Virus record (IMG/VR): IMGVR_UViG_3300013954_000001
Location: 1-64,000 of that record
Source: a virus
Taxonomy: Duplodnaviria; Heunggongvirae; Uroviricota; Caudoviricetes
Strand: one strand, 5' to 3'
DNA length: 64,000 nucleotides
Part shown: in pieces, positions 1 to 64,000 of the stretch
How the letters are laid out: each line of letters starts with the position of its first letter
Numbering within the stretch: position 1 is the first letter of the stretch
The notes under the pieces: generated by a model
What the model was told of the DNA's origin: nothing
The model's input: only the letters and a program-made list of their open reading frames with translations
Databases searched by the model: none
Program-made: the position numbers and the translations under genes

Positions 1-1731
1 GTACCAGTCGAAACTCCGCACGTCGGCGCAATGGGTATTGGCCTGGGATTGCACGGCGACTGTCAAGACGCATTTGACCTGATTCAAGCCGTCATTACTG
101 GCGAAGTCAATCTGCCGACGCCGGCCAACAACGGCATTCGCAACGGCGACTACGATACCATCAGCTGTTGCGTCATCACTGGCGGCGACAGCGTCAACAG
201 CATTGGTGTTGCCGAACACATCGCCTACAAGATGACGGCGAAGAAGGCCGGCATCGGTATCGAGTTCGACACGCGCAGCAAAGGTGCGCCAGTCAAAGGC
301 GGCGCCACAAAGCACCTAGGTAAGCACAGCATCTATTCGAGCCTCGACAAAGCCGTCAAGATGTTCACTCAGATCAGTCGCGGCGGCAGCGCTACCGCTA
401 CGTTCAAGTGCATCGATCCCGAAGTCGAAAGCATCGTCATGTGGAAGACTCAGCGCGTAGACATCGAAACGCGTATCGACAAAATCGACTACAGCTTCGC
501 CTACAACGATGCATACCTGCAAGCTGTCATTACTGACGGTCAATGGTTGTTGTTTGACCTGCTAGAAGCTCCAGAAGTCCACAAAGCGTTTTACGAAGCC
601 GCAGATGCCGCCGAGTACAACGCAGTCGTTGAAGCCGCTGTTGCTACCGGCAAGAAGCACAAGGTCATCAAGGCCCGTGACTTGCTGAAGTCTATGCTGA
701 TTGCGCGCAACGAAACTGGTCGCATGTATTCGTTTAACGTGACGCGAGCAAACCAGCACACGCCGTTTATCGACATCATCCGCTTGTCTAACCTGTGTCA
801 AGAAATCTGTCTGGCTACGAAGTCTTACGTCGACATGCCTGACCTGTACGCCGACGCCAGTACCGGTGAGACTGCGTTCTGTACGCTGGCTGCCATCAAC
901 GTAGGTAAGGTAAGTTTTGAGCGCTACCCGCATGCTGCACGTGTTGCGTTGCGTGCCGTCGACGCCATGATCGACAAAGCGCCTATGATGACAGCATCAA
1001 TGAAAGCCGCTATCATGCGCCGCCGCAGCGCTGGCATCGGCATCACTGGCTTGGCGGCTGCGCTCTACAAGAACGGCTACGACTACGACGGCAGCGAGGA
1101 ATCGCTGAACTTTGTCAGTCGCATCGCCGAACACCACTACTTCTATCTGCTGAAAGCCAGTCAGGAGTTGGCGGCAGAGTCTGGTATCTGTGTAGAAGGC
1201 ATCAAGAAAGATTGGCTGCCTATTGACACACGCGTCAACAAAGGCTATGTCCTCGAACTTGATTGGGAAAGTCTGCGCGGCAAGCCACGCAAGCACACCG
1301 TTCTAGTCGCACATATGCCGACTGAATCAAGTGCCGTGTTCAGCGATGCCCCGAATGGTCTGTACCCGATTCGTCAAGCCGTCATCAACAAGAAGTCGCG
1401 CAAAGGTATCATTCAATACATTTGTAAAGAATGGGATGCCTCGAAGAAGACGGCATGGGAAGTTGATAACATCGTTCTCGCCAAGTATTATTCGCGCGTC
1501 CAAGACATGACTGACCAGGGTATTAGTTGCGACTACTACTTTGATCCTAGCAAGTACGAAGACGAGAAGAAGCCGCTGAGCGAACTCATGAAAGAGTGGG
1601 TGGCACAAGCTAAGCTGGGTAACAAGAGCCAGTACTACATGAATACTCGCGACTTCAACGGTGGCGGCGTCCAAGACATGATCAAGGCAGCCGTAGTCGA
1701 AGAAGAAGCCTGTGAGAGTTGCAAGCTTTAA
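1..1731 (+). CDS. nrdA: Ribonucleotide reductase class Ia alpha subunit (NrdA), 3' portion; the ORF is open to the window edge
   Basis: The reading frame is open from nt 1. The product has the active-site motif SNLCQEI (Cys/Asn/Glu) and the C-terminal redox pair CESCKL typical of R1. Its length from the MGIGLG region to the end matches the R1 C-terminal two-thirds, so no intein is present. Confidence 0.9.
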   Translation, partial: VPVETPHVGAMGIGLGLHGDCQDAFDLIQAVITGEVNLPTPANNGIRNGDYDTISCCVITGGDSVNSIGVAEHIAYKMTAKKAGIGIEFDTRSKGAPVKGGATKHLGKHSIYSSLDKAVKMFTQISRGGSATATFKCIDPEVESIVMWKTQRVDIETRIDKIDYSFAYNDAYLQAVITDGQWLLFDLLEAPEVHKAFYEAADAAEYNAVVEAAVATGKKHKVIKARDLLKSMLIARNETGRMYSFNVTRANQHTPFIDIIRLSNLCQEICLATKSYVDMPDLYADASTGETAFCTLAAINVGKVSFERYPHAARVALRAVDAMIDKAPMMTASMKAAIMRRRSAGIGITGLAAALYKNGYDYDGSEESLNFVSRIAEHHYFYLLKASQELAAESGICVEGIKKDWLPIDTRVNKGYVLELDWESLRGKPRKHTVLVAHMPTESSAVFSDAPNGLYPIRQAVINKKSRKGIIQYICKEWDASKKTAWEVDNIVLAKYYSRVQDMTDQGISCDYYFDPSKYEDEKKPLSELMKEWVAQAKLGNKSQYYMNTRDFNGGGVQDMIKAAVVEEEACESCKL

Positions 1732-1738
1732 CTATACC

Positions 1739-1756
1739 AGGGGCGGCAACGCCCCT
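1739..1756 (+). other. GC hairpin (AGGGGCG-gcaa-CGCCCCT) between nrdA and nrdB; no T-tract follows, so it may be an RNA processing or stability element
   Basis: A 7-bp perfect stem lies immediately after the nrdA stop codon. Confidence 0.3.
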
Positions 1757-1776
1757 CACTACATGGGAGAATTGAA

Positions 1777-2850
1777 GTGCCTGTTTTTAATGAACGCAAC
1801 AAAGGGTATGAGACTAAGAAGTACCCGCTGTTCTTAGGTGATGACCTCGGTCTTTTCGACACCGTGAATATCGCATATCCTATTCTCGAAGACTTGTATC
1901 AAAAACAAGTCAGCCAGATTTGGAACGAAACTGAGATTAGCTTGGATCAAGACAAGCAGGACATGCTGACGTTGCCGCATGACACTGTCGACCTGATGGT
2001 AAAGACTATCAGCTGGCAGCACCTTGCAGATAGCGTCGCGTCGAAGTCTATTTCTGGCCTGCTCATGCGCTACGTCAGCAACTCGGAGCTAGAAGGTCTG
2101 CTCAACACTTGGAGCTTCTTCGAAACTATTCACGCACGTGCATACAGTCACATCATCAAGCAGACGTTTGTAGACCCCAATCAGCTGCTACGCGACACCT
2201 ACAACAGCGTACAGACGATCATTCGCAGCGAAGCCATTGTCAAGGCGTTCAACGCGCTTGAATCACTGCCAGTCGACGCAAGCACAGAAGAAAAGCGCAA
2301 GGCTATTGCAATGGCGTTTGTCGCGCTGTTCGCGCTTGAGGCCATCGCTTTCATGTCGAGCTTCGCCGTGACGTTTGCCATCACTGAGACCGGCGCGTTC
2401 CAAGGTATTGGTCAAGAAGTGACGCTGATCGCCCGCGACGAAGTTCTGCATACCCGCATGGACTACGCGATTCTGTCGATCCTCAAGCAAGACCCGGCCT
2501 GGGTTAAAGTGTTTGTCGAAAATCGCGACGCCATCAAAGCGATTCTAGACGCTGTCACCATGCAAGAACTCAACTGGAGCGAATACTTGTTCAGCGAAGG
2601 TCGGCAAGTAATTGGATTGACTTCTACGCTACTCAAAGAATATACTCTGTACATGGCTAAACCTGTATATGATGCACTTGGCGCCGACTTCCAATTCGAA
2701 GTTATCGAACGCAATCCATGCTCTTATATGGATAAGTACATCGACAGCAGCAAAGTACAGGTTGCGCCGCAAGAACTACAGATCACGTCGTACAAAGTGG
2801 GTGCCGTCAAAGACGATACTGCCGACCTCGATCTTGCGTTCGACATCTGA
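1777..2850 (+). CDS. nrdB: Ribonucleotide reductase beta subunit (NrdB)
   Basis: The 357-aa ORF lies directly downstream of nrdA, as in T4. It has a GTG start after a GGGAGA Shine-Dalgarno (SD) sequence. The product shows ferritin-like helices and a C-terminal tail DLDLAFDI of the R1-binding type. Confidence 0.85.
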   Translation: MPVFNERNKGYETKKYPLFLGDDLGLFDTVNIAYPILEDLYQKQVSQIWNETEISLDQDKQDMLTLPHDTVDLMVKTISWQHLADSVASKSISGLLMRYVSNSELEGLLNTWSFFETIHARAYSHIIKQTFVDPNQLLRDTYNSVQTIIRSEAIVKAFNALESLPVDASTEEKRKAIAMAFVALFALEAIAFMSSFAVTFAITETGAFQGIGQEVTLIARDEVLHTRMDYAILSILKQDPAWVKVFVENRDAIKAILDAVTMQELNWSEYLFSEGRQVIGLTSTLLKEYTLYMAKPVYDALGADFQFEVIERNPCSYMDKYIDSSKVQVAPQELQITSYKVGAVKDDTADLDLAFDI

Positions 2851-2889
2851 CAACAGCGGCTCAGCTGAGCCGCAGCAAAAGGAGTACAT

Positions 2890-3129
2890 ATGAAAGTTGA
2901 AATCTACGGCAGGCCGAGTTGCACGTTCTGCGACCGCGCCAAAGAGTTGTGCGAACGCACTGGACTGGCTTATGACTACAAGATCGTAGGCGAAAGCGTT
3001 AGCCGCGAACAACTAGAAGAAATGGTTGGGTCGCCTGTACGCAGCGTCCCTCAAATTTTCGTGACAACAGACGGCTTCAGCGAATACGTCGGTGGTTACG
3101 CTCAACTGGAGGCGCGTCTCCGTGGTTAA
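2890..3129 (+). CDS. Glutaredoxin/NrdH-like redoxin
   Basis: A 79-aa protein with a CTFC (CxxC) motif near the N-terminus. It has an AAGGAG RBS and sits next to nrdAB. Confidence 0.8.
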   Translation: MKVEIYGRPSCTFCDRAKELCERTGLAYDYKIVGESVSREQLEEMVGSPVRSVPQIFVTTDGFSEYVGGYAQLEARLRG

Positions 3130-3385
3130 GAATAAACTCTGTCTGGCTGACATCGAAGCCAAAATCAAAGGCGTCGAATACCGTGTATTCGGTGGCCGTC
3201 TAACTGTTGCTGTCGTCACTATGGCAAACGGATTCCAAGTAGTTGGTGAGTCGTCATGTGTAGACGTCGCCAACTTCGACGCCGGCCTTGGTGAGAAATA
3301 CGCGTACGAAGACGCTGTCGAACAGCTGTGGATGCTAGAAGGCTATCTGTTGCGCGAACGCCTGTATCAAGAGGGATTGGTGTAA
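3092..3385 (+). CDS. Hypothetical conserved phage protein (start uncertain; overlaps the glutaredoxin 3' end)
   Basis: A 97-aa ORF in good coding frame that ends exactly at the thyX-like ATG. Its start codon lies inside the glutaredoxin gene, so the true start may be further downstream. Confidence 0.3.
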   Translation: MVTLNWRRVSVVKNKLCLADIEAKIKGVEYRVFGGRLTVAVVTMANGFQVVGESSCVDVANFDAGLGEKYAYEDAVEQLWMLEGYLLRERLYQEGLV

Positions 3386-4326
3386 TGACGATCACAGCAG
3401 AAATCATCGCCGACAGTATCAGTGAAACTGGCGTACGCATTACAACTTTCGAGCTTGAATATTGGAGAGGTATTCACGCCGAACTGATGACTCACCGCGT
3501 GTTCAGTCGTAACGCAGCTAGCAGTCGAGCCATCCCAGTAAAGGCAATGAATGACTTGATTCGTGCCGATGTGGCAGGACCGATTCATTTTGGAAAGAAC
3601 AAATCTGGAATGCAAGATGCTGGCGAACACTTTGAAAAGGTTGCAGGGAAATACACTGCCCGAGAATGGTGGGAAATTGCGGCAGACAAGGCTGTAAGTT
3701 TCTCTGACGCCCTCGCTGACGCAGGATACGCAAAACAGGTATGCAATCGTGTGACTGAGCCATATCAGCGAATGAAAGTCGTTGTTACTGCAACCGAGTT
3801 CGACAACTGGTTCTGGCTGCGTAACCACGAAGACGCTGACCCGACTATTCACGTGCTTGCCGCCACTATGCTCGCCGCCTACAAAGACAACACCCCACGT
3901 CTTTTGCTGGCCGGCGAATGGCATACGCCTTACTACGGCGACGGCTTCTGGTCTGACAGCGGCGACTCAGGTCTAGATGCTGCCGGCGTAAGTCTGGCCG
4001 ACGCCCTCATGATCAGTGCGTCGTGTTGCGCTCAAGTCAGCTATCGCAAGCTTGACGACACCCTTGAGAAAGCACGTGAAGTCTACGCGCGCCTCATTGA
4101 GTCTCAGCCTGTACACGCCAGTCCAGTTGAGCATCAGGCAACGCCTATGGCTAAGCCGCTATGGCAGCCGGGCGACAGCGACGCTAGCAACAATTACCAG
4201 TGGGAAGACGGCACTACTCACATGGATTGTCGTGGTAACTTCTGGAGTGGCAACTTCTGTCACTGGATTCAGCACAGGCAGCTGATCCCCGGTCACACCT
4301 GCACGAAGTACGAGGAACTGGCATGA
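3385..4326 (+). CDS. thyX: ThyX-like flavin-dependent thymidylate synthase homolog, divergent (THR in place of RHR), with a Cys-rich C-terminal extension
   Basis: The start follows a GAGGGA RBS. The motif ELMTHRVFSRNAASSRAIP resembles the ThyX RHRxxSxxxxSSR signature. The product is 313 aa, longer than typical ThyX, with a Cys/His-containing tail. Its position after nrdAB-grx is where T4 carries td. Confidence 0.5.
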   Translation: MTITAEIIADSISETGVRITTFELEYWRGIHAELMTHRVFSRNAASSRAIPVKAMNDLIRADVAGPIHFGKNKSGMQDAGEHFEKVAGKYTAREWWEIAADKAVSFSDALADAGYAKQVCNRVTEPYQRMKVVVTATEFDNWFWLRNHEDADPTIHVLAATMLAAYKDNTPRLLLAGEWHTPYYGDGFWSDSGDSGLDAAGVSLADALMISASCCAQVSYRKLDDTLEKAREVYARLIESQPVHASPVEHQATPMAKPLWQPGDSDASNNYQWEDGTTHMDCRGNFWSGNFCHWIQHRQLIPGHTCTKYEELA

Positions 4327-4484
4327 TCGCAGTCAAGGCTTTTCTGACGTGCTTGGCAGTCTTCGCGATTTGCTTGGTCATTTCTAGAAGGCCAGTCGAA
4401 GACCGACCCTGGGTGTACATACCAGGATCGATATCGATTGTAGGCATGGTAATCAGCGCCATCGCCGGCATCTGGATGATGTGA
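4323..4484 (+). CDS. Small hydrophobic membrane protein (53 aa)
   Basis: MIAVKAFLTCLAVFAICLVIS...SISIVGMVISAIAGIWMM shows two predicted TM helices. An ATGA overlap couples it to the thyX-like stop, and it ends just before a rho-independent terminator. Confidence 0.35.
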   Translation: MIAVKAFLTCLAVFAICLVISRRPVEDRPWVYIPGSISIVGMVISAIAGIWMM

Positions 4485-4485
4485 G

Positions 4486-4515
4486 AAAAATCCCGCCCGA
4501 TGGCGGGATTTTTCG
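4486..4515 (+). terminator. Rho-independent terminator
   Basis: Stem AAAAATCCCGCC / GGCGGGATTTTT with a 4-nt loop and a T-run. Confidence 0.7.
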
Positions 4516-4544
4516 TTGACTACTGCCATTACCTGATGTAAGAT
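4516..4544 (+). promoter_or_regulatory. Sigma70-type early promoter (TTGACT-17-TAAGAT)
   Basis: Near-consensus -35, a 17-nt spacer and a -10, followed by the conserved GTGAAGAGA leader. Confidence 0.55.
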
Positions 4545-4577
4545 TTACTTGAATCGACAGTGAAGAGATACGAAATC

Positions 4578-4775
4578 ATGAGTACATACTACCTAGTCAA
4601 AGAAGCTGACAACACATTCACTATGCGCCAGACTCGTTACGCCGAAGCCTTAAAGAAAGGCAAAGAGCATAAAAACGATGTATGCGCGATAGGCTTTACT
4701 AAGCAAGACATGGCCGAACTCGTCAAGAAGTACGACTTCGATCTGGACGAACTGTCTGTCAACATGTTGATCTGA
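4578..4775 (+). CDS. Hypothetical early protein (66 aa)
   Basis: ATG lies 7 nt after the conserved GTGAAGAGATACG leader. The ORF track start at 4560 is a GTG inside that leader. Confidence 0.45.
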   Translation: MSTYYLVKEADNTFTMRQTRYAEALKKGKEHKNDVCAIGFTKQDMAELVKKYDFDLDELSVNMLI

Positions 4776-4782
4776 GGTTGTC

Positions 4783-5022
4783 ATGAAATACATTAGGGCA
4801 TATTTCGAAAACGTCCGCGCATCCTACCTTGTCGATGCCATTCTCAAAGACAGAGACGACATCGACGTCGTCGCCTACGACCCGTATAACCACATGATCG
4901 TCGTGTCATCAGAAGATGACGTCAGACTAGATGAAATTCGAGACATTGTCTGGCAGTACAACGGCGGCGCCTGTGTAGATGCCGAGTTTGTTAGCGAAGA
5001 ATGGGTCGATGAAAACTGTTGA
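4783..5022 (+). CDS. Hypothetical early protein (79 aa), paralog of the 5087-5401 product
   Basis: Shares ...VWQYNGGACVDAEF...WVDENC* with the next gene's ...VLQYYGGFEYIDAD...WQENS*. Its TGA stop overlaps the -35 TTGACT of the next promoter. Confidence 0.5.
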   Translation: MKYIRAYFENVRASYLVDAILKDRDDIDVVAYDPYNHMIVVSSEDDVRLDEIRDIVWQYNGGACVDAEFVSEEWVDENC

Positions 5023-5047
5023 CTGCGGTAATAGTTGCTGAGACAAT
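5019..5047 (+). promoter_or_regulatory. Sigma70-type early promoter (TTGACT-17-GACAAT)
   Basis: The -35 overlaps the preceding stop codon. It is followed by the conserved leader GAATTGAAGACAACCGTGAAGAGAGA. Confidence 0.45.
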
Positions 5048-5086
5048 AGCTACGAATTGAAGACAACCGTGAAGAGAGACTAAATC

Positions 5087-5401
5087 ATGAGCAACGTGAA
5101 CGAAGAACTCATTTGCATCGAAGACGTCGTCGTTGAATTCAACGAGAAAGTCGAGAAGTATCTTGAGCAAAGCGCGAATCGCGTCAGCGCCGAAGTACTC
5201 GGCCTTGATCGCCGCTGCGGCAGGCTTTACGTCAACCACGAGTACGTCATTACGTCGGTCGGTAATGATCGCGTCCTCCAGTACTACGGCGGCTTCGAAT
5301 ACATTGACGCCGACTGTCGCCAGGTGATTGGAGACTATGTCTTCTATTCGGGTGACGAACGCGTCACCGAATGTATCGATGCATGGCAAGAAAACAGTTG
5401 A
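5087..5401 (+). CDS. Hypothetical early protein (104 aa), paralog of the 4783-5022 product
   Basis: Lies behind the conserved leader. Its C-terminus WQENS* stops with a TGA that overlaps the next -35. Confidence 0.5.
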   Translation: MSNVNEELICIEDVVVEFNEKVEKYLEQSANRVSAEVLGLDRRCGRLYVNHEYVITSVGNDRVLQYYGGFEYIDADCRQVIGDYVFYSGDERVTECIDAWQENS

Positions 5402-5426
5402 CGCCAGCCTTACCTTAGTTCATACT
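5398..5426 (+). promoter_or_regulatory. Sigma70-type early promoter (TTGACG-17-CATACT)
   Basis: The -35 overlaps the preceding stop codon. The leader ACGAATTGAAGACAAACGTGAAGAGAGA follows. Confidence 0.5.
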
Positions 5427-5466
5427 ACACACGAATTGAAGACAAACGTGAAGAGAGAACTTTATC

Positions 5467-5880
5467 ATGATCTACATTATCCTGAATGACGAAAACAAAG
5501 CCGTAGCAGCCAGCAACGAGCGCGTAGAAGGCGCTGTTATCTCCCGTTGGGACTACAAAGATATGGCGCACGTTGAACGCCTCGCCAGCGAGCTTTCTGA
5601 AGCCACTGGCAGCCTGTATGTTGCCACTGATGCAGGCGACAGCGTCAGTCCTCGATACGACGTCATCAAAGCCCCTGCTGTCGGCGATGCCGTTAGCTAC
5701 GCATTCAACGGCGACTACTACGAAGACGGTGAAATCGTTGCCGTCAGCAGCAGTCTGAAAGTCGTTACTACTAGCAGCGGCAAGAAGTACTACCGCAAAG
5801 CCTTGACTGGTCGTTGGCTCTACAACAAGACTTGGACTCTTGTTCAAGGCCATCGCAACGAAAAGAATCCCCATCTGTAA
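5467..5880 (+). CDS. Hypothetical early protein (137 aa)
   Basis: ATG lies 8 nt after the GAAGAGAGA leader, in good coding frame. Confidence 0.5.
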   Translation: MIYIILNDENKAVAASNERVEGAVISRWDYKDMAHVERLASELSEATGSLYVATDAGDSVSPRYDVIKAPAVGDAVSYAFNGDYYEDGEIVAVSSSLKVVTTSSGKKYYRKALTGRWLYNKTWTLVQGHRNEKNPHL

Positions 5881-5883
5881 GGC

Positions 5884-5913
5884 TTGACCTGCTGTCGCCG
5901 CTGTAGTTACAAT
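5884..5913 (+). promoter_or_regulatory. Sigma70-type early promoter (TTGACC-17/18-TACAAT)
   Basis: -35/-10 pair followed by the leader CGTGAAGAAGAGA. Confidence 0.5.
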
Positions 5914-5944
5914 AAGTCGTCAACGTGAAGAAGAGAACTTTGCC

Positions 5945-6211
5945 ATGTACATGAGTGCTGAAGAGTTAGGCGATGCCCTTGACGTCGCCGTCAAAGCCAA
6001 GTTTGGCGTCGGTATCGACACCTCTGACTGCTTCGACTATTGGGTCGACTCAAATGTTGACGTCAACAAAGCCGATTTGTTGGCAGTAGTCAAGCAAGTA
6101 CTGTCTTCCGTCGACAGCTGCGATGAAATCAGAATTGCACTAGGTTGCAATGCTGACATCAATCGCCGTAGTGGTCGTGTCAGTGTTTCTTGCAAAGGTA
6201 AGGCGTCATGA
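5945..6211 (+). CDS. Hypothetical early protein (88 aa)
   Basis: Lies behind the conserved leader. Its stop overlaps the next ATG (ATGA). Confidence 0.45.
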   Translation: MYMSAEELGDALDVAVKAKFGVGIDTSDCFDYWVDSNVDVNKADLLAVVKQVLSSVDSCDEIRIALGCNADINRRSGRVSVSCKGKAS

Positions 6212-6465
6212 TCACTATCAAAACTGTCAACAAAGCCATTGCGTCGAGCGACATCAAAGCCGAACTTGTACGCGGCGATGGATACTTCTATTTCGTCGGC
6301 CCTGACGTCGAATACGCCGCCACTACTTCAGTCATGGTGCCGCGTCTCAATGACTTGACGCTGGCACAATGGATAGAAGAGGTCATCATCACTGCCGCCG
6401 AAAGCAAAGAGCGCCTTGAAGCCATCAAGGCAGTTGCCGCCGACTCTATTATTATCAGAGGCTGA
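6208..6465 (+). CDS. Hypothetical protein (85 aa)
   Basis: Translationally coupled to the upstream ORF by an ATGA overlap. Confidence 0.45.
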   Translation: MITIKTVNKAIASSDIKAELVRGDGYFYFVGPDVEYAATTSVMVPRLNDLTLAQWIEEVIITAAESKERLEAIKAVAADSIIIRG

Positions 6466-6466
6466 C

Positions 6467-6706
6467 ATGGCTCAGTATCGAATAGTCGAATTCGAAGGTG
6501 ACTTCACGCCGCAAGCGCGTTTCACGTCTCGCGTGTACACACCTAAATGGTATCACTGGTTCTTGTGGCGCGACATGTGCTTCGCGTTTAAGAGTCTTGA
6601 AGAGGCCGAACGATATATCGACGGATACAGGCGACAACAGGCCAAAAGTCGGCGTATCATCCACAAGTATCCACGCGAGACAATTCATGAGGAGTATTTC
6701 CGTTGA
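6467..6706 (+). CDS. Hypothetical protein (79 aa)
   Basis: Start MAQYRIVEFEG follows an AGAGG RBS. The ORF track's longer N-terminus (6416) lacks an RBS. Confidence 0.4.
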   Translation: MAQYRIVEFEGDFTPQARFTSRVYTPKWYHWFLWRDMCFAFKSLEEAERYIDGYRRQQAKSRRIIHKYPRETIHEEYFR

Positions 6707-7236
6707 AATTCAGTGAACTCAAAACAGGTATGCGAGTCGTCACAGTAGATGGCACGACATTCATTTACATCGCCGACGCCAAAATGATCGTGTCGCAGGA
6801 CAGCGGCTACATGATGGCGAGGAGCTTCAACGAAGACCTGACGTGCAAGAGTATACCTGAAGAATTCGACATCGTCGAAGTGTATGACGTACCGGGTCCT
6901 GCCGTGTTGCTCGACTTCAGCGTCAAAGGTGATTTGTTATGGCGTCGTCGCACACAACTGGCGTCAGCCAATGTATTTGACGCCAATGGTATGTTTGTTT
7001 ACAGGCACTACGATCCGTATCGCGTCGACGTCGACGACGTCAACATCGTTGCCATCCACAATTCTATTTTCGACGTCAACGGCGCCGTGACAACAGAATT
7101 CATGGACGACTTGTATGTGTACCTGAGTTCGAAGCCGGGTCTCAGTTTCAAATGTGACGCCGTCAAGTTGTTCTATGCGCAAATGCATGGCAGAAACACT
7201 AGTTGCTGCTACCCAGCCGTCTACATGTGGAAATAG
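6703..7236 (+). CDS. Hypothetical protein (177 aa)
   Basis: Coupled to the upstream stop. Coding-like composition throughout. Confidence 0.5.
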   Translation: MKFSELKTGMRVVTVDGTTFIYIADAKMIVSQDSGYMMARSFNEDLTCKSIPEEFDIVEVYDVPGPAVLLDFSVKGDLLWRRRTQLASANVFDANGMFVYRHYDPYRVDVDDVNIVAIHNSIFDVNGAVTTEFMDDLYVYLSSKPGLSFKCDAVKLFYAQMHGRNTSCCYPAVYMWK

Positions 7237-7238
7237 CC

Positions 7239-7406
7239 ATGACTTCGAATTACGAAGGTGCTATCATCAAGAACATTCGAAAGCTGCCGGGGCGTGGCAA
7301 CATCGTTTACGCCGAACTGTTCGGCAGCGACGGTAAACTACTGATCGCCGCGACTCTCGAATACATTTACAAAGAATTGCAGGCTCGCATGCCTGACAAG
7401 GATTAA
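7239..7406 (+). CDS. Hypothetical small protein (55 aa)
   Basis: A short ORF filling the gap before the endonuclease VII-like gene. Its RBS is weak. Confidence 0.3.
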   Translation: MTSNYEGAIIKNIRKLPGRGNIVYAELFGSDGKLLIAATLEYIYKELQARMPDKD

Positions 7407-7798
7407 TGATGGGAAGCAAAACTAGATGCATATCGTGCAACACTGCATGCAACGGCGAACGATGTAGACTGTGTCGTAATGCTTATGTGAAAGAAACGGC
7501 AAAGTTCGATAAGACAGAATGGCGTCGCAGTAGACTATACGGCATGGAACCCGGTGAGTTTGACATATACTGGATGGCACAGCGAGGGATGTGCTATGTA
7601 TGCAACATTCAAATGAAGCCGCCGAGTAAAGGAAAGGGTCAGGCATTAGACGTTGTTGCAGTAGACCATTGTCATAAAACGGGAAAATTCAGAGGTTTGT
7701 TGTGTAACGGTTGCAATAAAGCTTTAGGATTTTTCAAAGACGATTTAGCAATACTCCGGTCTGCTATCAATTATTTAGAACAAGGGTCAATGAAATGA
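7406..7798 (+). CDS. Recombination endonuclease VII-family (T4 gp49-like) HNH/zinc nuclease
   Basis: CYVCN...LDVVAVDHCHKTGKFRGLLCNGCNKALG matches the EndoVII signature (T4: CLICQ...NHLDHDHELNGPKAGKVRGLLCNLCNAAEG). It carries an extra N-terminal Cys cluster. Confidence 0.75.
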   Translation: MMGSKTRCISCNTACNGERCRLCRNAYVKETAKFDKTEWRRSRLYGMEPGEFDIYWMAQRGMCYVCNIQMKPPSKGKGQALDVVAVDHCHKTGKFRGLLCNGCNKALGFFKDDLAILRSAINYLEQGSMK

Positions 7799-8877
7799 GA
7801 AAACTGGCAAAAATTGTAGTTATCGATGATGTGCGCAAGCATTCCAATGCAGACAAGCTAGAAATTGCTACAGTTGGCGGGTGGTCGATTGTCGTAGGGA
7901 AAGGCGAGTTCAGTAAAGGATCAATTGCTGTAATGTTCGAAGTTGACGCTATGCTCCCTATCGATAATCCTGCATTCGCTTTTCTGGCTGGCCGTAACGA
8001 ACGCCTAGTAGACGGCAAACCGTATGCTCGCATCAAGACGATGAAGCTGCGCGGCGAACTCAGCCAAGGCTTGTTGCTACCCGTTGACAGCGTAGGCGTC
8101 GACGCAACAACCCTTCTAGTCGACGACGACATGACCGAAGCGCTTGACGTCATCAAGTACGAACCGGCTCAGCCTAAAGTTCTGGCAGGTAACGCCAAAG
8201 GCAACTTCCCTGTCTTCATTCCGAAGACAGACCAAGAACGCGTGCAAAACATCAAGCGCGCCTACGAAGACGCTGTAGCAAGCGGCGAACTCTTCGAAGC
8301 CACGTATAAGCTTGACGGCTCTAGCTTCACGGCGTACGTAACTGGCCAGGGCAGCGGGCGCTTCGACAACGGCGACGCAGACGTGTGTATTGCCGAAGAC
8401 GTTGTAGTCGGCGTGTGTTCGCGCAACCTAGAGTTGAAGATCGACGACAGTAACGTTGACAACATGTTCGTCCAGACGTTCTTCAAGTACAACCTGCCTG
8501 TCAAGCTAGAATCGTTTCTTGCCGCCACCGGACGTCAAATTGCCGTTCAAGGTGAAATGGTAGGCCCAGGCATTCAAAACAACTTCGAAGGTCTGGACGA
8601 AGTCGAACTGTATATCTACGACATCTTCGACATCGACCGTCAAGGGTATGTTTGCGCCGACGAACGCGTCGAAATTTGCAAGCAGTTGGGTTTGCAGATG
8701 GTGCCAGTGTTTGACAGCCCCATGCGTTTACCTCAAACTATAGAAGAAGTACTGGCGCTAGCAGACGGTCCTAGCGGCCTGAAAGGTAAGTATCGCGAAG
8801 GCTTAGTTTTCAAGAGCTTGTCGCGCGACTTCTCCTTCAAGGTGATTTCGAACCGTTATCTACTCAAGGAAGCGTGA
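7795..8877 (+). CDS. RNA ligase with an N-terminal OB-fold (tRNA-binding-like) domain and a C-terminal nucleotidyltransferase domain (DraRnl/Rnl5-like)
   Basis: KxDG motif I is present as ATYKLDGSSFTAY. The N-terminus IVVIDDVRKHSNADKLEIATVGGWSIVVGKGEFSKG resembles the Myf/EMAP tRNA-binding OB fold. The OB-then-NTase domain order is characteristic of the Rnl5 family. Confidence 0.6.
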   Translation: MRKLAKIVVIDDVRKHSNADKLEIATVGGWSIVVGKGEFSKGSIAVMFEVDAMLPIDNPAFAFLAGRNERLVDGKPYARIKTMKLRGELSQGLLLPVDSVGVDATTLLVDDDMTEALDVIKYEPAQPKVLAGNAKGNFPVFIPKTDQERVQNIKRAYEDAVASGELFEATYKLDGSSFTAYVTGQGSGRFDNGDADVCIAEDVVVGVCSRNLELKIDDSNVDNMFVQTFFKYNLPVKLESFLAATGRQIAVQGEMVGPGIQNNFEGLDEVELYIYDIFDIDRQGYVCADERVEICKQLGLQMVPVFDSPMRLPQTIEEVLALADGPSGLKGKYREGLVFKSLSRDFSFKVISNRYLLKEA

Positions 8878-9677
8878 CAATGGAAATCAAGACTTGGAAA
8901 TTCCCTGCTGGTGAAGTCGGCGTTCGCCTAATAAACGTCGACGCAGACGAATATAATATCCACGCACCTCTAGGGTGCAGCGACGACTTTATGATGCTCG
9001 TCATGACTGTTGACGCCATTCGTCGGGCGACGCCTAACGCAAAAATCACTGTGTTCGCGCCATACATTCCTTACGGTCGTCAAGATCGCGTCTGTAATCG
9101 CGGCGAAAGCCTGAGCATTGCGGCGTTCGCCGGCTTGTTGAATTCGCTGCGACTCGACAAAATCATTACTATCGACACGCATAGCGCCGTCACTGACGCA
9201 GTTGTCAACAACTTGCATGTCATTCGGCAAGACTATGTTGTCGCTCGCATGCTAGGAAAGCGCTTCAAAGGTTGGCTGGCGGTAGCACCCGACGCAGGCG
9301 CCGCCAAAAAGGTTATTGATTCGGCGACGGCGGCTGGTATTACCGAATACGTCGTCTGCAATAAGACACGCGACCTGATGACTGGCAAAATCACTGATGC
9401 CAGCATTAACGGCGACGTCAGTGGTCGCGACGTATTCGTGTTCGACGACTTGTGCGACGGTGGCGCCACCTTCATTGAAGTCGCCAAGCTGTTACGTGAA
9501 GGCGGCGCCGCAAAAATTTGCCTGTACGTCACCCACGGCATTTTCACCAAAGGCGTAGAAGCAGTTGCACAACACTTCGACCACGTTTACACTACAAACA
9601 GTTATTGGCACGACGCCGACGTATTTGCCGGCGTGCCCAACATCACCGTTCTAGACGTATACAAGGAGTTTGCATGA
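8874..9677 (+). CDS. PRPP-synthetase-family enzyme, N-terminally short (267 aa); either Prs or an Adps-like ADPR-pyrophosphokinase
   Basis: Prs motifs are present: FPAGEV (FxxGE), RQDR, TIDTHS and DDLCDGGATF. The last corresponds to Prs DDMIDTGGT but has an altered loop. The stop overlaps the NAMPT-like ATG (ATGA). Confidence 0.8.
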   Translation: MTMEIKTWKFPAGEVGVRLINVDADEYNIHAPLGCSDDFMMLVMTVDAIRRATPNAKITVFAPYIPYGRQDRVCNRGESLSIAAFAGLLNSLRLDKIITIDTHSAVTDAVVNNLHVIRQDYVVARMLGKRFKGWLAVAPDAGAAKKVIDSATAAGITEYVVCNKTRDLMTGKITDASINGDVSGRDVFVFDDLCDGGATFIEVAKLLREGGAAKICLYVTHGIFTKGVEAVAQHFDHVYTTNSYWHDADVFAGVPNITVLDVYKEFA

Positions 9678-11350
9678 AACTTTTTCCGGTTCACTGCACC
9701 GATGGTTACAAGTTAGGCCATCGCGGCATGTATGCACCCGACACGACGCTGGTGTATTCTAACTTCACGCCGCGCAGTGACAGCCGCTTCAACGGCAGCC
9801 GCTTCTATGACGGCAAGATGGTTGTGTTCGGCATTCAAGGTTTCATCAACGAATTCCTTGTCGAAGTTTTCAACGAGAACTTCTTTGCCATCGACAAAGA
9901 AAAGGCTGTTGCTCGCTTTCGGCGTCGCGTCGACAACTACCTGACTCCAGGCTCTATTCCAGTCGACGGCATCGCAGCGCTTCACGACCTCGGCTATCTG
10001 CCGCTCGAAATCATGGCGCTTCCCGAAGGATCGCGAGTTCCGATGAAAGTGCCGGTACTGACTGTTCGCAACACGCACAAAGACTTCGCGTGGCTCGTCA
10101 ACTATCTCGAATCGGTTATCAGCAACTCGATTTGGAAGAGCATGGTTAACGCGACCCTCGCCTACGAATATCGTCGCGTCTTCGACTACTATGCCGACCT
10201 CACAGGTTCGCCTAAAGAACTGGTGATGTGGCAAGGCCACGACTTTTCGTATCGCGGCATGTCTGGCCCTGAAGATGGCGCCCGCAGTGGTGCCGCGCAT
10301 CTGCTGTGCTTCGCCGGCACTGACAGCGTTTCGGCAATCGACTACATCGAAGACTACTACGGCGCTGACGTCGAACACGGGTTTGTCGTAGGCTCTGTAC
10401 CTGCTACTGAACACAGCGTTTCGTCGAACAACATCCTGTTCGAAGAGCGCAAGTATGACGGCGACGTCACCAACTCTAAAATCTGTGCCGAAATCGCATT
10501 CATGCGGCGCTATCTCACTGAAGTCGTTGCAGACGGCGCAATCGCAAGCTATGTTGCCGACACTTACGACTACTTTGGTGTGTTGACTCGCGTGCTGCCG
10601 GCGCTCAAAGACGTCATTATGTCTCGCAGTGGCAAGCTCGTCATTCGTCCCGACAGCGGCGATCCCGTCAAGATCGTGTGCGGATACGACGCAGTTGTCG
10701 ACGTCACAGACCTTAGCGCCATGACGCTGTTCAAGGTTTACCACAACAACTGTGGCAGCAACGTTGCCGTACGCTGTGACGACAAATACTACAAAATCAA
10801 GGTATGGCGTGAACCTGAAGACGAAGAAGATCGCGTCGTAAAGGCTGTCGAAATCAGCGAAGCCGAAGTCAAGGGTTCTATTCAGATTTTGTGGGAGCTG
10901 TTCGGCGGCACTACAACTGACAAAGGCTTCAAGCTGTTAGACTCTCACATCGGCCTGATTTACGGCGACAGCATCACGCTTGACCGTCAAGATGCTATCC
11001 TGCGGCGGCTCGCAGCCAAAGGTTTCGCCAGCGCAAACGTTGTGTTCGGAATCGGCAGCTACACTTACAACTATTCGACTCGCGACACCTTTGGGTCGGC
11101 GATGAAGGCTACAATGTCTATCGTCGACGGCGAAGCCATCGAACTCTACAAAGACCCGAAGACAGGTGACGCCATGAAAAAGTCGGCGCGTGGCTTCTTG
11201 AAGGTCGAAAAGGTAGATGGAGAGTTCGTGCTTGTCGACCAAGTCGAAGGCATAGAAACCTACTGCGGCGAAATGAGTGTCGTCTTCTACAACGGCAACG
11301 CGTACTGCGAATCCTTCTATGCAATCCAAGACCGCCTGCTAAGCTCTTAA
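9674..11350 (+). CDS. nadV: Nicotinamide phosphoribosyltransferase family (NadV/NAMPT-like, or Namat-like)
   Basis: The N-terminus MKLFPVHCTDGYKLGHRGMY is the canonical NAMPT start. It has an AAGGAG RBS. The product is 558 aa with an internal insertion of about 60 aa. Confidence 0.85.
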   Translation: MKLFPVHCTDGYKLGHRGMYAPDTTLVYSNFTPRSDSRFNGSRFYDGKMVVFGIQGFINEFLVEVFNENFFAIDKEKAVARFRRRVDNYLTPGSIPVDGIAALHDLGYLPLEIMALPEGSRVPMKVPVLTVRNTHKDFAWLVNYLESVISNSIWKSMVNATLAYEYRRVFDYYADLTGSPKELVMWQGHDFSYRGMSGPEDGARSGAAHLLCFAGTDSVSAIDYIEDYYGADVEHGFVVGSVPATEHSVSSNNILFEERKYDGDVTNSKICAEIAFMRRYLTEVVADGAIASYVADTYDYFGVLTRVLPALKDVIMSRSGKLVIRPDSGDPVKIVCGYDAVVDVTDLSAMTLFKVYHNNCGSNVAVRCDDKYYKIKVWREPEDEEDRVVKAVEISEAEVKGSIQILWELFGGTTTDKGFKLLDSHIGLIYGDSITLDRQDAILRRLAAKGFASANVVFGIGSYTYNYSTRDTFGSAMKATMSIVDGEAIELYKDPKTGDAMKKSARGFLKVEKVDGEFVLVDQVEGIETYCGEMSVVFYNGNAYCESFYAIQDRLLSS

Positions 11351-11353
11351 GTG

Positions 11354-11392
11354 TTGACGCCAGACGCATGCGGTTTTATACTGCATGCGTCT
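11354..11392 (+). promoter_or_regulatory. Sigma70-type promoter (TTGACG-17-TATACT) embedded in a perfect 10-bp inverted repeat (AGACGCATGC ... GCATGCGTCT), a putative operator
   Basis: The -35/-10 spacing is exact. The dyad is centred on the -10 box. The GTGAAGAAAGAGAG leader follows. Confidence 0.5.
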
Positions 11393-11412
11393 AGTGAAGA
11401 AAGAGAGTTGTC

Positions 11413-11625
11413 ATGCAAGTCACAGCATTTGAGTTAGCCAGTAACGACAACGTCCGAGCTTACTTGTTCGGTGAAGCCATCAAATTTATCGCCGCCAAAA
11501 ACGGTGTGTCAGTTGAAATGACTTGTGAAGCGTATCGTCAAGGGGTGAAAAATGTTGTCGAAGGTGTTGCCAAGCTCGTGGTTGCCGGTCTTCAAGGACT
11601 CGAAGAAGGGCTGCGAAATGCCTGA
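11413..11625 (+). CDS. Hypothetical protein (70 aa)
   Basis: ATG lies 8 nt after the AAGAGAG leader. Its stop overlaps the next ATG. Confidence 0.4.
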   Translation: MQVTAFELASNDNVRAYLFGEAIKFIAAKNGVSVEMTCEAYRQGVKNVVEGVAKLVVAGLQGLEEGLRNA

Positions 11626-11929
11626 GCAAGAATTCATCGGTAAAGAACTTGACGTCAACCGCATCAAAGCAGTTGCCGCCACCACAGCTATTCGCAAGAT
11701 GCTTGACGACAGCTACTTCTCTATCTGCGCCGTCAAGAAGGTCATCGATTTGCTTGACATCGACGCCGACCGTGAAGCCGTCGAAATCCTCGAAACAATT
11801 CACTGCGTCGACTACAACAAAATGCCGACTGAACTGATTCTGGCGTTGCCGGAGTTGTTGAGTCGTGCCTTCGACAAACCTGCAGGCACTTTCGCCGTAT
11901 ACAACAAACGCGTTCGATTGATATCATAA
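11618..11929 (+). CDS. Hypothetical protein (103 aa)
   Basis: ATGCCTGA overlap with the upstream ORF, in coding-like frame. Confidence 0.4.
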   Translation: MPEQEFIGKELDVNRIKAVAATTAIRKMLDDSYFSICAVKKVIDLLDIDADREAVEILETIHCVDYNKMPTELILALPELLSRAFDKPAGTFAVYNKRVRLIS

Positions 11930-11938
11930 GGGGTTCAA

Positions 11939-12232
11939 ATGAGTTTCTATCTGGCGTGGTCTATCCCGCACCTGTTTATTGTGGCGTTCTTCGTAGCCAC
12001 TGCAAGCGCCGCTATCGCCGGCTACACCAAACTCAAGTATGGTGCCTACACGTTCTTGGTGGCGTCCTTGATTGTAGCTGGCCTTGCCATTAACGTAGGG
12101 CAGCGCCAGTCAGAGCTAGGCCGCAGCAACTTCGACGCCGACGTGTCGGCTAGCGTTGAAAAAGTAGGTGTGTCTCGCATGACCCGCGAAGACGCTGCCG
12201 CAGATTTCCAAAACCGTGTCAACCAAAACTAA
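11939..12232 (+). CDS. Small integral membrane protein (97 aa, 2 TM helices)
   Basis: Two predicted TM segments: SIPHLFIVAFFVATASAAIAG and TFLVASLIVAGLAINV. It lies immediately upstream of the SPFH lipoprotein. Confidence 0.45.
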   Translation: MSFYLAWSIPHLFIVAFFVATASAAIAGYTKLKYGAYTFLVASLIVAGLAINVGQRQSELGRSNFDADVSASVEKVGVSRMTREDAAADFQNRVNQN

Positions 12233-12243
12233 AGGAGTGTCAA

Positions 12244-13089
12244 ATGAAAAAACTGATCTGCGTTCTGCTTATCGCCCTCGCAACTGTAGGTTGCAGCCGC
12301 GTAACTGTGCCGCCAGCCGCCAAAGGCAAGATTCTGTCTGGCGCCGGCTACAGCGTCGACGTCAAAGAAACTGGTAAGTACTGGCTGTCTTGGTGGGAGA
12401 ACATGGTGATTCTCGACACCAGCACTCAAGCCATGCAAGAGCGTGTTACCGTCAAAATGAGCGACGACCTCGACCTGACTTTCGACGTTCGCTTCCGCAC
12501 TCGCATCAGCGGCAACGACAAAGTCATCAACGCCATGTTCAACGACATCAAGCATGAAAACTACCAAGTTACTCTGCCTATGGTGTACAAAGTCTATGGC
12601 CGCGACGTCGTGCAAAATGCTGCGCGTTCTGTGATGTCGAAGTACAAGACCAAAGAAGTGTCGGCGAACTACGACGCCATCAACGCAGACATGCATAAGC
12701 TGCTCGTCGAGAAAATGGCAAACAGCCCGCTTGACGTCAGCAACGTGACTATCGGCAACATTACCTGGCCTAAGGTTATCACTGACGCCATCGAAGCGCA
12801 GCAGGAACGCGAACTGGCTATCGAAACCGAGGCAAACCAACAAGCTGTGCGAGTCGTCGAAAAGAACAACCAACTCGACATGGCCGAAGCCGACTACAAG
12901 ATCCGCATCAAGAAAGCCGAAGCGATTCGTGACGAAAACCAGATCACTGCGCAAGGCATGAACCCGATGCTGCTCGAATACCGTCGACTCGAAGTACTCG
13001 AAAAGATGGCCGACAACAAGAACGCAATCTTCGTGCCGTACGAAGGTATGGCCAGCCCAGGTCTTCAGAATCGCATGTACTCCAAGTAA
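12244..13089 (+). CDS. SPFH/Band-7 (HflK/C-prohibitin-like) lipoprotein
   Basis: The N-terminal lipobox is LIALATVGC. A coiled region EANQQAVRVV...AEADYKIRIKKAEAIRDEN is followed by LLEYRRLEVLEKMADNKNAIFVP, which is typical of the band-7 C-terminus. It has an AAGGAG RBS. Confidence 0.6.
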   Translation: MKKLICVLLIALATVGCSRVTVPPAAKGKILSGAGYSVDVKETGKYWLSWWENMVILDTSTQAMQERVTVKMSDDLDLTFDVRFRTRISGNDKVINAMFNDIKHENYQVTLPMVYKVYGRDVVQNAARSVMSKYKTKEVSANYDAINADMHKLLVEKMANSPLDVSNVTIGNITWPKVITDAIEAQQERELAIETEANQQAVRVVEKNNQLDMAEADYKIRIKKAEAIRDENQITAQGMNPMLLEYRRLEVLEKMADNKNAIFVPYEGMASPGLQNRMYSK

Positions 13090-13098
13090 CTTGTACAA

Positions 13099-13132
13099 AC
13101 GGAAGGCGTAGCTTAGACTACGCCTTTCTTGC
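13099..13132 (+). terminator. Rho-independent terminator
   Basis: GGAAGGCGTAGC-ttaga-CTACGCCTTTC followed by a T-run. Confidence 0.6.
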
Positions 13133-13148
13133 TTACAGAGGATATGAA

Positions 13149-13772
13149 ATGAAAGCATACTGGACGCGTGAATGCATCGAATCTCTCGGTCGTGACGCCT
13201 ACAACGATGTTCGTCAACTTTACAAGGGAAGAGGCTTCCGAATTCATGACAACTACGGTATCTTCGACGCACACTTCGACAACAAGTATTTGCATCTAGA
13301 CGCAGACGGTGATTTTGTCTGGTGTTTGCATATGTCGGGTGACTACAAGTTGTACGAAAGTTTCTACGACCATATTGTAGATATTAGCGTCCGGCCTCCT
13401 AAAGCTGTCGTCAAAGCCGAAGCCACAGAAGCCGCCACTGCGTTTGTCGCCGCCAAAACGTATTGGGCAAAAATCTATGTCGCCGGACCCATAGAAGTCG
13501 CCAAGCAAATTTGCCGCGCCGTAGTCAAAGAAAAGGGGTTGTGTGTAACTGTTGACCCTACCGTCTACATCTACACAGGTGGCGAAGAGCAAGGCTATGT
13601 CGTCGGCATCATCAACTACCCGCGATTCCCTGCGGCGGCTGACGTCATCAGAAAAACGGCTGAAGAACTGGCCAAGAAGCTAGTCGCAGAGACTTACCAG
13701 CATTCGTGTACGATCATGTATCCCGACGATACGCTGTACTACTCGACACGCGACTACAAAGACGTTAAATGA
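13149..13772 (+). CDS. Hypothetical protein (207 aa); a single-gene unit between two terminators
   Basis: Has a GAGGAT RBS and a clean coding frame. It ends at the bidirectional terminator. Confidence 0.5.
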   Translation: MKAYWTRECIESLGRDAYNDVRQLYKGRGFRIHDNYGIFDAHFDNKYLHLDADGDFVWCLHMSGDYKLYESFYDHIVDISVRPPKAVVKAEATEAATAFVAAKTYWAKIYVAGPIEVAKQICRAVVKEKGLCVTVDPTVYIYTGGEEQGYVVGIINYPRFPAAADVIRKTAEELAKKLVAETYQHSCTIMYPDDTLYYSTRDYKDVK

Positions 13773-13799
13773 AGAAAGGCGCTAAGCGCCTTTCTTGTT
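13772..13799. terminator. Bidirectional rho-independent terminator between convergent genes
   Basis: GAAGAAAGGCGCT-aa-GCGCCTTTCTTG with A/T runs on both sides. Confidence 0.65.
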
Positions 13800-15816
13800 A
13801 TCGTTGCAACTGGTTTTTATCGGCTAGACGTCTGAAGCTGTTGTTCTGATTCGACGTGTTACCACCTACGTGCATCGTCGTGTTGCTGACGTTGTTGACG
13901 TTAGTGCTAGGCGCGTTGATCATAGGCGCGACAACGTTAGTGTTGCTAGCCTTCTGCTCGGCTAACAGGATGCTTTGTGCGGCGCTGCTAGACGGCGTTT
14001 CTAGCGGGAAGATGCCGACAGGCTTTCCTTCTACCATAATCATGTTATTGGCAGCCGTCAACTCAGTCAACTTAGCTTCTGCCTTGGCTTTTTGCTCTTC
14101 GCTGAACTTCGGCTTCTGTTCTTTGGCGCTACCTACACCTTCTTCTGACGCCTGCACTTGATTTGTTACAGACATATTGTTGGTGTTTTCGACGAAAACA
14201 GTTTGATTGAACTCGGAAGGTATTTCCTTAGCAGAAGAAGTATTGGCTTTAATAGGTTTGGAGGGTTCCTCTTCATCATCCGATTCAAACAGTTTACCGA
14301 TTAAAGGTATGTTTTTAGCACCTTCTTTGAGACTGTTGAATTGGTCTACGATCATGTCGTATATTTTTTCGTACAACCCTACAAGCTTGTTGAAAAATCC
14401 CAAGACGTTGTTCACGGCACCCTTAATGTTTTCTGTGACGCCTTCAACGATGCTGTCGTACGTTTCGTTGATAGTAGCTACAATCTTGTCGAATAATTCA
14501 ATAACCTTGTTTGGTATTGAATACAAGAAGTCATAGACGCGTTTAGTCATACCTTCTTGGTCGAACAAGTCGACGCCAAACATTTCGGCGACACTGTCGA
14601 AGATGCCGATGAACTTGGCGATAACATTTGACACGCCTGCCAACACGCGTTCACCCAGGTTCATGCCTTGCTGGCCGATTATCTCTTCGGCGTTGAAGAA
14701 GCCATCGAAGAAGTCGAACAACGACTTGATAATCATCGCCGGCAGCAGCACTTTACTACCTAGTTTCAACGCCAGCTTACCCACGCCTACGATGAAGCCG
14801 ATGACGGCCTTGAAAGGCGCTAGAAGCGCCCCAATTAAGCCGCCGCCTGCAAAGGCCGCCAGTACGCCGCCCAAGCCTGCAACAACGCCTGTAATGATGC
14901 CTGCTAAGCCTCTGAGCGGTGCGCCTAGCAGCATGTCGAACAGCCCGCCTTCTTTCTTCTCTGCTACGGCTCGCGTGTCGACGTTGTCGGGTACCGGGAT
15001 AGGAGGCGTGTCTTCGAACCTGCCGTCCATTTCGCGAAGCGCTGTGTTGCGCTCGCGTAGCTCTTCGGCTTCGCGCATGGCGTCGATTTCGTTGACACTG
15101 TTTTCTTGGCTTTGTTCGACTTGGTCTAGCATAGTTTGCTCGACGTCGTCAACTACATCCCAAGTCTTGGCGAACATTTCTTCGAGACGCTTGATTTCGT
15201 CGCGAATTTCCTCTAGTAGCACCAACTGAGTCTCTTCGAAGACACTGCGTTCGGCGTTACCTTCTACGATTTCTTCGGCGACAGGGTCTGTTTGTTCTAG
15301 CTGACTGCTGATATACTCTTCTTGCTGACGCAGAACCTCTAGGCGACGTTTAGCCTCATTCTTGGCGGCTTCAGACGAACGCTTGCGGACGGCGGCGATG
15401 TCGCGAATCAGTTTAGTGCCATAGCCTAGAATCGGGTTGGCAGTCATGAGCGCCGCGACAAGAGTGTCAGTGCTAGGAATCGCGCCCTTGATTGCGTCAA
15501 AGCTGCTGCCTATCTTTTCGTTGAGCGCTGTATTCGACGTCGCCAGTGATTCAATTTGATCAATGACGTGACCGAATGTACCAACGAAGTTGCTGGTGGC
15601 GCCTCCCGCGGAAATCTGGCCGGCGATCATGTCTTGACGAACTTGGCGCAGTTCGTCTAACGCCTTCTTCTGAAAGTTGCGCGACCCGCTGTTCTGCAAG
15701 TTGATAGCCTCGGTCAGAAGGGCTTGTAGCATCTGTGCTACTTGCTCAGGCGGGGCGTCGCGCATTTGAATGTTGCGACGCATCATCTGCAAGTCGCGAA
15801 TACTGTTGACAGCCAT
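13798..15816 (-). CDS. Tail tape-measure/baseplate hub protein (T4 gp29-like)
   Basis: The 672-aa product has an N-terminal coiled coil, a central Gly-rich hydrophobic block (GGLFDMLLGAPLRGLAGIITGVVAGLGGVLAAFAGGGLIGALLAPF) and a Ser/Asn-rich tail. It sits among baseplate and tail genes. Confidence 0.5.
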   Translation of the reverse strand: MAVNSIRDLQMMRRNIQMRDAPPEQVAQMLQALLTEAINLQNSGSRNFQKKALDELRQVRQDMIAGQISAGGATSNFVGTFGHVIDQIESLATSNTALNEKIGSSFDAIKGAIPSTDTLVAALMTANPILGYGTKLIRDIAAVRKRSSEAAKNEAKRRLEVLRQQEEYISSQLEQTDPVAEEIVEGNAERSVFEETQLVLLEEIRDEIKRLEEMFAKTWDVVDDVEQTMLDQVEQSQENSVNEIDAMREAEELRERNTALREMDGRFEDTPPIPVPDNVDTRAVAEKKEGGLFDMLLGAPLRGLAGIITGVVAGLGGVLAAFAGGGLIGALLAPFKAVIGFIVGVGKLALKLGSKVLLPAMIIKSLFDFFDGFFNAEEIIGQQGMNLGERVLAGVSNVIAKFIGIFDSVAEMFGVDLFDQEGMTKRVYDFLYSIPNKVIELFDKIVATINETYDSIVEGVTENIKGAVNNVLGFFNKLVGLYEKIYDMIVDQFNSLKEGAKNIPLIGKLFESDDEEEPSKPIKANTSSAKEIPSEFNQTVFVENTNNMSVTNQVQASEEGVGSAKEQKPKFSEEQKAKAEAKLTELTAANNMIMVEGKPVGIFPLETPSSSAAQSILLAEQKASNTNVVAPMINAPSTNVNNVSNTTMHVGGNTSNQNNSFRRLADKNQLQR

Positions 15817-15865
15817 GTGTCTACCTTACATATAGGTTACGGTCTACAGTATTTAGACAAAACAA

Positions 15866-15893
15866 AGCCGGCATCAGCCGGCTTTGTTGTTCA
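15866..15893 (-). terminator. Rho-independent terminator (hairpin AAAGCCGGC-atca-GCCGGCTTT)
   Basis: A 9-bp stem with a T-rich flank, lying between the 61-aa ORF and the gp29-like start. Confidence 0.5.
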
Positions 15894-16059
15894 GGCTTTC
15901 GACTTTCTGCTTCATCAGCATCATGTAGATGTCGCGTTCATATGGAAGCATGGCTTCAAAGTCGGCTAGCGTGAAGTTGTTTGTCACACCGATGTCCTTG
16001 AAGAAGAGCGCATGAAAGTTGTTAGAATAATAGGATATCATGCTTTCATGGGACATCAT
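15874..16059 (-). CDS. Hypothetical small protein (61 aa)
   Basis: A coding-like ORF coupled to the upstream 239-aa gene. Confidence 0.3.
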   Translation of the reverse strand: MMSHESMISYYSNNFHALFFKDIGVTNNFTLADFEAMLPYERDIYMMLMKQKVESLNNKAG

Positions 16060-16778
16060 CAGGTAAAAAAACTGTTCAACCCCTCAAATACTACGGTTTC
16101 AGTTTTACCCGGCAGCACTTCAACTTCTACAGTGTGGCGCAGCTTCGGCATCGTCTGGAAGAACTTCTGAATGGCCAGCAACCCTTTGGTGTCGATGTCG
16201 TCGTAGAACGCTTCGAGTTCGGCGCGACTCACTGATTCTGTCGGGTAGATTTCTTCGTTGTCATAGATGTAATCAATGCACAGCATGGCTAGCTCTTGAT
16301 CGTCGCCAGAGTTCTCCATTGTTTTCAGCAAGTCGAACGTCGGGTATTTCATGACGATGCCGATGTTGTCGTCGAGTTGAATCTTCTTGACGTGGTCAGG
16401 GTTTTGTTCGACTTTGATGTCGTCGATGTTGATGTTGACGTCGATAAAGTTGCTGAGCTTCTTGCCGTCTTCTTGGTAGTCGTAGCGATACTGAACTGTA
16501 ACGATTTCGCCTACCGACTTGGCACGGATACGCATAAACAAGTCTTCGATGTCGAACGTCGACAACTGATCAACTTTGACTTTGCCTAGCGTACAGTTCT
16601 CTACGATCTGCGTGACGGCGTTGAGGATCAACTCGTTTTCGCCGGCCTCGCCTTTAGCGTTCTTGGCGACAAGCAGCGCCTTTTGCTCGGCATTCGTGAA
16701 AGGCCGATACTTGATTGTCTTACCAAGACCTACTAGGTGGTGGCTGTATTGTGCGTGACTCAGCTTAGGTAATGCCAT
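16059..16778 (-). CDS. Putative baseplate/tail structural protein (239 aa)
   Basis: Co-oriented with, and adjacent to, the tail-tube-fold gene and the gp29-like gene. No diagnostic motif was found. Confidence 0.35.
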   Translation of the reverse strand: MALPKLSHAQYSHHLVGLGKTIKYRPFTNAEQKALLVAKNAKGEAGENELILNAVTQIVENCTLGKVKVDQLSTFDIEDLFMRIRAKSVGEIVTVQYRYDYQEDGKKLSNFIDVNINIDDIKVEQNPDHVKKIQLDDNIGIVMKYPTFDLLKTMENSGDDQELAMLCIDYIYDNEEIYPTESVSRAELEAFYDDIDTKGLLAIQKFFQTMPKLRHTVEVEVLPGKTETVVFEGLNSFFT

Positions 16779-16789
16779 TAGCTGTCTCC

Positions 16790-17743
16790 TTAGAATATCC
16801 TGTCAATAGTGCCGTCGATCAAGTCCATCAGTTCTGCGGCTTGCGTCGGCTTAATCTTGTCGCTGACGTCGATAGAAGCCTTGATGCCGTTGAGAAGACC
16901 AACTGTTTTGTTGATAGACTCGCCTGTTGTCTCTCTGACGACGTCGTCAATCTGTTTGTATATATTCAGCGCTTCGCCTTCTAAATCGATGCCTGTAGCG
17001 TTCTCGATGTAGTCGAGGCCGCGTTGCACGACAGGGTTAGACAGCACTGGCGCCAGATACGGGCCGAACGGCGTCTGCATCAGACTATCCATCAGCGTGT
17101 TTTCGCCGTCTGCGTTGATGTCGGCGTAGTGCCACGACCGATAGGCGAACTGCACCATGAACTCATGCGTGTTGTTCATTTCAAGGTTCGACAGCGTCAA
17201 CGGGTTCGACATGACGGGATACGCGTCTTCGAGCATGACGGCGTGAACGATGTTATCCATCGTATCTAGCTGGTAGATAGTGATGGGAACGGCGTAGTCT
17301 TGAAGATACCCGACTTCGTGAGTCTTGGGGTTGACGACAAGCGACATCCATTCGTCGATGACAGTCTTTTCTAGCATGTCACGGCTGACTTTGAAGACGA
17401 ACTGCTGGTTGCCGTACATGATTGACTGGCCGATCTTGTGTACGTCGCCGTTGTACTTGGTTTCAGACACGTTGATCGTCTTGCCCGGCAATTCAGTCTG
17501 CGAACACATCATGTCGAGGCCGCGCGTCACTTCAGTCGTGCTAGAGCCAGTGAATACCTTAATGACTTTCACGACTTCTTGAAACGCTTCCTTGAATTTC
17601 GACAGCCTGCCTTCTTTGTCGTCCTTGTTGGTGGCGACGTCTTTCTGCATCTTCTGAGGGACTGGAATCAACACTTGGAATCGGTTCGTTCTCGACATCC
17701 CGTGTTGCAAGATATGCGCTACGTGTTCGTTGTACTTAGCCAT
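16790..17743 (-). CDS. Tail-tube-fold baseplate protein (gp48/gp54-like tube initiator)
   Basis: The N-terminus ...RTNRFQVLIPVP parallels the gp19 tube motif SNRFEVLI. The 317-aa size is close to gp54. It is divergent from gp4, as in T4. Confidence 0.4.
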   Translation of the reverse strand: MAKYNEHVAHILQHGMSRTNRFQVLIPVPQKMQKDVATNKDDKEGRLSKFKEAFQEVVKVIKVFTGSSTTEVTRGLDMMCSQTELPGKTINVSETKYNGDVHKIGQSIMYGNQQFVFKVSRDMLEKTVIDEWMSLVVNPKTHEVGYLQDYAVPITIYQLDTMDNIVHAVMLEDAYPVMSNPLTLSNLEMNNTHEFMVQFAYRSWHYADINADGENTLMDSLMQTPFGPYLAPVLSNPVVQRGLDYIENATGIDLEGEALNIYKQIDDVVRETTGESINKTVGLLNGIKASIDVSDKIKPTQAAELMDLIDGTIDRIF

Positions 17744-17750
17744 GTCGGCC

Positions 17751-17795
17751 TCAATAAATAGTTTTGACTTTACCTAGACTATTTATTGTGAGGCC
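17751..17795. promoter_or_regulatory. Divergent late-promoter-like boxes (CAATAAATAG on the + strand; TATTTATTG on the - strand) between gp4 and the baseplate operon
   Basis: ATAAATA cores lie 35-45 nt upstream of both divergent start codons. Confidence 0.4.
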
Positions 17796-17798
17796 AGA

Positions 17799-18431
17799 AT
17801 GGCGGCAGACTACAACAACACGACAGGCACCGAGCTAGAAATCCTTCAGAAGATCGAAAAGGCTTTCTATCGGAATAACCCTGGTGCTGTCAAGCGAAAT
17901 ACGTCGGCGTCACTTGACTGGTTCCGCAACTACGTGGGTAAAGCACATAACAAGATCGGCACAGGTGTGATGTTCCGCGACAGGGACACGTGGAAGACAA
18001 AGATGACGTTTGGTAAGATGTACTTCTTCGAGTACTTGGCCAAACACAGAGCCACGCTTCCCATCTGGGACCGATATCCTCTAGTTTTCCCGTTCAGCGC
18101 CTACAAGGCCAAAGACGGCGTCGAAATCATTGTCGGCCTCAACATGCACTACTTGCCGCCTGTACTGCGCATGGCGGCTTTCAAGGCGCTGCTGAAGTTT
18201 CGCAACGAAAAGCGCTACAGAGGCAAGACGAAGCTGAAACTAGAATGGGAAGTGCTTAAGGCGCTCAGCGAATCGAAGTACTTCAAGCACGCCGTCCACA
18301 GTTACCGCGCCGATCACTTCAAGTCAGTCTTTGTTGAAGTGCCGGCGCCTGCCTGGGAACTGGCGTTGTTCTTACCTGTCGCTCGCTGGCAGAAGGGAAC
18401 GGCTTCTGAAGCTTGGAATATCAAGGATTGA
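17799..18431 (+). CDS. Head completion protein (T4 gp4-like)
   Basis: IWDRYPLVFPFSAY...GLNMHYLPPVLRMAAFKALLK matches T4 gp4 HWDKFPIIYVI...NLHYIPRRFKVALLTRLL. Confidence 0.65.
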   Translation: MAADYNNTTGTELEILQKIEKAFYRNNPGAVKRNTSASLDWFRNYVGKAHNKIGTGVMFRDRDTWKTKMTFGKMYFFEYLAKHRATLPIWDRYPLVFPFSAYKAKDGVEIIVGLNMHYLPPVLRMAAFKALLKFRNEKRYRGKTKLKLEWEVLKALSESKYFKHAVHSYRADHFKSVFVEVPAPAWELALFLPVARWQKGTASEAWNIKD

Positions 18432-18765
18432 CGAAAGCGGCGACTCGGAGAAGGCTGAATTCTTGTCTGACTTCAGCCTTCGAAACGACACACAAGTCGT
18501 CGTCATCCCATTTGCAGCCGGCATAGATCGTGCGACAGCCTTTGAAGTTGAACGCAACTACAGGGCCGTCGCTCTTGTCGTAGTACACTTCCCAACGACC
18601 TGCTGACATCACATAGCGGTCGGCGTAGACAACAAAATAGCCGTCGTCGAGCATCGATTGCAGACGCCACGCCTTTGTTGCTGCCAGCTTGAACGCTTCA
18701 AACGACTCGTCGCAGCTGAACCATTCGCGGCGCACTTCGTTTAGACTAACGATGGCTTCCATCAT
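18421..18765 (-). CDS. Hypothetical protein (114 aa)
   Basis: A coding-like ORF coupled to the next gene by an ATGA-type overlap. Confidence 0.4.
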   Translation of the reverse strand: MMEAIVSLNEVRREWFSCDESFEAFKLAATKAWRLQSMLDDGYFVVYADRYVMSAGRWEVYYDKSDGPVVAFNFKGCRTIYAGCKWDDDDLCVVSKAEVRQEFSLLRVAAFVNP

Positions 18766-19043
18766 TTACCCTCGGCTTTTAGTTCGACGATACGCTTGTT
18801 ATACCAACGCATCATGTCGGAGAAGTCGGCGTCGTATTCATGCACCCTCAACAAGTAGCTGTACAACGTACAATAACCTTCAATGGCGTCGTCAATCCAA
18901 TTTTTCGCCGCAACGTACTCTTCTGTTGTAATCACTTGATCTTGTAGAGCATACTCCATGGCGTTGCACATGTATTGACACCGGTCTTCACTGTACCGGC
19001 CGCTTTCGATCATCAGCTGGAGAGTTTCACTAACTTTTCGCAT
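18762..19043 (-). CDS. Hypothetical protein (93 aa)
   Basis: Coding-like ORF. Confidence 0.4.
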   Translation of the reverse strand: MRKVSETLQLMIESGRYSEDRCQYMCNAMEYALQDQVITTEEYVAAKNWIDDAIEGYCTLYSYLLRVHEYDADFSDMMRWYNKRIVELKAEGK

Positions 19044-19091
19044 GACTGTCTACTCTCATAAATAGTTGTTTTCAGTCTACACGGTGCTGTC

Positions 19092-19580
19092 GTGAAACTC
19101 AACGAAATTAAGGCTGTCATTGCCGAAGCCTTCAAACTCTTGCCTACCAAGATGTGCGGCGACGATGCCGTCGTCATGCTGCTAGCCATCGGATTGCAAG
19201 AATCTAGATTCACTGCTCGCCGTCAAGTCGGCGGACCCGCTCGCGGTTTCTGGCAATTCGAACTAGGTGGCGGCGTCAAAGGCGTGTTGAATCACAGGTC
19301 GACGCGATACTACGCTCAAGAGGTTTGTGCGGCACGTGGCGTCTCATATAACCCTAAGGCTATCAACGAAACTGCTATCGCCGTGTACCGTGCTTTAGAG
19401 CATGACGACGTCTTGGCAGCGTGTTTTGCCAGAATGCTTCTATGGACTAACGCCAACCCTATGCCGCGAATAGGTGACGTCGAAGGTTCTTGGCAGTACT
19501 ACTTGGCCACGTGGCGTCCGGGTAAGCCGCACGCTCATACATGGCCAGGTCTTTACGCACAAGCTTTGTCTTCGCTGTGA
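19092..19580 (+). CDS. SLT-domain (lytic transglycosylase-like) protein
   Basis: LLAIGLQESRFTARRQVGGPARGFWQFE matches the family-1 lytic transglycosylase motif (catalytic E-S, GxxGLMQ-like). It has a GTG start, and a CATAAATAG late-like box lies 30 nt upstream. Confidence 0.55.
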   Translation: MKLNEIKAVIAEAFKLLPTKMCGDDAVVMLLAIGLQESRFTARRQVGGPARGFWQFELGGGVKGVLNHRSTRYYAQEVCAARGVSYNPKAINETAIAVYRALEHDDVLAACFARMLLWTNANPMPRIGDVEGSWQYYLATWRPGKPHAHTWPGLYAQALSSL

Positions 19581-19795
19581 AGACTGCGTAGAGCGGTATA
19601 GACGTCTGTGGTGACGTCTACACCGCTTTTGTAGAAGCGGAATGCTGGCACGGCTTTTGGGTCGTAGGTGGCCGTGAAGATTTCACGGCCATCAGCAGTG
19701 AAGGCAGTTGCTAGGCTATCGATAGTAGCTAGACGCAGTGCCGCGTCGATTTGTTCGCGCGTCTTCGGGTTGCGCCAAGCGTTTGCGTTGATCAT
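19553..19795 (-). CDS. Hypothetical protein (80 aa)
   Basis: Coding-like ORF. Its 3' end overlaps the SLT gene's 3' end. Confidence 0.3.
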   Translation of the reverse strand: MINANAWRNPKTREQIDAALRLATIDSLATAFTADGREIFTATYDPKAVPAFRFYKSGVDVTTDVYTALRSLHSEDKACA

Positions 19796-19974
19796 TGCTT
19801 GTTCTCAACAGGCCAAAGGTGGATAATGACGGCGCCGCCGTCGCGACTAGTCATGCGATAGCCGCTCCAGTTCGGGTTCGACATGCCGCCAGAAAAGTGA
19901 AGATCGAACCTAGCCCACTTGCGCAGACGGTCGATGTTCTTCATTTTATATTTGCGGATAACAATCTCTCTCAC
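19792..19974 (-). CDS. Hypothetical protein (60 aa)
   Basis: GTG start 8 nt after a CAAGAGAGA purine-rich RBS. Confidence 0.3.
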   Translation of the reverse strand: MREIVIRKYKMKNIDRLRKWARFDLHFSGGMSNPNWSGYRMTSRDGGAVIIHLWPVENKQ

Positions 19975-20037
19975 GATTTTTTCTCTCTTGTCTCAATTCG
20001 CTTGTATGATAGCCGCCGCAGCGGCTGTCGTCAACGG

Positions 20038-20397
20038 TTAGCGCTTATCTAGGGTTATGCGCAGCAGCATCAGCATGAAATAGGTCACCGCGAACACTGT
20101 CGCCGTTATCGCGGCTTCGTTGATCGCCAACACGAAGAACAACGTAGAAGCGACAACGGCTGACATCACATACTGGAGCGGCGTCCTTGGCTTCTTCTTG
20201 ATGTCGTTTTTGACCGCCTCTGCGTTTGCTGCCATCACAAAAAACAACAGCGCCATCATTACGATGATAATCCACGACAGTGTAATTGTTGTGGTAGTAA
20301 CAGCTGCATTACCAGTCACGGCGGCGATAGCACCGAACGCGATGGTGGCGGCAGGGAGGATGTAGCCGTTGATAACGATTTTAGATTCAGACTTCAT
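20038..20397 (-). CDS. Integral membrane protein (119 aa, about 4 TM helices)
   Basis: Hydrophobic helices throughout (e.g. IIVMMALLFFVMAANAEAV, AVVASTLFFVLAI). Confidence 0.4.
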   Translation of the reverse strand: MKSESKIVINGYILPAATIAFGAIAAVTGNAAVTTTTITLSWIIIVMMALLFFVMAANAEAVKNDIKKKPRTPLQYVMSAVVASTLFFVLAINEAAITATVFAVTYFMLMLLRITLDKR

Positions 20398-20409
20398 AGT
20401 TGTGACCTC

Positions 20410-20607
20410 TTAGAATACGAAAAGATGGGCGTAGATGAAAGCAGACGACGCAGCTGCGCCTATCATCGGCGGCATGACGTTGTACCGAACGCTTCCACCG
20501 GCGGCCAACAATCCTATCATAGCCGCCAATTCGATAGCAATCCTGACGACACAAGTAACGAGTACTGCGACGGCGAAAACGGCGATGTATCCGATGTAGT
20601 TTTCCAT
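20410..20607 (-). CDS. Small membrane protein (65 aa)
   Basis: MENYIGYIAVFAVAVLVTCVV...IGLLAAGG. A GGGAGT RBS precedes the ATG. Confidence 0.35.
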   Translation of the reverse strand: MENYIGYIAVFAVAVLVTCVVRIAIELAAMIGLLAAGGSVRYNVMPPMIGAAASSAFIYAHLFVF

Positions 20608-20608
20608 G

Positions 20609-20797
20609 TCAGACTCCCAAGATGTCGGCCATTTCAACGACGGCGTCGCGAAGCGCTGCAACGCCTTTGGTGTCGAGACGAACAGCTGACATGTCACCTT
20701 CTTGAACGACGACGACAATCATAGTGTCTTCGTAGGCGCGCACAGTGATAGTGTCGCCGTCGATGTCTTTGATAGACTTAGTTGCTAGTGCTGGCAT
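20609..20797 (-). CDS. Hypothetical small protein (62 aa)
   Basis: Has an AAGGAG RBS. The ORF track's longer version (start at 20881) lacks one. Confidence 0.35.
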   Translation of the reverse strand: MPALATKSIKDIDGDTITVRAYEDTMIVVVVQEGDMSAVRLDTKGVAALRDAVVEMADILGV

Positions 20798-20879
20798 ATC
20801 AGACTCCTTGTGTCTCTCACTATTCACTTGATACGCACAGTTTACACACGGTTTGGCGGCGACGTCAACACGCGGCCAC

Positions 20880-20910
20880 AAAAAAGGCGCCTTTCGGCGC
20901 CTTCTTTTTA
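20880..20910. terminator. Bidirectional rho-independent terminator (AAAAAGGCGCC-tttc-GGCGCCTTCTTTTT)
   Basis: A perfect GC stem with A/T runs on both sides. It lies downstream of the gp32 stop. Confidence 0.65.
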
Positions 20911-21873
20911 CTGCTGCTCTGCGAGCTTGCGGAACATTTCTAGCACGTCGTCACCGTCGCCGCCTTGCGGCTCAGAACCAGACTCTTCGTCGGCGTCAGG
21001 CACCTTCGGAGTGTTGTCTTGCTCGGCTTCGCGCTTGGCTTGCTCAGTCAGACGATCAACAACAGACTGTGCGACGTCGCCAGTTTCAAGGCGGTCATGT
21101 GCTTCGCCAGTGACCTTCTTGAAGCGCTCAGCCAGTTCTTCAAAGCTCTTGACTTTGGCGAAATCGCTGAGTTCGTGAGTCATGTTGAAAATCTCTTCTT
21201 TCTTGGCGTCGTCGCCTTCGAACAACTCGCTCGGACGGTCGAACTCAGAGTTTTCGTAGTTCGGCACAACAGTCTTGCCACCGTTACGCTGATCAGGGAT
21301 TTCTTTGCCGACAATCTTGATCTTGAAGTCGGCGCCGTTCCACATGTCGAACGGGTCCATCGGTTCGTCGTCTTCGAACTCAGGCTTGGCAGCTGCTTCA
21401 ATCATCTTGAAGATTTGCGCTCCGAATTCGTAGATCATCACCTTGCCGTTGTTGGCCGGGTTGACAGTGTCTTTGATGACGAGAACGTTGGCGAAGTACT
21501 TAGTGTTGCGCTTCCGCGACTTGGCGACGTTCTTCAGGCTTTCATTGCCTTCGGCCTCACCTTTGTTCCAGTACAGGCGGTTCGAAATGCCTACCGGATC
21601 GTCTTCGCCGATAGTCGAACGGCTGTTCTCAATGTACCAACCACCCGAGCCTTTGAAGGCGTGACTGAAGACGCGTACGAACGGCTCGCCGGCTTTAGCT
21701 GGCAGGAAGCGAACGACGGCGTAGCCTTTGCCTTCCTTCTTGTCGAAGCCCGGCTTATAGATACGTTCGTCTTTTTGGCCACCGCTGCCTTTGTTCATCG
21801 TCTCAAGCTTTTCAGTCAGCTTGGACAGGTTGGAGCCACGGCTAGTTTTCAGTTTTGCAAAGTCAATGCTCAT
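20908..21873 (-). CDS. Single-stranded DNA-binding protein (T4 gp32-like)
   Basis: YAVVRFLPAKAGEPFVRVFSHAFKGSGGWYIENS matches T4 gp32 [36 protein letters not shown]. The C-terminal tail is acidic (DADEESGSEPQGGDGDD). Confidence 0.8.
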   Translation of the reverse strand: MSIDFAKLKTSRGSNLSKLTEKLETMNKGSGGQKDERIYKPGFDKKEGKGYAVVRFLPAKAGEPFVRVFSHAFKGSGGWYIENSRSTIGEDDPVGISNRLYWNKGEAEGNESLKNVAKSRKRNTKYFANVLVIKDTVNPANNGKVMIYEFGAQIFKMIEAAAKPEFEDDEPMDPFDMWNGADFKIKIVGKEIPDQRNGGKTVVPNYENSEFDRPSELFEGDDAKKEEIFNMTHELSDFAKVKSFEELAERFKKVTGEAHDRLETGDVAQSVVDRLTEQAKREAEQDNTPKVPDADEESGSEPQGGDGDDVLEMFRKLAEQQ

Positions 21874-21934
21874 ATCAGAATCACCTTTTGTCTAAATATT
21901 GAATGTCGTTAATCATTTTAAGGTTTAGTTTTAC

Positions 21935-22732
21935 ATGTTCACTCAACATATTTATAGCGTACCTCACATTCAACATCACTTAGACAGGTACGTTAAGTTC
22001 ATCACAACGGCAATGAAGCAAAACGAACCTATCGGTGAAACTATAGAAATCCACCACATACTACCAAAGTCTATATGGCCAGAATTCTCAAACCTCAAAA
22101 AGAATCCCTGGAACATGGTGAGACTTACGTCTCGGCAACATTTTATAGCTCATTGCATGCTTGTCAAGTGTTTCTTCGATTCACACAAGCGTTCTATGTG
22201 CTACGCGTTAAAGTGTATGAAAGGTGTTCACTCTAACTACGACCGGTATTTCAACTCGAAGACTTACAATACACTGCGGCATTTAGTTTCAAATGCCTGT
22301 TCTGGCGAAAATAACGCAATGTACGGTAAAACTCACTCTGAAGTAGCAAGAGCGAAGATAAGCGCTACGCATAAAGGTAGAGAAATCACGAAGGAACACC
22401 GAGCCAAAATCAGTAACGCTATGTCGGGTGAGAACCATCCATTGTTCGGTACTACCAGATCAGAAGACACGAAAAAGAAGATTAGTGCGGCAATGGCCGG
22501 CAAGAAAACTCGATTAGGTGCCGTTTTAACTGATGAAACAAAAGAAAAAATCAGAAAGTCTCTTACCGGTAGAAAGCGTGAACCTGTATCTGAAGAGACT
22601 AAGGCTAAGCTTCGAGCGGCGAGAGCCAAACAGAAACCTAACCCTGTGATGGTATGCCCGTACTGCAAGCTAGAAAGCCGCAACAAAGGTAATATGACCA
22701 GGTATCATTTCGATAACTGCAAGATGAAGTGA
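21935..22732 (+). CDS. HNH homing endonuclease with three NUMOD3 repeats and a C-terminal C2HC zinc knuckle
   Basis: The HNH motif is IEIHHILPKS...N...RLTSRQHFIAH. The repeats read NAMYGKTHSE/ARAKIS, GENHPLFGTTRSEDTKKKIS and TDETKEKIRKS. The C-terminus is CPYCKLESRNKGNMTRYHFDNCK. It is inserted between gp32 and gp59 on the opposite strand. Confidence 0.75.
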   Translation: MFTQHIYSVPHIQHHLDRYVKFITTAMKQNEPIGETIEIHHILPKSIWPEFSNLKKNPWNMVRLTSRQHFIAHCMLVKCFFDSHKRSMCYALKCMKGVHSNYDRYFNSKTYNTLRHLVSNACSGENNAMYGKTHSEVARAKISATHKGREITKEHRAKISNAMSGENHPLFGTTRSEDTKKKISAAMAGKKTRLGAVLTDETKEKIRKSLTGRKREPVSEETKAKLRAARAKQKPNPVMVCPYCKLESRNKGNMTRYHFDNCKMK

Positions 22733-22768
22733 CCATTTTGTATTTTCCTTAAGTGACGTCAATTGTCG

Positions 22769-23371
22769 TTAATCGCGTTTAAATGTTGTCACAACAACTT
22801 GCCGCAAGGTTGCTAGCGTGTCGGCGTCGATGTACAGGCTGACAAATTTCTTGTCGGCGGCAATCTTAGCCTTCCACGGAGCGAACACGAATGGTTCGTT
22901 GCTGTAGACGTTATTTAGTTGCGGTACAGCCAGAAACAAAATTACAGCGTCACGATAAACAATCACACCAGAATCAACTAGTTCGTAGATTCTAGGTAGA
23001 GTCCCGCCATTTTCGAACAACTCGGCAAAGTTGTCAACACCAGATTTCAATTTTTCCATTGCTCGACTGAAGGTCGGCACGATGTTGTCGACGTACGCCA
23101 TGTATTCACGATAGCAGGTATGCATGAATCTGACGTTGTCGGCTTTCACGAAACCCGCCTTAGCGAATGCCGGGTAGAAGAACTTCAGCTGATCGCAGAG
23201 AACAGGGAAGTTGCGTTCGATGGCAGCATACTGGTATACGATGGCCTTGTTGGCGGCATACTTGTCGGCAGAAACGCGCGTCTTGAAGTTGTACAGCCAG
23301 CCGTCGTAGGCGCCGCCGCGATAGTGCGCCGACATGCCACAAAACGTTTGATACGCCGTCAAGCCTTTCAT
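22769..23371 (-). CDS. Helicase loader (T4 gp59-like)
   Basis: YDGWLYNFKTRVSADKYAANKA matches T4 gp59 YDVIKYNWCMRVSDAAYQKRRD. The position upstream of gp32 conserves T4 synteny. Confidence 0.55.
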   Translation of the reverse strand: MKGLTAYQTFCGMSAHYRGGAYDGWLYNFKTRVSADKYAANKAIVYQYAAIERNFPVLCDQLKFFYPAFAKAGFVKADNVRFMHTCYREYMAYVDNIVPTFSRAMEKLKSGVDNFAELFENGGTLPRIYELVDSGVIVYRDAVILFLAVPQLNNVYSNEPFVFAPWKAKIAADKKFVSLYIDADTLATLRQVVVTTFKRD

Positions 23372-23580
23372 TTTGACTGCCTCCAGCTGAACACGTACTC
23401 ACTCCTTGAAGGGTCATAGCTGCGCATTACTTCGTAGCCAGACTTGATGACAGCATATAGACCGCTGGCGTCGATAGGGAAGCCTTTCGAAGCCAGAAAA
23501 CGCATGACGTCGTCATCAGTTTTCATAGCAACAATGTCAGACGTCGTCAGCGATATACTACCTTCAGTGAAGACCATCAC
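23368..23580 (-). CDS. Hypothetical protein (70 aa)
   Basis: A coding-like ORF coupled to its neighbours. Confidence 0.35.
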   Translation of the reverse strand: MMVFTEGSISLTTSDIVAMKTDDDVMRFLASKGFPIDASGLYAVIKSGYEVMRSYDPSRSEYVFSWRQSK

Positions 23581-23798
23581 ATTAGCCTTACGTTAGTTGT
23601 TTTCAGCAGACCGGCTTGCTCGCTTTCGTATTCGATGGCGCCGATGATCTTCGGGTTCAGCATCTTAGCGATTTCGGTCATTTCATGGTCAGTTTCATTT
23701 TCATAAAACCATACCACGGCTTCAGTGTACGTTTCAAAGCTGCGTTCAGCCTTGATCTTTTCGATGTGCATCGAAAAGTCGTTTTGGTCTTTGAACAT
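23577..23798 (-). CDS. Hypothetical protein (73 aa)
   Basis: Coding-like ORF. Confidence 0.35.
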   Translation of the reverse strand: MFKDQNDFSMHIEKIKAERSFETYTEAVVWFYENETDHEMTEIAKMLNPKIIGAIEYESEQAGLLKTTNVRLM

Positions 23799-23972
23799 AT
23801 CAGGCAGCCTTCTTGGTAGTTTTGCCGCCTTCGATGGCTACAAGACAGCGTTCAACTTTATCATCACCTACGTAGTCGACGACGACAGCCATCGCCTCTT
23901 TGTAGCACTTGGTGTCGACGTCGATTGCGTGATGTACGCGATCCTCACCTTTGACGTTATAACCTACTAGCA

Positions 23973-24203
23973 TCAGTTCTTCTCCAATGTCTGGACGTGT
24001 TTGGCGTCTGCCATGATAACAACAGCGTGGTCATATGCGCTGCCGGTCGCTACGCCGTAGTTGAAGTCGCCGTCTTCGTCAACAAAGCAGACGACGCCGT
24101 ATTCGTCTGTAACGAGTTCGTAAGTCTTGCCTACGACAACGGCTTTTGCGTTGGCGATACAGTCGGCGTTTTCAGTGCCTAGAATCTTCACACCAAGTTT
24201 CAT
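23973..24203 (-). CDS. Small protein, tandem paralog A (76 aa)
   Basis: KILGTENADCIANAKAVVVGKTYELVTDEYGVVCFVDEDGDFNYGV parallels the neighbour's KILGVKPHVADNWAAKSVVVGKTYDVEYDSLDGSAYFVDEDGDCNYGV. Confidence 0.5.
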   Translation of the reverse strand: MKLGVKILGTENADCIANAKAVVVGKTYELVTDEYGVVCFVDEDGDFNYGVATGSAYDHAVVIMADAKHVQTLEKN

Positions 24204-24418
24204 TTGTCGTCCTCGTAAATGTGTTCGACGTCGTAAATGACTTGAGCGCCTTCGACGCCATAGTTGCAGTCGCCGTCTTCGTCGACAAAGTACGCGCTGC
24301 CGTCAAGGCTGTCGTATTCGACGTCGTATGTTTTGCCGACGACTACAGACTTTGCCGCCCAATTGTCGGCGACGTGAGGCTTCACACCTAGAATCTTTAC
24401 TTGTTTGATCTTCATCAT
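24200..24418 (-). CDS. Small protein, tandem paralog B (72 aa)
   Basis: See paralog A. The two genes are coupled by an ATGA overlap. Confidence 0.5.
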   Translation of the reverse strand: MMKIKQVKILGVKPHVADNWAAKSVVVGKTYDVEYDSLDGSAYFVDEDGDCNYGVEGAQVIYDVEHIYEDDK

Positions 24419-25008
24419 TACCGTGCCCCGCTCTTGTAGAAGATATGATCACCTAGTTGAGCCACATACTCTAAGCGTTTAGCCCATCCTGGGTCAACAT
24501 AGGTGGCGTGATAATGATCCGCGCCACCTGTAACGTCTTCGACTTCGAAAAAGAACACTTTATGAGCGACCTTTAGAGCGACGTCCCAAGCGTGTGGTTC
24601 GGCAGCTATCATAGCGGCGCGACGCGATGCCGTCAACTGACAAATGTAGCTGAACTGACAGACACCATTCCTTTTTTCGTTGACAACATCTTTGACCGTA
24701 TCTGGCCAGCGGCGCGCGTCTCTGCGATTGACGACGGTGTAGGCGATGGCATATTGACCATCTAAAGGCTCACCTCTGCCTTCGAAGAACACGGCTTCGG
24801 CGAGCTTGTTGCAGCCTACGTTGTCGCGGCACTCGACTTGACGCCAATCTGACGTCTTGTCTTCAGGCGCCACGTAGAGGCGCAAAGGCTTTTCGGCGAC
24901 GACAGGCATAGTCACCGTGTCTGCGATGTTTGACACACCTGCTAAGACTATGGCGCCAAACAGCGATGACGCGATGAACTTTGCAGCGTCTTTCATGACC
25001 GACCTCAC
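24418..25008 (-). CDS. SleB/CwlJ-family (Hydrolase_2) cell-wall hydrolase with an N-terminal TM anchor; candidate endolysin
   Basis: Hydrolase_2 motifs are present: AEAVFFEGRGEP, VCQFSY and GGADHYHA. The N-terminus MRSVMKDAAKFIASSLFGAIVLAGV is a signal or SAR-like anchor. Confidence 0.6.
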   Translation of the reverse strand: MRSVMKDAAKFIASSLFGAIVLAGVSNIADTVTMPVVAEKPLRLYVAPEDKTSDWRQVECRDNVGCNKLAEAVFFEGRGEPLDGQYAIAYTVVNRRDARRWPDTVKDVVNEKRNGVCQFSYICQLTASRRAAMIAAEPHAWDVALKVAHKVFFFEVEDVTGGADHYHATYVDPGWAKRLEYVAQLGDHIFYKSGAR

Positions 25009-25751
25009 AATTTGAAGAACGCGCTTTCTTTGATGTCGGCGCCATTGTGATAGGCTGCGATGACGACGTCAAGTTCTTTCTCAAGAGGTGCTAGCTCAAA
25101 CTTGAACTTTTCAGAGTTCATGGTTTTGTAGTTGCCAACGATTAGCAAGCCATGACTAGGCTTAGGTAATGCCGGGAACATTTCATGGAAGGCACGCGCG
25201 TATCCACAAGTCTGAACCGCATACTTAAACAGTTTTTTTCTGGCGTACCCTTTCTTGAGGTCGATAGCGTTTCTGCTGTTCTTATGGTCGACGATGCACA
25301 AGTCGCCGCCGTGAAACGCGATGCAGTCGACGCGACCCGCATAGCGATATTTGAGCGAGTACAGCGGCGCTTCAATGGCTACGATAGGCCCGAGTTCGTT
25401 GAGGATCGGCTGGCTTCTGTTGAACAGAATCTTACCCGGGCCTTTGACGTCGGCGCGTGTCAACTCATTCTTGAGGTAGCGTTCGCTCATGTCGTGCAAG
25501 CTGTTGCCGCGCTTCACGGCTTCGGCGACGATCTTGTCGGCTTCTTCTTCGCCTACGCGTTTCCGCCATTCGTCGATGCCGCCGTCGTCAAGCAAATGCA
25601 GGAGAGACGTCATAGACGGCAACAGCGTGTCGTCGCTGACTTTGTAGTAGCGTGTCTCGCCTTCTACAGTTTCGATTTCTCTGAGCGGCAAGTTGATCCA
25701 TTCAAACGTTTTCCAATGCATGTATTCACCCGATATGAAAACGGCTTGCAA
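25005..25751 (-). CDS. PD-(D/E)XK-superfamily nuclease (RecB/Cas4/YqaJ-like fold)
   Basis: The nuclease core reads ...AIEAPLY...GRVDCIAF...DLCIVDHK (D ... D-x-K). Confidence 0.45.
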   Translation of the reverse strand: MQAVFISGEYMHWKTFEWINLPLREIETVEGETRYYKVSDDTLLPSMTSLLHLLDDGGIDEWRKRVGEEEADKIVAEAVKRGNSLHDMSERYLKNELTRADVKGPGKILFNRSQPILNELGPIVAIEAPLYSLKYRYAGRVDCIAFHGGDLCIVDHKNSRNAIDLKKGYARKKLFKYAVQTCGYARAFHEMFPALPKPSHGLLIVGNYKTMNSEKFKFELAPLEKELDVVIAAYHNGADIKESAFFKL

Positions 25752-25805
25752 TGCAAGCCGTTGTCGTTCATATGCCGTCGTACTCGTCTAATGAAGATGC
25801 CATTG

Positions 25806-26558
25806 TCACACCTCACCCTCGATCAAGTCAAGCATTTCGAGACACAGGCCAGAACGCACGCAGTCGGCACGACGGTATTCTACGATTTCGAAGTTCTTTT
25901 TGCGGTCACGAATCTGACGGACTAGCCATGCCAAGCCAGACTCTTTACAGCTCAAGTCAGTTTGATTGACGTCGCCACTGATGAAGATACGCGTGCCGAT
26001 GCCGGCGCGAGTCAAGAACATCTTCATTTCGACTACAGTAGTGTTCTGAGCTTCGTCGAGCAGCATGACGGCGTTGTCATAGGTTTCGCCGCGCATGTAC
26101 TGCAACGGCTTGGCCAGAATCTTGCGCTTGAAGTCGGCTTGGAACTTGTTGCTGCCAAGTCGGTCGATCAACCCCTTTTTGAACGGTTCAAGATAAGGCG
26201 CATACTTTTCGTCGAGTTCGCCGGGCAGATAGCCTAGACTCTTACCCACTTCTTGGTTAGGTCGTGTCATGACGATAGTCTTGACGTGTCCGCCTTTGTA
26301 GAGTTCGGCGGCGACAGCAGCAGACAGCCAAGTCTTACCAGTACCGGCTGAGCCGATGGCGATAACCAGGTCGTCGTGAAGAAGGGCGGACTTGTGAATG
26401 GCTTGAGCGGCTGTCAGCGTTTCAATCGGCTTTGCGGCAGCCGCTTTGTATTCGATCATGTCAACCACGTTGTCGTCGCGGCTGTTAGAACGCAACATCT
26501 CCTGTTCGGCGTAACGTGTCTTGCGTGACTCTCGCTTAGCTCTGTTATTTCTTGACAT
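25806..26558 (-). CDS. phoH: PhoH-like ATPase
   Basis: Walker A is IGSAGTGKTWL and Walker B is MLLDEAQNTT. PhoH-family blocks are present throughout. Confidence 0.85.
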   Translation of the reverse strand: MSRNNRAKRESRKTRYAEQEMLRSNSRDDNVVDMIEYKAAAAKPIETLTAAQAIHKSALLHDDLVIAIGSAGTGKTWLSAAVAAELYKGGHVKTIVMTRPNQEVGKSLGYLPGELDEKYAPYLEPFKKGLIDRLGSNKFQADFKRKILAKPLQYMRGETYDNAVMLLDEAQNTTVVEMKMFLTRAGIGTRIFISGDVNQTDLSCKESGLAWLVRQIRDRKKNFEIVEYRRADCVRSGLCLEMLDLIEGEV

Positions 26559-26599
26559 GGAAGTAGCCTTATCGTTGATTTAAGAATGCATAAACGAAA

Positions 26600-26626
26600 A
26601 ACCTCGGCGCACTGTTGTGCGTCGAG
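26600..26626 (-). terminator. Rho-independent terminator (CCTCGACGCAC-aaca-GTGCGCCGAGG followed by TTTTT on the minus strand)
   Basis: An 11-bp stem with one mismatch and a T5 tract, about 35 nt upstream of the phoH ATG. Confidence 0.5.
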
Positions 26627-26681
26627 GCTAGTAAGTGAGGCTGAAGTCTTGTTGTTGTTCGATCATGTCTAACACCTTTCT

Positions 26682-26972
26682 CTACTGTAAAGTATTTAGC
26701 TCTAACTGGCTTACTAGCATCGTTTGGAAGCGAATGCAGTTGCGCCAGTCTCGCGGATTAGAGTTAGGTTGGCTACGTACCCACGAAGTGTATCGCCGCG
26801 TCAGATTCGTTGACGACCTGATGACGGCCAAAAACAGCGACACTATTTGTTCGTTCGGCGTTGTCGGTGAATTGTAGACTGAGCGAAGGGCCGCCAATAC
26901 TTCACGATGCCCTTCGCACGTTATTTCGGCTAACCTTGTGTTCGTCGACCGAGAAACTTCAGCCCAATCCAT
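26682..26972 (-). CDS. Hypothetical protein (96 aa; start uncertain)
   Basis: Starts at an internal Met just after the zinc-ribbon gene's stop. A terminator follows. Coding is weak. Confidence 0.3.
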   Translation of the reverse strand: MDWAEVSRSTNTRLAEITCEGHREVLAALRSVYNSPTTPNEQIVSLFLAVIRSSTNLTRRYTSWVRSQPNSNPRDWRNCIRFQTMLVSQLELNTLQ

Positions 26973-26976
26973 GTCA

Positions 26977-27240
26977 TCACCTGATGTTGTGGTTAAGTGT
27001 GTCATGATACTTAGGCGGAATGTTCTTCTTGATTTCCTTCAGTCGGTCGTTGAAGCTGTCAGTCGTTTTCATCGAACCCTTGTTCGAATAACCGATGGCT
27101 GGCGTAGCAATACGCATGACGACTTTGAGTTCGCCACATTCACGACACGGCTCGCTTTCAGGTGTCTTGCGTTCAGACATCGCGTAGTACGCTTCATAGT
27201 CGTTACCGCATGCGTTGCAGTGATAATCGTAAACAGGCAT
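26977..27240 (-). CDS. FmdB-family zinc-ribbon protein
   Basis: MPVYDYHCNACGNDYE...CRECG is a CxxC...CxxC ribbon with the FmdB-type N-terminus MP(I/V)Y(E/D)Y. Confidence 0.5.
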   Translation of the reverse strand: MPVYDYHCNACGNDYEAYYAMSERKTPESEPCRECGELKVVMRIATPAIGYSNKGSMKTTDSFNDRLKEIKKNIPPKYHDTLNHNIR

Positions 27241-27283
27241 TACACACCACCCAAGTGTTTAGTGATAAAGCCGATAATCTGTT

Positions 27284-28609
27284 TCATTTGATGGCCTTCA
27301 GCGTGTCAGTGAAAGAGTCGCGTTGTTCGCAGATACGTTCATATGTATCAGCGACATTCTTGTCACCACGGACTTCGATGAAGCGCGGCAAGAACAGCGA
27401 CCAAACGCCGGGGCGATTGCGGTCGTCGACGAGGTCGTTGGCCGCTACAGTGATGATTTTGCCGATGCTGTCGTCGACAAACAGCGCCGCGCGTTGAGCA
27501 TCTGAGAAGCCGCCACCTACAGACACTTTGACGACGCCGTCTTCGCTTTCACATTCGAAGGCTCCAAGCTTGCCGGCGTACTTACCAGTACCTTCTTTGA
27601 TGCCGACGACTTTGAGTTCACATTCAAAGACGATCTTGACTTTGACTTGGTCGGCACTAGTGCCATCTTTCCAGAGGGCGCCAGTATTCTTGACGACAGT
27701 ACCTTCTTCGCCGTTCCCAACTTCTTCTTTGAAGTGTGCTACAACTTCGGCGACAGAATTGACGACCTTCGTGTTAGTCAAACGGATTTCGGGGCATCCC
27801 ATTTGACGTATGGCGGCAGTCAGAGAATTGAAACGTGCGGCGTAATGAATGCGTGTCGCGCCTTTCTTGAAGTCAGCCATCGGCACGACGTCCCACAGCA
27901 TGAATCGCACGTTGTTGCCATCGGCTTCAGAAGAGTTCAGGATGCCGTTGCCTTCTTTGCGACTCAGCACGCCGATGCCGTCAGCAGCAATGACGAGCGC
28001 TTCGCCCATGAAGACGAATCCTTTGAACTGCCTGAAATATGCGTCGCGGCCTTCGCAATTCAGGTCAAGCGTTTCGCCGCTGCGAGTCTTGTAAACTACG
28101 ACGCCGACTTCATCCACCATGATGTCGACGTACAGGCCATCGGCTTTGGTCTGCGAGTAGCACGGAAACGTGATACGTGCAAGATTCTTCTTGGTGAAGC
28201 TAGAACAGCGCATGTACGGGTGTTCGTAGATCAAACCCGGCCATATCGCGTTTGCAGTTGTCGCGGTTACGCCACAACGTAGATCGCGTTGGATGACACG
28301 CCACAACACCTCGGAGTCGGCAGCGCTCAGATCGGCGTCTAGGGCCGTCAGAAACGCTTGTGCGGCGCCGCCTGTACGTTGCCTAGAGCTTAGCGCGGAA
28401 AGCCGTTGCAGGGCTTCGCTGAGCGTCACAGCGCCAGTATGTGTGTCGCTGCGGTCATACTTCTTGACGTAGTAGTTGACGTCGCCGCTGTACGCTGCTA
28501 CGGCGACAGCCTTGAAAAGTTCGGCGTCGTCGGCAGACAGAGCCTTGAGGATGGCCTCTTTCTCGGTACGCTTGGCCGTTGCCGCCAGTTTGTTGAGTGT
28601 GTCAAGCAT
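27284..28609 (-). CDS. ATP-dependent DNA ligase (T4 gp30-like)
   Basis: The N-terminus LNKLAATAKRTEKEAILKAL ... VLWRVIQRDLRCGVTATTANAIWPGL parallels T4 ligase LNEIASIGSTKQKQAILEKN ... VLRRVMMRDLECGASVSIANKVWPGL. Motif I is TKADGLY. Confidence 0.8.
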   Translation of the reverse strand: MLDTLNKLAATAKRTEKEAILKALSADDAELFKAVAVAAYSGDVNYYVKKYDRSDTHTGAVTLSEALQRLSALSSRQRTGGAAQAFLTALDADLSAADSEVLWRVIQRDLRCGVTATTANAIWPGLIYEHPYMRCSSFTKKNLARITFPCYSQTKADGLYVDIMVDEVGVVVYKTRSGETLDLNCEGRDAYFRQFKGFVFMGEALVIAADGIGVLSRKEGNGILNSSEADGNNVRFMLWDVVPMADFKKGATRIHYAARFNSLTAAIRQMGCPEIRLTNTKVVNSVAEVVAHFKEEVGNGEEGTVVKNTGALWKDGTSADQVKVKIVFECELKVVGIKEGTGKYAGKLGAFECESEDGVVKVSVGGGFSDAQRAALFVDDSIGKIITVAANDLVDDRNRPGVWSLFLPRFIEVRGDKNVADTYERICEQRDSFTDTLKAIK

Positions 28610-28658
28610 TGTTAACCTCTTCGTGTAGTTTGTTCACCTGAACATTTTACAACACAAC

Positions 28659-29084
28659 TCAGAGTACGCCTAGTCGTATACCGTTTCTGATTGACATCAG
28701 AATGTTACCGAGTCGATTCGAACCTCTGCCACGGCAGACTCCCCAAAACGTGTCACCCCAATAGTTACCTTCGACAAGCTTGTCTTCGCCTGTAGCGAGT
28801 AGGCGTTGCCTTAAATCGGCATCGGCGAACTTCTGAATCAGTAGGCATTCCATGACGCGTTCGCGGCGACAATACCAGTCAGGAGTCAACACGACTGTCT
28901 GACCAATTCGCTTGGCTGCGCCCGGAGTGGCGGCGTCACGAATACGCTGTCTGTCTGCGACACATGCAGTCTTAGCAGCTTGGTAGGCGTGTTCTACACT
29001 AGGGTAGATTTCGCCTTCGTATTCGATAGGCACCGCATAGAAGTTGCTGAGAAAGTCGTAGTCGCCGCTAAACGAGGTAATCAC
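28659..29084 (-). CDS. NADAR (YbiA/DUF1768) domain protein
   Basis: FSGDYDFLSNFYAVPIEYEGEIYPSVEHAYQAAK and W..D.FWG are the hallmark NADAR blocks. An ATGA overlap couples it to the upstream SLOG gene. Confidence 0.7.
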   Translation of the reverse strand: MITSFSGDYDFLSNFYAVPIEYEGEIYPSVEHAYQAAKTACVADRQRIRDAATPGAAKRIGQTVVLTPDWYCRRERVMECLLIQKFADADLRQRLLATGEDKLVEGNYWGDTFWGVCRGRGSNRLGNILMSIRNGIRLGVL

Positions 29085-29446
29085 AGTAGTAGCCCCAACG
29101 TGTTGATGTTGTATTGACAGATTCGAAGTCTAGCCTTTTTAGCGCGTCGCAACATGTCGGCACTGCCGTCAGACTCGCCATCCCATATGAGAACAAGTGC
29201 GTCTGCGTAGTCTGCCATGCGCTGATTTCTGACAAAGCCGGCTGTCAGCTTGCCGTCGCGTAGCCAGTCGGCGGGAAAGTCTTTGTAAGCAATACCTTTC
29301 GACTGTCCCCAAGCCTTTCCTATGTTGTCGACGCCGTCGGCACATCCACAAACAACTTCGGTGACGACAAAGTCTAGGTCGTCTAGTATCGAATAGACTA
29401 GAGAGACGTCGTTGATGTGACGCGATCCGGCAATGATAGTTTTCAT
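29081..29446 (-). CDS. SLOG-superfamily (DUF2493/YpsA-like) protein
   Basis: IIAGSRHIND...VVCGCADGVDNIGKAWG...DFPADW fits the DUF2493 signature GxR ... GGAxGaD ... WA. It is the first gene of the operon with NADAR. Confidence 0.5.
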   Translation of the reverse strand: MKTIIAGSRHINDVSLVYSILDDLDFVVTEVVCGCADGVDNIGKAWGQSKGIAYKDFPADWLRDGKLTAGFVRNQRMADYADALVLIWDGESDGSADMLRRAKKARLRICQYNINTLGLLL

Positions 29447-29456
29447 GACAACCTTC

Positions 29457-29464
29457 TATAAATA
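29457..29464 (+). promoter_or_regulatory. T4-type late promoter box TATAAATA
   Basis: An exact TATAAATA 35 nt upstream of the 29499 ATG. Confidence 0.6.
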
Positions 29465-29498
29465 CAGGTATACACTATTCTAAGACAGGTTCATAGAC

Positions 29499-29927
29499 AT
29501 GTCAATTGTCAAAGCAGACAAAATCGAATCTAAGTCTGGGCGTCAGCTAGCTATCGATGAAATAGCGTCGTCGAGTCATTTACAAGATTTGTCACTCCAG
29601 ATAAATCAGTCTCTCGACGCCATCCGCGAAGACGTTTCTGCTGTCAGCGCAAAGCAAAACGCGTTCGAAGTGAAGGGTGCAAATTTCACGGCGGTAATCA
29701 ATACCTCATACTACATCACATCGTCAGTTACTGTGAGTCTCCCGTTGCCAGCGGGACTTAAAGTAGGTGATGTCATTCGCTTTTCGAAAACTATATCCGC
29801 AACACCGTCTATTGTCAGGCAAGGTACAGCTAATATAGTTTCCGGTGACAAGACAGATGTTGACGTATTGTTTGATGCACAGGCAGAACTAACGTTCATC
29901 TTCAATGGTACTAACTGGGAACTATAA
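29499..29927 (+). CDS. Structural (tail-fibre-associated?) small protein, cassette-1 member (142 aa); paralog of the 39968-40525 product
   Basis: The C-terminal roughly 90 aa (FEVKGANFTAVINTSYY...FNGTNWEL) parallels YEVKSANFTAAVNKRYW...FNGTAWEI. Late promoter. Confidence 0.55.
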   Translation: MSIVKADKIESKSGRQLAIDEIASSSHLQDLSLQINQSLDAIREDVSAVSAKQNAFEVKGANFTAVINTSYYITSSVTVSLPLPAGLKVGDVIRFSKTISATPSIVRQGTANIVSGDKTDVDVLFDAQAELTFIFNGTNWEL

Positions 29928-29929
29928 CG

Positions 29930-31042
29930 ATGACTATTAAAATTAGTAACATGTTAGGAAGTTCAGGCGACACTATAGGTCAGTTAGTTGCACTTGCAGA
30001 CTCTAAGACGATAGCTACCTATCCTGACGGTCGCGTATATCTAAAGACAGGCAACTTGATTGTAGATGAAAATTCGACATACCCCGAAGCGTTTCAGTCT
30101 GCGTCTCACATGAATTTCAAAACCGAAAAGACAGTTGTGTTGCCTATCGAAGGTTCAATCACAGTTGCCATTAACAACGACATTATTATCGCCGTAAACC
30201 GCTCTAATGGACAGTACATTCGCTCTACTGATGCCGGAAGTACTTGGAGCAGTGTTGCTACGCTACCAAGTACTTCCGGCACTCTAGGAAAGATCAGCTA
30301 TTTTAAGAACGGTATATTTGTAGTAACCCACACTACAAGTTCTTACGTATGGCGATCTACTGACAACGGATTAACTTGGGCGCGAGTGACTACAACTCAA
30401 GTGAATACAACGCTATCAGCTACAGACGGTAACGTTTTAGTGACGTCTATTACCGCAGGTGCTGCATCTGGCGGTATCGCACATTCAACTGATGGTTCTA
30501 CATTTACGACAATCAACTTAGTCAGTGTTGCCACGACATGTGTAGACATCACGTACTTCAAAGGCAACTTTTATGCAGTAATTAACGGCAGACTGTTCAG
30601 GTCTGCGACAGGTAATAGCGGATGGGTTGAAATTCCTGTAACATCCTTAGGATCTTTTTCTGCCATTACAAAAGCTCTAGTACAACTAGGCGATTACTTG
30701 CGCGTCGGATTAGTCGAAACTTTTGACGGCGGCCTGACGTGGAAATACGACTCAACATTAAGTAGCAAGCCGTACCCAACTACTTTCACCAAAGACGCAC
30801 TGATTCGCTTTTCTTCAAATCAACTAACGTTTTCATTAGACTCTAACGTTTTCTATACGTGCGCTTCACAGGCAGGTTCAGTAGTAGCTTTAACCGATAT
30901 TGCCAACGGAAAAGAATGGTTATACAACAATTCCGGTAACAGTACGGCAGTACTTCGGCAAGTAACTTTCAAGCCACATATAGGCGCCACAACCCTAGAG
31001 CAATCAGGCGTCAATAATGCAACGTATGTGAGGATCAAATGA
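29930..31042 (+). CDS. Asp-box (BNR-repeat) beta-propeller protein, cassette-1 (370 aa)
   Basis: Repeats include STDAGSTWSS, STDNGLTWAR and HSTDGSTFTT. The N-terminus carries a YPEAF motif, and the protein ends ...YVRIK like its paralogs. Confidence 0.6.
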   Translation: MTIKISNMLGSSGDTIGQLVALADSKTIATYPDGRVYLKTGNLIVDENSTYPEAFQSASHMNFKTEKTVVLPIEGSITVAINNDIIIAVNRSNGQYIRSTDAGSTWSSVATLPSTSGTLGKISYFKNGIFVVTHTTSSYVWRSTDNGLTWARVTTTQVNTTLSATDGNVLVTSITAGAASGGIAHSTDGSTFTTINLVSVATTCVDITYFKGNFYAVINGRLFRSATGNSGWVEIPVTSLGSFSAITKALVQLGDYLRVGLVETFDGGLTWKYDSTLSSKPYPTTFTKDALIRFSSNQLTFSLDSNVFYTCASQAGSVVALTDIANGKEWLYNNSGNSTAVLRQVTFKPHIGATTLEQSGVNNATYVRIK

Positions 31043-32235
31043 CTATAAAAGCAAGCAGTTCTGCTAAAACTGGCGCCACTATTGGCGCCATCACTAAGAT
31101 TACGACATCGTTCGCCGACTTGTACAAACCCTTGTTGACGAATAAAGACGGCGTATTCTTAAAGACTGGATATATGATGCATTCTGAACGGCAAACATAT
31201 CCAGAAGCTTTCAACATATTAGCAAAACCCGCATTCACAGACGTTTTCACGGGTGTTGTAGACTACAATAGTGATGGAGGAAATGTAACGCAATCGTCAA
31301 TCAATACGACGTATGATTACAATAGAATCTTAGTAGGCCCTAACAATACACTGTTTGTGTCGTATGCAGCAGTTGCAAGCGGCACGTCTATAAACAGGTT
31401 TGTCATGTCGACAGACTCGGGTGCGACATGGAAAACTATATCTCGGTCAGATAACCCAGGATTGAACGACGTCTCAATGATTGCAACAGATGGTCAAGTT
31501 GTATTGGCCATTAGGAACGATTTGAGCAACGGCTGGAGATCGGTAGACGGAGGAAAAACTTGGAACACATTTTCTTTTGCGACTGGGGCGGGTTCACTAC
31601 ACTTCGGTAACGGTAGATTTGTGGCAATCGACAGCTATACATCGGCCCCAAAGGTTCGTGTGTCTACTGACTCAGGTCAAACTTGGAATAGTATCACGCC
31701 TACAAATATTGGCTCTTATTCTAAGCTAACTTTTAGTGGCGGTAAGTTCATAAACTTCGGAGCGATGTCGGCTAATGGCACGCTACGCGTCAGCGACGAT
31801 GGTGTCAATTACACGACTTTGATTGCGTTTCATACGGCATCAGGGTTGTCTAACGTTCATTTTATTGACAGTTTCTACTACGCTCGACACACAGACGGAC
31901 TATATAAATCAGATGGCGTACAAGCGTGGGTAAAAGTACTTGACGCAGGGACTCAGTCTGCCTCCCACAGTCTTATCAAGCACGCGAACGTTCTGTATGC
32001 TACGACTAACACTGGAATCTACAGGTCCACAGACGGCGGAAATAGCTTTTCTCTTTTTTTGTCTTCTGGTACAGATACTATGAGAAATATTGAAGTGACG
32101 TCTCACAGATTCATTTACTTTATGACTCGCAACAATATTACGTCTCCGTACTTCACGTTTCACGACGCAATCGGAATACCCTTTAAGCCAACCCAATCAG
32201 ACAATCTAATTGTTGAATACTTGAGGATCAAGTAA
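31039..32235 (+). CDS. Asp-box (BNR-repeat) beta-propeller protein, cassette-1 (398 aa)
   Basis: Repeats include STDSGATWKT, SVDGGKTWNT, STDSGQTWNS and STDGGNSFS. The N-terminus carries YPEAF and the protein ends ...YLRIK. Confidence 0.6.
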   Translation: MTIKASSSAKTGATIGAITKITTSFADLYKPLLTNKDGVFLKTGYMMHSERQTYPEAFNILAKPAFTDVFTGVVDYNSDGGNVTQSSINTTYDYNRILVGPNNTLFVSYAAVASGTSINRFVMSTDSGATWKTISRSDNPGLNDVSMIATDGQVVLAIRNDLSNGWRSVDGGKTWNTFSFATGAGSLHFGNGRFVAIDSYTSAPKVRVSTDSGQTWNSITPTNIGSYSKLTFSGGKFINFGAMSANGTLRVSDDGVNYTTLIAFHTASGLSNVHFIDSFYYARHTDGLYKSDGVQAWVKVLDAGTQSASHSLIKHANVLYATTNTGIYRSTDGGNSFSLFLSSGTDTMRNIEVTSHRFIYFMTRNNITSPYFTFHDAIGIPFKPTQSDNLIVEYLRIK

Positions 32236-32543
32236 TGCCTATCATCGCAATCCCACAGGCTTCAGAATTAATTAACCGTACTATCATTACGCGTCTCGCG
32301 TTTCTGAATCGGTTTACTACAGAAGAAGCAATCGCCCTAGACTTAAAAAGTATTGGTGCTACTGTAGACGCGGCTTCGCTACGTCTGTACAGGTCTAAAG
32401 TAGACGCCGCGTCTTTTATCGACTTGAGTCGTGAAGATACTCGACAAGGTGTACAATACCTTGAAACTCTAGGCGTTCTAGCCGAAGGTCGTGCCGCAGA
32501 GATTCTAGACACGCCCGCAGCAGACGGCGAAATTCCGAAGTAA
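32235..32543 (+). CDS. Hypothetical protein (102 aa)
   Basis: Coupled to the upstream stop (TAATG). It ends at a terminator. Confidence 0.4.
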   Translation: MPIIAIPQASELINRTIITRLAFLNRFTTEEAIALDLKSIGATVDAASLRLYRSKVDAASFIDLSREDTRQGVQYLETLGVLAEGRAAEILDTPAADGEIPK

Positions 32544-32578
32544 AAACAGAAAGGCCGCTATAGCGGCCTTTTCTTTGT
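32543..32578. terminator. Bidirectional rho-independent terminator (GAAAGGCCGCTA-tagc-GGCCTTTTC)
   Basis: A GC stem flanked by A- and T-runs, between convergent genes. Confidence 0.65.
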
Positions 32579-33867
32579 CATGCGTTCATCAGATTCGCAT
32601 ACTTGTTGGCTTCGTAGAACTGCTTGACGCGAGTGTCTACGATGACTTCGTACGACCCGATTTCTTTGAGAATGTGCAGACCGTCGAGACTGCGCAGACG
32701 GCTGAGAGCGACATAGCATTGGCCGTGCGCAAAGCAACCGCGTCCAGTGTAAATGGCAGCGTTTGACAGGCTCAAGCCTTGGCTCTTGTGAATAGTCACG
32801 GCGTAGCCTAGCTTCAGCGGCAGCTGGTTGTATTCGCCGATGCTGCGAATGCCTACGCCTTGGCCGTCGTTGAAGTACTCGAACTCTTGCCAAGTAAACC
32901 GCTGGACTTTCACGGTGACGCCAGTTTCAAGCTGTACGTCTACAGTGCCGTCGCCGCTGCCGAAAGACACTACGTAACCCGTTTGACCGTTGAAATAGGT
33001 TTCGTTGGTGTCGTTGGCGCAGATCAACACTTTGGTGCCGATCTTCAACCCCATTTCTTGAGGCACTGGCAGATCGCGGAAGCTGCCTTTCTTGACGCCG
33101 TAGAACATGCGCTCTTCGCCTTCAATGCTGTCGTAGTTGTCGGCGTTGACCATGTCGGCGTCTTTGTTCGTCGAACACAAGAACAGTGTGTCGTCGGCGA
33201 TGTCGTCACGGTTCATGCCGATTTTGTTGAGCTTAGCCAGACTCTTCGCGAAGTCAGCGTCGCGGCAACGAATCGAGTTGAGGGCGGCAATGAACTCTTG
33301 ATCGCTTTGACGCATGATTTCGTCGAGTTCGATAGTCTGGAAGCCAGCGTCTCGCCAACTGTCAGTGTCGAACGCGAACGGGCTGTCGAACTCTTCGCGG
33401 AAGTACTCGGCTTCGACACTGCGTTCGTTGAGTACTGGCGGCAGCTGGAAGAAGTCGCCGACGACGATGACTTGAAGGCCGCCGAAGGCTACGTTGCGCC
33501 GCTTGATCTTGCGCAGGTTGGCGTCGACGGCGGCAAACAAGTCGGCACGCACCATAGAGATTTCGTCGATAACGATTCGCTTAATGTCGTCGCCTTCGAA
33601 CAAGTCGCGAACTGCGTCTGCTACTTTACCGCGCTGGAACTTGCTGAGGAATCCAAGCGGGAACTTGAAGGTGCGATGGATGGTAGAGCCTTGGATGTTT
33701 TGGGCGGCAATGCCAGTCGGCGACAAGAAAATAGTGTCGTCGCCGTACATGTCTCTGATCTTGCGAACAAGTACAGATTTGCCGACGCCGCCGGGGCCGC
33801 TGATGAAGATGTTGTTGCCGCGAAGGATTTCGGTGAATGCGTACTGCTGTTTGGCGTTTAGTTGCAT
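32578..33867 (-). CDS. dda: Dda-like SF1B DNA helicase (RecD-like)
   Basis: Walker A is ISGPGGVGKSVL, with SF1 helicase blocks along the length. The 429-aa size and position match T4 Dda (439 aa). Confidence 0.75.
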   Translation of the reverse strand: MQLNAKQQYAFTEILRGNNIFISGPGGVGKSVLVRKIRDMYGDDTIFLSPTGIAAQNIQGSTIHRTFKFPLGFLSKFQRGKVADAVRDLFEGDDIKRIVIDEISMVRADLFAAVDANLRKIKRRNVAFGGLQVIVVGDFFQLPPVLNERSVEAEYFREEFDSPFAFDTDSWRDAGFQTIELDEIMRQSDQEFIAALNSIRCRDADFAKSLAKLNKIGMNRDDIADDTLFLCSTNKDADMVNADNYDSIEGEERMFYGVKKGSFRDLPVPQEMGLKIGTKVLICANDTNETYFNGQTGYVVSFGSGDGTVDVQLETGVTVKVQRFTWQEFEYFNDGQGVGIRSIGEYNQLPLKLGYAVTIHKSQGLSLSNAAIYTGRGCFAHGQCYVALSRLRSLDGLHILKEIGSYEVIVDTRVKQFYEANKYANLMNA

Positions 33868-33931
33868 GACTATGAGGTCTCACTTCAGATGATATAAAAG
33901 GTGACTAGGACCTAGTCACCGCAGTACAACT

Positions 33932-34333
33932 TTAGGCCAGCATGAAAATCTTGAGGCCGTGCTTGACGACGGCAAGATACACGTGGTCTTTCAGGCGTTG
34001 CGCTTCTGGCAGCTTGTCGTAGCTCACCATGCAAGGGTGCATCTTGAGGTCTACGTTCTTTTCGGCGCCATACACCCATCCGTCGCGAACCTTTTGAGCC
34101 ATCCAGTTTTTGTGACTTTGCTCAGGTGTAGTGTCAGGATTCTTGAGGACGTGAACGACGCCGTCAATAGCCGATTGTTGTTGCCAGTCGGGTGCGTCGT
34201 TCCAATCTGGTTGGCTGAAGTCGCCCAGACCTTCACACAGCCCCTTGTTTACTTGATGTGCGTATTCGGCGACAGTCGCGATACACGCGATAACGAACTC
34301 TTGTTCGGCGCCTTGCATTAGTGCGTCATTCAT
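33932..34333 (-). CDS. RyR-domain protein
   Basis: HKNWMAQKVRDGWVYGAEKNVDLKMHPCMVSYDKLPEAQRLKD fits the RyR signature W...K...GW.YG...K.HP.LVPY..LPE. The start was chosen at the internal Met that has an AAGAGG RBS. Confidence 0.55.
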   Translation of the reverse strand: MNDALMQGAEQEFVIACIATVAEYAHQVNKGLCEGLGDFSQPDWNDAPDWQQQSAIDGVVHVLKNPDTTPEQSHKNWMAQKVRDGWVYGAEKNVDLKMHPCMVSYDKLPEAQRLKDHVYLAVVKHGLKIFMLA

Positions 34334-34754
34334 TACAACCAACCTCTTTCTTGTTAACACCAATTGCGTACTTGTGACGCAACACCCATTCATCGCGGTC
34401 GCCGTACTTGATCACCTTGACAGTGCTGGGGTGGTCAATGACCTCCATATTTTCGGGAGACAGAACTTTGACGAGGTTCCACTCTTCGAGCATCTTGACG
34501 ATCCGGTTGCGTCTGGCGATATCACCTTCGCTCAAGTCGTTGCGCAGACCATCGAGTGCAAACAACTCTTTGAAGTGACAGATGTAGTAGCGGCCACGAC
34601 GATGCAGAATGTGTGCGCTTTGATTCAACACTTTTTCGTGTCGGCTCGGCACGCCCATGCGCGTCAACGTCTCTTTGATCTTGCGGAACCCGTCATCACC
34701 ACCCAACGGCTGAATTTCTACCATCTTAGCGATGATGTCTTCATGGGTAATCAT
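34326..34754 (-). CDS. regA: Translational repressor RegA
   Basis: FRKIKETLTRMGVPSRHEKVLNQSAHILHRRGRYYICHFKELFALDG matches T4 RegA FLKVKETLTRMGIANNKDKVLYQSCHILQKKGLYYIVHFKEMLRMDG. Confidence 0.75.
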   Translation of the reverse strand: MITHEDIIAKMVEIQPLGGDDGFRKIKETLTRMGVPSRHEKVLNQSAHILHRRGRYYICHFKELFALDGLRNDLSEGDIARRNRIVKMLEEWNLVKVLSPENMEVIDHPSTVKVIKYGDRDEWVLRHKYAIGVNKKEVGCNE

Positions 34755-35200
34755 TTTGTCTTGCCTCCAACTACATACATTTCTTTGATTGCTTTAACTT
34801 CGTCAGGTGTCAGTACCTTTAAGATGTCAATAGCTCGGTTTCGGTTGACAGCGTAGTGACGACACATCAGTTCGATGTCGTCGGCGTTGTCGGTGCTCTG
34901 TTTAGCCCACTTGCCGAAGCGCTTCTTCTTGGATATACCATAGAAGAAGAAGTCGTGAGCCATGCGTTTGTCGACTCGCCAATGCTTGTTCAATTCGTTG
35001 GCGTACAGCACAGTCTCTACGTGCTGCGACAGTCCTCGGCGAATGATGAAGACGTCGAAGTCGCGTTCGCTGTTGTCGTCGAACAAGTAGCGCTTTTCGT
35101 AGTTCAAGTCGCCTAGCCAGTCAAAAAGCTCTACACGCTTGCGCTTGTAGGGAGCTTCTTCGACGGCTTCGACTATTTCGTTGCCGTCGAGGTCGATCAT
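34751..35200 (-). CDS. Clamp-loader small subunit (T4 gp62-like)
   Basis: KKKRFGKWAKQSTDNADDIELMCRHYAVNRNRAIDILKVL matches T4 gp62 [42 protein letters not shown]. The start was set at the Met giving an ATGA overlap with the gp44 stop, as in T4. Confidence 0.6.
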   Translation of the reverse strand: MIDLDGNEIVEAVEEAPYKRKRVELFDWLGDLNYEKRYLFDDNSERDFDVFIIRRGLSQHVETVLYANELNKHWRVDKRMAHDFFFYGISKKKRFGKWAKQSTDNADDIELMCRHYAVNRNRAIDILKVLTPDEVKAIKEMYVVGGKTK

Positions 35201-36141
35201 TTGAACTCCAGTTGCATCATCAGGTTGACACACAAGGCAGCGATGTGCAGTTCTTTGTCTGCAACTACGCCGTCGTAGCGCTGGTAGTCTTCGAGAATCA
35301 GAATCGCTTCTGGAATCGACTGCGACGAAATGTGTTCGTTCAGACTACGATACAGCTTGCTATACAGGTTTGACAAGTCGCTACCAGAGTTTTCGGCACA
35401 CCATTGACGCACTTCTTTGAACTTTTTGGCCTTCATAGCGGCGACAAGCGCGTCGATGCTGACTTCTTGCAGGTCCATGAGAATGCCGGCGTCGATGCTG
35501 CCGCTACGCGCGTACTGCTGAAGCTGGCCAAGAATGCGCCTGTTGTCAGGGAAGAACTTCTGGATCAGTGTGGCTACGGCGCGCTTGTCGAAGTCGATGC
35601 CTTCACAAGCCAGGATGTCGCAGACGCGTTTGAAGAACGCCGCCTGAAGCTCAGGTTGCTCTTCTTTGCTGATGTCGAAGGCGATTTGTACGGTTCGGCT
35701 ATGCAGCGGTTCGATGATTCGATTCGGGTAGTTACACGTGAAGATGAACGTGCAAGTCTTCGAAAACGATTCGATGCTACCACGGAATGCAGCTTGCGCG
35801 GCTGGCGTCAGATGATCGCTTTCATCCATGATGACACACTTGCCGGCGTCGCTGAAGCTAACCGTAGACGCGAAGTCGCGAATCTTAGTGCGGAGCGTGT
35901 CGATGCCGTTGTCTTCACTGGCGTTGATGACAATCCAGTCTACGCCTAGCTCTTGACACAAGGCTTTGGCGACAGTCGTCTTGCCAGTGCCGGGACCGCC
36001 AGACAGCAGCAGATTCGGGATACTGCCAGTTTTGACGATGTCGTTGAACTTCTTTTTGATCGACTTAGGCAGGATGCAGTCGTCGATTACTTGGGGTCTG
36101 TATCGCTCCACCCAGAGTGGTTCACTTTTGTTACATTGCAT
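35197..36141 (-). CDS. Clamp-loader ATPase (T4 gp44-like, RFC family)
   Basis: AAA+ Walker A LLLSGGPGTGKTT, DExx box VIMDESDHL and an SRC-like motif. Confidence 0.8.
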   Translation of the reverse strand: MQCNKSEPLWVERYRPQVIDDCILPKSIKKKFNDIVKTGSIPNLLLSGGPGTGKTTVAKALCQELGVDWIVINASEDNGIDTLRTKIRDFASTVSFSDAGKCVIMDESDHLTPAAQAAFRGSIESFSKTCTFIFTCNYPNRIIEPLHSRTVQIAFDISKEEQPELQAAFFKRVCDILACEGIDFDKRAVATLIQKFFPDNRRILGQLQQYARSGSIDAGILMDLQEVSIDALVAAMKAKKFKEVRQWCAENSGSDLSNLYSKLYRSLNEHISSQSIPEAILILEDYQRYDGVVADKELHIAALCVNLMMQLEFK

Positions 36142-36207
36142 AACATCTCCTCACATTCAATGCAAGAGGCGCTTAAGCGCCTCTGCTACGATTTGTTGAC
36201 GCCAATG

Positions 36208-36918
36208 TTACGCGAAAGTGCTGTTCGCGTCGAGGCTCATCCAGAAGACTTTGGCGCCGTTCGTCACTTTGGAGATTTTGCGTGCCGAGATTTCGAACTT
36301 GCAGTCGCCGTCGAGGATGGTCAGCGCTTCGGCTTTGTAGAACATGTCGAAGTCGTCAGTGGTTTCACCAACTTCTACAGAGTAGCCGTTAGTCTCTTCG
36401 CCGCTGCCGTTGTTGCGGTCGAAAGCCGACAGCATGATAACGCCGTCAACGCTGCGGAAGCCGATGTAGCCAAGCTTCAGCGTTTGCGCGGCGTTCATCA
36501 CGGCCTTCAGCTGTTGAGCCGACACATTGACTTCGATGTCCTCGCTGGGCAGCTTGAAGTCTTTTTCGAAGTAGCTGTTGATCAGGTTGGCGGCGCCGTC
36601 GAGATAGCGAAGCTTCTGCTTGCCGTCTTCAGACTTGACAACAACGAATTTGTCGTTGCTGAAGTCGAGAACCGGGTTTTCGATGATGCTGAGGACGCTG
36701 ATGAACTCGCGCAGGTCATAGATGCAGAACGTACGCGGCAGCACGGCTTCCATGTCAGTTTCGCAGGCGACGCTACGTTGCTCGTTGATAGTCTTGAGGT
36801 GCTTGTCACCGCCGACGATCTTCAGAGTCTGGTTGATCGGATACAGGCTTTTCAGCGTGTCGATGTCGGCCTTAGATAGACGTACTTCATTGGTCATTGT
36901 ATAACTCCTAGTTTTCAA
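36208..36918 (-). CDS. Sliding clamp (T4 gp45-like)
   Basis: A 236-aa acidic protein (gp45 is 228 aa), placed upstream of gp44-gp62-regA exactly as in T4. Confidence 0.6.
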   Translation of the reverse strand: MKTRSYTMTNEVRLSKADIDTLKSLYPINQTLKIVGGDKHLKTINEQRSVACETDMEAVLPRTFCIYDLREFISVLSIIENPVLDFSNDKFVVVKSEDGKQKLRYLDGAANLINSYFEKDFKLPSEDIEVNVSAQQLKAVMNAAQTLKLGYIGFRSVDGVIMLSAFDRNNGSGEETNGYSVEVGETTDDFDMFYKAEALTILDGDCKFEISARKISKVTNGAKVFWMSLDANSTFA

Positions 36919-37190
36919 AGGTGAGACATTCTATGCGAAAGTCTCGTGTAGGTCAATATTCATCTTCGTACATGATGACAGATTGTACTAGCCGCCGTTC
37001 AGCGGCTCCCATGCGCCCGCCAGTTTCGTACTTGCCCCATGCTTTCTTAATGCGACGGTTTGACAGCTTCCGAAGTTTTGCCAGTGGCGGCAGCCCGTTG
37101 ATCCTCAACATTTCGCCTTGAAGACGACGCTCTTCGCGATTGTTTCTTCCGAAGCAGTGCGGGAATTTTGGCTTGAGTTTCATGTTGCCC

Positions 37191-37976
37191 TCAGTGTCTT
37201 GGCACTTTGACGTTAGAAGCGACACGCAATACGCCGCCGTCTAGAACTCGCAACGCGATTAGTTCGTCGCCGTATACGCAGCCGCTGTCGACGTTCAAGA
37301 AGACTGTGTTGGCGCCGCTCTGCTCTGCAATTTGGTCTTCGATGTCTCGGTATTCCCAACTCTGATGGCCGTAGACAAACGTCGTATTGACAGTGTGTGC
37401 CTTATACCGTGCGGCTTCTATGTCGACTTTAGTAGAGCGCATGCAGTAGTCAGACATGTTCGTGTTGGCGTCGCAGCGCGTCAAGTCAAGACTGTTTTCG
37501 ACGTCTCGAATCGGGGCATGACTGAACACGTAGCGGCGACCAGTAGTGTGCATGACTAACAACGGGCGTCGCGAAACTAGCGCCTTTAGCACAGCGTTTT
37601 GCGTGTCGACGTCAGCTGCTAGCAGCCTGTCGTGGTTCTCGCGTCTGGCAACAGAGCTACACGCCTTGTAGCCATACCATTCGGCGATAAAGTTCAGTTC
37701 GTGATTACCCATGCAGCGGTAATCGGCGACGTCGGCCAACACAAGGTCGATGAATGCCGGGCCGCGGTCGATCATGTCGCCTAGCTGAATCACGATAGGC
37801 TTCTTACCACGACTGTGCGCGTCGCTATAGATTTTGTCTATTAAGGCAAAGTACTCAGTCATGCAGCCGTGAACGTCACCTACAGCGTAGTACTCACAGT
37901 CGGCGCGAGTCACGATGTAGTTTTGTGCCATCACTTGCACCAAGAACTTGTTGAGATTCACTGTACGATTTCCCAT
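37191..37976 (-). CDS. Calcineurin-like metallophosphoesterase (Pnkp-type/lambda-PPase-type phosphatase)
   Basis: Motifs GDVHGC (GDxHG), GDMIDRGP (GDxxDRG) and MGNHELN (GNHE) are present. Confidence 0.7.
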   Translation of the reverse strand: MGNRTVNLNKFLVQVMAQNYIVTRADCEYYAVGDVHGCMTEYFALIDKIYSDAHSRGKKPIVIQLGDMIDRGPAFIDLVLADVADYRCMGNHELNFIAEWYGYKACSSVARRENHDRLLAADVDTQNAVLKALVSRRPLLVMHTTGRRYVFSHAPIRDVENSLDLTRCDANTNMSDYCMRSTKVDIEAARYKAHTVNTTFVYGHQSWEYRDIEDQIAEQSGANTVFLNVDSGCVYGDELIALRVLDGGVLRVASNVKVPRH

Positions 37977-38452
37977 TGCTGGTTGATACGGATGAACGTG
38001 TAGTTGTCGAATTCCTTTTGGGCGTCGACAAACCGTTCCATACCAGTGTAGTAAGAGTTCAGGTGACGATGAATCACCTCTTCAGGAACTTTGAGGCCAC
38101 CGGCGGCGCCACGACTTTCGTTGCGAGCCAGTAGCACATCGGTACCCGGAGGATCGATACTGATCACAGTGATGGCGACGCCGAACTTCTTGGCGAGTTC
38201 GAAATACGTGGCACAGTCTTTGAACTTCAGCGACGTCGCGTTGACGACGGTGTAGGCGACGCCGAAGCGAAGCCGCTGTTCGAGGATGCTGTTCAGCGTG
38301 TCGAACACAATGCGGTTGTTAGCCTGTTCTTCGACGCGGTCGAACAGCATCTTGCGGAAGCCGTCGCTAGACAGAATAGTGTGGGCGGCAAAGTGACGTT
38401 CAGCAAAATAGTCTTTACCAGAACAAGAAGTGCCGCGTAGTACGAAAATCAT
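37958..38452 (-). CDS. Polynucleotide 5'-kinase domain protein (T4 Pnk kinase-like)
   Basis: The P-loop LRGTSCSGKDYFAERHF parallels T4 Pnk TIGCPGSGKSTWAREF. Downstream VVNATSLKFKDCATYFELAKKFGVAITVISIDPP...RNESRG parallels T4 [34 protein letters not shown]...RNSKRG. Confidence 0.7.
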   Translation of the reverse strand: MIFVLRGTSCSGKDYFAERHFAAHTILSSDGFRKMLFDRVEEQANNRIVFDTLNSILEQRLRFGVAYTVVNATSLKFKDCATYFELAKKFGVAITVISIDPPGTDVLLARNESRGAAGGLKVPEEVIHRHLNSYYTGMERFVDAQKEFDNYTFIRINQQWEIVQ

Positions 38453-38454
38453 TG

Positions 38455-38658
38455 TTAACCCGCCTTGAGAATGACAGCAGTGACGATAAGACCGATCAAC
38501 GGCAAGAAGAAGAACTTCGACAGGCTGACGGTCATGGCTACGAAGCTGTACTTAGCTGAGTTCGCCACCCACATGACGAAGGCGATGCATGAGCCGATCA
38601 GCCACACCCAAAAGCCGAAGCCGGTCAGAATCAGAAACAGCAGCATGAAACCGTTCAT
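38455..38658 (-). CDS. Small membrane protein (67 aa, 2 TM helices)
   Basis: MNGFMLLFLILTGFGFWVWLIGSCIAFVMWV...LIGLIVTAVIL. Confidence 0.4.
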   Translation of the reverse strand: MNGFMLLFLILTGFGFWVWLIGSCIAFVMWVANSAKYSFVAMTVSLSKFFFLPLIGLIVTAVILKAG

Positions 38659-38699
38659 AACGAAGTCCTCTCTTCAAGTTCGATTTAAGTATGCCACCC

Positions 38700-39842
38700 T
38701 TACGTGGTGCTGTAAAGGGCGGCGTCAAAGAATTTTTGGATGGCGGCGTCAGTTCGAGGCGTGGCACCATTTTCTTTGAACGACTGTCGTAGCGCCTTCG
38801 AGCCGATCAGACCTCTGTTGTACACCTTGCTTTTGAACAAGTAGTTCTTCTGGACTGCGTTCAGGCTGTTGTCGCCTGCAATGTCGCGCGCCGTCAAGCC
38901 TCGCAAGTCATAGTTGACGGCGTCGCCGATGACTGTGCTGACAACGTAGTCGTGGAAGTCTTCTATGACGGCGTCGACGACAGGGTAAAGCTCTTCGTCG
39001 TAGCTGACGTACAGGTTGTCGGCACCCGAGTTCGCCAGTGCGTTGACAAAGCGTTCGGCACGCAACTCTTTCATGTAGTGAAGTTGAACGTATTCGCGCG
39101 TCTTGACTTTGAAGCGGAAGTTCAACGACGGGAAGTGATACACATAGCCTTCAATGCCTTTGTGGTCGTACAACTCGCCAAGCTGACCTGCTTCAAGTCT
39201 AGTGTAGCGACGCGTGACAGGACAGCCGAAGAGTTCGCCGAACTCTACAAGCCGGTCGTATTCGTAAGACGTCTGTGTCGGCGTATGAATGGCGCCAAGC
39301 AAGATCATCGTGTTTTCACCGTTCAGCGTGTAGCGCTTCAGCTGGTCTTCATACCACAAGTGCTTGTCGTAGTCAGCGAGACATTCGAACATGAAAGTCA
39401 CAGGAACTTTGATCTTCGACACGATGTCGTAGATACCCATGGCTTTGATCAGCACTTCATCGGCTTCGGCGAGTTCGCCGCCGAACGAACCTTTTGTCGT
39501 CACGAAGACTGCGCCTGTCTCAACGTCTGCCGACACGATGACTAGATGACCATTGACTTTGTCAAGGACTTCGTAGCGATAGTCTGCCATGAGCTTTTGA
39601 ACGGCTTCGATGCTAGTTTCAGGCTGTTCGCCGACATTGAAGATTTTTGGAAACGGTGAATTGATCGGGGCGTCACAGCCGTCGCGATAAATGAGACCTC
39701 GATGGGTTTTCGTCACATAATCCCAGGGGTGTGTGAAAAACTGCTCTTTAGTATAGCAAGTGATATGATAGACATTCTTATCTACAATCTTTGAACGTAC
39801 TGAAATACGGTTGCTATCAATATATTCTTGAAGATGTTTCAT
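38700..39842 (-). CDS. RNA ligase 1-like (T4 RnlA family) protein
   Basis: Motif I K-x-(D/N)-G appears as LDKVNGHLV, in an Rnl1-sized (380 aa) protein. It leads the operon that also contains the kinase and phosphatase. Confidence 0.5.
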   Translation of the reverse strand: MKHLQEYIDSNRISVRSKIVDKNVYHITCYTKEQFFTHPWDYVTKTHRGLIYRDGCDAPINSPFPKIFNVGEQPETSIEAVQKLMADYRYEVLDKVNGHLVIVSADVETGAVFVTTKGSFGGELAEADEVLIKAMGIYDIVSKIKVPVTFMFECLADYDKHLWYEDQLKRYTLNGENTMILLGAIHTPTQTSYEYDRLVEFGELFGCPVTRRYTRLEAGQLGELYDHKGIEGYVYHFPSLNFRFKVKTREYVQLHYMKELRAERFVNALANSGADNLYVSYDEELYPVVDAVIEDFHDYVVSTVIGDAVNYDLRGLTARDIAGDNSLNAVQKNYLFKSKVYNRGLIGSKALRQSFKENGATPRTDAAIQKFFDAALYSTT

Positions 39843-39920
39843 AGATTTTTCTCTGCGAATTCATTTCTGTAGAAAGATTTTACTATGGTTTTAAGACGCT
39901 GTCAACCCGTTTCAAATCTT

Positions 39921-39928
39921 TATAAATA
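39921..39928 (+). promoter_or_regulatory. T4-type late promoter box TATAAATA
   Basis: An exact TATAAATA 40 nt upstream of the 39968 ATG. Confidence 0.6.
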
Positions 39929-39967
39929 CCTGTATTAGAAGCGTTTTATAGCATAGGGTCTAAATCC

Positions 39968-40525
39968 ATGTCAACACTTAAAGTAGACAAGGTTGTGTCG
40001 TCGATAGCTCCACTACCTGTAGTAGATGGCGCCAGAGACGTCCAAGCGTTTGTAGCTACACAAGGCCAGACGCAGTTTACAGTTACAAAATTCAATAGCG
40101 ACCACAACATCCGAGTATTCGTAGGGTTGACAGAAGTACAATGCTCTTGGACTGGCGCTAATACTGTGACTGTATCCAGTACCACTGTATCAGCAGGCGC
40201 CGTAGTTCGTGTATACAAAGTCGGTTATAGCGTAGCCGAAATCAAAGGCGCTACCTCAAATTATGAAGTCAAGTCTGCAAACTTTACGGCGGCAGTAAAT
40301 AAGCGCTACTGGATTGAAAACAATTCTACTGTCACTCTTCCGTCGGCAGCAGTTGCCGCAAAAGGCAGTTATGTCGAACTAACAAAGAAGTCTGGCGCCA
40401 CTCCAGTCATTCAAACAACTGACGGTACTCAAATTTTAGTAGGCGCCTTATCTGATACATCAGTAACATTCAACACAAACGCGCGGCTGCTTGTCATGTT
40501 CAACGGCACGGCCTGGGAGATTTAA
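39968..40525 (+). CDS. Structural small protein, cassette-2 member (185 aa); paralog of the 29499-29927 product
   Basis: Its C-terminal half is homologous to the cassette-1 small protein (ends FNGTAWEI). Late promoter. Confidence 0.55.
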   Translation: MSTLKVDKVVSSIAPLPVVDGARDVQAFVATQGQTQFTVTKFNSDHNIRVFVGLTEVQCSWTGANTVTVSSTTVSAGAVVRVYKVGYSVAEIKGATSNYEVKSANFTAAVNKRYWIENNSTVTLPSAAVAAKGSYVELTKKSGATPVIQTTDGTQILVGALSDTSVTFNTNARLLVMFNGTAWEI

Positions 40526-40528
40526 GAA

Positions 40529-41653
40529 ATGCCTATTGATTTAGCAAAAGCAGTTGGTGGCGGTGGCGGACCTGCCCTCGGACAGTGCATCTACATGCCA
40601 GACGCCGCGACGCCTATCGTGTCTATCGGTGGCCAACAATTTCTCATGTCGGGGCACAGGTTAGTTGACGAAGCGGCTGCGTATCCTGAAGTGTTTGCGA
40701 GTTTTGCCGGTCCTGATCTAGGACCGTTAGTCAAAACTAAGTTTACACCAAGTATTAGCGCCGGTAAGGCTATATACGCAAACAATCTATTTGTTATTCT
40801 AAGCGCAACGACTAGTAGTACAGTGGCTATGTCATCAGACGGTATTGAATGGACAACTGGAACTCTACCTGCGTCAGCGCAGTGGGTTGGAATTGCGTAC
40901 GGCAACAACACCTTTGTCGCCGTATCTAGTTCTGCTGGCGCCGGCGGTGTATCTACGTCGACGAATGGGGCGACTTGGGCTAGTAGAACACCACCTAGTG
41001 CAAATTTAGGCGACGTAGCGTTTGGCGCAGGATTGTTCGTGGCTGTTTTAAGTGGTGGTACTGCCGTATACACATCTCCGGACGGTATCACATGGACACC
41101 TAGATCAGTAGGTCTAACTTATTCTAGTACTGCTATTGCTTACGGCAACGGAAAGTTTGTAGCTGTAACTGGTAGTACTTCCAATAACAGCGATGTAGTG
41201 ATTACATCTAGTGACGGTATCACATGGCAGTCATCTAAACTTCCATCGCTAGCTTCCTGGTCTAACATCGTGTACGGTAACGGTGTATTTGTAGCCGTCG
41301 CCGCAAATGAAAATATTTGTGCAGTATCGTCTGACGGCGTGACTTGGACGCGTTACTCGCTACCTGTAATAGGTACATGGATAAGCGGGCGCTTAGCATT
41401 TGGCGGAGGAATGTTTGTGCTAGTTGGTCCTTCTGACGTCTTTGTTACTTCAACGGACGGAAGGAACTGGACTCTAAGGACTAGTCCGTTTATTAACCTT
41501 TCACTAGGCGGAATTGTGTACGGAAACAACAAATTCGTAGCAGCAAATAGTAGTGCCGGTAGTGTGGGGATTGTTGCACAAATAGTACAAGGCGTAGGTA
41601 TTCCCGACTATAAAACAGATGGCCCGACAACGCTTTACATGAGGATCAAATGA
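40529..41653 (+). CDS. Asp-box (BNR-repeat) beta-propeller protein, cassette-2 (374 aa)
   Basis: Six S-x-D-G-x-(T/W)-W repeats: SSDGIEWTTG, STNGATWASR, SPDGITWTPR, SSDGITWQSS, SSDGVTWTRY and STDGRNWTLR. The N-terminus carries YPEVF and the protein ends ...YMRIK. Confidence 0.6.
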   Translation: MPIDLAKAVGGGGGPALGQCIYMPDAATPIVSIGGQQFLMSGHRLVDEAAAYPEVFASFAGPDLGPLVKTKFTPSISAGKAIYANNLFVILSATTSSTVAMSSDGIEWTTGTLPASAQWVGIAYGNNTFVAVSSSAGAGGVSTSTNGATWASRTPPSANLGDVAFGAGLFVAVLSGGTAVYTSPDGITWTPRSVGLTYSSTAIAYGNGKFVAVTGSTSNNSDVVITSSDGITWQSSKLPSLASWSNIVYGNGVFVAVAANENICAVSSDGVTWTRYSLPVIGTWISGRLAFGGGMFVLVGPSDVFVTSTDGRNWTLRTSPFINLSLGGIVYGNNKFVAANSSAGSVGIVAQIVQGVGIPDYKTDGPTTLYMRIK

Positions 41654-42969
41654 TGCCAGCAATTATCACAAACGCGTTGCGCGTGTTGAACGCCGATATG
41701 TTCGCTAAGAACATTTCGGCACAGCCTACGTTCTTGTTCATCGGAAAAGAAACAGCCTGGGCCGACGAAGAGTTTCCTGAACTGCTTCTTGAGACCGACG
41801 CCGAAAAGATTCAAATTTTCAAAGACATGTTGGCCGTCAAACGAGTACAGCCGAATAACGTCAACTCAGTGATTCCGCGAATCAATTGGGCTTCGGGCAT
41901 GGTTTATGATCAATACGATCATCGAATTAACATGGTTGACGCTCGCAAGTCTAACGGTAGCAAGTATCAATACTATGTGCTGACTGACGAATTCAACGTG
42001 TATAAGTGTCTGTCTAACAACGGCGGCGCAGTTTCGACTAGCAAGCCGACTAGCCAACAGATCACCGACTTCCAAACTCCTGACGGATACGTATGGAAGT
42101 ACATGTACACTATCCGCAGTGCTGACGTGTTCAACTACATGACAGAAGACTGGATTCCAGTCTACACTGTACCCGCCAACGACGGAAGTAGCCAATGGCA
42201 AGTTCAGCGGTCGGCAGTAGACGGCGCCATTCACAACGTCGTCGTAGAAATCCCCGGCGCCGGCTACAACCCTAGCAATCCACCTGTTCTGACTATTAGC
42301 GGCGACGGCAGCGGGGCTTCGGCAGTTGTAGAGGTCGATCCTGCGACAGGCGCAATCAAACGCGTACGTGTAACTGATCAAGGCCAAGGTTATACGCAAG
42401 CGACTGTGACTATGACTAACGTAGGCTCTGGTGCCGGTGCTAAACTTGTACCTATCATTGCACCTGCCGGCGGACACGGAAAAGACGCGCGACAAGAGCT
42501 AGGCGCAGTGTTCAAAATGATCAAATTGTCGCTGGCAGGTACAGAAGGTGGCACATTCCCGGCAACTTCTTTCCGCCGTGCCGGCCTCATTTCTATGCCG
42601 CTAAGCACCGATATCGGCACAGTCATTACAGTAGAGAACACTAACGGCTTCAACAACGGCGACCAAATTGTTGGTAGTGCAACTGGCGCAGTAGGTGTCG
42701 TTCGGCTAGTAGACACTAATGGTAGAGTGCTGTGGGTAGATTCTGTCGTAGGTGAGTTCATACAATCAGAGAACGTGTCAAATGAAGCTGGCGTCGAGCA
42801 AAACATTCAGTCAGTAGAGAATGGCGTGAACATTGTATTGACCGACGCCGTAGCTCCTGCGTCTAAGCTGATTCCTAAAACAGGCGAGTTCTTGTATGTG
42901 TCAAACCGTGAAGTGATTAACCGCACAGACTCTCAAACTCAAGACGTGCGATTCATTTTGCAGTTCTAA
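41650..42969 (+). CDS. Virion structural protein (439 aa), co-transcribed with cassette 2
   Basis: Coupled to the upstream stop and oriented with the late genes. No diagnostic motif was found. Confidence 0.45.
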   Translation: MMPAIITNALRVLNADMFAKNISAQPTFLFIGKETAWADEEFPELLLETDAEKIQIFKDMLAVKRVQPNNVNSVIPRINWASGMVYDQYDHRINMVDARKSNGSKYQYYVLTDEFNVYKCLSNNGGAVSTSKPTSQQITDFQTPDGYVWKYMYTIRSADVFNYMTEDWIPVYTVPANDGSSQWQVQRSAVDGAIHNVVVEIPGAGYNPSNPPVLTISGDGSGASAVVEVDPATGAIKRVRVTDQGQGYTQATVTMTNVGSGAGAKLVPIIAPAGGHGKDARQELGAVFKMIKLSLAGTEGGTFPATSFRRAGLISMPLSTDIGTVITVENTNGFNNGDQIVGSATGAVGVVRLVDTNGRVLWVDSVVGEFIQSENVSNEAGVEQNIQSVENGVNIVLTDAVAPASKLIPKTGEFLYVSNREVINRTDSQTQDVRFILQF

Positions 42970-43011
42970 TAAATACATTTTACCGACTAGCAGTCAAAGA
43001 GAACATATAAA

Positions 43012-46000
43012 ATGGTTGACACTTCAATTGCGCCGTACTTCGACGACTTCGACGAGAAAAAGAACTTCGCCAAGATTCTTTTCAATCCTCGTCGCGCCGT
43101 ACAAGTACGCGAGCTTAACCAAATTCAAACGATGCTGCAATCGCAGATCGAACGATTCGGACGCCACGTATTCGACAATGGGTCGCTCGTTATTCCCGGC
43201 GAAGTCAACTACGACTTGAACTACGAATATGTTAGCGTCGTCAATCTGTCGTATGCAGACGTCGTCGGTATTCTAGAGACTAACGCAGTCACTATCACAG
43301 GCGTTCAGTCTGGTGTAGTAGCAGACGTAGTTCAACACGTCGGTAACACTGCTAGCGATCCGGTGACTTTCTACATCCAATACAAGTCAGGTAACGAAAG
43401 TGATTCGTCGCGATTCGTTGACGGCGAAGGGCTGCGATTCACTACGGCGACCGGGACCGAGTTTGCGGCTGCCACTGCTCTGACTACTGGACAAGGCTCT
43501 GTGCTGACTGTTAGTGCTGGCATCTTCTACTTGAACGGTAGTTTCATTCGTACTGAAGATTCGCGTGCCGTACTCAGCAAGTATTCGAATCGTCCTTCGG
43601 TTAGTGCAGGTTTCCGCCTACACGAAGACGTTGTGACTTGGACATCTGATGAATCTCTGTTAGACAACTCTGCCGGCACGACCAATTACACTGCTATTGG
43701 TGCCGACCGCCTTCGCCAACGCTTAGTACTTGAAGTGCATGAAGACGGTGCGGCATTCGACGCAGAGAACTACATTGAGGTCGTAAAGTTCATCGACGGT
43801 GTACTCCAGCGCAAAGTCAAAACTAGTGCATACAACGTTCTAGAAGACACTTTGGCGCGTCGCACATACGACGAATCCGGTGACTACACGGTGAAGCCTT
43901 TCAACATCCATATCATGGAACATTTGAAAGATGGCTCTAACCGCGGTCTCTATGAAGCGCCTGAAGGTGACGAATCTAAATTCGTTATCGGCGTAGAACC
44001 TGGTAAAGCCTATGTCCGCGGCTATGAAGTCGAGAACTTGGCGACTCGATACGTAGAAAACGACAAAGCCCGCGCAACCGGATTTCAGAACAACGCGGCG
44101 TTCAGCATGCCGGTAGGTAACTACATTATCGTCGGCAACGCAAACATTCTGCCGCGAAGTGATGCTTTCCAGCGAATCACATTTTACTCTGGCGTACCTT
44201 CTACGGCAGGTGCCATCCCTGCCGGTACCGTTCTAGGTACAGCTCGCGTTCGAACTGTGCGTCGGGCCGGAACTAAGCTACACATCTATCTGTTCGATGT
44301 TCGAAACGCTGCCGGGAAGACTGATTCGTCATTCGTCACTACTGCAAAATCTGTGTACTCTGCGGGTTCAACGGCTTTCACAGCAAATGTCGAGTCTGAA
44401 CTAATCGACTCTATTAACCATGGTTTAGTATTCGCTCTACCATTCAACAACGTTAAGACGCTTTTGAATTCAGGAGTTTCTGACACGACATTCAACGTAC
44501 TTCGGCAGTACACTGCTGTAGCAGACGCCAACGGCGTTGTCACGTTGACAGCTGGCTCTACAGAAGTGTTTGCTACGCCTTCGGCTGCTAGCGTGGCTTC
44601 GTACACTGCAAGCGGCACGTCTGTGACACGCGAAATCGCCAGCATCGCGTCGTTGAGCGGCGTTCCTGTGGGTAAGTCTCTAGTCATCAACTTAGGAGCT
44701 GCGGTGGCGTCTGCTACTGTTACTGCCGTCGTAGAAGTTGTCAAACAAACAGCAGTACAGAAGATTAAAACCTTGAATACTGCTACCGTGACGTTGAGCG
44801 CCGCAGAGTTTGTTAACGGTCGATTCAACCTAGGTAAAGCAGATGTTCAGCGCGTCAAGTCTATCGTTTCTAATGGCGTTAACAAGACGTCTAAGTACCG
44901 GCTAGTCAAGAACGTTAACAAAGAGTTCTACGGTCTGTCATACGTCGAGCTAAATCCGGGAGAAGCCACACCTAACGCGTCTGTTACGATTGAATTTGAA
45001 TACTTCGTACATAGTAACGGCGACTTCTTCAGTGTCGACTCTTACACTAGCATTGACTATGGCGACATTCCAGAAGAGACAATCGACGGTGTCAAGATTT
45101 CGTTGAGCGATGTCATCGACTTCCGCCCTTGTATCAACTCTACAGGTGACGGATATTCTGGCGCAGGTTCATCTTTCACTGAGGTTCCAACGCCTTACTC
45201 TATCTTGCGTTGCGACGTAGAACACTACTTGCCACGAATCGACAAGTTGTATGTGAGTGCAGACGGTAAGTTCGGTATTGCTAAAGGCGTGCCTAGCTTG
45301 ACTCCTGCTGAACCTAAATCTCCTGACAACGCCATGGTGATCTATAACATCTTCGTACCTGCATATACGAAGTCTGCGTCGGACGTCCAGTCGTCATTCA
45401 TCAATAACCGCCGTTATACAATGCGAGACATCGGCAAGCTTGAAGATCGTATCGCCAATGTCGAGTACTACACCACACTGTCGCTGTTAGAAACTGAAGC
45501 TAACGCCATGCAAATCGTAGATGACGCCACCGGTTTGAATCGTTTCAAGAATGGCTTTGTAACTGACGCATTCAAAAACTACAGCGTAGGCGCGGCAACG
45601 CTAAGTGATTTCCAGTGCGCTATTGCTGGCGGCATCATGCGGCCTCAGTTCGGAACTGACTTCGTAGACTTAGAGCTAAATGCTAACTACTCGTCTGGCG
45701 TCCAACGAACTGGCTCGTTAGTGACTCTACCGTATACTGAAGTAAAGTTCTTGAGTCAAGAACTGGCCTCAGACGTTCTCAACGTCAACCCTTACGCTGT
45801 GTATCGCTGGAACGGTACGCTGTCGCTGACTCCGAACACTGATGTTTGGTTCGAGAACCAAATTGTGTCGTCGTCTAGTGCTAGTCAGACGGTCGGTAAC
45901 TGGGTAGATGAAACTCCTACGGTTACGTTCACTCGTTTCTTAGGCGATCAAGCATTCACGTCGACCGATTTCAACTCGCACGTGTTGGCGCACGACCGAG

Positions 46001-47931
46001 TAGGTCAAGCTACAACAACAGTCACACAGAACGTAGCACGTACTCAAACTAGCGTGAGTACTTACCTAGTAGGCACTCAAGACATTCCGTTTATGCGGAC
46101 TCGCGAAGTCAAGTTCGTCGGTAAAGGTCTAATGCCTTACAGTCGTGCATATGCGTTCTTCGACAACGTCAACGTGAGCGCACATTGTCGCCAAGAAGGA
46201 AAGACATATGGTGCGCCTATGTTCGTCGACGAAAAGGGTAACATCGAGGGCGTGTTCCGTATCCCAAACAACAGCGACATGCGATTCCGTACTGGTACTA
46301 AACAGTTTACGCTAATCGATGACCTCGAAAACGAGCGTGAAACGTCGTTGTCGTACGCCGGAACTAACTACACGGCTCAGGGTACACTTAACCTGATGGG
46401 TCAAAACGTTGTTACCACTACCATCGTCGAGCAAGTTACACAAGAAAGCGTAGTACCTTGGGACCCTCTGGCTCAGTCGTTCTTCGTCGAAAAATCTGGT
46501 GGTGTATTTGTAACTAGCCTAGAACTGTTCTTCAAAACAAAGGACAAATCTCTACCGGTTAGTGTTCAGATTCGAGACATGCAGGCGGGTGTACCGGGTA
46601 AGAACATCATCCCGTACAGCACAGTGACGCTAGAGCCTGATCAAGTAAACGTATCAGAAACAGGTACTGTAGCCACTAAGTTTGTGTTCGACAGCCCTGT
46701 TTACTTGAATGACGGCGCTGAGTACTGTTTCGTTGTAATGAGCAACAGCAACAACTACACGGCGTTCATTGCGACTATGGGTCGACCTGCGCTAAACACT
46801 AAGACGGCGATTGCTAAGCAGCCTGCCATCGGCGTGCTGTTCAAGTCGCAAAATAACTCTACTTGGACTGAAGATCAGATGTCTGATATGAAGTTCCGGT
46901 TGAACGCCGCAAAGTTCCAAGTTGACACTATCGGTAAAGCGGGTCTAGCCGCTAAATCTCCTGCCGCAGTCAAACTTGTGGCCAACAGCCTTCGCGCTAC
47001 TGCAGGAAGCGATCTTATTAAAGTAGTCGTTCCGAATCACAACTTCTTTGAAGGTTCGCGATTCTCTATTACAGGCGTGGACTTAGCTCCAGGCATCAGT
47101 CTGTCAGACTTGAATAGAGTCCATGTAGTCCAGGCCGTAAACGGGCCTGATGAAGTTACTATTCGCGTGGCCAATGCTGCAAATGAAACTGGAAGCTTCG
47201 GTGGAGCAAATGTTGTTGTAGAACGTAACGCAGGTATCAACCTAATGCGACCAACAGTTCAACAATTGATCTTCGATCAAACTAACGTTGAATGGAAGTA
47301 TGAAGGTACTACCGGTAAATCGCTGAGCGGTAACGAAACTCCGTATTTGAAGACTGCCGAAGCTAGCGTCACTGTCAACGCCAACAACGCCGTTAGCGTT
47401 CCGCACGTCATCCCTTGCAGCAGCGACGTAGAGGGGCGTTTCACTAGACCGGCAGCGCTACTCAACGGCTATATGGTTACGTTTGTCGACAACTTGTCGC
47501 CTGTAATCGACTTGAACCGTGTAGGAATTATGACAGTCGCCAACCGCATAAATAGTCCAGCGTCGCTGAACGAAACGGCGGCAAACGGCGGCAACGCAGT
47601 TGCTAGGTACATGACGAAAGTGGTAGGACTGAAGAATGCCGCAGAGTCTTTGAAGATGTTTATTGACGCCAACAAGCCTGTAGGTGCCGATATCAAAGTC
47701 TTCTTCCGAACTGGTAATACTGAGCAAGAAGTGAACGAAAACGTGTGGTCTGAAATGAATGCTAGAGTATCGGCTACTTCACCCGACATGTTCACATTCA
47801 CTGAGTTTGAATTTAGCAAAGACGGTCTAGCTCTGTTCAGCTTCTACCAGTTCAAAATTGTAATGACGTCTACGTCTTCTAGCAATGTACCGCAACTTAT
47901 GCGTCTTCGCGGCATCGCATTGGGGACATGA
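43012..47931 (+). CDS. Giant virion structural protein (1639 aa) with a DUF4815-like N-terminus; candidate baseplate/tail-fibre protein
   Basis: The N-terminal YFDDFDEKKNFAKILFNPRRAVQVRELNQIQ motif recurs in large phage tail proteins. An AATAAATA late-like box lies upstream. The gene sits where T4 carries gp9-12. Confidence 0.65.
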   Translation: MVDTSIAPYFDDFDEKKNFAKILFNPRRAVQVRELNQIQTMLQSQIERFGRHVFDNGSLVIPGEVNYDLNYEYVSVVNLSYADVVGILETNAVTITGVQSGVVADVVQHVGNTASDPVTFYIQYKSGNESDSSRFVDGEGLRFTTATGTEFAAATALTTGQGSVLTVSAGIFYLNGSFIRTEDSRAVLSKYSNRPSVSAGFRLHEDVVTWTSDESLLDNSAGTTNYTAIGADRLRQRLVLEVHEDGAAFDAENYIEVVKFIDGVLQRKVKTSAYNVLEDTLARRTYDESGDYTVKPFNIHIMEHLKDGSNRGLYEAPEGDESKFVIGVEPGKAYVRGYEVENLATRYVENDKARATGFQNNAAFSMPVGNYIIVGNANILPRSDAFQRITFYSGVPSTAGAIPAGTVLGTARVRTVRRAGTKLHIYLFDVRNAAGKTDSSFVTTAKSVYSAGSTAFTANVESELIDSINHGLVFALPFNNVKTLLNSGVSDTTFNVLRQYTAVADANGVVTLTAGSTEVFATPSAASVASYTASGTSVTREIASIASLSGVPVGKSLVINLGAAVASATVTAVVEVVKQTAVQKIKTLNTATVTLSAAEFVNGRFNLGKADVQRVKSIVSNGVNKTSKYRLVKNVNKEFYGLSYVELNPGEATPNASVTIEFEYFVHSNGDFFSVDSYTSIDYGDIPEETIDGVKISLSDVIDFRPCINSTGDGYSGAGSSFTEVPTPYSILRCDVEHYLPRIDKLYVSADGKFGIAKGVPSLTPAEPKSPDNAMVIYNIFVPAYTKSASDVQSSFINNRRYTMRDIGKLEDRIANVEYYTTLSLLETEANAMQIVDDATGLNRFKNGFVTDAFKNYSVGAATLSDFQCAIAGGIMRPQFGTDFVDLELNANYSSGVQRTGSLVTLPYTEVKFLSQELASDVLNVNPYAVYRWNGTLSLTPNTDVWFENQIVSSSSASQTVGNWVDETPTVTFTRFLGDQAFTSTDFNSHVLAHDRVGQATTTVTQNVARTQTSVSTYLVGTQDIPFMRTREVKFVGKGLMPYSRAYAFFDNVNVSAHCRQEGKTYGAPMFVDEKGNIEGVFRIPNNSDMRFRTGTKQFTLIDDLENERETSLSYAGTNYTAQGTLNLMGQNVVTTTIVEQVTQESVVPWDPLAQSFFVEKSGGVFVTSLELFFKTKDKSLPVSVQIRDMQAGVPGKNIIPYSTVTLEPDQVNVSETGTVATKFVFDSPVYLNDGAEYCFVVMSNSNNYTAFIATMGRPALNTKTAIAKQPAIGVLFKSQNNSTWTEDQMSDMKFRLNAAKFQVDTIGKAGLAAKSPAAVKLVANSLRATAGSDLIKVVVPNHNFFEGSRFSITGVDLAPGISLSDLNRVHVVQAVNGPDEVTIRVANAANETGSFGGANVVVERNAGINLMRPTVQQLIFDQTNVEWKYEGTTGKSLSGNETPYLKTAEASVTVNANNAVSVPHVIPCSSDVEGRFTRPAALLNGYMVTFVDNLSPVIDLNRVGIMTVANRINSPASLNETAANGGNAVARYMTKVVGLKNAAESLKMFIDANKPVGADIKVFFRTGNTEQEVNENVWSEMNARVSATSPDMFTFTEFEFSKDGLALFSFYQFKIVMTSTSSSNVPQLMRLRGIALGT

Positions 47932-47932
47932 T

Positions 47933-48142
47933 ATGGAACTGTACAAAGTTGAAGGACACGCCGGCATTCAGAAGGATGTGAATACTGGCGCAGTCTTAAA
48001 TACTGATAGAGAAGCTTTGTTGGCGGCTAGACGCCGCCGCGAAGCGATTATCGCAGAGCGTAGCAAAGTCAAGTCTCTAGAAGAAAAGGTTGAGACTCTT
48101 GAACGCCTGTTGAACGAACTACTTGAACGAGGAACGGAATAA
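47933..48142 (+). CDS. Small coiled-coil protein (69 aa)
   Basis: MELYKVEGHAG...LEEKVETLERLLNELLERGTE. An ATGATATG arrangement couples it to the giant gene's stop. Confidence 0.4.
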   Translation: MELYKVEGHAGIQKDVNTGAVLNTDREALLAARRRREAIIAERSKVKSLEEKVETLERLLNELLERGTE

Positions 48143-48729
48143 TGATCGAACATCTTAATAAGAACGACACGTTCAAGGACTGGCAACGCAAAATCAACCT
48201 GATGGTTGACAGTGTAGAACAAGCAGGTCTAGACGTCGATCAGATTCGTGAAGACGTCCAAGATTTCGTTAGCAAAGGCGCGTTCGCATACGACAGCGGA
48301 AGGTCTGCTGGGTTGAACGCATTTATTATCGGCGGCAGTATTCGAGACGGCTCACAAGTCGAAAAAATCGCAGACGCGTCAGTAACATTGACAGCATCTA
48401 GTACCAACGTCGCGTGCATTTTCAAGCGTACGGGATCGCCTGCGTATTTGACAGTATATACGTTAAACAACTTACCCAATGAATTTGTCATTCCTGTTGC
48501 CAAGTTTGTGTGTGACGCGTCAAGCGTGACTGCGTACGAAGACCTGCGCACACAGTTCAACACGGCGTCAGGCTCTGCCGGCTCTGCGTCAGGCGTCTTA
48601 CAGTTTGACAAACTTATTGAACGCGACGTGTCTATTCCTGCGACGCGCAATGCTTTATCTATCGGACCTGAAGTGGCAGACGGCGTCACTGTAGTTGTAG
48701 GTGAGTCATCTACTTGGGTGGTGCTGTAA
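48142..48729 (+). CDS. Hypothetical structural protein (195 aa)
   Basis: Coupled at both ends (ATGA and TAATG), in the late operon before gp13. Confidence 0.45.
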   Translation: MIEHLNKNDTFKDWQRKINLMVDSVEQAGLDVDQIREDVQDFVSKGAFAYDSGRSAGLNAFIIGGSIRDGSQVEKIADASVTLTASSTNVACIFKRTGSPAYLTVYTLNNLPNEFVIPVAKFVCDASSVTAYEDLRTQFNTASGSAGSASGVLQFDKLIERDVSIPATRNALSIGPEVADGVTVVVGESSTWVVL

Positions 48730-49469
48730 TGGCGATCAACAACAGAGCAGAGTTTGCCGAGTACTGCCTACGCAAGCTCGGCAAGCCGGTCATTACGATC
48801 AACGTTGCACCCGAGCAAGTCGAAGACCGAATCGACGAAGCTGTCAAGGCGTGGCAAGAAAAGCACTACGACGGCACCGAACGCGAGTGGGTAGCGTACA
48901 CGATGACTGAGCAAGATGTTCTCAACGGCTACGTGACTGTACCTGATGATATCATCGTAGTCGACCAGATGATGCCGATGTCAACGCTTTACCGCGAAAA
49001 CGCTAGCGACAGTCTTTTCAGCTATCGCTACCAGTACTTCGTACAGAACATGTCGCCGTTCCAGCCGTTAGATATGTTGAACTACTACTTGACAATGACC
49101 AACTTGTCTGAAGTCAACGACATGGTAAATACGACTGAGCGCTTCGAGTTCGTAAGGCATAAGAACCGCCTGTCTGTCTTTCGTGGTACATGGACGGCAG
49201 GCGAAGTTCTTTGCTTCCACGTTTACCGCCAGATCAACCCCGACAACTCTCCTAAAGCATGGGGTGACAAATGGCTGCAACAGTATGCGACGGCGTTGAT
49301 CAAGCAAAACTGGGGGTCGAACATGAAGAAGCACGGCGAAATCCAGCTTCTAGGCGGCGTCACAGTTAACGGACAACAGATTTTCGACGAAGCCGTTACT
49401 GAGATTCAAGCCCTTGAAGAACAACTACAAGACACTTACCAAGAGCCCGTAGGATTTCAAGTAGGCTGA
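48729..49469 (+). CDS. Neck protein (T4 gp13-like)
   Basis: The C-terminus KWLQQYATALIKQNWGSNMKKHGEIQLLGGVTVNGQQIFDEA...VGFQVG parallels T4 gp13 RWVKDYATALAKELNGQ...MMLPGGVTIDGQRLIEEA...FGILVG. Confidence 0.65.
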   Translation: MAINNRAEFAEYCLRKLGKPVITINVAPEQVEDRIDEAVKAWQEKHYDGTEREWVAYTMTEQDVLNGYVTVPDDIIVVDQMMPMSTLYRENASDSLFSYRYQYFVQNMSPFQPLDMLNYYLTMTNLSEVNDMVNTTERFEFVRHKNRLSVFRGTWTAGEVLCFHVYRQINPDNSPKAWGDKWLQQYATALIKQNWGSNMKKHGEIQLLGGVTVNGQQIFDEAVTEIQALEEQLQDTYQEPVGFQVG

Positions 49470-49470
49470 A

Positions 49471-49770
49471 ATGAATGACCTCAACGAAAACAACATCGAC
49501 GACGCCATAGAGCAAGAGCGGTTTCGTCACGAACTCGAACGCGATAAGCGCAAATGGAACGTTCGCCGAAAAATGGCAATCGGTTCGTTCGGCGCTTTGC
49601 TGGCGTTCGGCATGTACTATTCGCTGATCGGCCTTTTCGTTACTGAAATTCAGGCGAAGCTTATGGCTGAGTTCAACAGCATCGTTGTCACAGTCATCGG
49701 CGCGCTGACGTCTTTGTTGCTTGGATACTATGGCACGTCTTACTTGTTCGACAAGGACAAGCTGAAATGA
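49471..49770 (+). CDS. Small membrane protein (99 aa)
   Basis: One TM region, AIGSFGALLAFGMYYSLIGLFV...VVTVIGALTSLLLGYYG. It ends at a terminator. Confidence 0.4.
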   Translation: MNDLNENNIDDAIEQERFRHELERDKRKWNVRRKMAIGSFGALLAFGMYYSLIGLFVTEIQAKLMAEFNSIVVTVIGALTSLLLGYYGTSYLFDKDKLK

Positions 49771-49800
49771 AAGAAGCCGTCGTTAGACGGCTTTCTTTTT
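49770..49800. terminator. Bidirectional rho-independent terminator (AAGAAGCCGTC-gtta-GACGGCTTTCTTTTT)
   Basis: A GC stem with a T-run, between convergent ORFs. Confidence 0.65.
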
Positions 49801-50022
49801 GATCAACAGTTCTAGCATCGACTCCATGTTGCCGGCGTGAACTTTCACAAGGTCGGCGATTTCGGTTTCGCCGACAGATCGATATGCCGACTCTTGTTGA
49901 CGCAAAGCCAATATCGTAGTCGCCAGTTGATTGTACGCTTGGTGAGGCAAGAAGCAATATTCGACTTCGCCGCGACTTGCGAGAACAACGGCGCCAGTTT
50001 CTTCGTTGACTTTGATTGTCAT
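49783..50022 (-). CDS. Hypothetical protein (79 aa)
   Basis: Start MTIKVNEETG lies behind a GGAGCT RBS. The ORF track's longer N-terminus lacks an RBS. Confidence 0.35.
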   Translation of the reverse strand: MTIKVNEETGAVVLASRGEVEYCFLPHQAYNQLATTILALRQQESAYRSVGETEIADLVKVHAGNMESMLELLIKKKAV

Positions 50023-50125
50023 GGCTTCAGCTCCACGATGATGTAGTTGTCGTAGTCGCCCCAATCGAGGCCGTCGTACGTCAGACAGCGAGTATGAATC
50101 AGTTCGCCAGAAATCTCTAGCTTGC

Positions 50126-50272
50126 TTATATCAACGTCTTGACCCCCACTTTTCGCGAGCCTTTTCGATGACGCGGCTAAGCGGATGGCGACCTAAAAGG
50201 TACATTTCTGTGTCTGTGTCATCTGGTGTGTAGTCTTTGATAAGACCGCCATTTCTGTATGAATATCCCATG
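50126..50272 (-). CDS. Hypothetical small protein (48 aa)
   Basis: MGYSYRNGGLIKDYTPDD... lies behind an AAGAGCGAGATAGAAC purine-rich RBS. Confidence 0.25.
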
Positions 50273-50390
50273 TTCTATCTCGCTCTTCACTGAATTCGCC
50301 TTCATTTTGACGGCTTTCGCAGCCGTTGTCAACCATCTGATCGCACGCCGTTCTAAATAGAGAAAGACTATAGAATCCGGATAACCGATT

Positions 50391-51020
50391 ATGGCCACCA
50401 ATCAGTACTTCAACAGCTATGCGGCGCCGAACGAACAATCGTTGACTAACGACCTGATCGTCGAAGCAATTCAGGCTAAAGGCGTTGACGTCAAATACAT
50501 GCCGCGAACGCACAACAACTTCGACTTCTTGTATGGCGAAGACCCGACGTCGTCGTTTAACAGTTGCGTAGCCATTGAAATGTACCCGGCTGAAGTAAAC
50601 GGCTTTGGTGGCCAAGGCGAACTCATGTCGAAGTTTGGCCTAGAAATCAAAGAAACCGCGACTTTCATCGTTAGCAAGTCACGGTTCAAAGAAGAGTTCC
50701 CCGATTTCATCAGGCCGCGCGAAGGCGACTTGATTTTCATGCCGTTCGCCAACTCTATTCTAGAAATCAAGTTCGTAGGCAACGAAAGCCCGTTCTTCCA
50801 ACAGGGTCAAGTATACGTCTGGGAACTCAAAGTAGAAACATTCGAGTTGAGTCAAGAGAATATTGCGACAGGCGACGCCGAAGTAGACGGCATCATTGCC
50901 GACATCTTCAACTTCGACGCGGCCACGCAAACAGAACCTTACGGCGACAACGCGCGTCTAGACGAAGAGTATGGGCCGCTGACAACTTTCGATCCTAACA
51001 ATCCGTTCGGAGTTGACTAA
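50391..51020 (+). CDS. Neck protein (T4 gp14-like)
   Basis: Sits in T4 order between gp13 and gp15. The N-terminus MATNQYF... and its size are compatible. Confidence 0.55.
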   Translation: MATNQYFNSYAAPNEQSLTNDLIVEAIQAKGVDVKYMPRTHNNFDFLYGEDPTSSFNSCVAIEMYPAEVNGFGGQGELMSKFGLEIKETATFIVSKSRFKEEFPDFIRPREGDLIFMPFANSILEIKFVGNESPFFQQGQVYVWELKVETFELSQENIATGDAEVDGIIADIFNFDAATQTEPYGDNARLDEEYGPLTTFDPNNPFGVD

Positions 51021-51706
51021 TGGCCATTCTTGAAAATCACTTCTATCACAGAACCATTGCGACGCTGACTGGAGTGTTCGGTACGATTTTCGATGAAATC
51101 AAGATCGTCCGAAAAGACGGCAAGACAGTTCTTGTGCCGATTGCATATGCCGTCAAGCAGCGGTACAACGTACGAAATACGCAGAACCCTGATCCGTTGA
51201 AGTCTAACGTCAAAATGCAGTTGCCGCGTATGAGTTACAAACTCACTGGCATGCGACGCGATCCTAGTCGAGCAACTTCTAAGTTTGCGCGAATCGTAGA
51301 CAAGTCAGTTGACAGGACACAGGCGTTGTCGCTCAACGCCCAACTTAATCGCGTCCCTTATACGTTCTCGTTCCAGTTGAATATCAAGACAAAGACAATC
51401 GACGACATGCTACAAGTCGTCGAACAGATCGTCGTCAACTTCAACACGCCACTAAGCGTTCTAGTCGACGACAACAAAGACGTACACCAAGACTCTGCAA
51501 TCATTATCAAACTTCTAGACACTGGCATCGAAGACATGTCAGAAGGCGGATTTGAAGACGAGCAAAGTTTTGAGACTGCGATGAACTTCGAGCTAGACGG
51601 TTGGCTTTACATGCCTACTACAGTCGCCAAAGTCATTAAGAAAGTTACTGTCAACGTGTTCGACGACGGCAGTAAAGAGCTACTTGAACAGGTGGTCGAA
51701 ACATGA
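51020..51706 (+). CDS. Tail sheath stabiliser/tail completion protein (T4 gp15-like)
   Basis: Sits in T4 order and is coupled to gp14 by an ATGA-type overlap. Confidence 0.55.
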   Translation: MAILENHFYHRTIATLTGVFGTIFDEIKIVRKDGKTVLVPIAYAVKQRYNVRNTQNPDPLKSNVKMQLPRMSYKLTGMRRDPSRATSKFARIVDKSVDRTQALSLNAQLNRVPYTFSFQLNIKTKTIDDMLQVVEQIVVNFNTPLSVLVDDNKDVHQDSAIIIKLLDTGIEDMSEGGFEDEQSFETAMNFELDGWLYMPTTVAKVIKKVTVNVFDDGSKELLEQVVET

Positions 51707-52197
51707 ATGAGCGCCAACAAACAAAATTCGAAGAGCGATTGAATCAGATCATCGGAGCCGAACCTGACGTCGGAGCCGTCTTGGATGAACTTGAAGACGA
51801 AGGCGTCAAGAATTTACCCGCTGTTGTCGAATACGACGACGTCAAGTCGGCAGTGGTGGCTTGTCCCGACAAGCCAAGCGATCTAGTCGACGATTACATG
51901 TATACGCGTAAGATTCTATACGGGCTGATCAATCGTGGCACAGTGGCGCTAGAAGGTGCCCTCATGATCGCCCGCGAATCGGAGCATCCGCGCGCGTTTG
52001 AAGTGTCGGCCAACATCATGAAAGGTGTTGCTGAACTGACTCGCGACCTCATGGAACTTCAGAAGACTATGAATGGCGGCGGCGCCAAGAGTCAGTCAAT
52101 CGGTAAACAAGTCAACATTCAAAACAACTTCAATGGCGTCGTCCCAGACAACGACCCGAAAGACGTCAGCGCCATGCTTGACGGCTTAGACGATTAA
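51703..52197 (+). CDS. Terminase small subunit (T4 gp16-like)
   Basis: 164 aa, identical in length to T4 gp16, and directly upstream of the large terminase. Confidence 0.6.
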   Translation: MNERQQTKFEERLNQIIGAEPDVGAVLDELEDEGVKNLPAVVEYDDVKSAVVACPDKPSDLVDDYMYTRKILYGLINRGTVALEGALMIARESEHPRAFEVSANIMKGVAELTRDLMELQKTMNGGGAKSQSIGKQVNIQNNFNGVVPDNDPKDVSAMLDGLDD

Positions 52198-52206
52198 GGC
52201 CATATC

Positions 52207-53916
52207 ATGTCAGCCTACCCTTTCGACCTAATCGACTTCATCAAGTCAAACAAAGCACTGGTGAAGAAGTACTTGAAGAAGGACACGATGTCTGTCGTCG
52301 TGCCCGACTTCGTTACGTCGAAAGATCACTACTACATGAATAATCCGATCATCTTACGGGATGGCGTTACTTTCGAATACAGCGACTTGCAGAAGCTTGA
52401 GTACATCAAGTGTATGAAGGATGTCGTGTACTTCGCAAAGAAATACGTAAAGATCATCAGCATCGACGACGGCGTCATTCCGTTCGACTTGTATCCGTTC
52501 CAGGAAGAACTTCTAGACAAGTATCAGAAGAACCGCTTCGTTATCAGTATGCAGTGCCGCCAGTCGGGTAAAACTACGACGACAGCCACATACTTGTTGC
52601 ACTTCGCGACGTTCAACCCTGCAAAGACTGTTGCGATCTTGGCGAACAAGGCTAGCCAAGCCCGTGAAATTCTGAGCCGCGTCCAGATGTCGTATGAAAT
52701 GATGCCGTTCTTCTTGAAGCAAGGCATTCTGACGTACAACAAAGGTTCTATGAAGTTCGGCAACAAGTCAGAAATTTTCTGCGGGGCGTCGTCGTCGTCA
52801 TCTATTCGTGGTAAGTCTATTTCGCTGCTGTACATCGACGAATGTGCGTTCTTGCGCGGCGACATGGAGTTCTATGAGTCGACATACCCGACTATCTCTT
52901 CTGGTAAAGAGTCGCGAATCATCATTACGTCGACGCCTAACGGCGCCCGCGGCTTGTTCTACAAGCTCTGGAGTGAATCTGAAGCCGGCATCAACATGTT
53001 CTCTCGCATGTGTGTGCCGTGGCATATGGTTCCGGGTCGCGACGACGCATGGCGAGCCGAACAGATATCGAACACATCAATTGAACAGTTCAACCAAGAA
53101 CATGGGTTGATCTTCCGAGGCAGTCAAAACAGTCTGTTGTCGTCTGACGTGCTGGCGGCGTTGCCAATTAAAAAACCTGTCAACGTCTACGGCGACTTGA
53201 AAGTGTACGTCGAACCAGAAAAGGAAAAGCAGTACATGATAGTCGTCGACACGTCGCGAGGCGTAGGTAATGACTATTCGGCTTTCGTTGTCTTCGATAT
53301 TACGGCAGTACCATACAACGTTGTCGCCGTATACAAGAACAACCGCATTTCGCCTATGTTGTACCCGCAAATGATCAGAACAGTAGCTGACAAATACAAC
53401 TCAGCTTACGTACTGTGCGAAGTCAATGACATCGGCGAACAAGTGGCGTCGATTATGTACTACGACTTCGAGTACGAAAACTTGCTGATGTGTTACTCAG
53501 ACAAGAGCGTCCAGACTATCGGCTTCATCAAAGACGCTCGCGTAGGCGTGCGTACAACTGTCGCTGTCAAGTCTATCGGCTGCTCTAACGTCAAGACGAT
53601 GGTTGAAACTGGCAAGCTTGTGCTGAACGACGAAGACTTGATCAACGAGTTTGGTACGTTCGTGCCGCGCGGTAGGTCTTATGAAGCAGATGCAGGTGCG
53701 CACGACGACCTTGTCATGTGCTGTGTTCTGTTTGCATGGGCCAGCGTTCAACAGTACTTCATCGATTTAGTCGGTAAAGACGTCAAGAGCAACGTTCGCG
53801 AAGCGCTGATCGACGACTTAATGGCAGACCTCCTACCTTTCGGCATCATCGACGACGGCATCGAAGAGTTTACTGGTGGAATGCAGGTCGACAAACCGTA
53901 TGGCGTCATTGGGTAA
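52207..53916 (+). CDS. Terminase large subunit (T4 gp17-like)
   Basis: Walker A is MQCRQSGKTTT and Walker B is LLYIDECAF. The C-terminal RNaseH-like nuclease acidic residues are present. Confidence 0.85.
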   Translation: MSAYPFDLIDFIKSNKALVKKYLKKDTMSVVVPDFVTSKDHYYMNNPIILRDGVTFEYSDLQKLEYIKCMKDVVYFAKKYVKIISIDDGVIPFDLYPFQEELLDKYQKNRFVISMQCRQSGKTTTTATYLLHFATFNPAKTVAILANKASQAREILSRVQMSYEMMPFFLKQGILTYNKGSMKFGNKSEIFCGASSSSSIRGKSISLLYIDECAFLRGDMEFYESTYPTISSGKESRIIITSTPNGARGLFYKLWSESEAGINMFSRMCVPWHMVPGRDDAWRAEQISNTSIEQFNQEHGLIFRGSQNSLLSSDVLAALPIKKPVNVYGDLKVYVEPEKEKQYMIVVDTSRGVGNDYSAFVVFDITAVPYNVVAVYKNNRISPMLYPQMIRTVADKYNSAYVLCEVNDIGEQVASIMYYDFEYENLLMCYSDKSVQTIGFIKDARVGVRTTVAVKSIGCSNVKTMVETGKLVLNDEDLINEFGTFVPRGRSYEADAGAHDDLVMCCVLFAWASVQQYFIDLVGKDVKSNVREALIDDLMADLLPFGIIDDGIEEFTGGMQVDKPYGVIG

Positions 53917-53984
53917 ATCAATCAAGATCGCCGTTGTCATAAATATCATTAAGATTTACAACATCCTTAATCGAGGTAAGATAC

Positions 53985-55586
53985 ATGTCGCAATCTCCCG
54001 GTGTATATACTCAGGAGAAAGATTTGACGTTCAATACCCAAAGCGTGACTTCTAACGCTACAGGGTATGTCGGTCTTTTCCGTTGGGGCCCGGCCGATGA
54101 AGTAGTCGAACTGACTACTAACGAAGCCGAACTAGCCCAGCGTTTCGGTCAGCCTGACGCGCTGACAACTTCGTTCTTCCATGCAGCCGCGAACTACATG
54201 AATTACAGCGTACCTCTGTACGTCGTTCGTGCTATTGGCGGCGCCGCGAAGAACGCAATTCCTGCCGATGCTAAAACCAACGGTATTTCCGCTCCTGTCG
54301 TACTGAACAAAGATCACTACGAAGACGTCAACCTTGACGGCATCAGCTTTGTAGGTCGATATCCTGGAGAACTGGCCAACACTCTGAAAGTGTCTGTTGC
54401 CGATTCGACCGGTTTCGCTACTTGGGCGTACGCCGACGAATTCGAGTACGCGCCTGTTAGTGGCACGTTCAATATGGTAGTAGTCGACGAAGACGGTCTG
54501 CTGACTGGCTCTAAAGGCGCAGTCGTAGAACGCTACGAACTCATGACTACAACTCCTGGCGCCAAGAAGACTGACGGTACGTCTGCGTACATCGTAGAAG
54601 TTGTCAAGAACCAGTCTCAGTTCCTGTTCGTCGGCGACGTCGCGGCAATCGTGTTCGAAGCTGGTGTATACGAACAATCAATGGTTGACGGCGTCGACGA
54701 TAACGTCGTAGACAACGCTGACTTCGTGTCGGCTTGGGCTAAGTTCGAAAGCAAGGACGAAGTGGATATCACTCGCGTCTTCACGTCGTTCAACCCGCTG
54801 CCGGCCACTATTGCCGCCATCGATCTTGCCGACACTCGTCAAGACACTATCGCGTTCAACGCTTGTCGTCTGGCTGACGTCTACAACACTGTAGATCGCG
54901 TCGACAACCTCGTTGCTTACTACGGCACGATTCTGAACAAGCCTACCAGCTATGCGTTCAACGTAGACAACTGGAAGATGGTTTATGACAAGTATAACGA
55001 CAAGTACATTTGGATCCCTTGCGATTCTGATGCTGCTGGTCTACATGCTCGCCTGTTCGTATTGAACGAGCCGTGGTTCTCTCCTGCCGGCCTGAACCGC
55101 GGACAGCTGAAAAACGTCATCAAGCTCGCTTGGTCGTCGAATCAGCCGCAGCGCGACGTTCTGTACAAGCAGAGCATCAACAGCATCGTGGCGTTCAAAG
55201 GCGAAGGTACTGTTCTGTTCGGCGACAAGACCGCCCTCATGGCGCCGTCTGCGTTCAGCCGTATCAACGTGCGTACGCTGTTCATCGTCATCAAGAAGGC
55301 GATTGCCCGCAGCGCTCGTTATCAGCTGTTCGAACTGAACGACTTCATCACCCAGGCGCTGTTCCGCAACGCTACTGTGTCGTATCTCGACAACGTTCAA
55401 AGTCGTCGAGGCATCTACGACAAGCGTGTCGTGTGTGACGCCACTAACAACACGCCTCAGGTAGTAGACAGCAACGAATTCGTCGGCGACATCTATGTCA
55501 AGCCAGCGCGTTCGATCAACGTCATCCGCCTGAATTTCATCGCCGTCGGTACTGGCGTCGACTTCTCTGAAATCGAAGGCGCGTAA
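53985..55586 (+). CDS. Tail sheath protein (T4 gp18-like)
   Basis: 533 aa, placed in T4 order between gp17 and gp19. A CATAAATA late-like box lies upstream, and a terminator follows. Confidence 0.7.
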   Translation: MSQSPGVYTQEKDLTFNTQSVTSNATGYVGLFRWGPADEVVELTTNEAELAQRFGQPDALTTSFFHAAANYMNYSVPLYVVRAIGGAAKNAIPADAKTNGISAPVVLNKDHYEDVNLDGISFVGRYPGELANTLKVSVADSTGFATWAYADEFEYAPVSGTFNMVVVDEDGLLTGSKGAVVERYELMTTTPGAKKTDGTSAYIVEVVKNQSQFLFVGDVAAIVFEAGVYEQSMVDGVDDNVVDNADFVSAWAKFESKDEVDITRVFTSFNPLPATIAAIDLADTRQDTIAFNACRLADVYNTVDRVDNLVAYYGTILNKPTSYAFNVDNWKMVYDKYNDKYIWIPCDSDAAGLHARLFVLNEPWFSPAGLNRGQLKNVIKLAWSSNQPQRDVLYKQSINSIVAFKGEGTVLFGDKTALMAPSAFSRINVRTLFIVIKKAIARSARYQLFELNDFITQALFRNATVSYLDNVQSRRGIYDKRVVCDATNNTPQVVDSNEFVGDIYVKPARSINVIRLNFIAVGTGVDFSEIEGA

Positions 55587-55589
55587 ATA

Positions 55590-55627
55590 GAAAAGCCGGA
55601 ACTGTTGGCGCAGTTCCGGCTTTATAC
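55590..55627 (+). terminator. Rho-independent terminator (AAAAGCCGGAACTG-ttgg-CGCAGTTCCGGCTTT)
   Basis: A long GC stem with a T-run after the gp18 stop. Confidence 0.7.
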
Positions 55628-55652
55628 AATCACTTGATCAGGAAGTAATTGC

Positions 55653-56408
55653 ATGACTATGTATATCGTGTATCTGACAGAAAATCTAGTGAACGGAAAA
55701 ATATATGTTGGAGCCCATAAGACTGATCGTCTCGACGATGGATATTTAGGTTAAGGGCCAGCGATAAAGAATGCCATTAAAAAGTATGGTAGAAAGAATT
55801 TTAGTAGACAAGTCCTTTTCGTGTTCGACAACGAAGCCGACATGTACGAAATGGAAAGTCGAATAGTAGATAGTGAATTTGTTCGTCGCCAAGATAACTA
55901 CAACGGCATCACTGGCGGTATGACAGGTAGACATTTTCCAGGTGAGCTACACCCTATGTACGGAAAGTCTCATTCAGAAGACACTAAGCGAAAAATGAGC
56001 GCCGCTAAGAAAGGTGACAAACACCATAACTGGGGCAAGACTGGCGAAGGCATGCCAATGTTTGCAAAGAATCACAGCGAAGAGTCTAAAAACAAAATAC
56101 GCGCAGCAATGATTGGCAACAAGCACGGTAAAGGATTCAAATGGTCAGATGACGCCAAGGCTAGAATGAGCGAAGCGCGCAAAGGCTCTGACACTTCTCA
56201 TTTAGTTAGGTGTGGCGAAGACAACGGTTTCTTTGGTAAGTCACACTCTGAAGAAACTAAAACCAAAATTCGTGAAAGTTATAACAAATCTCAAATATTA
56301 CTGACTTGCCCGCACTGCGAAAAGCAGTCGAGGAACAAGGCTAATATGAGACGTTATCATTTTGATAACTGCAAGTCTATAAATAATGTAAACATTTTAG
56401 AGGTTTAA
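55653..56408 (+). pseudogene. GIY-YIG homing endonuclease (Seg/I-TevI-like) with NUMOD3 repeats and a C2HC zinc knuckle, interrupted by an in-frame TAA at 55752-55754
   Basis: The N-terminus YIVYLTENLVNGKIYVGAHKT is a GIY-YIG box, followed by a TAA. The same frame continues AIKKYGRKNFSRQVLFVFDNE...NYNGI, which is the KYG..NF.F.ILE...GYNI continuation of the family. The C-terminal CPHCEKQSRNKANMRRYHFDNCK matches the HNH gene at 21935. Confidence 0.55.
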
Positions 56409-56412
56409 ATCT

Positions 56413-56937
56413 ATGTCCATTTCACGTTTCAAGTCGGCCCTCAAAGGGGGTGGCGCACGGAGTAACCGCTTCGAAGTTCTGATCGATTTCCCGGCATTCG
56501 CTGCCGGGAACGACGAAATCCGCAAGACGGCTTTCTTGTGTTCGTCTACTCAGCTACCGGGTTCGACTCTTGGTGTTATCGAACAACCGTTCCGTGGCCG
56601 CGTGCTGAAGCTGGCAGGCGACCGCACTTTTGACGAATGGGAAGTTACATTCGTCAACGACACTGACTTCGGTCTGCGCAACGCGTTCGAGCGCTGGCAC
56701 AACTTCATCAACGGCTACAACAGCAACACTGGTTCTACTGTACCTGACGACTACATGTCGAACTGTACTGTATACCAGCTTGACAACAACGACAACCGTA
56801 TCAAGGAATATACTCTGATGCTGGCTTGGCCGACTGTTGTCGCTCCGATCGAAGTAGGTCAAGACCAAAACGATCAGATCGAAATGTTTGCTGTCACGTT
56901 TGCCTACAGTGACATCAACAACGGCAACAACTCTTAA
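56413..56937 (+). CDS. Tail tube protein (T4 gp19-like)
   Basis: SNRFEVLI, AGDRTFDEWEVTF and FAVTFAY parallel T4 gp19 PNLFQVEI, AGDRTFDDWTVTV and FEVTLAL. Confidence 0.8.
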   Translation: MSISRFKSALKGGGARSNRFEVLIDFPAFAAGNDEIRKTAFLCSSTQLPGSTLGVIEQPFRGRVLKLAGDRTFDEWEVTFVNDTDFGLRNAFERWHNFINGYNSNTGSTVPDDYMSNCTVYQLDNNDNRIKEYTLMLAWPTVVAPIEVGQDQNDQIEMFAVTFAYSDINNGNNS

Positions 56938-56944
56938 GCTAAAT

Positions 56945-56970
56945 ATGGGTGAAGATGTAAAAGTCTTCAC
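56945..56970 (+). other. Hairpin GGGTGAAGA-tgtaaaag-TCTTCACCC between gp19 and gp20; no T-tract follows
   Basis: A 9-bp perfect stem immediately after the gp19 stop codon. Confidence 0.35.
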
Positions 56971-56996
56971 CCACTTTAGCAAAAGGTTATCACTTT

Positions 56997-58520
56997 ATGG
57001 CGATGTTTGACTTTCTAAAAGGCAAAAAGGTTGTAGATGAACTAGACAGCAAGACGCTGTCGAATCAGATCGCAACTGACTTCTCGGACGGTGCGCTCAC
57101 TATTGAGAACGCCGCGTCAAACTTCATCATGAATTTTGATTGGACTGCGAATACTCAGGCAGAACTAATTGACAAGTATCGCGAAGTTGCGAACTACAAC
57201 GAAGTAGACTTTGCCATTCAAGACATCATCAATGAAATGGTGTCGTTCGGCGAAGACGAAGACCCAGTCAAGATTGACTTAGATGACGTCGAAATGTCTG
57301 ACGCCATCAAAAAGAAAGTGCATGAGAAATGGGAAAAGATTTGTGACCTGCTTGCACTGCGAGACACTATCCACCAACGCGCCTACAATTTCTACGTAGA
57401 CGGACGCGTTGCATATCACAAGGTAGTCGACTCGAATAATTTGAAGCGTGGTCTGCTCAACGTCGTCGAGCTAGACCCGCGTTACGTGACCAAAGTACGT
57501 AACATCAGCTACAACGCCGATGCCAAGACTATCAAGAGCATCGACGAAGTTTTCGTGTACAACGAGAACAGCCAAGACGAAAAGAACAAGCGCGCCACTA
57601 CAGTCAACGGCTATCAGTTCAAAGAAGCGTTACAGCTGTCGAAAGAGTCTGTTACGTACGTTACGTCAGGCATGACTGATCCAAAGACAGGCTACGCTAT
57701 CAGCTGGCTTCACAAGGCCGTTAAGCCGGCGAATCAGCTGCGTATGATGGAGAACGCACTAGTCATCTATCGTATCACTCGCGCACCCGAACGCCGCGTG
57801 TTCTACATCGACGTCGGCAACTTGCCTAAGAACAAAGCCGAACAATACTTGAGCAATCTCAAGAATTCGTATCGCAACCGCATGTCGTATGACCCGGAAG
57901 CCGGATCATTCAAAGATCAACGGCATCTGATGACGATGCAAGAAGACTTCTGGTTACCGCGTACGACTTCTGGTAAAGGCACTGAAGTGTCTACGCTACC
58001 AGGTGGTGCCAACCTAGACTCTATCGAAGACGTCAACTACTTCTTGCGCCGACTTTACAAGGCGCTGAACATCCCGACGTCGCGCCTCGAACAAGATTCT
58101 CTAGTCTCTATCGGTGGCCGCGACTCTCAGATCAATCGAGACGAAATGAAGTTTTCTAAGTTCGTGTCGAAAGTGCGCAAGCGTTTCAACGTCGTCTTCC
58201 GCGACTTGCTTCGAACTGAGCTAGTACTGTCGAACATCATCAAAGACACTGAGTGGGCCGAACTTGAAAACAAGATCAAGTTCGTTTACGCCCAAGACAT
58301 GTATCTCGAAGAGCGCAAGTACTTCGAAATGATGCGCGACCGTATCGATCTTGCCAATGAACTGAAGGAATACGTAGGCAAGTACTACAGCCATGACTTC
58401 ATCCGTTCTGAAATTCTGCGTCAGACTGACAGTGACAAAGAGTTGAACGACAAGAAGATCGGCGAAGAACAGAGCAACACACAATTTCAACCTAAAGAAG
58501 ACGACGACGCTCGTTATTAA
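56997..58520 (+). CDS. Portal protein (T4 gp20-like)
   Basis: 507 aa (T4 gp20 is 524 aa), at the T4 position after gp19. Confidence 0.75.
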   Translation: MAMFDFLKGKKVVDELDSKTLSNQIATDFSDGALTIENAASNFIMNFDWTANTQAELIDKYREVANYNEVDFAIQDIINEMVSFGEDEDPVKIDLDDVEMSDAIKKKVHEKWEKICDLLALRDTIHQRAYNFYVDGRVAYHKVVDSNNLKRGLLNVVELDPRYVTKVRNISYNADAKTIKSIDEVFVYNENSQDEKNKRATTVNGYQFKEALQLSKESVTYVTSGMTDPKTGYAISWLHKAVKPANQLRMMENALVIYRITRAPERRVFYIDVGNLPKNKAEQYLSNLKNSYRNRMSYDPEAGSFKDQRHLMTMQEDFWLPRTTSGKGTEVSTLPGGANLDSIEDVNYFLRRLYKALNIPTSRLEQDSLVSIGGRDSQINRDEMKFSKFVSKVRKRFNVVFRDLLRTELVLSNIIKDTEWAELENKIKFVYAQDMYLEERKYFEMMRDRIDLANELKEYVGKYYSHDFIRSEILRQTDSDKELNDKKIGEEQSNTQFQPKEDDDARY

Positions 58521-58537
58521 CTCCCGAGGAACAAGTA

Positions 58538-58777
58538 ATGTCCGAAGTAGCACAAAAGTTTATCGACCAGCTGAAGCAGCAGAATCTTCTTGAAGCCATT
58601 GAGGTGATCAAAGAAGAACTTGCTAGCCGCGCTCGCAAGACCGTCGAAGAAGTCAACTTCACTGTAGCCGAGTCTTTCAAGATGTCTCGAATCGTCGAAG
58701 CCGACGAGGAAGAAGAAGAGGATGATGACGAAGAAGACGAAGGCGACGACAAAAACGAAGGCAAGGACGACGAATAA
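58538..58777 (+). CDS. Prohead core protein (T4 gp67-like), acidic
   Basis: A 79-aa protein with a poly-E/D C-terminus (EADEEEEEDDDEEDEGDD), at the T4 position between gp20 and gp68. Confidence 0.5.
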   Translation: MSEVAQKFIDQLKQQNLLEAIEVIKEELASRARKTVEEVNFTVAESFKMSRIVEADEEEEEDDDEEDEGDDKNEGKDDE

Positions 58778-59043
58778 TGACCGAAGTCATCGACGAAGCA
58801 CGAATTATCACTAAGGTAAATGCTCGCGGTGAAAAGCGTCGACGCGTCAAGTGTAAACCAGGCTTCAAGCTGAACAGTGAAGGGACGTCTTGCGTTCCAG
58901 TCACAGGCGGCGAAAAGGCTTCAAAGCGTCGAGCAATCCGCAAGTCTGTACGCACAAAGCGCGCTATGGGTAAAGGCTTCGCCATTCGCGTTCGTCGTAA
59001 GAAGCTGCGAGCAATGAAAAAACGCAAAGCATACGGGCTGTAA
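58777..59043 (+). CDS. Prohead core protein (T4 gp68-like), basic
   Basis: An 88-aa Lys/Arg-rich protein coupled to gp67 by an ATGA overlap. Confidence 0.45.
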   Translation: MTEVIDEARIITKVNARGEKRRRVKCKPGFKLNSEGTSCVPVTGGEKASKRRAIRKSVRTKRAMGKGFAIRVRRKKLRAMKKRKAYGL

Positions 59044-59045
59044 TC

Positions 59046-59675
59046 ATGGCAAAGCTGTTGACAGAATCAAGCTTCGCAGTCGAAGTCCTTCACGAACAAA
59101 CTGCTTCTGGTAAGCAGTTGTACATCGAAGGCATCTTCGCTCAAGCAGAAGTAAAGAACGGTAACGGTCGTTTCTATGAGCGTAGCGTCATGGAGACTGC
59201 TGTTACCAACTACATCGACACTTACGTTAGTCGGCGCCGCGCGCTAGGCGAACTCAACCATCCTGACAGGCCGTTCGCAGACCCGGCAGAAGCCGCGATT
59301 CTGATCGAAAGTCTCGAATGGCAAGGTAACAACGTCATCGGTAAGGCTAAGGTGTTGAACACACCTAAAGGCCAAATTGTTGCCGGCCTGCTAGAAGGCG
59401 GCTTCAACATGGGCGTGTCTACACGCGGACTCGGAACTCTCAAAGAACAGCGCGGAATGAAGTATGTTCAACCCGGCTTCAGCTTGACAGCTGTAGACGC
59501 CGTTGATCTACCGTCAGGTCCCGACTGTTACGTGCGACCGCTTGTTGAGTCTAACTGGATTCAGAAGAACGGCGTATGGGTTATGGCTGACGGCATCGCC
59601 GAATCTCAAGGCTTCGACGAGCAAATGTTCCTCGAACGTCTAGAAAATTTCGTGAAGTCAATCAAAACAAAGTAA
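59046..59675 (+). CDS. Prohead core protease (T4 gp21-like)
   Basis: 209 aa (T4 gp21 is 212 aa), with a GELNHPDRP motif region, at the T4 position. Confidence 0.65.
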   Translation: MAKLLTESSFAVEVLHEQTASGKQLYIEGIFAQAEVKNGNGRFYERSVMETAVTNYIDTYVSRRRALGELNHPDRPFADPAEAAILIESLEWQGNNVIGKAKVLNTPKGQIVAGLLEGGFNMGVSTRGLGTLKEQRGMKYVQPGFSLTAVDAVDLPSGPDCYVRPLVESNWIQKNGVWVMADGIAESQGFDEQMFLERLENFVKSIKTK

Positions 59676-59691
59676 TCAGTTAACCTGACGT

Positions 59692-59699
59692 TATAAATA
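59692..59699 (+). promoter_or_regulatory. T4-type late promoter TATAAATA
   Basis: An exact box 34 nt upstream of the gp22 ATG. Confidence 0.6.
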
Positions 59700-59732
59700 A
59701 CTTCAATAGCAAAAACTTTAGAGGAACACAGA

Positions 59733-60470
59733 ATGGACCACATCAACGCACTGTTTGAAGGTCAGGAACTGTCCGAAGAGTTCAAAGTTAAGGCTACCGC
59801 GATTGTCGAATCTGCTCTTGCCGAGCGTGAAGCTGTCATTCGTGAAGCCGTTGAAACTGAACTCAAAGCCGATTACGAAGCTCGCATCGAAGAGCGCGTC
59901 AAAGAGCTTGAACAGGTAACTGAATCTTACATCAGCGAAGAAGTCATGCCTAGCATCGACAAGTACCTGACTGCCGCCGTCAACGAATGGCTGGAAGAGA
60001 ACAAGGTAGGCATCGAAGCTAACGCAAAAGTACAGATGGCAGAATCTTTCCTTCACGGTCTTGTTGGCCTTGCCGGCTCGCACAACCTGAAGATCAGCGA
60101 AGCCGAATCTACTCAGATCGCAGAACTCGAAGCCAAGCTTGAAGCTGTCAAAGAAAGCCTTAACCAGCTGACTGACCGCAACATTGCCCTGATCGAAGAG
60201 AACCAGTCATTCAAGAAGAGTGCCGTCGCCGGTAGCATCACTGCCGACCTCAGCGAAGCTCAGAAAGACAAGATCGCCGGCATCGTAGAGCGCATCGAGT
60301 TCAAAGACGAAGACCAGTACGCAGCTGCCGTCAAGTCAATCGTCGAGTCTTACTTCCCTGTTTCTGCAAAGCCTGAAGTCGAAGAGACCGTGGTGAATGA
60401 GCCTGTAAAGGTTGACGAAGCCGCCAAGTCTTATACGTCTCGCCTGATGGAAAGTGTGCTAGCCGGTTAA
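59733..60470 (+). CDS. Prohead scaffolding core protein (T4 gp22-like)
   Basis: A 245-aa helical protein rich in Ala, Glu and Lys, at the T4 position before gp23. Confidence 0.65.
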   Translation: MDHINALFEGQELSEEFKVKATAIVESALAEREAVIREAVETELKADYEARIEERVKELEQVTESYISEEVMPSIDKYLTAAVNEWLEENKVGIEANAKVQMAESFLHGLVGLAGSHNLKISEAESTQIAELEAKLEAVKESLNQLTDRNIALIEENQSFKKSAVAGSITADLSEAQKDKIAGIVERIEFKDEDQYAAAVKSIVESYFPVSAKPEVEETVVNEPVKVDEAAKSYTSRLMESVLAG

Positions 60471-60499
60471 TAGGCTAGCTCAATCAGAAACAATGGTTG

Positions 60500-60507
60500 T
60501 ATAAATA
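60500..60507 (+). promoter_or_regulatory. T4-type late promoter TATAAATA
   Basis: An exact box 36 nt upstream of the gp23 ATG. Confidence 0.65.
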
Positions 60508-60542
60508 AATTTAAACTACAAGTTCGTACACGGAGAACCCAA

Positions 60543-61820
60543 ATGACCGAACTTCTGAAAGAAGAAGTCGCCAAGCTGATCGAAAGCGACAAGTTCCCTA
60601 AGATCACTAGCGATTACCGCAAGCAAGTAACTGAACGCGTTCTGGAAAACCAGATCAAGTTCCTGAACCAGGTTAACGAATCTGACGTTCCTACTAACCA
60701 AACTGGCGGCGTTTCGAACTTCGATCCAGTACTGGTGAAAATGGTTCGCCGTTCTATGCCTCAACTGATGGCTTTCGACCTGATGGGCGTACAGCCTATG
60801 TCTGGCCCAACTGGCAGCATTTTCGCAATGCGCGCTCGTTACGCTAACCAGACTGGCTCTGAAGCTCTGCACGACGAAGCTAACTCAGCGTTCTCCGGTA
60901 CTGGCGCTCAAGCCGGTGATACCTCCGGTTTCGCTGCTGACGCTTTCGGCGCTGGTAGCCCGGCTGTTGGCACTACTACTGGTACTGCCATGTCTAAAGG
61001 CGCTGGCGAACTGCTTGGCTCTCAGGGCAACCCAGCTTGGGCAGAAATGGCATTCAGCGTTGAGCGTGTCGACGTGTCTGCTAAGACCCGTAAGCTGAAG
61101 GCTCAGTTCTCTCGCGAACTGCAATACGACCTGAAGAACATTCACGGTCTTGACGCAGAAAGCGAACTGGCCAACATTCTGTCGACCGAAATCACTGCTG
61201 AAATCGACCGCGAATGTCTGCGTACTATCAACGTATCCGCTGTGCTGGGTGCTCAGAACGCCGCTACTGCCGGTCTGTTCGACATCGCTGCTGACAGTGA
61301 TGGCCGCTGGCTCGTTGAGCGCTTCAAGGGTCTGCTCTTCCAGATCGAACTTGAAGCTAACGCTGTCGCCAAGGCTACCCGTCGTGGTCGCGCCAACCGC
61401 ATCGTTTGCTCGTCTAACGTTGCATCGGCTCTGAACATGGCTGGCGTTCTCGACTACAACCCTGCACTGGCTGCTAACCTGAGCGTCGATGACACTGCTC
61501 AGACTTACGCTGGCGTGCTGATGGGCAAGTATCAGGTCTACATCGACCCGTATGCTACTGTCGACTACGTGACTGTCGGTTACCGTGGTTCTAACGCTTG
61601 GGATGCTGGCGTCTACTTCTGCCCGTATCTGCCGCTTGAACTGTACCGTACTGTTGGTGAAGACAACTTCTCGCCGAAGATCGGTTTCGCGACTCGTTAC
61701 GGCGTAGTTGCTAACCCGTTCGCTTCTCACACCGCTGGCGGCGCTAAAGCCGGTCTGGGTCTGGGTCAAGGCGAAAACCAGTACTTCCGGAAAATGGCAG
61801 TTCGCAACATCGCTGGTTAA
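60543..61820 (+). CDS. Major capsid protein (T4 gp23-like)
   Basis: VKMVRRSMPQLMAFDLMGVQPMSGPTGSIFAMRARYA parallels T4 gp23 MGMVRRAIPNLIAFDICGVQPMNSPTGQVFALRAVYG. The C-terminal YFRKMAVRNIAG parallels AYFRRVYVKGI. Confidence 0.9.
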   Translation: MTELLKEEVAKLIESDKFPKITSDYRKQVTERVLENQIKFLNQVNESDVPTNQTGGVSNFDPVLVKMVRRSMPQLMAFDLMGVQPMSGPTGSIFAMRARYANQTGSEALHDEANSAFSGTGAQAGDTSGFAADAFGAGSPAVGTTTGTAMSKGAGELLGSQGNPAWAEMAFSVERVDVSAKTRKLKAQFSRELQYDLKNIHGLDAESELANILSTEITAEIDRECLRTINVSAVLGAQNAATAGLFDIAADSDGRWLVERFKGLLFQIELEANAVAKATRRGRANRIVCSSNVASALNMAGVLDYNPALAANLSVDDTAQTYAGVLMGKYQVYIDPYATVDYVTVGYRGSNAWDAGVYFCPYLPLELYRTVGEDNFSPKIGFATRYGVVANPFASHTAGGAKAGLGLGQGENQYFRKMAVRNIAG

Positions 61821-61830
61821 GGATGACAGA

Positions 61831-61862
61831 AAAAGAAAAGGCGCCTTTAAGGCGCCTTTTTT
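61831..61862. terminator. Bidirectional rho-independent terminator (AAAAGGCGCC-ttta-AGGCGCCTTTTTT)
   Basis: A perfect GC stem with A/T runs. Confidence 0.7.
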
Positions 61863-63424
61863 GTTGGATGTAACAAGGCAAATCCGACAGTACCGCAGTC
61901 CCAATACAAGTCGTAGCCGTTCGCGAGCATGTTTTCACGTTCGCTTTTGGCTTCATCGTACACTTTGATCGCCGTCTTCAACTTATTGCGCCTAAAGTTC
62001 TGTTTGTTATACATCTTACCGTCTTTGACGTAATGGTAGCGTGGCGCACCTCGTGAAACTTCAGTGAAACCAATCGCCTTGTACAAGCCACCGTCAGAGT
62101 ATCGCAAGTCGGCATAACTGATTATGTCGCCGCCTACAGTGCGCGTGAAAGCTTTGACAAGCTTTGACGCGGCACCTGTGACATTCAAGTATCGCTTACT
62201 ACAGAAACGAGTCAACTCCCAGTCATAAGCGCTTATACGGCTCTTGGCGAAGCACATTAACGACACTAGTTCGCCGTTGTGTCTAAGTCCTATCTTGTAG
62301 CTGTCGCCTTTTCTGGCACCTTGTAAGTGATTTTGAGACAAGAACTCTCGGGCTTCATTGCTGGCTACTTCAAAGTCGATTGTACAGTTTCTAGCGTAGA
62401 TCGTAGCGTTAGCGCCTAGCATGCTGGCGATCATCGACTTCCAGACTTCTTGCTTGACGTCGTTGTCCCATTCTGACGATGTGATATGCAACAACTTGAT
62501 ACCCTGTGCTGCACAGTCTTTTGTTTTAGCTACGTGGTAGTGTCTGTCTTTGCCGCCGAATACTTCAGTATGATGCGGAAAGCCGTCGTACTCGATTGCA
62601 AATTTCTTAGCCGCCACATACACGTCAAGCTCGCGACCATTCAAGACGCGACGATTGCTGCTTTGTACGTCGACGCCTAGCCCTAACGACTCGATAAACG
62701 CGACGATTTCTAACTCGGGTTTAGTCACCCTAGCAAACTTTCTGTCGTATGAATTTGTGGCGTTGATAGGTAAGCCATGCTCTTTAATGTATCTGGCTAC
62801 TGTTGAGCCGTGTACGTTTAGTTCGGCGCCGATGTCGTAAATGCTGCGATGCTGTGTCACGTAAGCATTAAACAACCAGTCGCGATCCTTCATCTTTGCA
62901 CCGGACTCAGGCTGAGCAAGTCTGTAGTCACAGTGTGGTATTCCCCACTTAGTAAGCCATCGCTTTACGAACGGCTCTGAAGGTCCGTACGTCTTCGCGA
63001 TGAACTGAATCGACTCGCGACGCACGACATGTTTTTCGTACAGCCAATCGCGAGACGATGTGATTTTGTCGTAGATGTCGTCGTCAAACTTCCTGGCGTT
63101 ACTGACTCGACGCCCACATTCTTCAGAACACACTTTAGAATAAATCTCAGTTGGCACGCCTTTACGCATGGCTTTTAGTGAAGCGTTGCTGCCGCATATA
63201 CAACACTTCGGAGGCTCGGTAATACCGTTTAGAATATGCGCGATTCTGACCTTCATAGGTACAGGCGAATAACCTAAATCGTCAAGGAACTTCGTGGCTG
63301 CAAGAATCTTGTTCTTGATAGACACTAGGTAAGAGTCGACACTAGCCTTCGTAATCTTTTGACAAGACGTTGTATACGCGTCTTTTATCGTGTCGAGTTC
63401 TGGTTGTGTGAAAGCGTTTATCAT
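61847..63424 (-). CDS. Vsr/DUF559-type PD-(D/E)XK endonuclease-like protein with an N-terminal zinc finger and an HTH; candidate free-standing homing endonuclease
   Basis: ELDVYVAAKKFAIEYDGFPHH is a Vsr/DUF559-like motif. A Cys cluster (CCICGSN...CSEECG) and an HTH-like segment (YDIGAELNVHGSTVARYIKEHG) are present. It sits where T4 carries segD, downstream of gp23. Confidence 0.45.
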   Translation of the reverse strand: MINAFTQPELDTIKDAYTTSCQKITKASVDSYLVSIKNKILAATKFLDDLGYSPVPMKVRIAHILNGITEPPKCCICGSNASLKAMRKGVPTEIYSKVCSEECGRRVSNARKFDDDIYDKITSSRDWLYEKHVVRRESIQFIAKTYGPSEPFVKRWLTKWGIPHCDYRLAQPESGAKMKDRDWLFNAYVTQHRSIYDIGAELNVHGSTVARYIKEHGLPINATNSYDRKFARVTKPELEIVAFIESLGLGVDVQSSNRRVLNGRELDVYVAAKKFAIEYDGFPHHTEVFGGKDRHYHVAKTKDCAAQGIKLLHITSSEWDNDVKQEVWKSMIASMLGANATIYARNCTIDFEVASNEAREFLSQNHLQGARKGDSYKIGLRHNGELVSLMCFAKSRISAYDWELTRFCSKRYLNVTGAASKLVKAFTRTVGGDIISYADLRYSDGGLYKAIGFTEVSRGAPRYHYVKDGKMYNKQNFRRNKLKTAIKVYDEAKSERENMLANGYDLYWDCGTVGFALLHPTKKAP

Positions 63425-63437
63425 ACCGTTCTCTTGT

Positions 63438-63476
63438 CAAACAAAGAAGGCGCTACATTAGCGCCTTCTTTTTATA
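63438..63476. terminator. Bidirectional rho-independent terminator (AAAGAAGGCGCTA-catt-AGCGCCTTCTTTTT)
   Basis: A GC stem with A/T runs. Confidence 0.65.
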
Positions 63477-63488
63477 CTTAGCCAGAGT

Positions 63489-63953
63489 TTACTCGCCGAT
63501 AGTCGGGTCGTACTCGACAACAGTCAAGTCTTCGCCTTCCATTTCTTCAGCGATGATAGCCGAGATAATCGACCAGTCGCCGCGTGCAAGGCCGGCGCCG
63601 ATCAACGGGATTCCGAAGCGCTTGCCTTGGCCGCCGTGTACGATCTTGATTTGCTTGAACGCGTTACGAACGGCGTCGTAATCGCAATTCATGGCAGGTC
63701 CGCTGTAGCTGAATTGCGTGTAGGCGTTGACGATGACGCCGAAGCCTTCGATTTCAGCTTGAGTGAAGCTACCAAGCTTTTCACGATCCCACTTCTTCGT
63801 CATCTTGTCGACGTTCCATGCGGCTGGGAAGCGCTCGCGAATCTGGCGCGCAATGCCTGCACCCATGTTGTTGCCACAGTTGCAGCCGTGAACGATGACG
63901 TCGAAGTCGCCATTGCTGAACTTAGTGAGGAGATCGCCTTTTACTGTTTTCAT
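63489..63953 (-). CDS. Macro-domain protein (ADP-ribose binding/hydrolase fold)
   Basis: DVIVHGCNCGNNMGAGIARQI parallels the macro N-terminal block (ivNaAN..l.gGgGvdgAI). GIPLIGAGLARGDW parallels iafPaIstGiyg.p. Start MKTVKG was chosen because it has an AAGGAA RBS. Confidence 0.65.
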   Translation of the reverse strand: MKTVKGDLLTKFSNGDFDVIVHGCNCGNNMGAGIARQIRERFPAAWNVDKMTKKWDREKLGSFTQAEIEGFGVIVNAYTQFSYSGPAMNCDYDAVRNAFKQIKIVHGGQGKRFGIPLIGAGLARGDWSIISAIIAEEMEGEDLTVVEYDPTIGE

Positions 63954-64000
63954 TTTGTCATTCCTTTTCATGGTGTAAATACAAGTCACATCACACACAG

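What the first reader, a model, noticed from the sequence alone, without database searches (positions are those of the whole stretch)
8874..11350. Translationally coupled Prs-like + NAMPT-like pair: NAD+ salvage or NARP1-type NAD+ reconstitution
A 267-aa PRPP-synthetase-family protein has an ATGA overlap with a 558-aa NAMPT-family protein. Established: phages carry either NadV(+NatV) salvage, or the two-gene NARP1 pathway (Adps, a Prs homolog that makes ADPR-PP, and Namat, a NAMPT homolog that joins it to nicotinamide); both rebuild NAD+ depleted by Thoeris/DSR/SEFIR-type immunity. Seen in the sequence: the Prs-like protein lacks about 25 N-terminal residues. Its ribose-5-phosphate loop reads DDLCDGGAT rather than DDMIDTGGT, while the ATP-site residues (FxxGE, RQDR, His) are kept. 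The NAMPT-like protein has an internal insertion of about 60 aa. No NMNAT gene is adjacent. Inference: the altered phosphate-binding loop and tight coupling favour an Adps/Namat (NARP1) function, but this cannot be decided from sequence.
Basis: partly seen in the sequence, partly recalled or inferred. Interest (0 to 1): 0.75.

Follow-up and report, generated by a model that had tools for sequence, protein, structure and literature searches.

The report
Phage NARP1 NAD+ rebuilding gene pair
This pf16-like phage carries the already-described two-gene NARP1 pathway (Adps plus Namat), which rebuilds NAD+ from ADP-ribose and nicotinamide after bacterial immune systems destroy it; it is an ordinary new member with a few small quirks.

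Summary
A Prs-like ORF (8880-9677, 265 aa; 267 aa from GTG 8874) overlaps by ATGA a 558-aa NAMPT-like ORF (9674-11350).

Namat-like protein: it carries the selectivity-clamp motif GS-X-phi-X-phi-X-phi-TRD as GSYTYNYSTRD and an intact catalytic core. Its best sequence and structural match is the SPbetaL1 Namat crystal structure. It sits in a 100%-bootstrap clade apart from KVP40-type Nampt.

Prs-like protein: it has the Adps-type PP loop (DDLCDGGATF), the essential Lys162 and no PRPS C-terminal module. A profile of the three verified Adps scores it 188 bits against 96 for E. coli Prs.

No NMNAT or Nudix gene lies in the 64 kb; the rest of the ~150-kb genome was out of reach.

Caveats:
- Haemophilus NadV nests inside the Namat clade, so the clamp residues and the Adps partner carry the argument, not phylogeny.
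- The Namat SCL loop is atypical (SDSRF).
- The Adps lacks its first beta-strand, yet dN/dS is 0.12.
- Activity is untested.

The "60-aa insertion" is a family-wide variable subdomain. Verdict: new member of a known kind, low interest.

The parts
8880..9677 (+). adps: ADP-ribose pyrophosphate synthetase (PRPS-like), 265 aa. The maximal ORF starts at GTG 8874.
   Evidence: ORF and sequence. Family hits. Adps signature residues. Profile of the three verified Adps scores it 188 bits against 96 for E. coli Prs. AF2 pLDDT 95.2 with a PRPS fold. dN/dS 0.12.
8866..8872 (+). Shine-Dalgarno-like AAGGAAG, 7 nt upstream of ATG 8880. Favours the 265-aa start over GTG 8874.
   Evidence: Read directly from the sequence. 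265-aa gene calls in relatives.
9363..9365 (+). Codon for Adps Lys162, the essential catalytic lysine. Equivalent to SPbetaL1 K162 and ICP1 K185.
   Evidence: Alignment mapping. Invariant in 120 homologs. Mutational evidence for the equivalent residue: bioRxiv 10.1101/2024.02.11.579819 and PMC13586617.
9444..9473 (+). Adps PP loop DDLCDGGATF (residues 189-198), the remodelled donor-ATP loop.
   Evidence: Family consensus is DD[IL]CDGG[RA]TF in 120 homologs against DDMIDTGGTL in E. coli Prs.
9674..11350 (+). namat: nicotinamide ADP-ribose transferase (NAMPT-like), 558 aa.
   Evidence: 430 bits to the SPbetaL1 Namat (9W5X/9W5W) against ~165 to mammalian NAMPT. Tree placement. AF2 pLDDT 92.8; top Foldseek hit 9W5X with TM 0.93. 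dN/dS 0.12.
9674..9677 (+). ATGA start/stop overlap between adps and namat, preceded by AAGGAG at 9663-9668.
   Evidence: The same overlap occurs in SPbetaL1 and in relatives L015-L018 and L022.
9776..9790 (+). Namat selectivity-clamp loop (SCL) core S35-D-S-R-F39. Atypical: Ser sits where Arg, Lys or Tyr is usual, and Arg comes one position later.
   Evidence: This variant is unique among 89 homologs.
10685..10870 (+). Variable insertion subdomain of Namat (residues 338-399). Predicted as an ordered small alpha/beta unit.
   Evidence: No counterpart in 9W5X. Length 10-92 aa across the family, with a semi-conserved 'AVR-x-GDKYYKL' core. Strands 340-344, 364-368, 371-379 and 387-394, helix 349-359; ten-residue-block pLDDT 72-93.
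11054..11086 (+). Namat selectivity-clamp helix (SCH) motif G461-S-Y-T-Y-N-Y-S-T-R-D471.
   Evidence: It is the commonest variant, in 35 of 89 homologs. The motif is defined in PMC12774641.
11362..11392 (+). Strong hairpin (13-bp stem) 12 nt after the namat stop codon. Likely the end of the transcription unit, but it has no U-tract.
   Evidence: Fold energy -26 kcal/mol, z = -5.8, with 0 of 200 shuffles as stable. pf16 has an annotated terminator at the same place after its Namat.

Best explanation
The two genes are a NARP1 module. [quoted passage not shown] Lys162 and the remodelled PP loop DDLCDGGATF do this, giving ADPR-PP and AMP. Step 2 (inferred): Namat (9674-11350) replaces the pyrophosphate with nicotinamide using the conserved NAMPT catalytic core (F191, R194, D217, H247, R325, D327). 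Its adenine clamp (Y463 and Y467 of the SCH, plus probably R38 or F39 of the partner protomer's SCL) selects ADPR-PP over PRPP. NAD+ is therefore made directly and no NMNAT is needed. The genes are translationally coupled, lie at the end of a tightly packed co-directional block that begins upstream of the RNA ligase gene, and are followed by a strong hairpin. What is shown here: gene structure, residue signatures, family placement, fold and purifying selection. What is inferred: the chemistry and the anti-defence role.
For: Namat side:
- SCH motif GSYTYNYSTRD fits GS-X-phi1-X-phi2-X-phi3-TRD with aromatic X (rule from PMC12774641). Four NARP2-type Nampts read GGGLLQ..RD and have a short SCL.
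- All catalytic-core residues are conserved and invariant across 89 homologs.
- It scores 430 bits to the SPbetaL1 Namat against ~165 to mammalian NAMPT. In phage genomes, Namat-type hits score 330-590 bits and KVP40-like or Aeh1 NadV score <=165.
- The Namat clade has 100% bootstrap support, with the window protein nested inside it.
- The top structural hit is 9W5X.

Adps side:
- The PP loop, K162, D189/D190, H101, D138, R67 and F8 all map onto the ICP1 and SPbetaL1 functional residues.
- The C-terminus ends 77 residues after the DD motif against 96 in E. coli Prs, so the alpha11-alpha12 module is missing.
- A profile built from the three verified Adps scores it 188 bits against 96 for E. coli Prs.
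- TIGR01251 scores 161 bits, against 98-139 for verified Adps and 423 for E. coli Prs. All Prs equivalog models are far below their cutoffs.

Context:
- The pair is adjacent and overlapping, as in SPbetaL1.
- There is no NMNAT, Nudix, NadR or PnuC in 64 kb.
- dN/dS is 0.12 for both genes.
- GenBank depositors already label the 41-48% identical Pakpunavirus homologs as Adps and Namat.
- Osterman et al. report that 97% of Adps-clade genes sit next to a Namat and that no phage carries both NARP1 and NARP2.
Against: - No enzymology has been done on this protein pair or on any close relative. The nearest verified enzymes are 28-35% (Adps) and 41-48% (Namat) identical.
- The SCL third residue is Ser rather than Arg, Lys or Tyr, a variant unique among 89 homologs.
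- The Adps lacks the N-terminal beta-strand present in 118 of 120 homologs. ICP1 F92, an adenine contact, is Cys72 here, although Cys is >=90% conserved in this subfamily.
- H. ducreyi NadV, crystallised with NMN, nests inside the Namat clade. Namat itself can use PRPP in vitro (PMC12774641). Homology to Namat therefore does not by itself exclude NMN synthesis.
- Only 64 kb of a ~150-kb genome could be searched for an NMNAT.
- The Adps/Prs tree had a single Prs outgroup, and its internal nodes are weakly supported.
Confidence: 0.88

Rival explanations
1. Classical salvage. The Prs-like enzyme makes PRPP from ribose-5-phosphate and the NAMPT-like enzyme makes NMN from PRPP and nicotinamide. NAD+ is then completed by a host NadR or NadD, or by a phage NMNAT encoded outside the window (a NARP2-like logic).
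For: - Generic family models name the genes this way: Pfam, PHROG 619 and 448, and NF006629 at 467 bits, above its cutoff.
- Namat enzymes retain PRPP-to-NMN activity in vitro (PMC12774641).
- HdNadV, a NadV crystallised with NMN, lies inside the same clade.
- About 86 kb of the genome was not searched.
Against: - The same generic models also name the verified Adps and Namat as Prs and Nampt, so they do not discriminate.
- The clamp aromatics that HdNadV and the NARP2-type Nampts lack are present here.
- The Prs-like protein fails every Prs equivalog model and lacks the PRPS C-terminal module and the R5P-type loop.
- SPbetaL1 Adps gave no product from ribose-5-phosphate.
- No NMNAT lies in 64 kb.
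- NARP1 and NARP2 have never been found together in one phage.
Confidence: 0.05
2. Half-broken module. The lineage-specific loss of the Adps N-terminal beta-strand impairs folding or hexamer assembly. Only the Namat-like enzyme would then work, using host PRPP as a plain NadV.
For: Only the window and its 97%-identical relative have 7 residues before FPAGE, against 17-21 typically. In ICP1 Adps the N-terminal domains form the hexamer core (PMC13586617).
Against: - Adps dN/dS is 0.12, with 19 synonymous and 8 non-synonymous changes, the same constraint as Namat.
- All catalytic residues are intact.
- The AF2 model is confident from residue 1: pLDDT 95.2 overall and 95 for the first 10-residue block.
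- The short form is kept in at least five independent metagenomic contigs.
Confidence: 0.04
3. Shifted specificity. The atypical SCL (SDSRF), together with the truncated Adps, adapts the pair to a different ribosyl acceptor or donor than ADPR and ADPR-PP, for example another nucleoside-diphosphate-ribose.
For: The SCL variant is unique among 89 homologs, and the N-terminus is unusual.
Against: - The SCH aromatics, F39 (>=90% conserved) and the whole NMN-site are standard.
- Single SCL mutations lower SPbetaL1 Namat activity only 1.3-1.7-fold.
- Arg38 is adjacent and could stack as a fourth-position residue does in Bas63.
Confidence: 0.03

Closest known systems
NARP1 of Bacillus phage SPbetaL1 (Adps WIT26982, Namat WIT26983; PDB 9W5X/9W5W). 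Biochemically characterised.
   Same: Two-gene order adps then namat, with the same 4-nt start/stop overlap. Same Namat catalytic core and SCH motif (GSFTYQYNTRD against GSYTYNYSTRD). Adps K162 aligns with K162. It is the best PDB match by sequence (430 bits) and by structure (TM 0.93).
   Different: Only 28.5% (Adps) and 46-47% (Namat) identical. The SPbetaL1 Namat lacks both insertions (491 against 558 aa). The SPbetaL1 Adps PP loop is DDLSSFGGTF. SCL Arg40 aligns with Ser37 here.
NARP1 of Escherichia phage Bas63 / JohannRWettstein (genes 79-80). Validated in vivo by deletion.
   Same: Gram-negative-phage type: PP loop DDICDGGRTF, SCH GSYTYQYMTRD, and Namat carrying both insertions (593 aa).
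   Different: 35% and 41% identical. There is a 45-nt intergenic gap rather than an overlap. The insertion subdomain is about 40 aa longer. The Adps has a full-length N-terminus.
Adps of Vibrio phage ICP1 (crystal and cryo-EM structures, PMC13586617)
   Same: PP loop C215, D216 and F221, K185, D212/D213, H121, D161, R87 and F18 are all conserved in the window protein. Both lack alpha11-alpha12.
   Different: 32.5% identical. F92 is Cys72 here. Ten fewer N-terminal residues, so beta1 is missing.
Pseudomonas phage pf16 gp164/gp163 (Chakrabartyvirus). Closest cultured relative, uncharacterised.
   Same: Adps 47% and Namat 57-61% identical, with an identical SCH motif. The major capsid protein is 80% identical. 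An RNA ligase lies upstream and a terminator follows Namat. pf16 also has a RyR-domain gene.
   Different: pf16 has a 31-nt gap between the genes, a shorter Namat insertion (538 aa), a normal Adps N-terminus and SCL ADRLF.
Haemophilus ducreyi NadV (PDB 9KE8/9KEO, crystallised with NMN or NAM)
   Same: Same clade as the Namats (sister to SPbetaL1, 96% bootstrap). 44% identical to the window protein, scoring 354 bits.
   Different: It lacks the clamp: SCH-equivalent GAQTYQRNTRD has no aromatics at positions 3 and 7, and its SCL reads SNEQ. It is deposited as a NadV with NMN bound.
NARP2 of Vibrio phage KVP40 (Nampt/NadV + Nmnat/NatV). Proxies used here: R11Z, D490, Aeh1, VAC13.
   Same: Same NAMPT superfamily and same anti-NADase purpose.
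   Different: 25-31% identity. SCH-equivalent is GGGLLQ..RD and the SCL is short. It is a separate clade (100% bootstrap). It needs an Nmnat, which the window lacks.

Membership tests
NARP1 - Namat | NAMPT-like fold with conserved catalytic core (SPbetaL1 F189, R192, D215, catalytic His245, R306, D308, G360-D361, G390-S391, R399, D400) | tested here: met
   Window equivalents are F191, R194, D217, H247, R325, D327, G431-D432, G461-S462, R470 and D471, all invariant in 89 homologs. AF2 pLDDT is 92.8 and the top hit is 9W5X with TM 0.93.
NARP1 - Namat | [quoted passage not shown] | tested here: met
   GSYTYNYSTRD, with Y463 and Y467. HdNadV reads GAQTYQRNTRD and the NARP2-type Nampts read GGGLLQxxxRD.
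NARP1 - Namat | SCL loop supplying an adenine-stacking residue: third residue Arg, Lys or Tyr, or the fourth residue when the third is Lys or Tyr | tested here: inconclusive
   The loop is long, as in Namats, but reads S35-D-S37-R38-F39. The third residue is Ser, a variant unique among 89 homologs. Arg38 and the >=90%-conserved Phe39 follow. Stacking needs a dimer-plus-ligand model, which was not available.
NARP1 - Namat | Falls in the Namat clade, distinct from NARP2-type Nampt | tested here: met
   NJ trees give 100% bootstrap for the clade Bas63 + SPbetaL1 + ICP1 + UAVern + pf16 + window against R11Z, D490, VAC13 and Aeh1. Caveat: HdNadV also falls in this clade, so this feature is necessary but not sufficient.
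NARP1 - Namat | Prefers ADPR-PP over PRPP and forms NAD+ directly | not testable with these tools
   Requires enzyme assays.
NARP1 - Adps | PRPS-like two-domain fold with the catalytic Lys (ICP1 K185 / SPbetaL1 K162) and acceptor residues R87, H121, D161, D212, D213, D216 | tested here: met
   Window equivalents are K162, R67, H101, D138, D189, D190 and D193, invariant or >=90% conserved in 120 homologs. AF2 pLDDT is 95.2 with a PRPS fold at TM 0.83-0.85.
NARP1 - Adps | Remodelled PP loop conserved among Adps (ICP1 C215-D-G-A-A-S220 followed by F221), unlike the PRPS loop DDMIDTGGT | tested here: met
   DDLCDGGATF. The consensus across 120 homologs is DD[IL]CDGG[RA]TF, Bas63 reads DDICDGGRTF, and E. 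coli Prs reads DDMIDTGGTL.
NARP1 - Adps | Loss of the PRPS C-terminal alpha11-alpha12 module, called a 'defining evolutionary signature' in PMC13586617 | tested here: met
   The protein ends 77 residues after the DD motif, against a median of 71 in homologs and 96 in E. coli Prs. The alignment shows no counterpart of the E. coli segment AEAIRRISNEESISAMFEH.
NARP1 - Adps | Adenine contacts for ADPR: ICP1 F18 (from the neighbouring protomer), R87 and F92 | tested here: inconclusive
   F8 and R67 are conserved. F92 is Cys72 here, Cys in >=90% of this subfamily, Met in Bas63 and Ser in SPbetaL1. F92 is therefore not a family-wide feature.
NARP1 - Adps | Groups with verified Adps rather than with bona fide Prs | tested here: met
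   An HMM built from Bas63, SPbetaL1 and ICP1 Adps scores the window protein 188 bits and E. coli Prs 96. TIGR01251 gives 161 bits, against 98-139 for verified Adps and 423 for Prs; NF002320 gives 117, against 74-101 and 533. In the NJ tree the protein is nested among verified Adps, but there is a single Prs outgroup and support is weak.
NARP1 - Adps | Converts ADPR + ATP to ADPR-PP and does not make PRPP from ribose-5-phosphate | not testable with these tools
   Requires enzyme assays and LC-MS.
NARP1 - operon | Adps and Namat within 10 genes of each other (Osterman et al. definition) | tested here: met
   They are adjacent, with a 4-nt overlap. The same holds in relatives L015-L018 and L022.
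NARP2 (KVP40 type) | KVP40-clade Nampt plus an Nmnat (NatV) gene in the genome | tested here: not met
   The Nampt-type clade and motif are excluded. There is no PF01467 or PF00293 hit in any ORF >=110 aa of the 64-kb window. The rest of the ~150-kb genome could not be searched.
Canonical ribose-phosphate diphosphokinase (Prs) | Passes curated Prs models; has the R5P 5-phosphate loop DDMIDTGGT, the N-terminal helix and the C-terminal regulatory/filament module | tested here: not met
   Every equivalog or subfamily model except the broad TIGR01251 is far below its cutoff, for example 117 against 297 and 129 against 296. The loop, N-terminus and C-terminus all differ.
NARP1-AP (NARP1 with associated phosphatase Adpp) | Poa1p-like macrodomain phosphatase gene within two genes of the NARP1 operon | tested here: not met
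   No macro gene lies near the pair. A macro-like ORF lies 52 kb away at 63489-63950 (-). It is 39% identical to the NARP1-adjacent macro protein of phage Adele and weakly similar to Poa1p. A function in trans is possible but untested.
NARP3 | PnuC-like transporter plus NadR-like bifunctional enzyme (PMC13464706) | tested here: not met
   No such Pfam domains appear in the window scan.

The most novel reading that the evidence does not exclude
The phage may run a dispersed, multi-input NAD+ recovery network rather than a bare NARP1. Three unlinked genes would all funnel different immune products into the same ADPR-to-ADPR-PP-to-NAD+ route:
- A RyDEP-like RyR-domain glycosidase (33932-34330, with the catalytic dyad retained) would turn Thoeris cADPR signals into linear ADPR.
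- A Poa1p/Adpp-like macrodomain phosphatase (63489-63950) would turn aRES-made ADPR-1''-phosphate into ADPR.
- The Adps/Namat pair would carry out the core reactions.

The adjacent NADAR and YAcAr/SLOG genes would be further, unassigned ADPR-handling parts. Separately, the beta1-less Adps could be a naturally minimised Adps with altered oligomerisation.
Probability: 0.3. Interest if true: 0.45.

Novelty: new member of a known kind. Interest (0 to 1): 0.25.

Why it matters
NARP1 was described in 2024 and occurs in about 4% of sequenced phages, so finding it in one more pf16-like phage is not surprising.

The practical value lies in annotation. Generic models (Pfam, PHROG, NCBIfam) still call these genes 'ribose-phosphate pyrophosphokinase' and 'nicotinamide/nicotinate phosphoribosyltransferase'. 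This case shows that the 2026 sequence rules separate NARP1 from Prs/NadV without wet work. Those rules are the Namat SCH motif, the Adps PP loop and the Adps C-terminal truncation.

It also gives a caution. Haemophilus NadV sits inside the Namat clade but has lost the clamp, so tree placement alone should not be used to call Namat.

Knowing that the phage carries NARP1, and probably RyDEP-like and Adpp-like helpers, predicts resistance to SIR2-, TIR- and SEFIR-type NAD+-depleting defences. That matters for host-range prediction and for choosing or engineering phages.

Tried and rejected
- Megablast of the locus against GenBank phages found nothing.
- I tried to fetch KVP40's own NadV and NatV by guessing coordinates and failed three times. 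I used the same-genus phage R11Z plus D490, Aeh1 and VAC13 as NARP2-type references. No NatV sequence was obtained, so the NMNAT search relied on Pfam only.
- A guessed Bas63 accession (MZ501113) turned out to be Bas35. The right one, MZ501086, came from a paper.
- PHROG families 619 and 448 and NCBIfam NF006629 do not separate Adps from Prs or Namat from Nampt, so I rejected them as membership tests.
- Raw pairwise identity does not classify the Adps: 28.5% to SPbetaL1 Adps against 27.6% to E. coli Prs. A profile test replaced it.
- A literature search for PDB 9KE8 returned only false hits. Its identity as HdNadV came from the Foldseek description.
- Attempts to extend the NMNAT search beyond the window through the source contig reached only 3.6-12.5-kb fragments.
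- The pooled-ORF Pfam trick produced artefactual 'Serglycin' hits from my GS linkers, which I ignored.
- One script had a syntax error and one Pfam call had wrong coordinates.
- I considered NARP3 (PnuC + NadR) and rejected it because the gene types differ.
- I considered whether the short Adps could be extended upstream. The in-frame upstream codons contain no start codon and encode nothing Adps-like, so I rejected this.
- The long antisense ORFs inside namat (for example 9713-10744, minus strand) give no family hits and are treated as non-coding.

Full report
THE OBSERVATION. The window holds, on the + strand, a Prs-like ORF at 8874-9677 and a NAMPT-like ORF at 9674-11350. The ATG of the second overlaps the TGA of the first as ATGA. 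The maximal first ORF starts at GTG 8874 (267 aa). However, the AAGGAAG Shine-Dalgarno sequence at 8866-8872 is correctly spaced only for ATG 8880, and independent gene calls on five related metagenomic contigs give 265 aa. I therefore take 8880 as the start. The second gene has a strong AAGGAG five bases before its ATG. Pfam, PHROG and NCBIfam assign the proteins to the PRPP-synthetase and NAMPT/NAPRTase families.

WHAT DEFINES NARP1. Osterman et al. (bioRxiv 10.1101/2024.02.11.579819) showed that a Prs-like enzyme, Adps, pyrophosphorylates ADP-ribose to ADPR-PP, and that a NAMPT-like enzyme, Namat, joins ADPR-PP to nicotinamide to give NAD+. In their data 97% of Adps-clade genes sit next to a Namat. 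KVP40-type Nampt forms a separate clade that travels with an Nmnat (NARP2), and no phage carried both pathways. Two 2026 structural papers give sequence rules:
- For Namat (PMC12774641): a conserved NAMPT core plus an adenine 'selectivity clamp'. The clamp consists of a helix motif GS-X-phi-X-phi-X-phi-TRD (the SCH), with aromatics at positions 3 and 7, and a variable loop (the SCL) that contributes a stacking Arg, Lys or Tyr.
- For Adps (PMC13586617): a remodelled PP loop that binds the ATP donor, a catalytic Lys on a beta-hairpin, conserved acceptor residues, and loss of the PRPS C-terminal alpha11-alpha12 module.
NARP3 is a PnuC/NadR pair and is irrelevant here.

THE NAMAT-LIKE PROTEIN. I fetched the characterised references: Bas63 genes 79-80, the SPbetaL1 pair, the ICP1 pair, and NARP2-type Nampts from R11Z, D490, Aeh1 and VAC13.
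- Motif and core. The window protein reads GSYTYNYSTRD at the SCH. Bas63 reads GSYTYQYMTRD and SPbetaL1 reads GSFTYQYNTRD, whereas all four NARP2-type proteins read GGGLLQ..RD and have a short SCL. All catalytic-core residues map (F191, R194, D217, H247, R325, D327, G431-D432, G461-S462, R470, D471) and are invariant in 89 database homologs.
- Similarity. The protein scores 430 bits against the SPbetaL1 Namat crystal-structure sequence and about 165 against mammalian NAMPT. Across 2,044 phage records the hits split into a 330-590-bit group, which includes the Bas63 genus, and a <=165-bit group that includes KVP40-like phages and Aeh1 NadV.
- Tree and structure. A neighbour-joining tree gives 100% bootstrap to a clade of verified Namats plus pf16, UAVern and the window protein. 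An AlphaFold2 model (pLDDT 92.8) has 9W5X as its best Foldseek match, with TM 0.93 on the target.

A CAUTION FROM HAEMOPHILUS NADV. The second-best PDB family, 9KE8/9KEO, is H. ducreyi NadV crystallised with NMN or nicotinamide. I rebuilt it from the alignment and added it to the tree. It nests inside the Namat clade as sister to SPbetaL1 Namat (96% bootstrap, 58% identity). It has lost the clamp: its SCH-equivalent reads GAQTYQRNTRD and its SCL reads SNEQ. Clade membership therefore cannot by itself decide substrate choice. The clamp residues and the Adps partner must carry the argument, and the window protein has both.

THE SCL IS THE ONE SOFT SPOT. The SCL reads SDSRF. Nearly all of the 89 homologs read SDRLF, SNRLF, SDKYF or similar, and the window variant is unique. 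Arg38 sits one position later than usual, and Phe39 is >=90% conserved. In SPbetaL1, single SCL mutations cost only 1.3-1.7-fold in activity, and in Bas63 the fourth residue does the stacking. I score this feature inconclusive rather than failed.

THE INSERTION. Residues 338-399 lie between the RPDSGDP strand and the following helix and have no counterpart in SPbetaL1 or ICP1 Namat. Across 89 homologs this site holds 10 to 92 residues (median 59), with a semi-conserved core that reads VAVRCDDKYYKI in the window. Bas63, the in-vivo-validated enzyme, carries an even longer version. The model predicts an ordered strand-helix-three-strand unit. A second, shorter insertion at 255-271 is likewise shared with Bas63, pf16 and UAVern. 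The insertion is a lineage trait of Gram-negative-phage Namats, not an anomaly. Its role is unknown.

THE ADPS-LIKE PROTEIN.
- Why identity fails. Pairwise identity is uninformative: 28.5% to SPbetaL1 Adps against 27.6% to E. coli Prs.
- Signature residues. The PP loop DDLCDGGATF matches the consensus DD[IL]CDGG[RA]TF of 120 homologs and resembles Bas63 (DDICDGGRTF) and ICP1 (DDICDGAASF), not E. coli (DDMIDTGGTL). Lys162 aligns with the essential SPbetaL1 K162 and ICP1 K185. R67, H101, D138, D189, D190, D193 and F8 match the ICP1 ligand-binding residues. The chain ends where other Adps end, without the E. coli C-terminal segment.
- Profile tests. A profile built only from the three biochemically verified Adps scores the window protein 188 bits and E. 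coli Prs 96. On NCBIfam's Prs models the window protein (TIGR01251 161 bits, NF002320 117) lies near verified Adps (98-139 and 74-101) and far from E. coli Prs (423 and 533).
- Fold and tree. The AlphaFold2 model is confident (pLDDT 95.2) with a PRPS fold. No Adps structure was in the PDB copies searched. The Adps/Prs tree places the protein among verified Adps but rests on a single outgroup.

THE SHORT N-TERMINUS. E. coli Prs has 34 residues before FxxGE and typical Adps have 17-21. The window protein has 7, a form shared only with its 97%-identical relative P0001. It thus lacks the first beta-strand that other Adps keep. No upstream start is available. Against a 96%-identical 140-kb metagenomic relative, Adps shows 19 synonymous and 8 non-synonymous changes (dN/dS 0.12). 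Namat shows the same ratio, with 42.5 and 18.5 changes. The short form is therefore a maintained gene.

CONTEXT.
- Genome. The phage is a pf16-like, T4-type myovirus. Its major capsid protein is 80% identical to Pseudomonas phage pf16, with the next best at 53%. An identical Namat lies on a 150.7-kb contig.
- Operon. The pair closes a tightly packed co-directional block running from 6416 to 11350, directly after an RNA ligase gene. A 13-bp-stem hairpin follows it (-26 kcal/mol, z = -5.8), where pf16 has an annotated terminator.
- NMNAT search. A Pfam scan of all ORFs >=110 aa found no NMNAT, Nudix, NadR or PnuC domain in the 64 kb. I could not reach the remaining ~86 kb.

MECHANISM AND VERDICT. 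The best-supported reading (0.88) is a functional NARP1. Adps makes ADPR-PP from immune-generated ADPR and ATP, and Namat makes NAD+ directly with nicotinamide, so no NMNAT is needed. The rivals are classical Prs/NadV salvage (0.05), a crippled Adps leaving a NadV-like Namat (0.04), and shifted substrate specificity (0.03). This is a new member of a known kind. Depositors of related Pakpunavirus genomes already use the NARP1 names. Interest is low (0.25).

SEEN IN PASSING. The same window carries other NAD/ADP-ribose genes.
- A RyR-domain protein (33932-34330, minus strand). It retains the RyDEP residues H75, W78, H100 and D117 as H73, W76, H98 and D115. RyDEP hydrolyses Thoeris cADPR signals to linear ADPR, which feeds NARP1.
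- A macrodomain ORF (63489-63950, minus strand). It is 39% identical to the NARP1-adjacent macro protein of phage Adele and weakly similar to the ADPR-1''-phosphatase Poa1p. This matches the Adpp of 'NARP1-AP'.
- Adjacent NADAR and YAcAr/SLOG genes (28659-29446, minus strand).
These suggest, but do not show, a dispersed NAD+-recovery toolkit.

Noticed in passing
window 33932-34390 (-), likely start at 34330: A RyR-domain protein (PF02026, 41.8 bits against a cutoff of 27.4). Aligned to mycobacteriophage Aegeus gp81, which sits between that phage's Adps and Namat as described for DyoEdafos RyDEP, it keeps the catalytic dyad and ligand residues: H73, W76, H98 and D115 correspond to H75, W78, H100 and D117. 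Q54 is Ser. It is a candidate cADPR glycosidase, or a sponge, that could supply ADPR to NARP1. Here it lies 22 kb from the pair, whereas in Salmonella phage pertopsoe the RyR gene is immediately upstream of Adps.
   Followed up: partly
window 63489-63950 (-): A macrodomain-like ORF. It is sub-threshold in Pfam (ThsA_Macro E 0.002, Macro E 0.009) but has 2,821 phage homologs, often annotated 'phosphatase'. PDB hits include macrodomain proteins and yeast Poa1p, the ADP-ribose 1''-phosphate phosphatase (E 2e-4). It is 39% identical to the macro protein located two genes after Namat in Pseudomonas phage Adele. It is a possible unlinked Adpp, the phosphatase of 'NARP1-AP' that counters aRES defence.
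   Followed up: partly
window 28659-29084 (-) and 29081-29446 (-): Adjacent, overlapping genes with a NADAR domain (PF08719, 83.6 bits) and a YAcAr/SLOG domain (PF10686, 42.9 bits), next to the DNA ligase gene. Both domain families are linked to NAD and ADP-ribose metabolism. Their role here is unknown.
   Followed up: no
tree; PDB 9KE8/9KEO: Haemophilus ducreyi NadV, deposited with NMN bound, nests inside the phage Namat clade as sister to SPbetaL1 Namat (96% bootstrap, 58% identity). It lacks both clamp elements (GAQTYQRNTRD; SCL SNEQ). This suggests a Namat-derived enzyme that reverted to, or kept, PRPP use, and it is a warning against calling Namat from phylogeny alone.
   Followed up: partly
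window 8880-8903 (Adps residues 1-8): The Adps lacks the first beta-strand (consensus 'MIxYxI...') that 118 of 120 homologs have. The short form is shared only with a 97%-identical relative and is under purifying selection (dN/dS 0.12). The effect on hexamer assembly is unknown.
   Followed up: partly
window 7406-7798 (+): An endonuclease VII-family gene (PF02945) lies between a small ORF and the RNA ligase. It is absent from the 93-96%-identical 140-kb relative L015, whose alignment breaks at window 7402-7936. It looks like a mobile homing-endonuclease insertion. The start of the RNA ligase also differs between the two.
   Followed up: partly
window 7795-8877 (+); L001, L002, L015, L023: An RNA ligase gene lies immediately or a few genes upstream of Adps in the window, its metagenomic relatives, pf16, UAVern and Adele. 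In Adele a polynucleotide kinase lies between them. This is a recurrent RNA-repair/NARP1 synteny of unknown significance.
   Followed up: no
L006:4356-5675 (Vibrio phage ICP1 isolate 2017_Dha_AB): The Namat homolog annotated in this ICP1 isolate is N-terminally short (439 aa, lacking the D13/Y15 region and the SCL). It also reads TCD instead of TRD in the SCH, so the Arg that salt-bridges the NMN phosphate is Cys. This could be a mis-annotated start, or a degraded Namat in this isolate.
   Followed up: no
window 21935-22732 (+) and 55821-56408 (+): Two NUMOD3-motif ORFs, of the kind found in GIY-YIG or HNH-type homing endonucleases, are embedded among replication and structural genes.
   Followed up: no
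window 11354-11382 (+): The best sigma-70-like promoter match in the region (TTGACG, 17 nt, TATACT; 10 of 12 positions) lies inside the hairpin that follows namat. Terminator and promoter signals for the next gene (11413) therefore overlap.
   Followed up: no

What the first reader, a model, noticed from the sequence alone, without database searches (positions are those of the whole stretch)
21935..22732. Two homing endonucleases (HNH and GIY-YIG) share a near-identical C-terminal DNA-binding module
The HNH gene (between gp32 and gp59) and the GIY-YIG gene (55653-56408, between gp18 and gp19) both end with three NUMOD3-like repeats (G..H.[SE]E.[TK].K[IM]) and a C2HC knuckle, CP[YH]C[KE].[EQ]SRNK[GA]NM[TR]RYHFDNCK, with about 20 of 23 residues identical. 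Different catalytic cores are fused to the same recognition module. This is direct evidence of domain shuffling among mobile nucleases within one genome. It also predicts related target sequences at the two insertion sites.
Basis: seen in the sequence. Interest (0 to 1): 0.6.

Follow-up and report, generated by a model that had tools for sequence, protein, structure and literature searches.

The report
Two homing endonucleases sharing common DNA-binding parts
A T4-like phage carries two selfish nuclease genes of different catalytic types, one of them broken by a stop codon, whose tails use the same DNA-binding building blocks; this sharing is an old, widespread and already described feature of such genes, not a recent swap inside this genome.

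Summary
Both genes are real. ORF 21935-22732 is an intact Mob-like HNH homing endonuclease lying antisense between gp32 and gp59. ORF 55653-56408 is a Seg-like GIY-YIG gene between gp18 and gp19.

Both proteins end in NUMOD3 repeats plus one CX2C-X13-H-X3-C zinc finger, and the homology is significant (BLASTP E 2e-26). "Near-identical" is overstated:
- The finger is 17/23 identical, not about 20/23.
- The whole C-terminal domain is 38% identical.
- The finger DNA is 71% identical, with Ser AGC/TCG and Arg CGC/AGG codon switches.

The finger is the zinc finger characterised in I-TevIII. It occurs in 58/86 HNH-type and 85/126 GIY-type homologues. Both window fingers match the subfamily consensus at 18/23, and twelve fingers from other proteins match the HNH finger at 17/23 or better.

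Cross-class C-terminal identity is the same within this genome (44%) as between this genome and a relative (41-44%). The flanks of the two insertion sites share no motif above shuffled controls.

Verdict: ordinary, family-wide modularity. There is no evidence of an exchange within this genome.

The parts
21935..22732 (+). Intact free-standing Mob-like HNH homing endonuclease gene (265 aa), antisense to its neighbours; GC 42.5% against 50-53% in the flanks
   Evidence: T6 MobE aligns over residues 3-265; phrog_655 E 4e-41; GC
21935..22294 (+). N-terminal HNH (His-Me finger) nuclease domain, residues 1-120. H40, H41, P44, N60, H69 and H73 are invariant among 52 aligned homologues
   Evidence: strands 37-41 and 61-65 followed by a helix, pLDDT >90
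22304..22630 (+). NUMOD3 repeat region of the HNH protein, about five helical units
   Evidence: PF07460, 100.2 bits, 3 stretches; five helices
22655..22723 (+). I-TevIII-type zinc finger CPYCKLESRNKGNMTRYHFDNCK (C241, C244, H258, C262)
   Evidence: the four ligands are invariant; beta-beta-alpha, pLDDT 93-97
55653..56408 (+). Seg-like GIY-YIG homing endonuclease reading frame, interrupted by a stop codon (pseudogene); GC 41.0%
   Evidence: (phrog_314 E 4e-53)
55752..55754 (+). In-frame TAA (codon 34) in place of the Ser of the conserved YLGSG motif. The related phage has TCA here. The same TAA is present in an independent Logan assembly
55821..56408 (+). Longest open frame left (195 aa, GTG start). 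It retains NUMOD3 and the zinc finger but lacks the GIY and YIG strands
   Evidence: P0121, called as a 195-aa gene elsewhere
55941..56279 (+). NUMOD3 repeat region of the GIY-YIG frame
   Evidence: PF07460, 84.4 bits, 5 stretches
56307..56375 (+). I-TevIII-type zinc finger CPHCEKQSRNKANMRRYHFDNCK
   Evidence: (phrog_12324 E 7e-4, phrog_27406 E 3e-5)
20908..21873 (-). gp32 single-stranded DNA-binding protein (flank of the HNH gene)
   Evidence: 71% aa identity to pf16 gp32
22769..23371 (-). gp59-type DNA helicase loader (flank of the HNH gene)
   Evidence: phrog_269 E 7e-14
53985..55586 (+). gp18 tail sheath (flank of the GIY-YIG gene)
55592..55623 (.). 13-bp-stem hairpin just after gp18. A hairpin of different sequence occupies this position in the relative and in pf16. 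The endonuclease gene sits downstream of it
56400..56403 (+). GAGG ribosome-binding site of gp19, lying inside the last codons of the endonuclease frame (..NILEV*)
   Evidence: inference from the sequence
56413..56937 (+). gp19 tail tube (flank of the GIY-YIG gene)

Best explanation
The window comes from a pf16-like (T4-type) phage carrying two free-standing homing endonuclease genes in intergenic gaps between conserved genes.

Gene 1 (21935-22732) is an intact Mob-like HNH enzyme.
- Inferred from characterised relatives (MobA, MobE, I-TevIII): its N-terminal His-Me finger nicks or cuts the endonuclease-free allele of a co-infecting relative, in or near gene 32 or 59.
- Recombinational repair then copies the endonuclease gene and its flanking markers into that genome.

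Gene 2 (55653-56408) is a Seg-like GIY-YIG gene inactivated by a TCA->TAA nonsense mutation at codon 34. It is at the decay stage of the homing-endonuclease life cycle.

Both proteins use the standard 'beads-on-a-string' DNA-binding tail of phage homing endonucleases: several NUMOD3 helical units followed by one CX2C-X13-H-X3-C zinc finger. This is the same type as the two fingers of I-TevIII, which bind zinc and are needed for DNA binding.

Their similarity reflects common descent of these small modules across the whole Seg/Mob/I-Tev superfamily, i.e. ancient and repeated shuffling, plus strong conservation of the finger consensus. It does not reflect an exchange between these two genes in this genome.

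Shown here: gene structure, the stop codon, homology, family-wide distribution, positional conservation in a relative, empty sites in pf16, and lack of excess similarity.
Inferred: nuclease activity, targets, zinc binding.
For: Identity of the two genes
- tblastn: the HNH protein aligns end to end with T6 MobE and other 'Mob-like HNH' genes, and the GIY protein with KVP40 SegD and other 'Seg-like' genes, in both cases through the zinc finger.
- PHROG homing-endonuclease families match at E 4e-41 and 4e-53.
- The HNH catalytic residues and the four zinc ligands are invariant in 52 homologues.
- AlphaFold model: mean pLDDT 86.6, with a beta-beta-alpha finger at 239-257.

The stop codon
- TAA at 55752-55754, against TCA in the relative.

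Position and mobility
- A related contig (core proteins 43-84% identical) has both genes at the same two junctions, with the GIY gene intact.
- Phage pf16 has neither. Its sheath-tube gap is 71 bp and its gp59-like/gp32 gap is 15 bp.
- T4 has SegG, a GIY-YIG enzyme without this finger, at the same 32/59 junction.
- The two genes are 42.5% and 41.0% GC against 50-53% in their flanks.

Family-wide distribution of the finger
-.
- The T4 scan finds the finger in defective I-TevIII (two copies) and in nrdB.1, just downstream of mobE.
- I-TevIII fingers, written CX2CX12-13HX3C, bind zinc, and their mutation lowers DNA binding and cleavage (PMC1865063).
- Both endonuclease families have modular tails built on the same plan (PMC2988022; NUMOD modules, PMC1564403).

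No excess similarity within the genome
-.
Against: - By BLAST bit score, the C-terminal domain of the HNH protein ranks the GIY orthologue of the relative 2nd and the window GIY 4th among about 370 collected proteins. Its own positional orthologue P0002 ranks 60th. This weakly hints at a lineage-specific relationship.
- The 'SRNK' loop is shared by the window HNH and both GIY orthologues, but not by P0002.
- No Pfam HNH model hits the N-terminus at E<=1, and the Pfam GIY-YIG scores are below the gathering threshold.
- The second assembly carrying the TAA may derive from the same sample.
- Nuclease activity and targets are untested.
Confidence: 0.8

Rival explanations
1. One reading: the C-terminal recognition module, or at least the zinc finger, was exchanged between the two endonuclease genes within this phage lineage by recombination or gene conversion between co-resident genes.
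For: - The 13-residue loop with 'SRNK' is shared by the window HNH finger and by both GIY orthologues, but not by the HNH orthologue P0002.
- By BLAST bits the GIY orthologue P0122 and the window GIY rank 2nd and 4th among hits for the HNH C-terminal domain, and the HNH protein ranks 3rd for the GIY C-terminal domain.
Against: - Finger DNA is only 71% identical, with multi-step synonymous codon switches.
- Fingers with a 13-residue loop of the same type also occur in other HNH-type proteins, for example P0258 at 18/23 and P0292.
- Twelve fingers from other proteins are at least as close.
- The phmmer ranks are 39 and 40.
- Cross-class identity is flat at 41-44% whether the pair is co-resident or not.
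- The difference from P0002 is explained by two 23-residue repeat-unit indels rather than by replacement.
Confidence: 0.07
2. The TAA at 55752-55754 is an assembly or sequencing error, or is read through, so the GIY-YIG enzyme is full length and active.
For: - It is a single-base difference (TCA/TAA) in an otherwise open 251-codon frame with no other defects.
- The two assemblies that show it are 100% identical over 9.9 kb and could come from the same sample.
Against: - Two independent assemblers (the JGI source contig and Logan SRR1749646) give the same base.
- The window holds no tRNA gene, so there is no suppressor there.
- TAA is the stop codon least prone to read-through (general knowledge).
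- Truncated and defective homing endonuclease genes are common: T4 mobA and I-TevIII, and the 'truncated putative GIY-YIG' of Aes517.
Confidence: 0.1
3. The 195-aa remnant (NUMOD3 repeats plus zinc finger, no GIY-YIG strands) is kept as a nuclease-free DNA-binding protein, for example a repressor or a protector of the cognate site. This would parallel the autorepressor role of I-TevI.
For: - The downstream frame is fully open.
- Its 3' end carries the gp19 ribosome-binding site.
- I-TevI doubles as a repressor, and T4 keeps the zinc-finger remnant of I-TevIII (PMC2988022 and PMC1865063).
Against: - There is no recognisable Shine-Dalgarno sequence before GTG 55821 or the next ATGs (my reading).
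- A single recent nonsense mutation leaves a frame open by default, so openness is not evidence of selection.
- There are no comparative data on remnants.
Confidence: 0.08

Closest known systems
T4/T6 MobE and other Mob-like free-standing HNH endonucleases
   Same: An N-terminal HNH core with HH...N...H. It is free-standing in an intergenic gap between conserved genes. T6 MobE aligns over residues 3-265, including the C-terminal finger. T4 carries the finger in nrdB.1, directly downstream of the annotated mobE.
   Different: Only 28-33% identical. It is inserted at the gp59/gp32 junction rather than at nrdA/nrdB, and is antisense to its neighbours. It has about five NUMOD3 units.
I-TevIII (RB3 nrdB-intron HNH endonuclease)
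   Same: An HNH domain plus zinc fingers of the CX2CX12-13HX3C type. These are shown to bind zinc and to be needed for DNA binding (PMC1865063). The window fingers match the C-terminal part of phrog_12324, 'intron-like DNA endonuclease'. T4 keeps only the finger-bearing remnant, a parallel to the window's broken GIY gene.
   Different: I-TevIII is intron-encoded, has two tandem fingers and acts as a dimer. The window proteins are free-standing, with one finger preceded by NUMOD3 repeats.
Seg-like GIY-YIG free-standing endonucleases (KVP40 SegD, pf16 gp94, Acinetobacter and Aeromonas phage Seg-like genes)
   Same: GIY-YIG core, then NUMOD3 repeats, then a terminal finger. Identity is 33-38% over residues 1-243. 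pf16 gp94 ends in CPHCNKTAKRSGRMTFNHFDNCK.
   Different: The window copy has a nonsense codon at position 34. It sits at the gp18/gp19 junction. None of T4's own seven Seg proteins has this finger.
T4 SegG
   Same: Occupies the same junction, between genes 32 and 59. It is known to cut in gene 32 and to drive marker exclusion (table in PMC2988022).
   Different: It is a GIY-YIG enzyme, not HNH. It has the same orientation as its neighbours and lacks both the NUMOD3 repeats and the C2HC finger. It is an independent invasion of the same gap.
I-TevI DNA-binding domain (PDB 1i3j) and the NUMOD modules of Sitbon & Pietrokovski
   Same: The NUMOD3 unit 'GENN..G..HS....K.KIS' aligns to I-TevI residues 41-70. 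These are extended modular tails shared by GIY-YIG and HNH enzymes.
   Different: The match is weak (E 0.16). The I-TevI zinc finger is a Cys4 linker element that sets the cleavage distance and is not a DNA-binding C2HC finger (PMC1865063).

Membership tests
HNH / His-Me finger homing endonuclease (Mob-like) | Conserved HH ... N ... H catalytic motif on a beta-beta-alpha core | tested here: met
   H40, H41, N60, H69 and H73 are invariant in 52 homologues and >=90% conserved in 68. The predicted strands at 37-41 and 61-65 are followed by a helix.
HNH / His-Me finger homing endonuclease (Mob-like) | Match to a curated family model | tested here: inconclusive
   No Pfam HNH model hits at E<=1. 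PHROG homing-endonuclease and HNH families do match: phrog_655 at E 4e-41 and phrog_12434 at E 6e-18. Some homologues carry PF01844.
HNH / His-Me finger homing endonuclease (Mob-like) | Free-standing gene in a gap between conserved genes, absent from that gap in related genomes | tested here: met
   The gp59/gp32 gap is 895 bp here and 15 bp in pf16. The gene is present at the same junction in contig ERR11641694_2802.
HNH / His-Me finger homing endonuclease (Mob-like) | Site-specific nicking or cleavage and preferential inheritance in mixed infection | not testable with these tools
   Needs biochemistry and phage crosses.
GIY-YIG homing endonuclease (Seg-like) | GIY...YIG strands and a conserved catalytic core | tested here: inconclusive
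   The motifs are visible (YIVY...IYVG, YLG*G, E66/E68, N83/N85). Pfam GIY-YIG scores 19.3 bits against a cutoff of 22.6, and SegE_GIY-YIG 18.2 against 25. phrog_314 matches at E 4e-53.
GIY-YIG homing endonuclease (Seg-like) | Uninterrupted reading frame encoding nuclease plus DNA-binding domain | tested here: not met
   In-frame TAA at 55752-55754. The orthologue in the relative is intact.
NUMOD3 (PF07460) | Score above the Pfam gathering threshold | tested here: met
   100.2 and 84.4 bits against a cutoff of 20.4, in 3 and 5 stretches.
I-TevIII-type C2HC zinc finger (CX2CX12-13HX3C) | Ligand spacing and conserved ligands | tested here: met
   Both window fingers are CX2C-X13-H-X3-C. The ligands are invariant. 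The T4 I-TevIII remnant carries CDFC..HNDRC and CPYC..HGDNC. The motif is as given in PMC1865063.
I-TevIII-type C2HC zinc finger (CX2CX12-13HX3C) | Sequence homology to the I-TevIII finger region | tested here: met
   The tails match phrog_12324 ('intron-like DNA endonuclease', 269-position profile) at positions 210-266 and 229-265, at E 7e-4 and 7e-3. These scores are modest.
I-TevIII-type C2HC zinc finger (CX2CX12-13HX3C) | Zinc binding and a contribution to DNA binding | not testable with these tools
   Only a predicted beta-beta-alpha fold (pLDDT 93-97) and a weak local match to the Tramtrack zinc finger 2drp (24 columns, rmsd 2.1 A, E 1.9).

The most novel reading that the evidence does not exclude
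The most novel reading not excluded concerns the finger itself. The I-TevIII-type C2HC finger is a large prokaryotic and viral zinc-finger family with no match in the Pfam copy searched here. It may act as a portable, array-forming DNA-reading unit, since up to nine tandem copies were seen in homologues. Within this phage lineage the HNH gene could have picked up its 13-residue-loop 'SRNK' finger from the co-resident Seg-like gene by an old conversion event. If so, co-resident selfish nucleases would be trading recognition parts inside one genome.
Probability: 0.08. Interest if true: 0.5.

Novelty: new member of a known kind. Interest (0 to 1): 0.2.

Why it matters
The practical value lies in annotation and in choosing experiments.
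- The window gives an intact Mob-like HNH gene at the classic 32/59 junction, where T4 carries the unrelated SegG. That is a clear case of recurrent invasion of one gap by different nuclease classes.
- It also gives a GIY-YIG gene caught just after inactivation, with an intact orthologue in a relative and natural empty sites in pf16. Together these make a tidy three-state series (empty, active, decayed) for studying the homing-endonuclease life cycle in Pseudomonas-type T4-like phages.

The shared module itself teaches nothing new. Modular tails common to GIY-YIG and HNH enzymes have been described since 2003-2010.

Tried and rejected
1. Near-identity DNA search of both loci against 50,697 phage records. 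There was no match for the gp32 locus, and only pf16 matched, at 79% in the sheath gene. The phage itself is therefore not in that collection.
2. Whole-window direct-repeat search. No DNA repeat links the two genes.
3. Hypothesis that the 13-residue-loop 'ES.NK.NM' finger is specific to GIY-type proteins, which would imply a GIY-to-HNH swap. It looked true in the first 240 homologues. An exhaustive search with the 40-aa tail then found the same loop type in HNH-type proteins P0258, P0267 and P0292, so it was rejected.
4. Reciprocal-best-hit test on the C-terminal domains. It was suggestive by BLAST bits but not by phmmer or by percent identity, so it was judged not robust.
5. A database-wide search with the C-terminal domain alone listed no close donor. 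The best non-self hit scored 78 bits at 43% identity.
6. Shared target motif in the +-400-bp flanks of the two sites. The scores (11-13) fall within the shuffled distributions, and 16-113 of 200 shuffles reach them.
7. Sequence search of PDB. No solved relative of the finger was found. There were only weak hits to I-TevI NUMOD3 (E 0.16) and to the human ZNF512 C2HC finger (E 0.13).
8. Foldseek of the full model against PDB gave nothing below E = 1.
9. tRNA scan for a suppressor found none.
10. Exact look-up of the source contig through P0001 found nothing on record.

Full report
**What is at the coordinates.**
- The window (GC 50.0%) is a T4-type phage segment.
- Its nearest deposited relative is Pseudomonas phage pf16: 79% DNA identity in the tail sheath gene and 71% protein identity for gp32.
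- ORF 21935-22732 (+, 265 aa) lies between gp32 (20908-21873, -; Pfam gp32 E 6e-41) and a gp59-type helicase loader (22769-23371, -; phrog_269 E 7e-14).
- The ORF is transcribed against both neighbours.
- The second frame, 55653-56408 (+), lies between tail sheath gp18 and tail tube gp19.

**The two proteins.**
- The first protein aligns end to end with T6 MobE and with genes annotated 'Mob-like HNH homing endonuclease' (28-33% identity). It matches phrog_655 at E 4e-41.
- No Pfam HNH model reaches E<=1.
- In an alignment with 51 homologues, H40, H41, P44, N60, H69 and H73 are invariant.
- The AlphaFold model (mean pLDDT 86.6) shows two strands and a helix there. The nuclease core therefore looks intact.
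- The second frame matches Seg-like GIY-YIG genes such as KVP40 SegD and pf16 gp94 (33-38% identity over residues 1-243). It matches phrog_314 at E 4e-53.
- The second frame is not intact. Codon 34 is TAA (55752-55754), replacing the Ser of the conserved YLGSG motif.
- The longest open frame left is 55821-56408 (195 aa, GTG start). It lacks the GIY and YIG strands.
- A Logan assembly of SRR1749646 is 100% identical to window 54112-64000 and has the same TAA. This is an independent assembly, though possibly of the same material.
- The orthologue in a related contig has TCA and is intact at 238 aa.
- The window holds no tRNA gene.

**Checking the claimed similarity.**
- Both proteins carry NUMOD3 repeats (100.2 and 84.4 bits).
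- Both carry one terminal CX2C-X13-H-X3-C motif. These are the only two such motifs in the window.
- BLASTP gives 38% identity over 154 residues, E 2e-26, so the homology is real.
- The finger is 17/23 identical, not about 20/23.
- Its DNA is 49/69 identical (71%). Only 12 of the 17 conserved residues use the same codon, and Ser is AGC against TCG and Arg CGC against AGG.
- No DNA repeat links the two loci.
- Any common origin is therefore old.

**How widespread the module is.**
- Among the best 240 database homologues of the two proteins, the finger is present in 58 of 86 HNH-type proteins and in 85 of 126 GIY-type proteins.
- An exhaustive HMMER search of 1.84 billion cluster representatives with only the last 40 residues found 657 proteins at E<=1e-3. 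They include HNH-type, GIY-type and other N-termini, and many carry two or more tandem fingers.
- The consensus of the 206 fingers with a 13-residue loop is CPHCGKESKNKGNMKRYHFDNCK. Each window finger matches it at 18/23.
- Twelve fingers from other proteins match the HNH finger at 17/23 or better, and two match at 18/23, one of them in an HNH-type protein.
- I first thought the 'ESRNK' loop was confined to GIY-type proteins, which would have pointed to a swap. The exhaustive search removed that argument.

**What the finger is.**
- Scanning T4 found the same motif twice in the defective I-TevIII remnant and once in nrdB.1, just downstream of mobE. None of the T4 Seg proteins has it.
- Robbins et al. 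2007 (PMC1865063) describe these 'CX2CX12-13HX3C' fingers in I-TevIII. Each binds one zinc, and mutating either lowers DNA binding and cleavage.
- The window tails match the C-terminal part of phrog_12324, 'intron-like DNA endonuclease'.
- The model predicts a beta-beta-alpha finger at pLDDT 93-97.
- There is no solved relative by sequence. The only hits are a weak resemblance to the human ZNF512 C2HC finger and a weak local match to the Tramtrack finger.
- The NUMOD3 units align weakly to the I-TevI DNA-binding domain, PDB 1i3j.
[quoted passage not shown] NUMOD modules are the recognised tails of GIY-YIG homing endonucleases (PMC1564403).

**Test for an exchange within this genome.**
- A related contig, ERR11641694_2802, has core proteins 43-84% identical to the window.
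- It carries orthologues of both genes at the same two junctions: an HNH gene of 224 aa and a GIY gene of 238 aa.
- This gives four C-terminal domains to compare. Cross-class identity is as follows:

| Pair of C-terminal domains | Identity |
|---|---|
| window HNH vs window GIY | 44% |
| window HNH vs relative GIY | 41% |
| relative HNH vs window GIY | 44% |
| relative HNH vs relative GIY | 44% |

- The two HNH orthologues are themselves 44% identical in this region, against 61% in the nuclease half.
- Their difference is mainly two 23-residue repeat-unit indels. The co-resident pair therefore shows no excess similarity.
- BLAST bit scores do place the GIY orthologue and the window GIY 2nd and 4th among hits for the HNH tail. 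By phmmer they rank 20th and 39th.
- A database-wide search with the tail alone found no close donor.
- I put the probability of a lineage-specific exchange at about 0.07.

**Target-site prediction.**
- Local alignments between the +-400-bp flanks of the two insertion sites, on both strands, score 11-13. Between 16 and 113 of 200 shuffles reach those scores.
- Short contact motifs cannot be excluded.
- Free-standing T4 enzymes cut within neighbouring genes. SegG, for example, cuts in gene 32. Insertion-site flanks are therefore a poor proxy for targets.

**Context that supports mobility.**
- pf16 has neither gene. Its sheath-tube gap is 71 bp and its gp59-like/gp32 gap is 15 bp. The same gaps here are 826 and 895 bp.
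- pf16 carries a Seg-like gene with the same finger elsewhere in its genome.
- T4 has SegG at the same 32/59 junction. SegG is a GIY-YIG enzyme without this finger.
- The relative has a third HNH gene, between gp13 and gp14, which the window lacks.
- A further homologue sits between the DNA polymerase and clamp-loader genes in another T4-like contig.
- Both window genes are AT-rich islands (42.5% and 41.0% GC against 50-53%).

**Conclusion.**
- The two genes are new members of the known Mob-like and Seg-like families, and the second is a pseudogene.
- Their shared tail is the ordinary modular tail of this superfamily.
- Interest is low (0.2).

Noticed in passing
window 55752-55754: In-frame TAA in the GIY-YIG frame (TCA in the related phage). 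The rest of the frame has no other defect, which suggests very recent inactivation.
   Followed up: yes
homologues P0241-P0384 (e.g. P0245, P0251, P0354); not in the window: Many homologues carry tandem arrays of the same C2HC finger: 74 proteins have 2 copies, 50 have 3, 33 have 4, and 14 have 5-9. The period is about 33-55 residues, and the arrays sit behind GIY-YIG-like, HNH-like or unrecognised N-termini. No Pfam model hit the finger in the window proteins at E<=1.
   Followed up: partly
window 21874-22768 compared with T4 (L004 2410-3042): The gp59/gp32 gap is occupied here by an antisense HNH gene, and in T4 by the unrelated GIY-YIG gene segG. One junction has been invaded independently by different nuclease classes.
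   Followed up: partly
window 22140-22167 (- strand): A strong sigma-70-like promoter match (TTGACA, 16-nt spacer, TAAAAT; 11 of 12) lies antisense inside the HNH coding region and points towards gp32. The number of matches in the region is not above shuffled expectation, so it may mean nothing.
   Followed up: no
window 56376-56412; L001 10680-10720: The residues after the finger (..NILEV* here, ..NIFEV* in the relative) overlap the GAGG ribosome-binding site of gp19. The 3' end of the endonuclease gene is therefore tied to expression of an essential gene.
   Followed up: partly
window 55592-55623; L001 about 9935-9970; L010 about 4245-4280: A stable hairpin follows the sheath gene in all three phages, with a different stem sequence in each. 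The endonuclease gene is inserted downstream of it.
   Followed up: partly
L001 3516-4310: The related phage has a third free-standing HNH gene (264 aa, no C2HC finger) between gp13 and gp14. The window has a 99-aa ORF of unknown function (phrog_22774) in that gap instead.
   Followed up: partly
window 21935-22732; P0001: The public gene call for this ORF (P0001, 171 aa) appears, from its length, to start at an internal Met near residue 95. It would therefore omit the whole HNH domain, so the protein looks like a bare NUMOD3 protein in databases.
   Followed up: no
L012 4001-4903: A 42%-identical HNH homologue in another 154-kb T4-like contig lies between the DNA polymerase and clamp-loader genes. 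It too is antisense to its neighbours.
   Followed up: no
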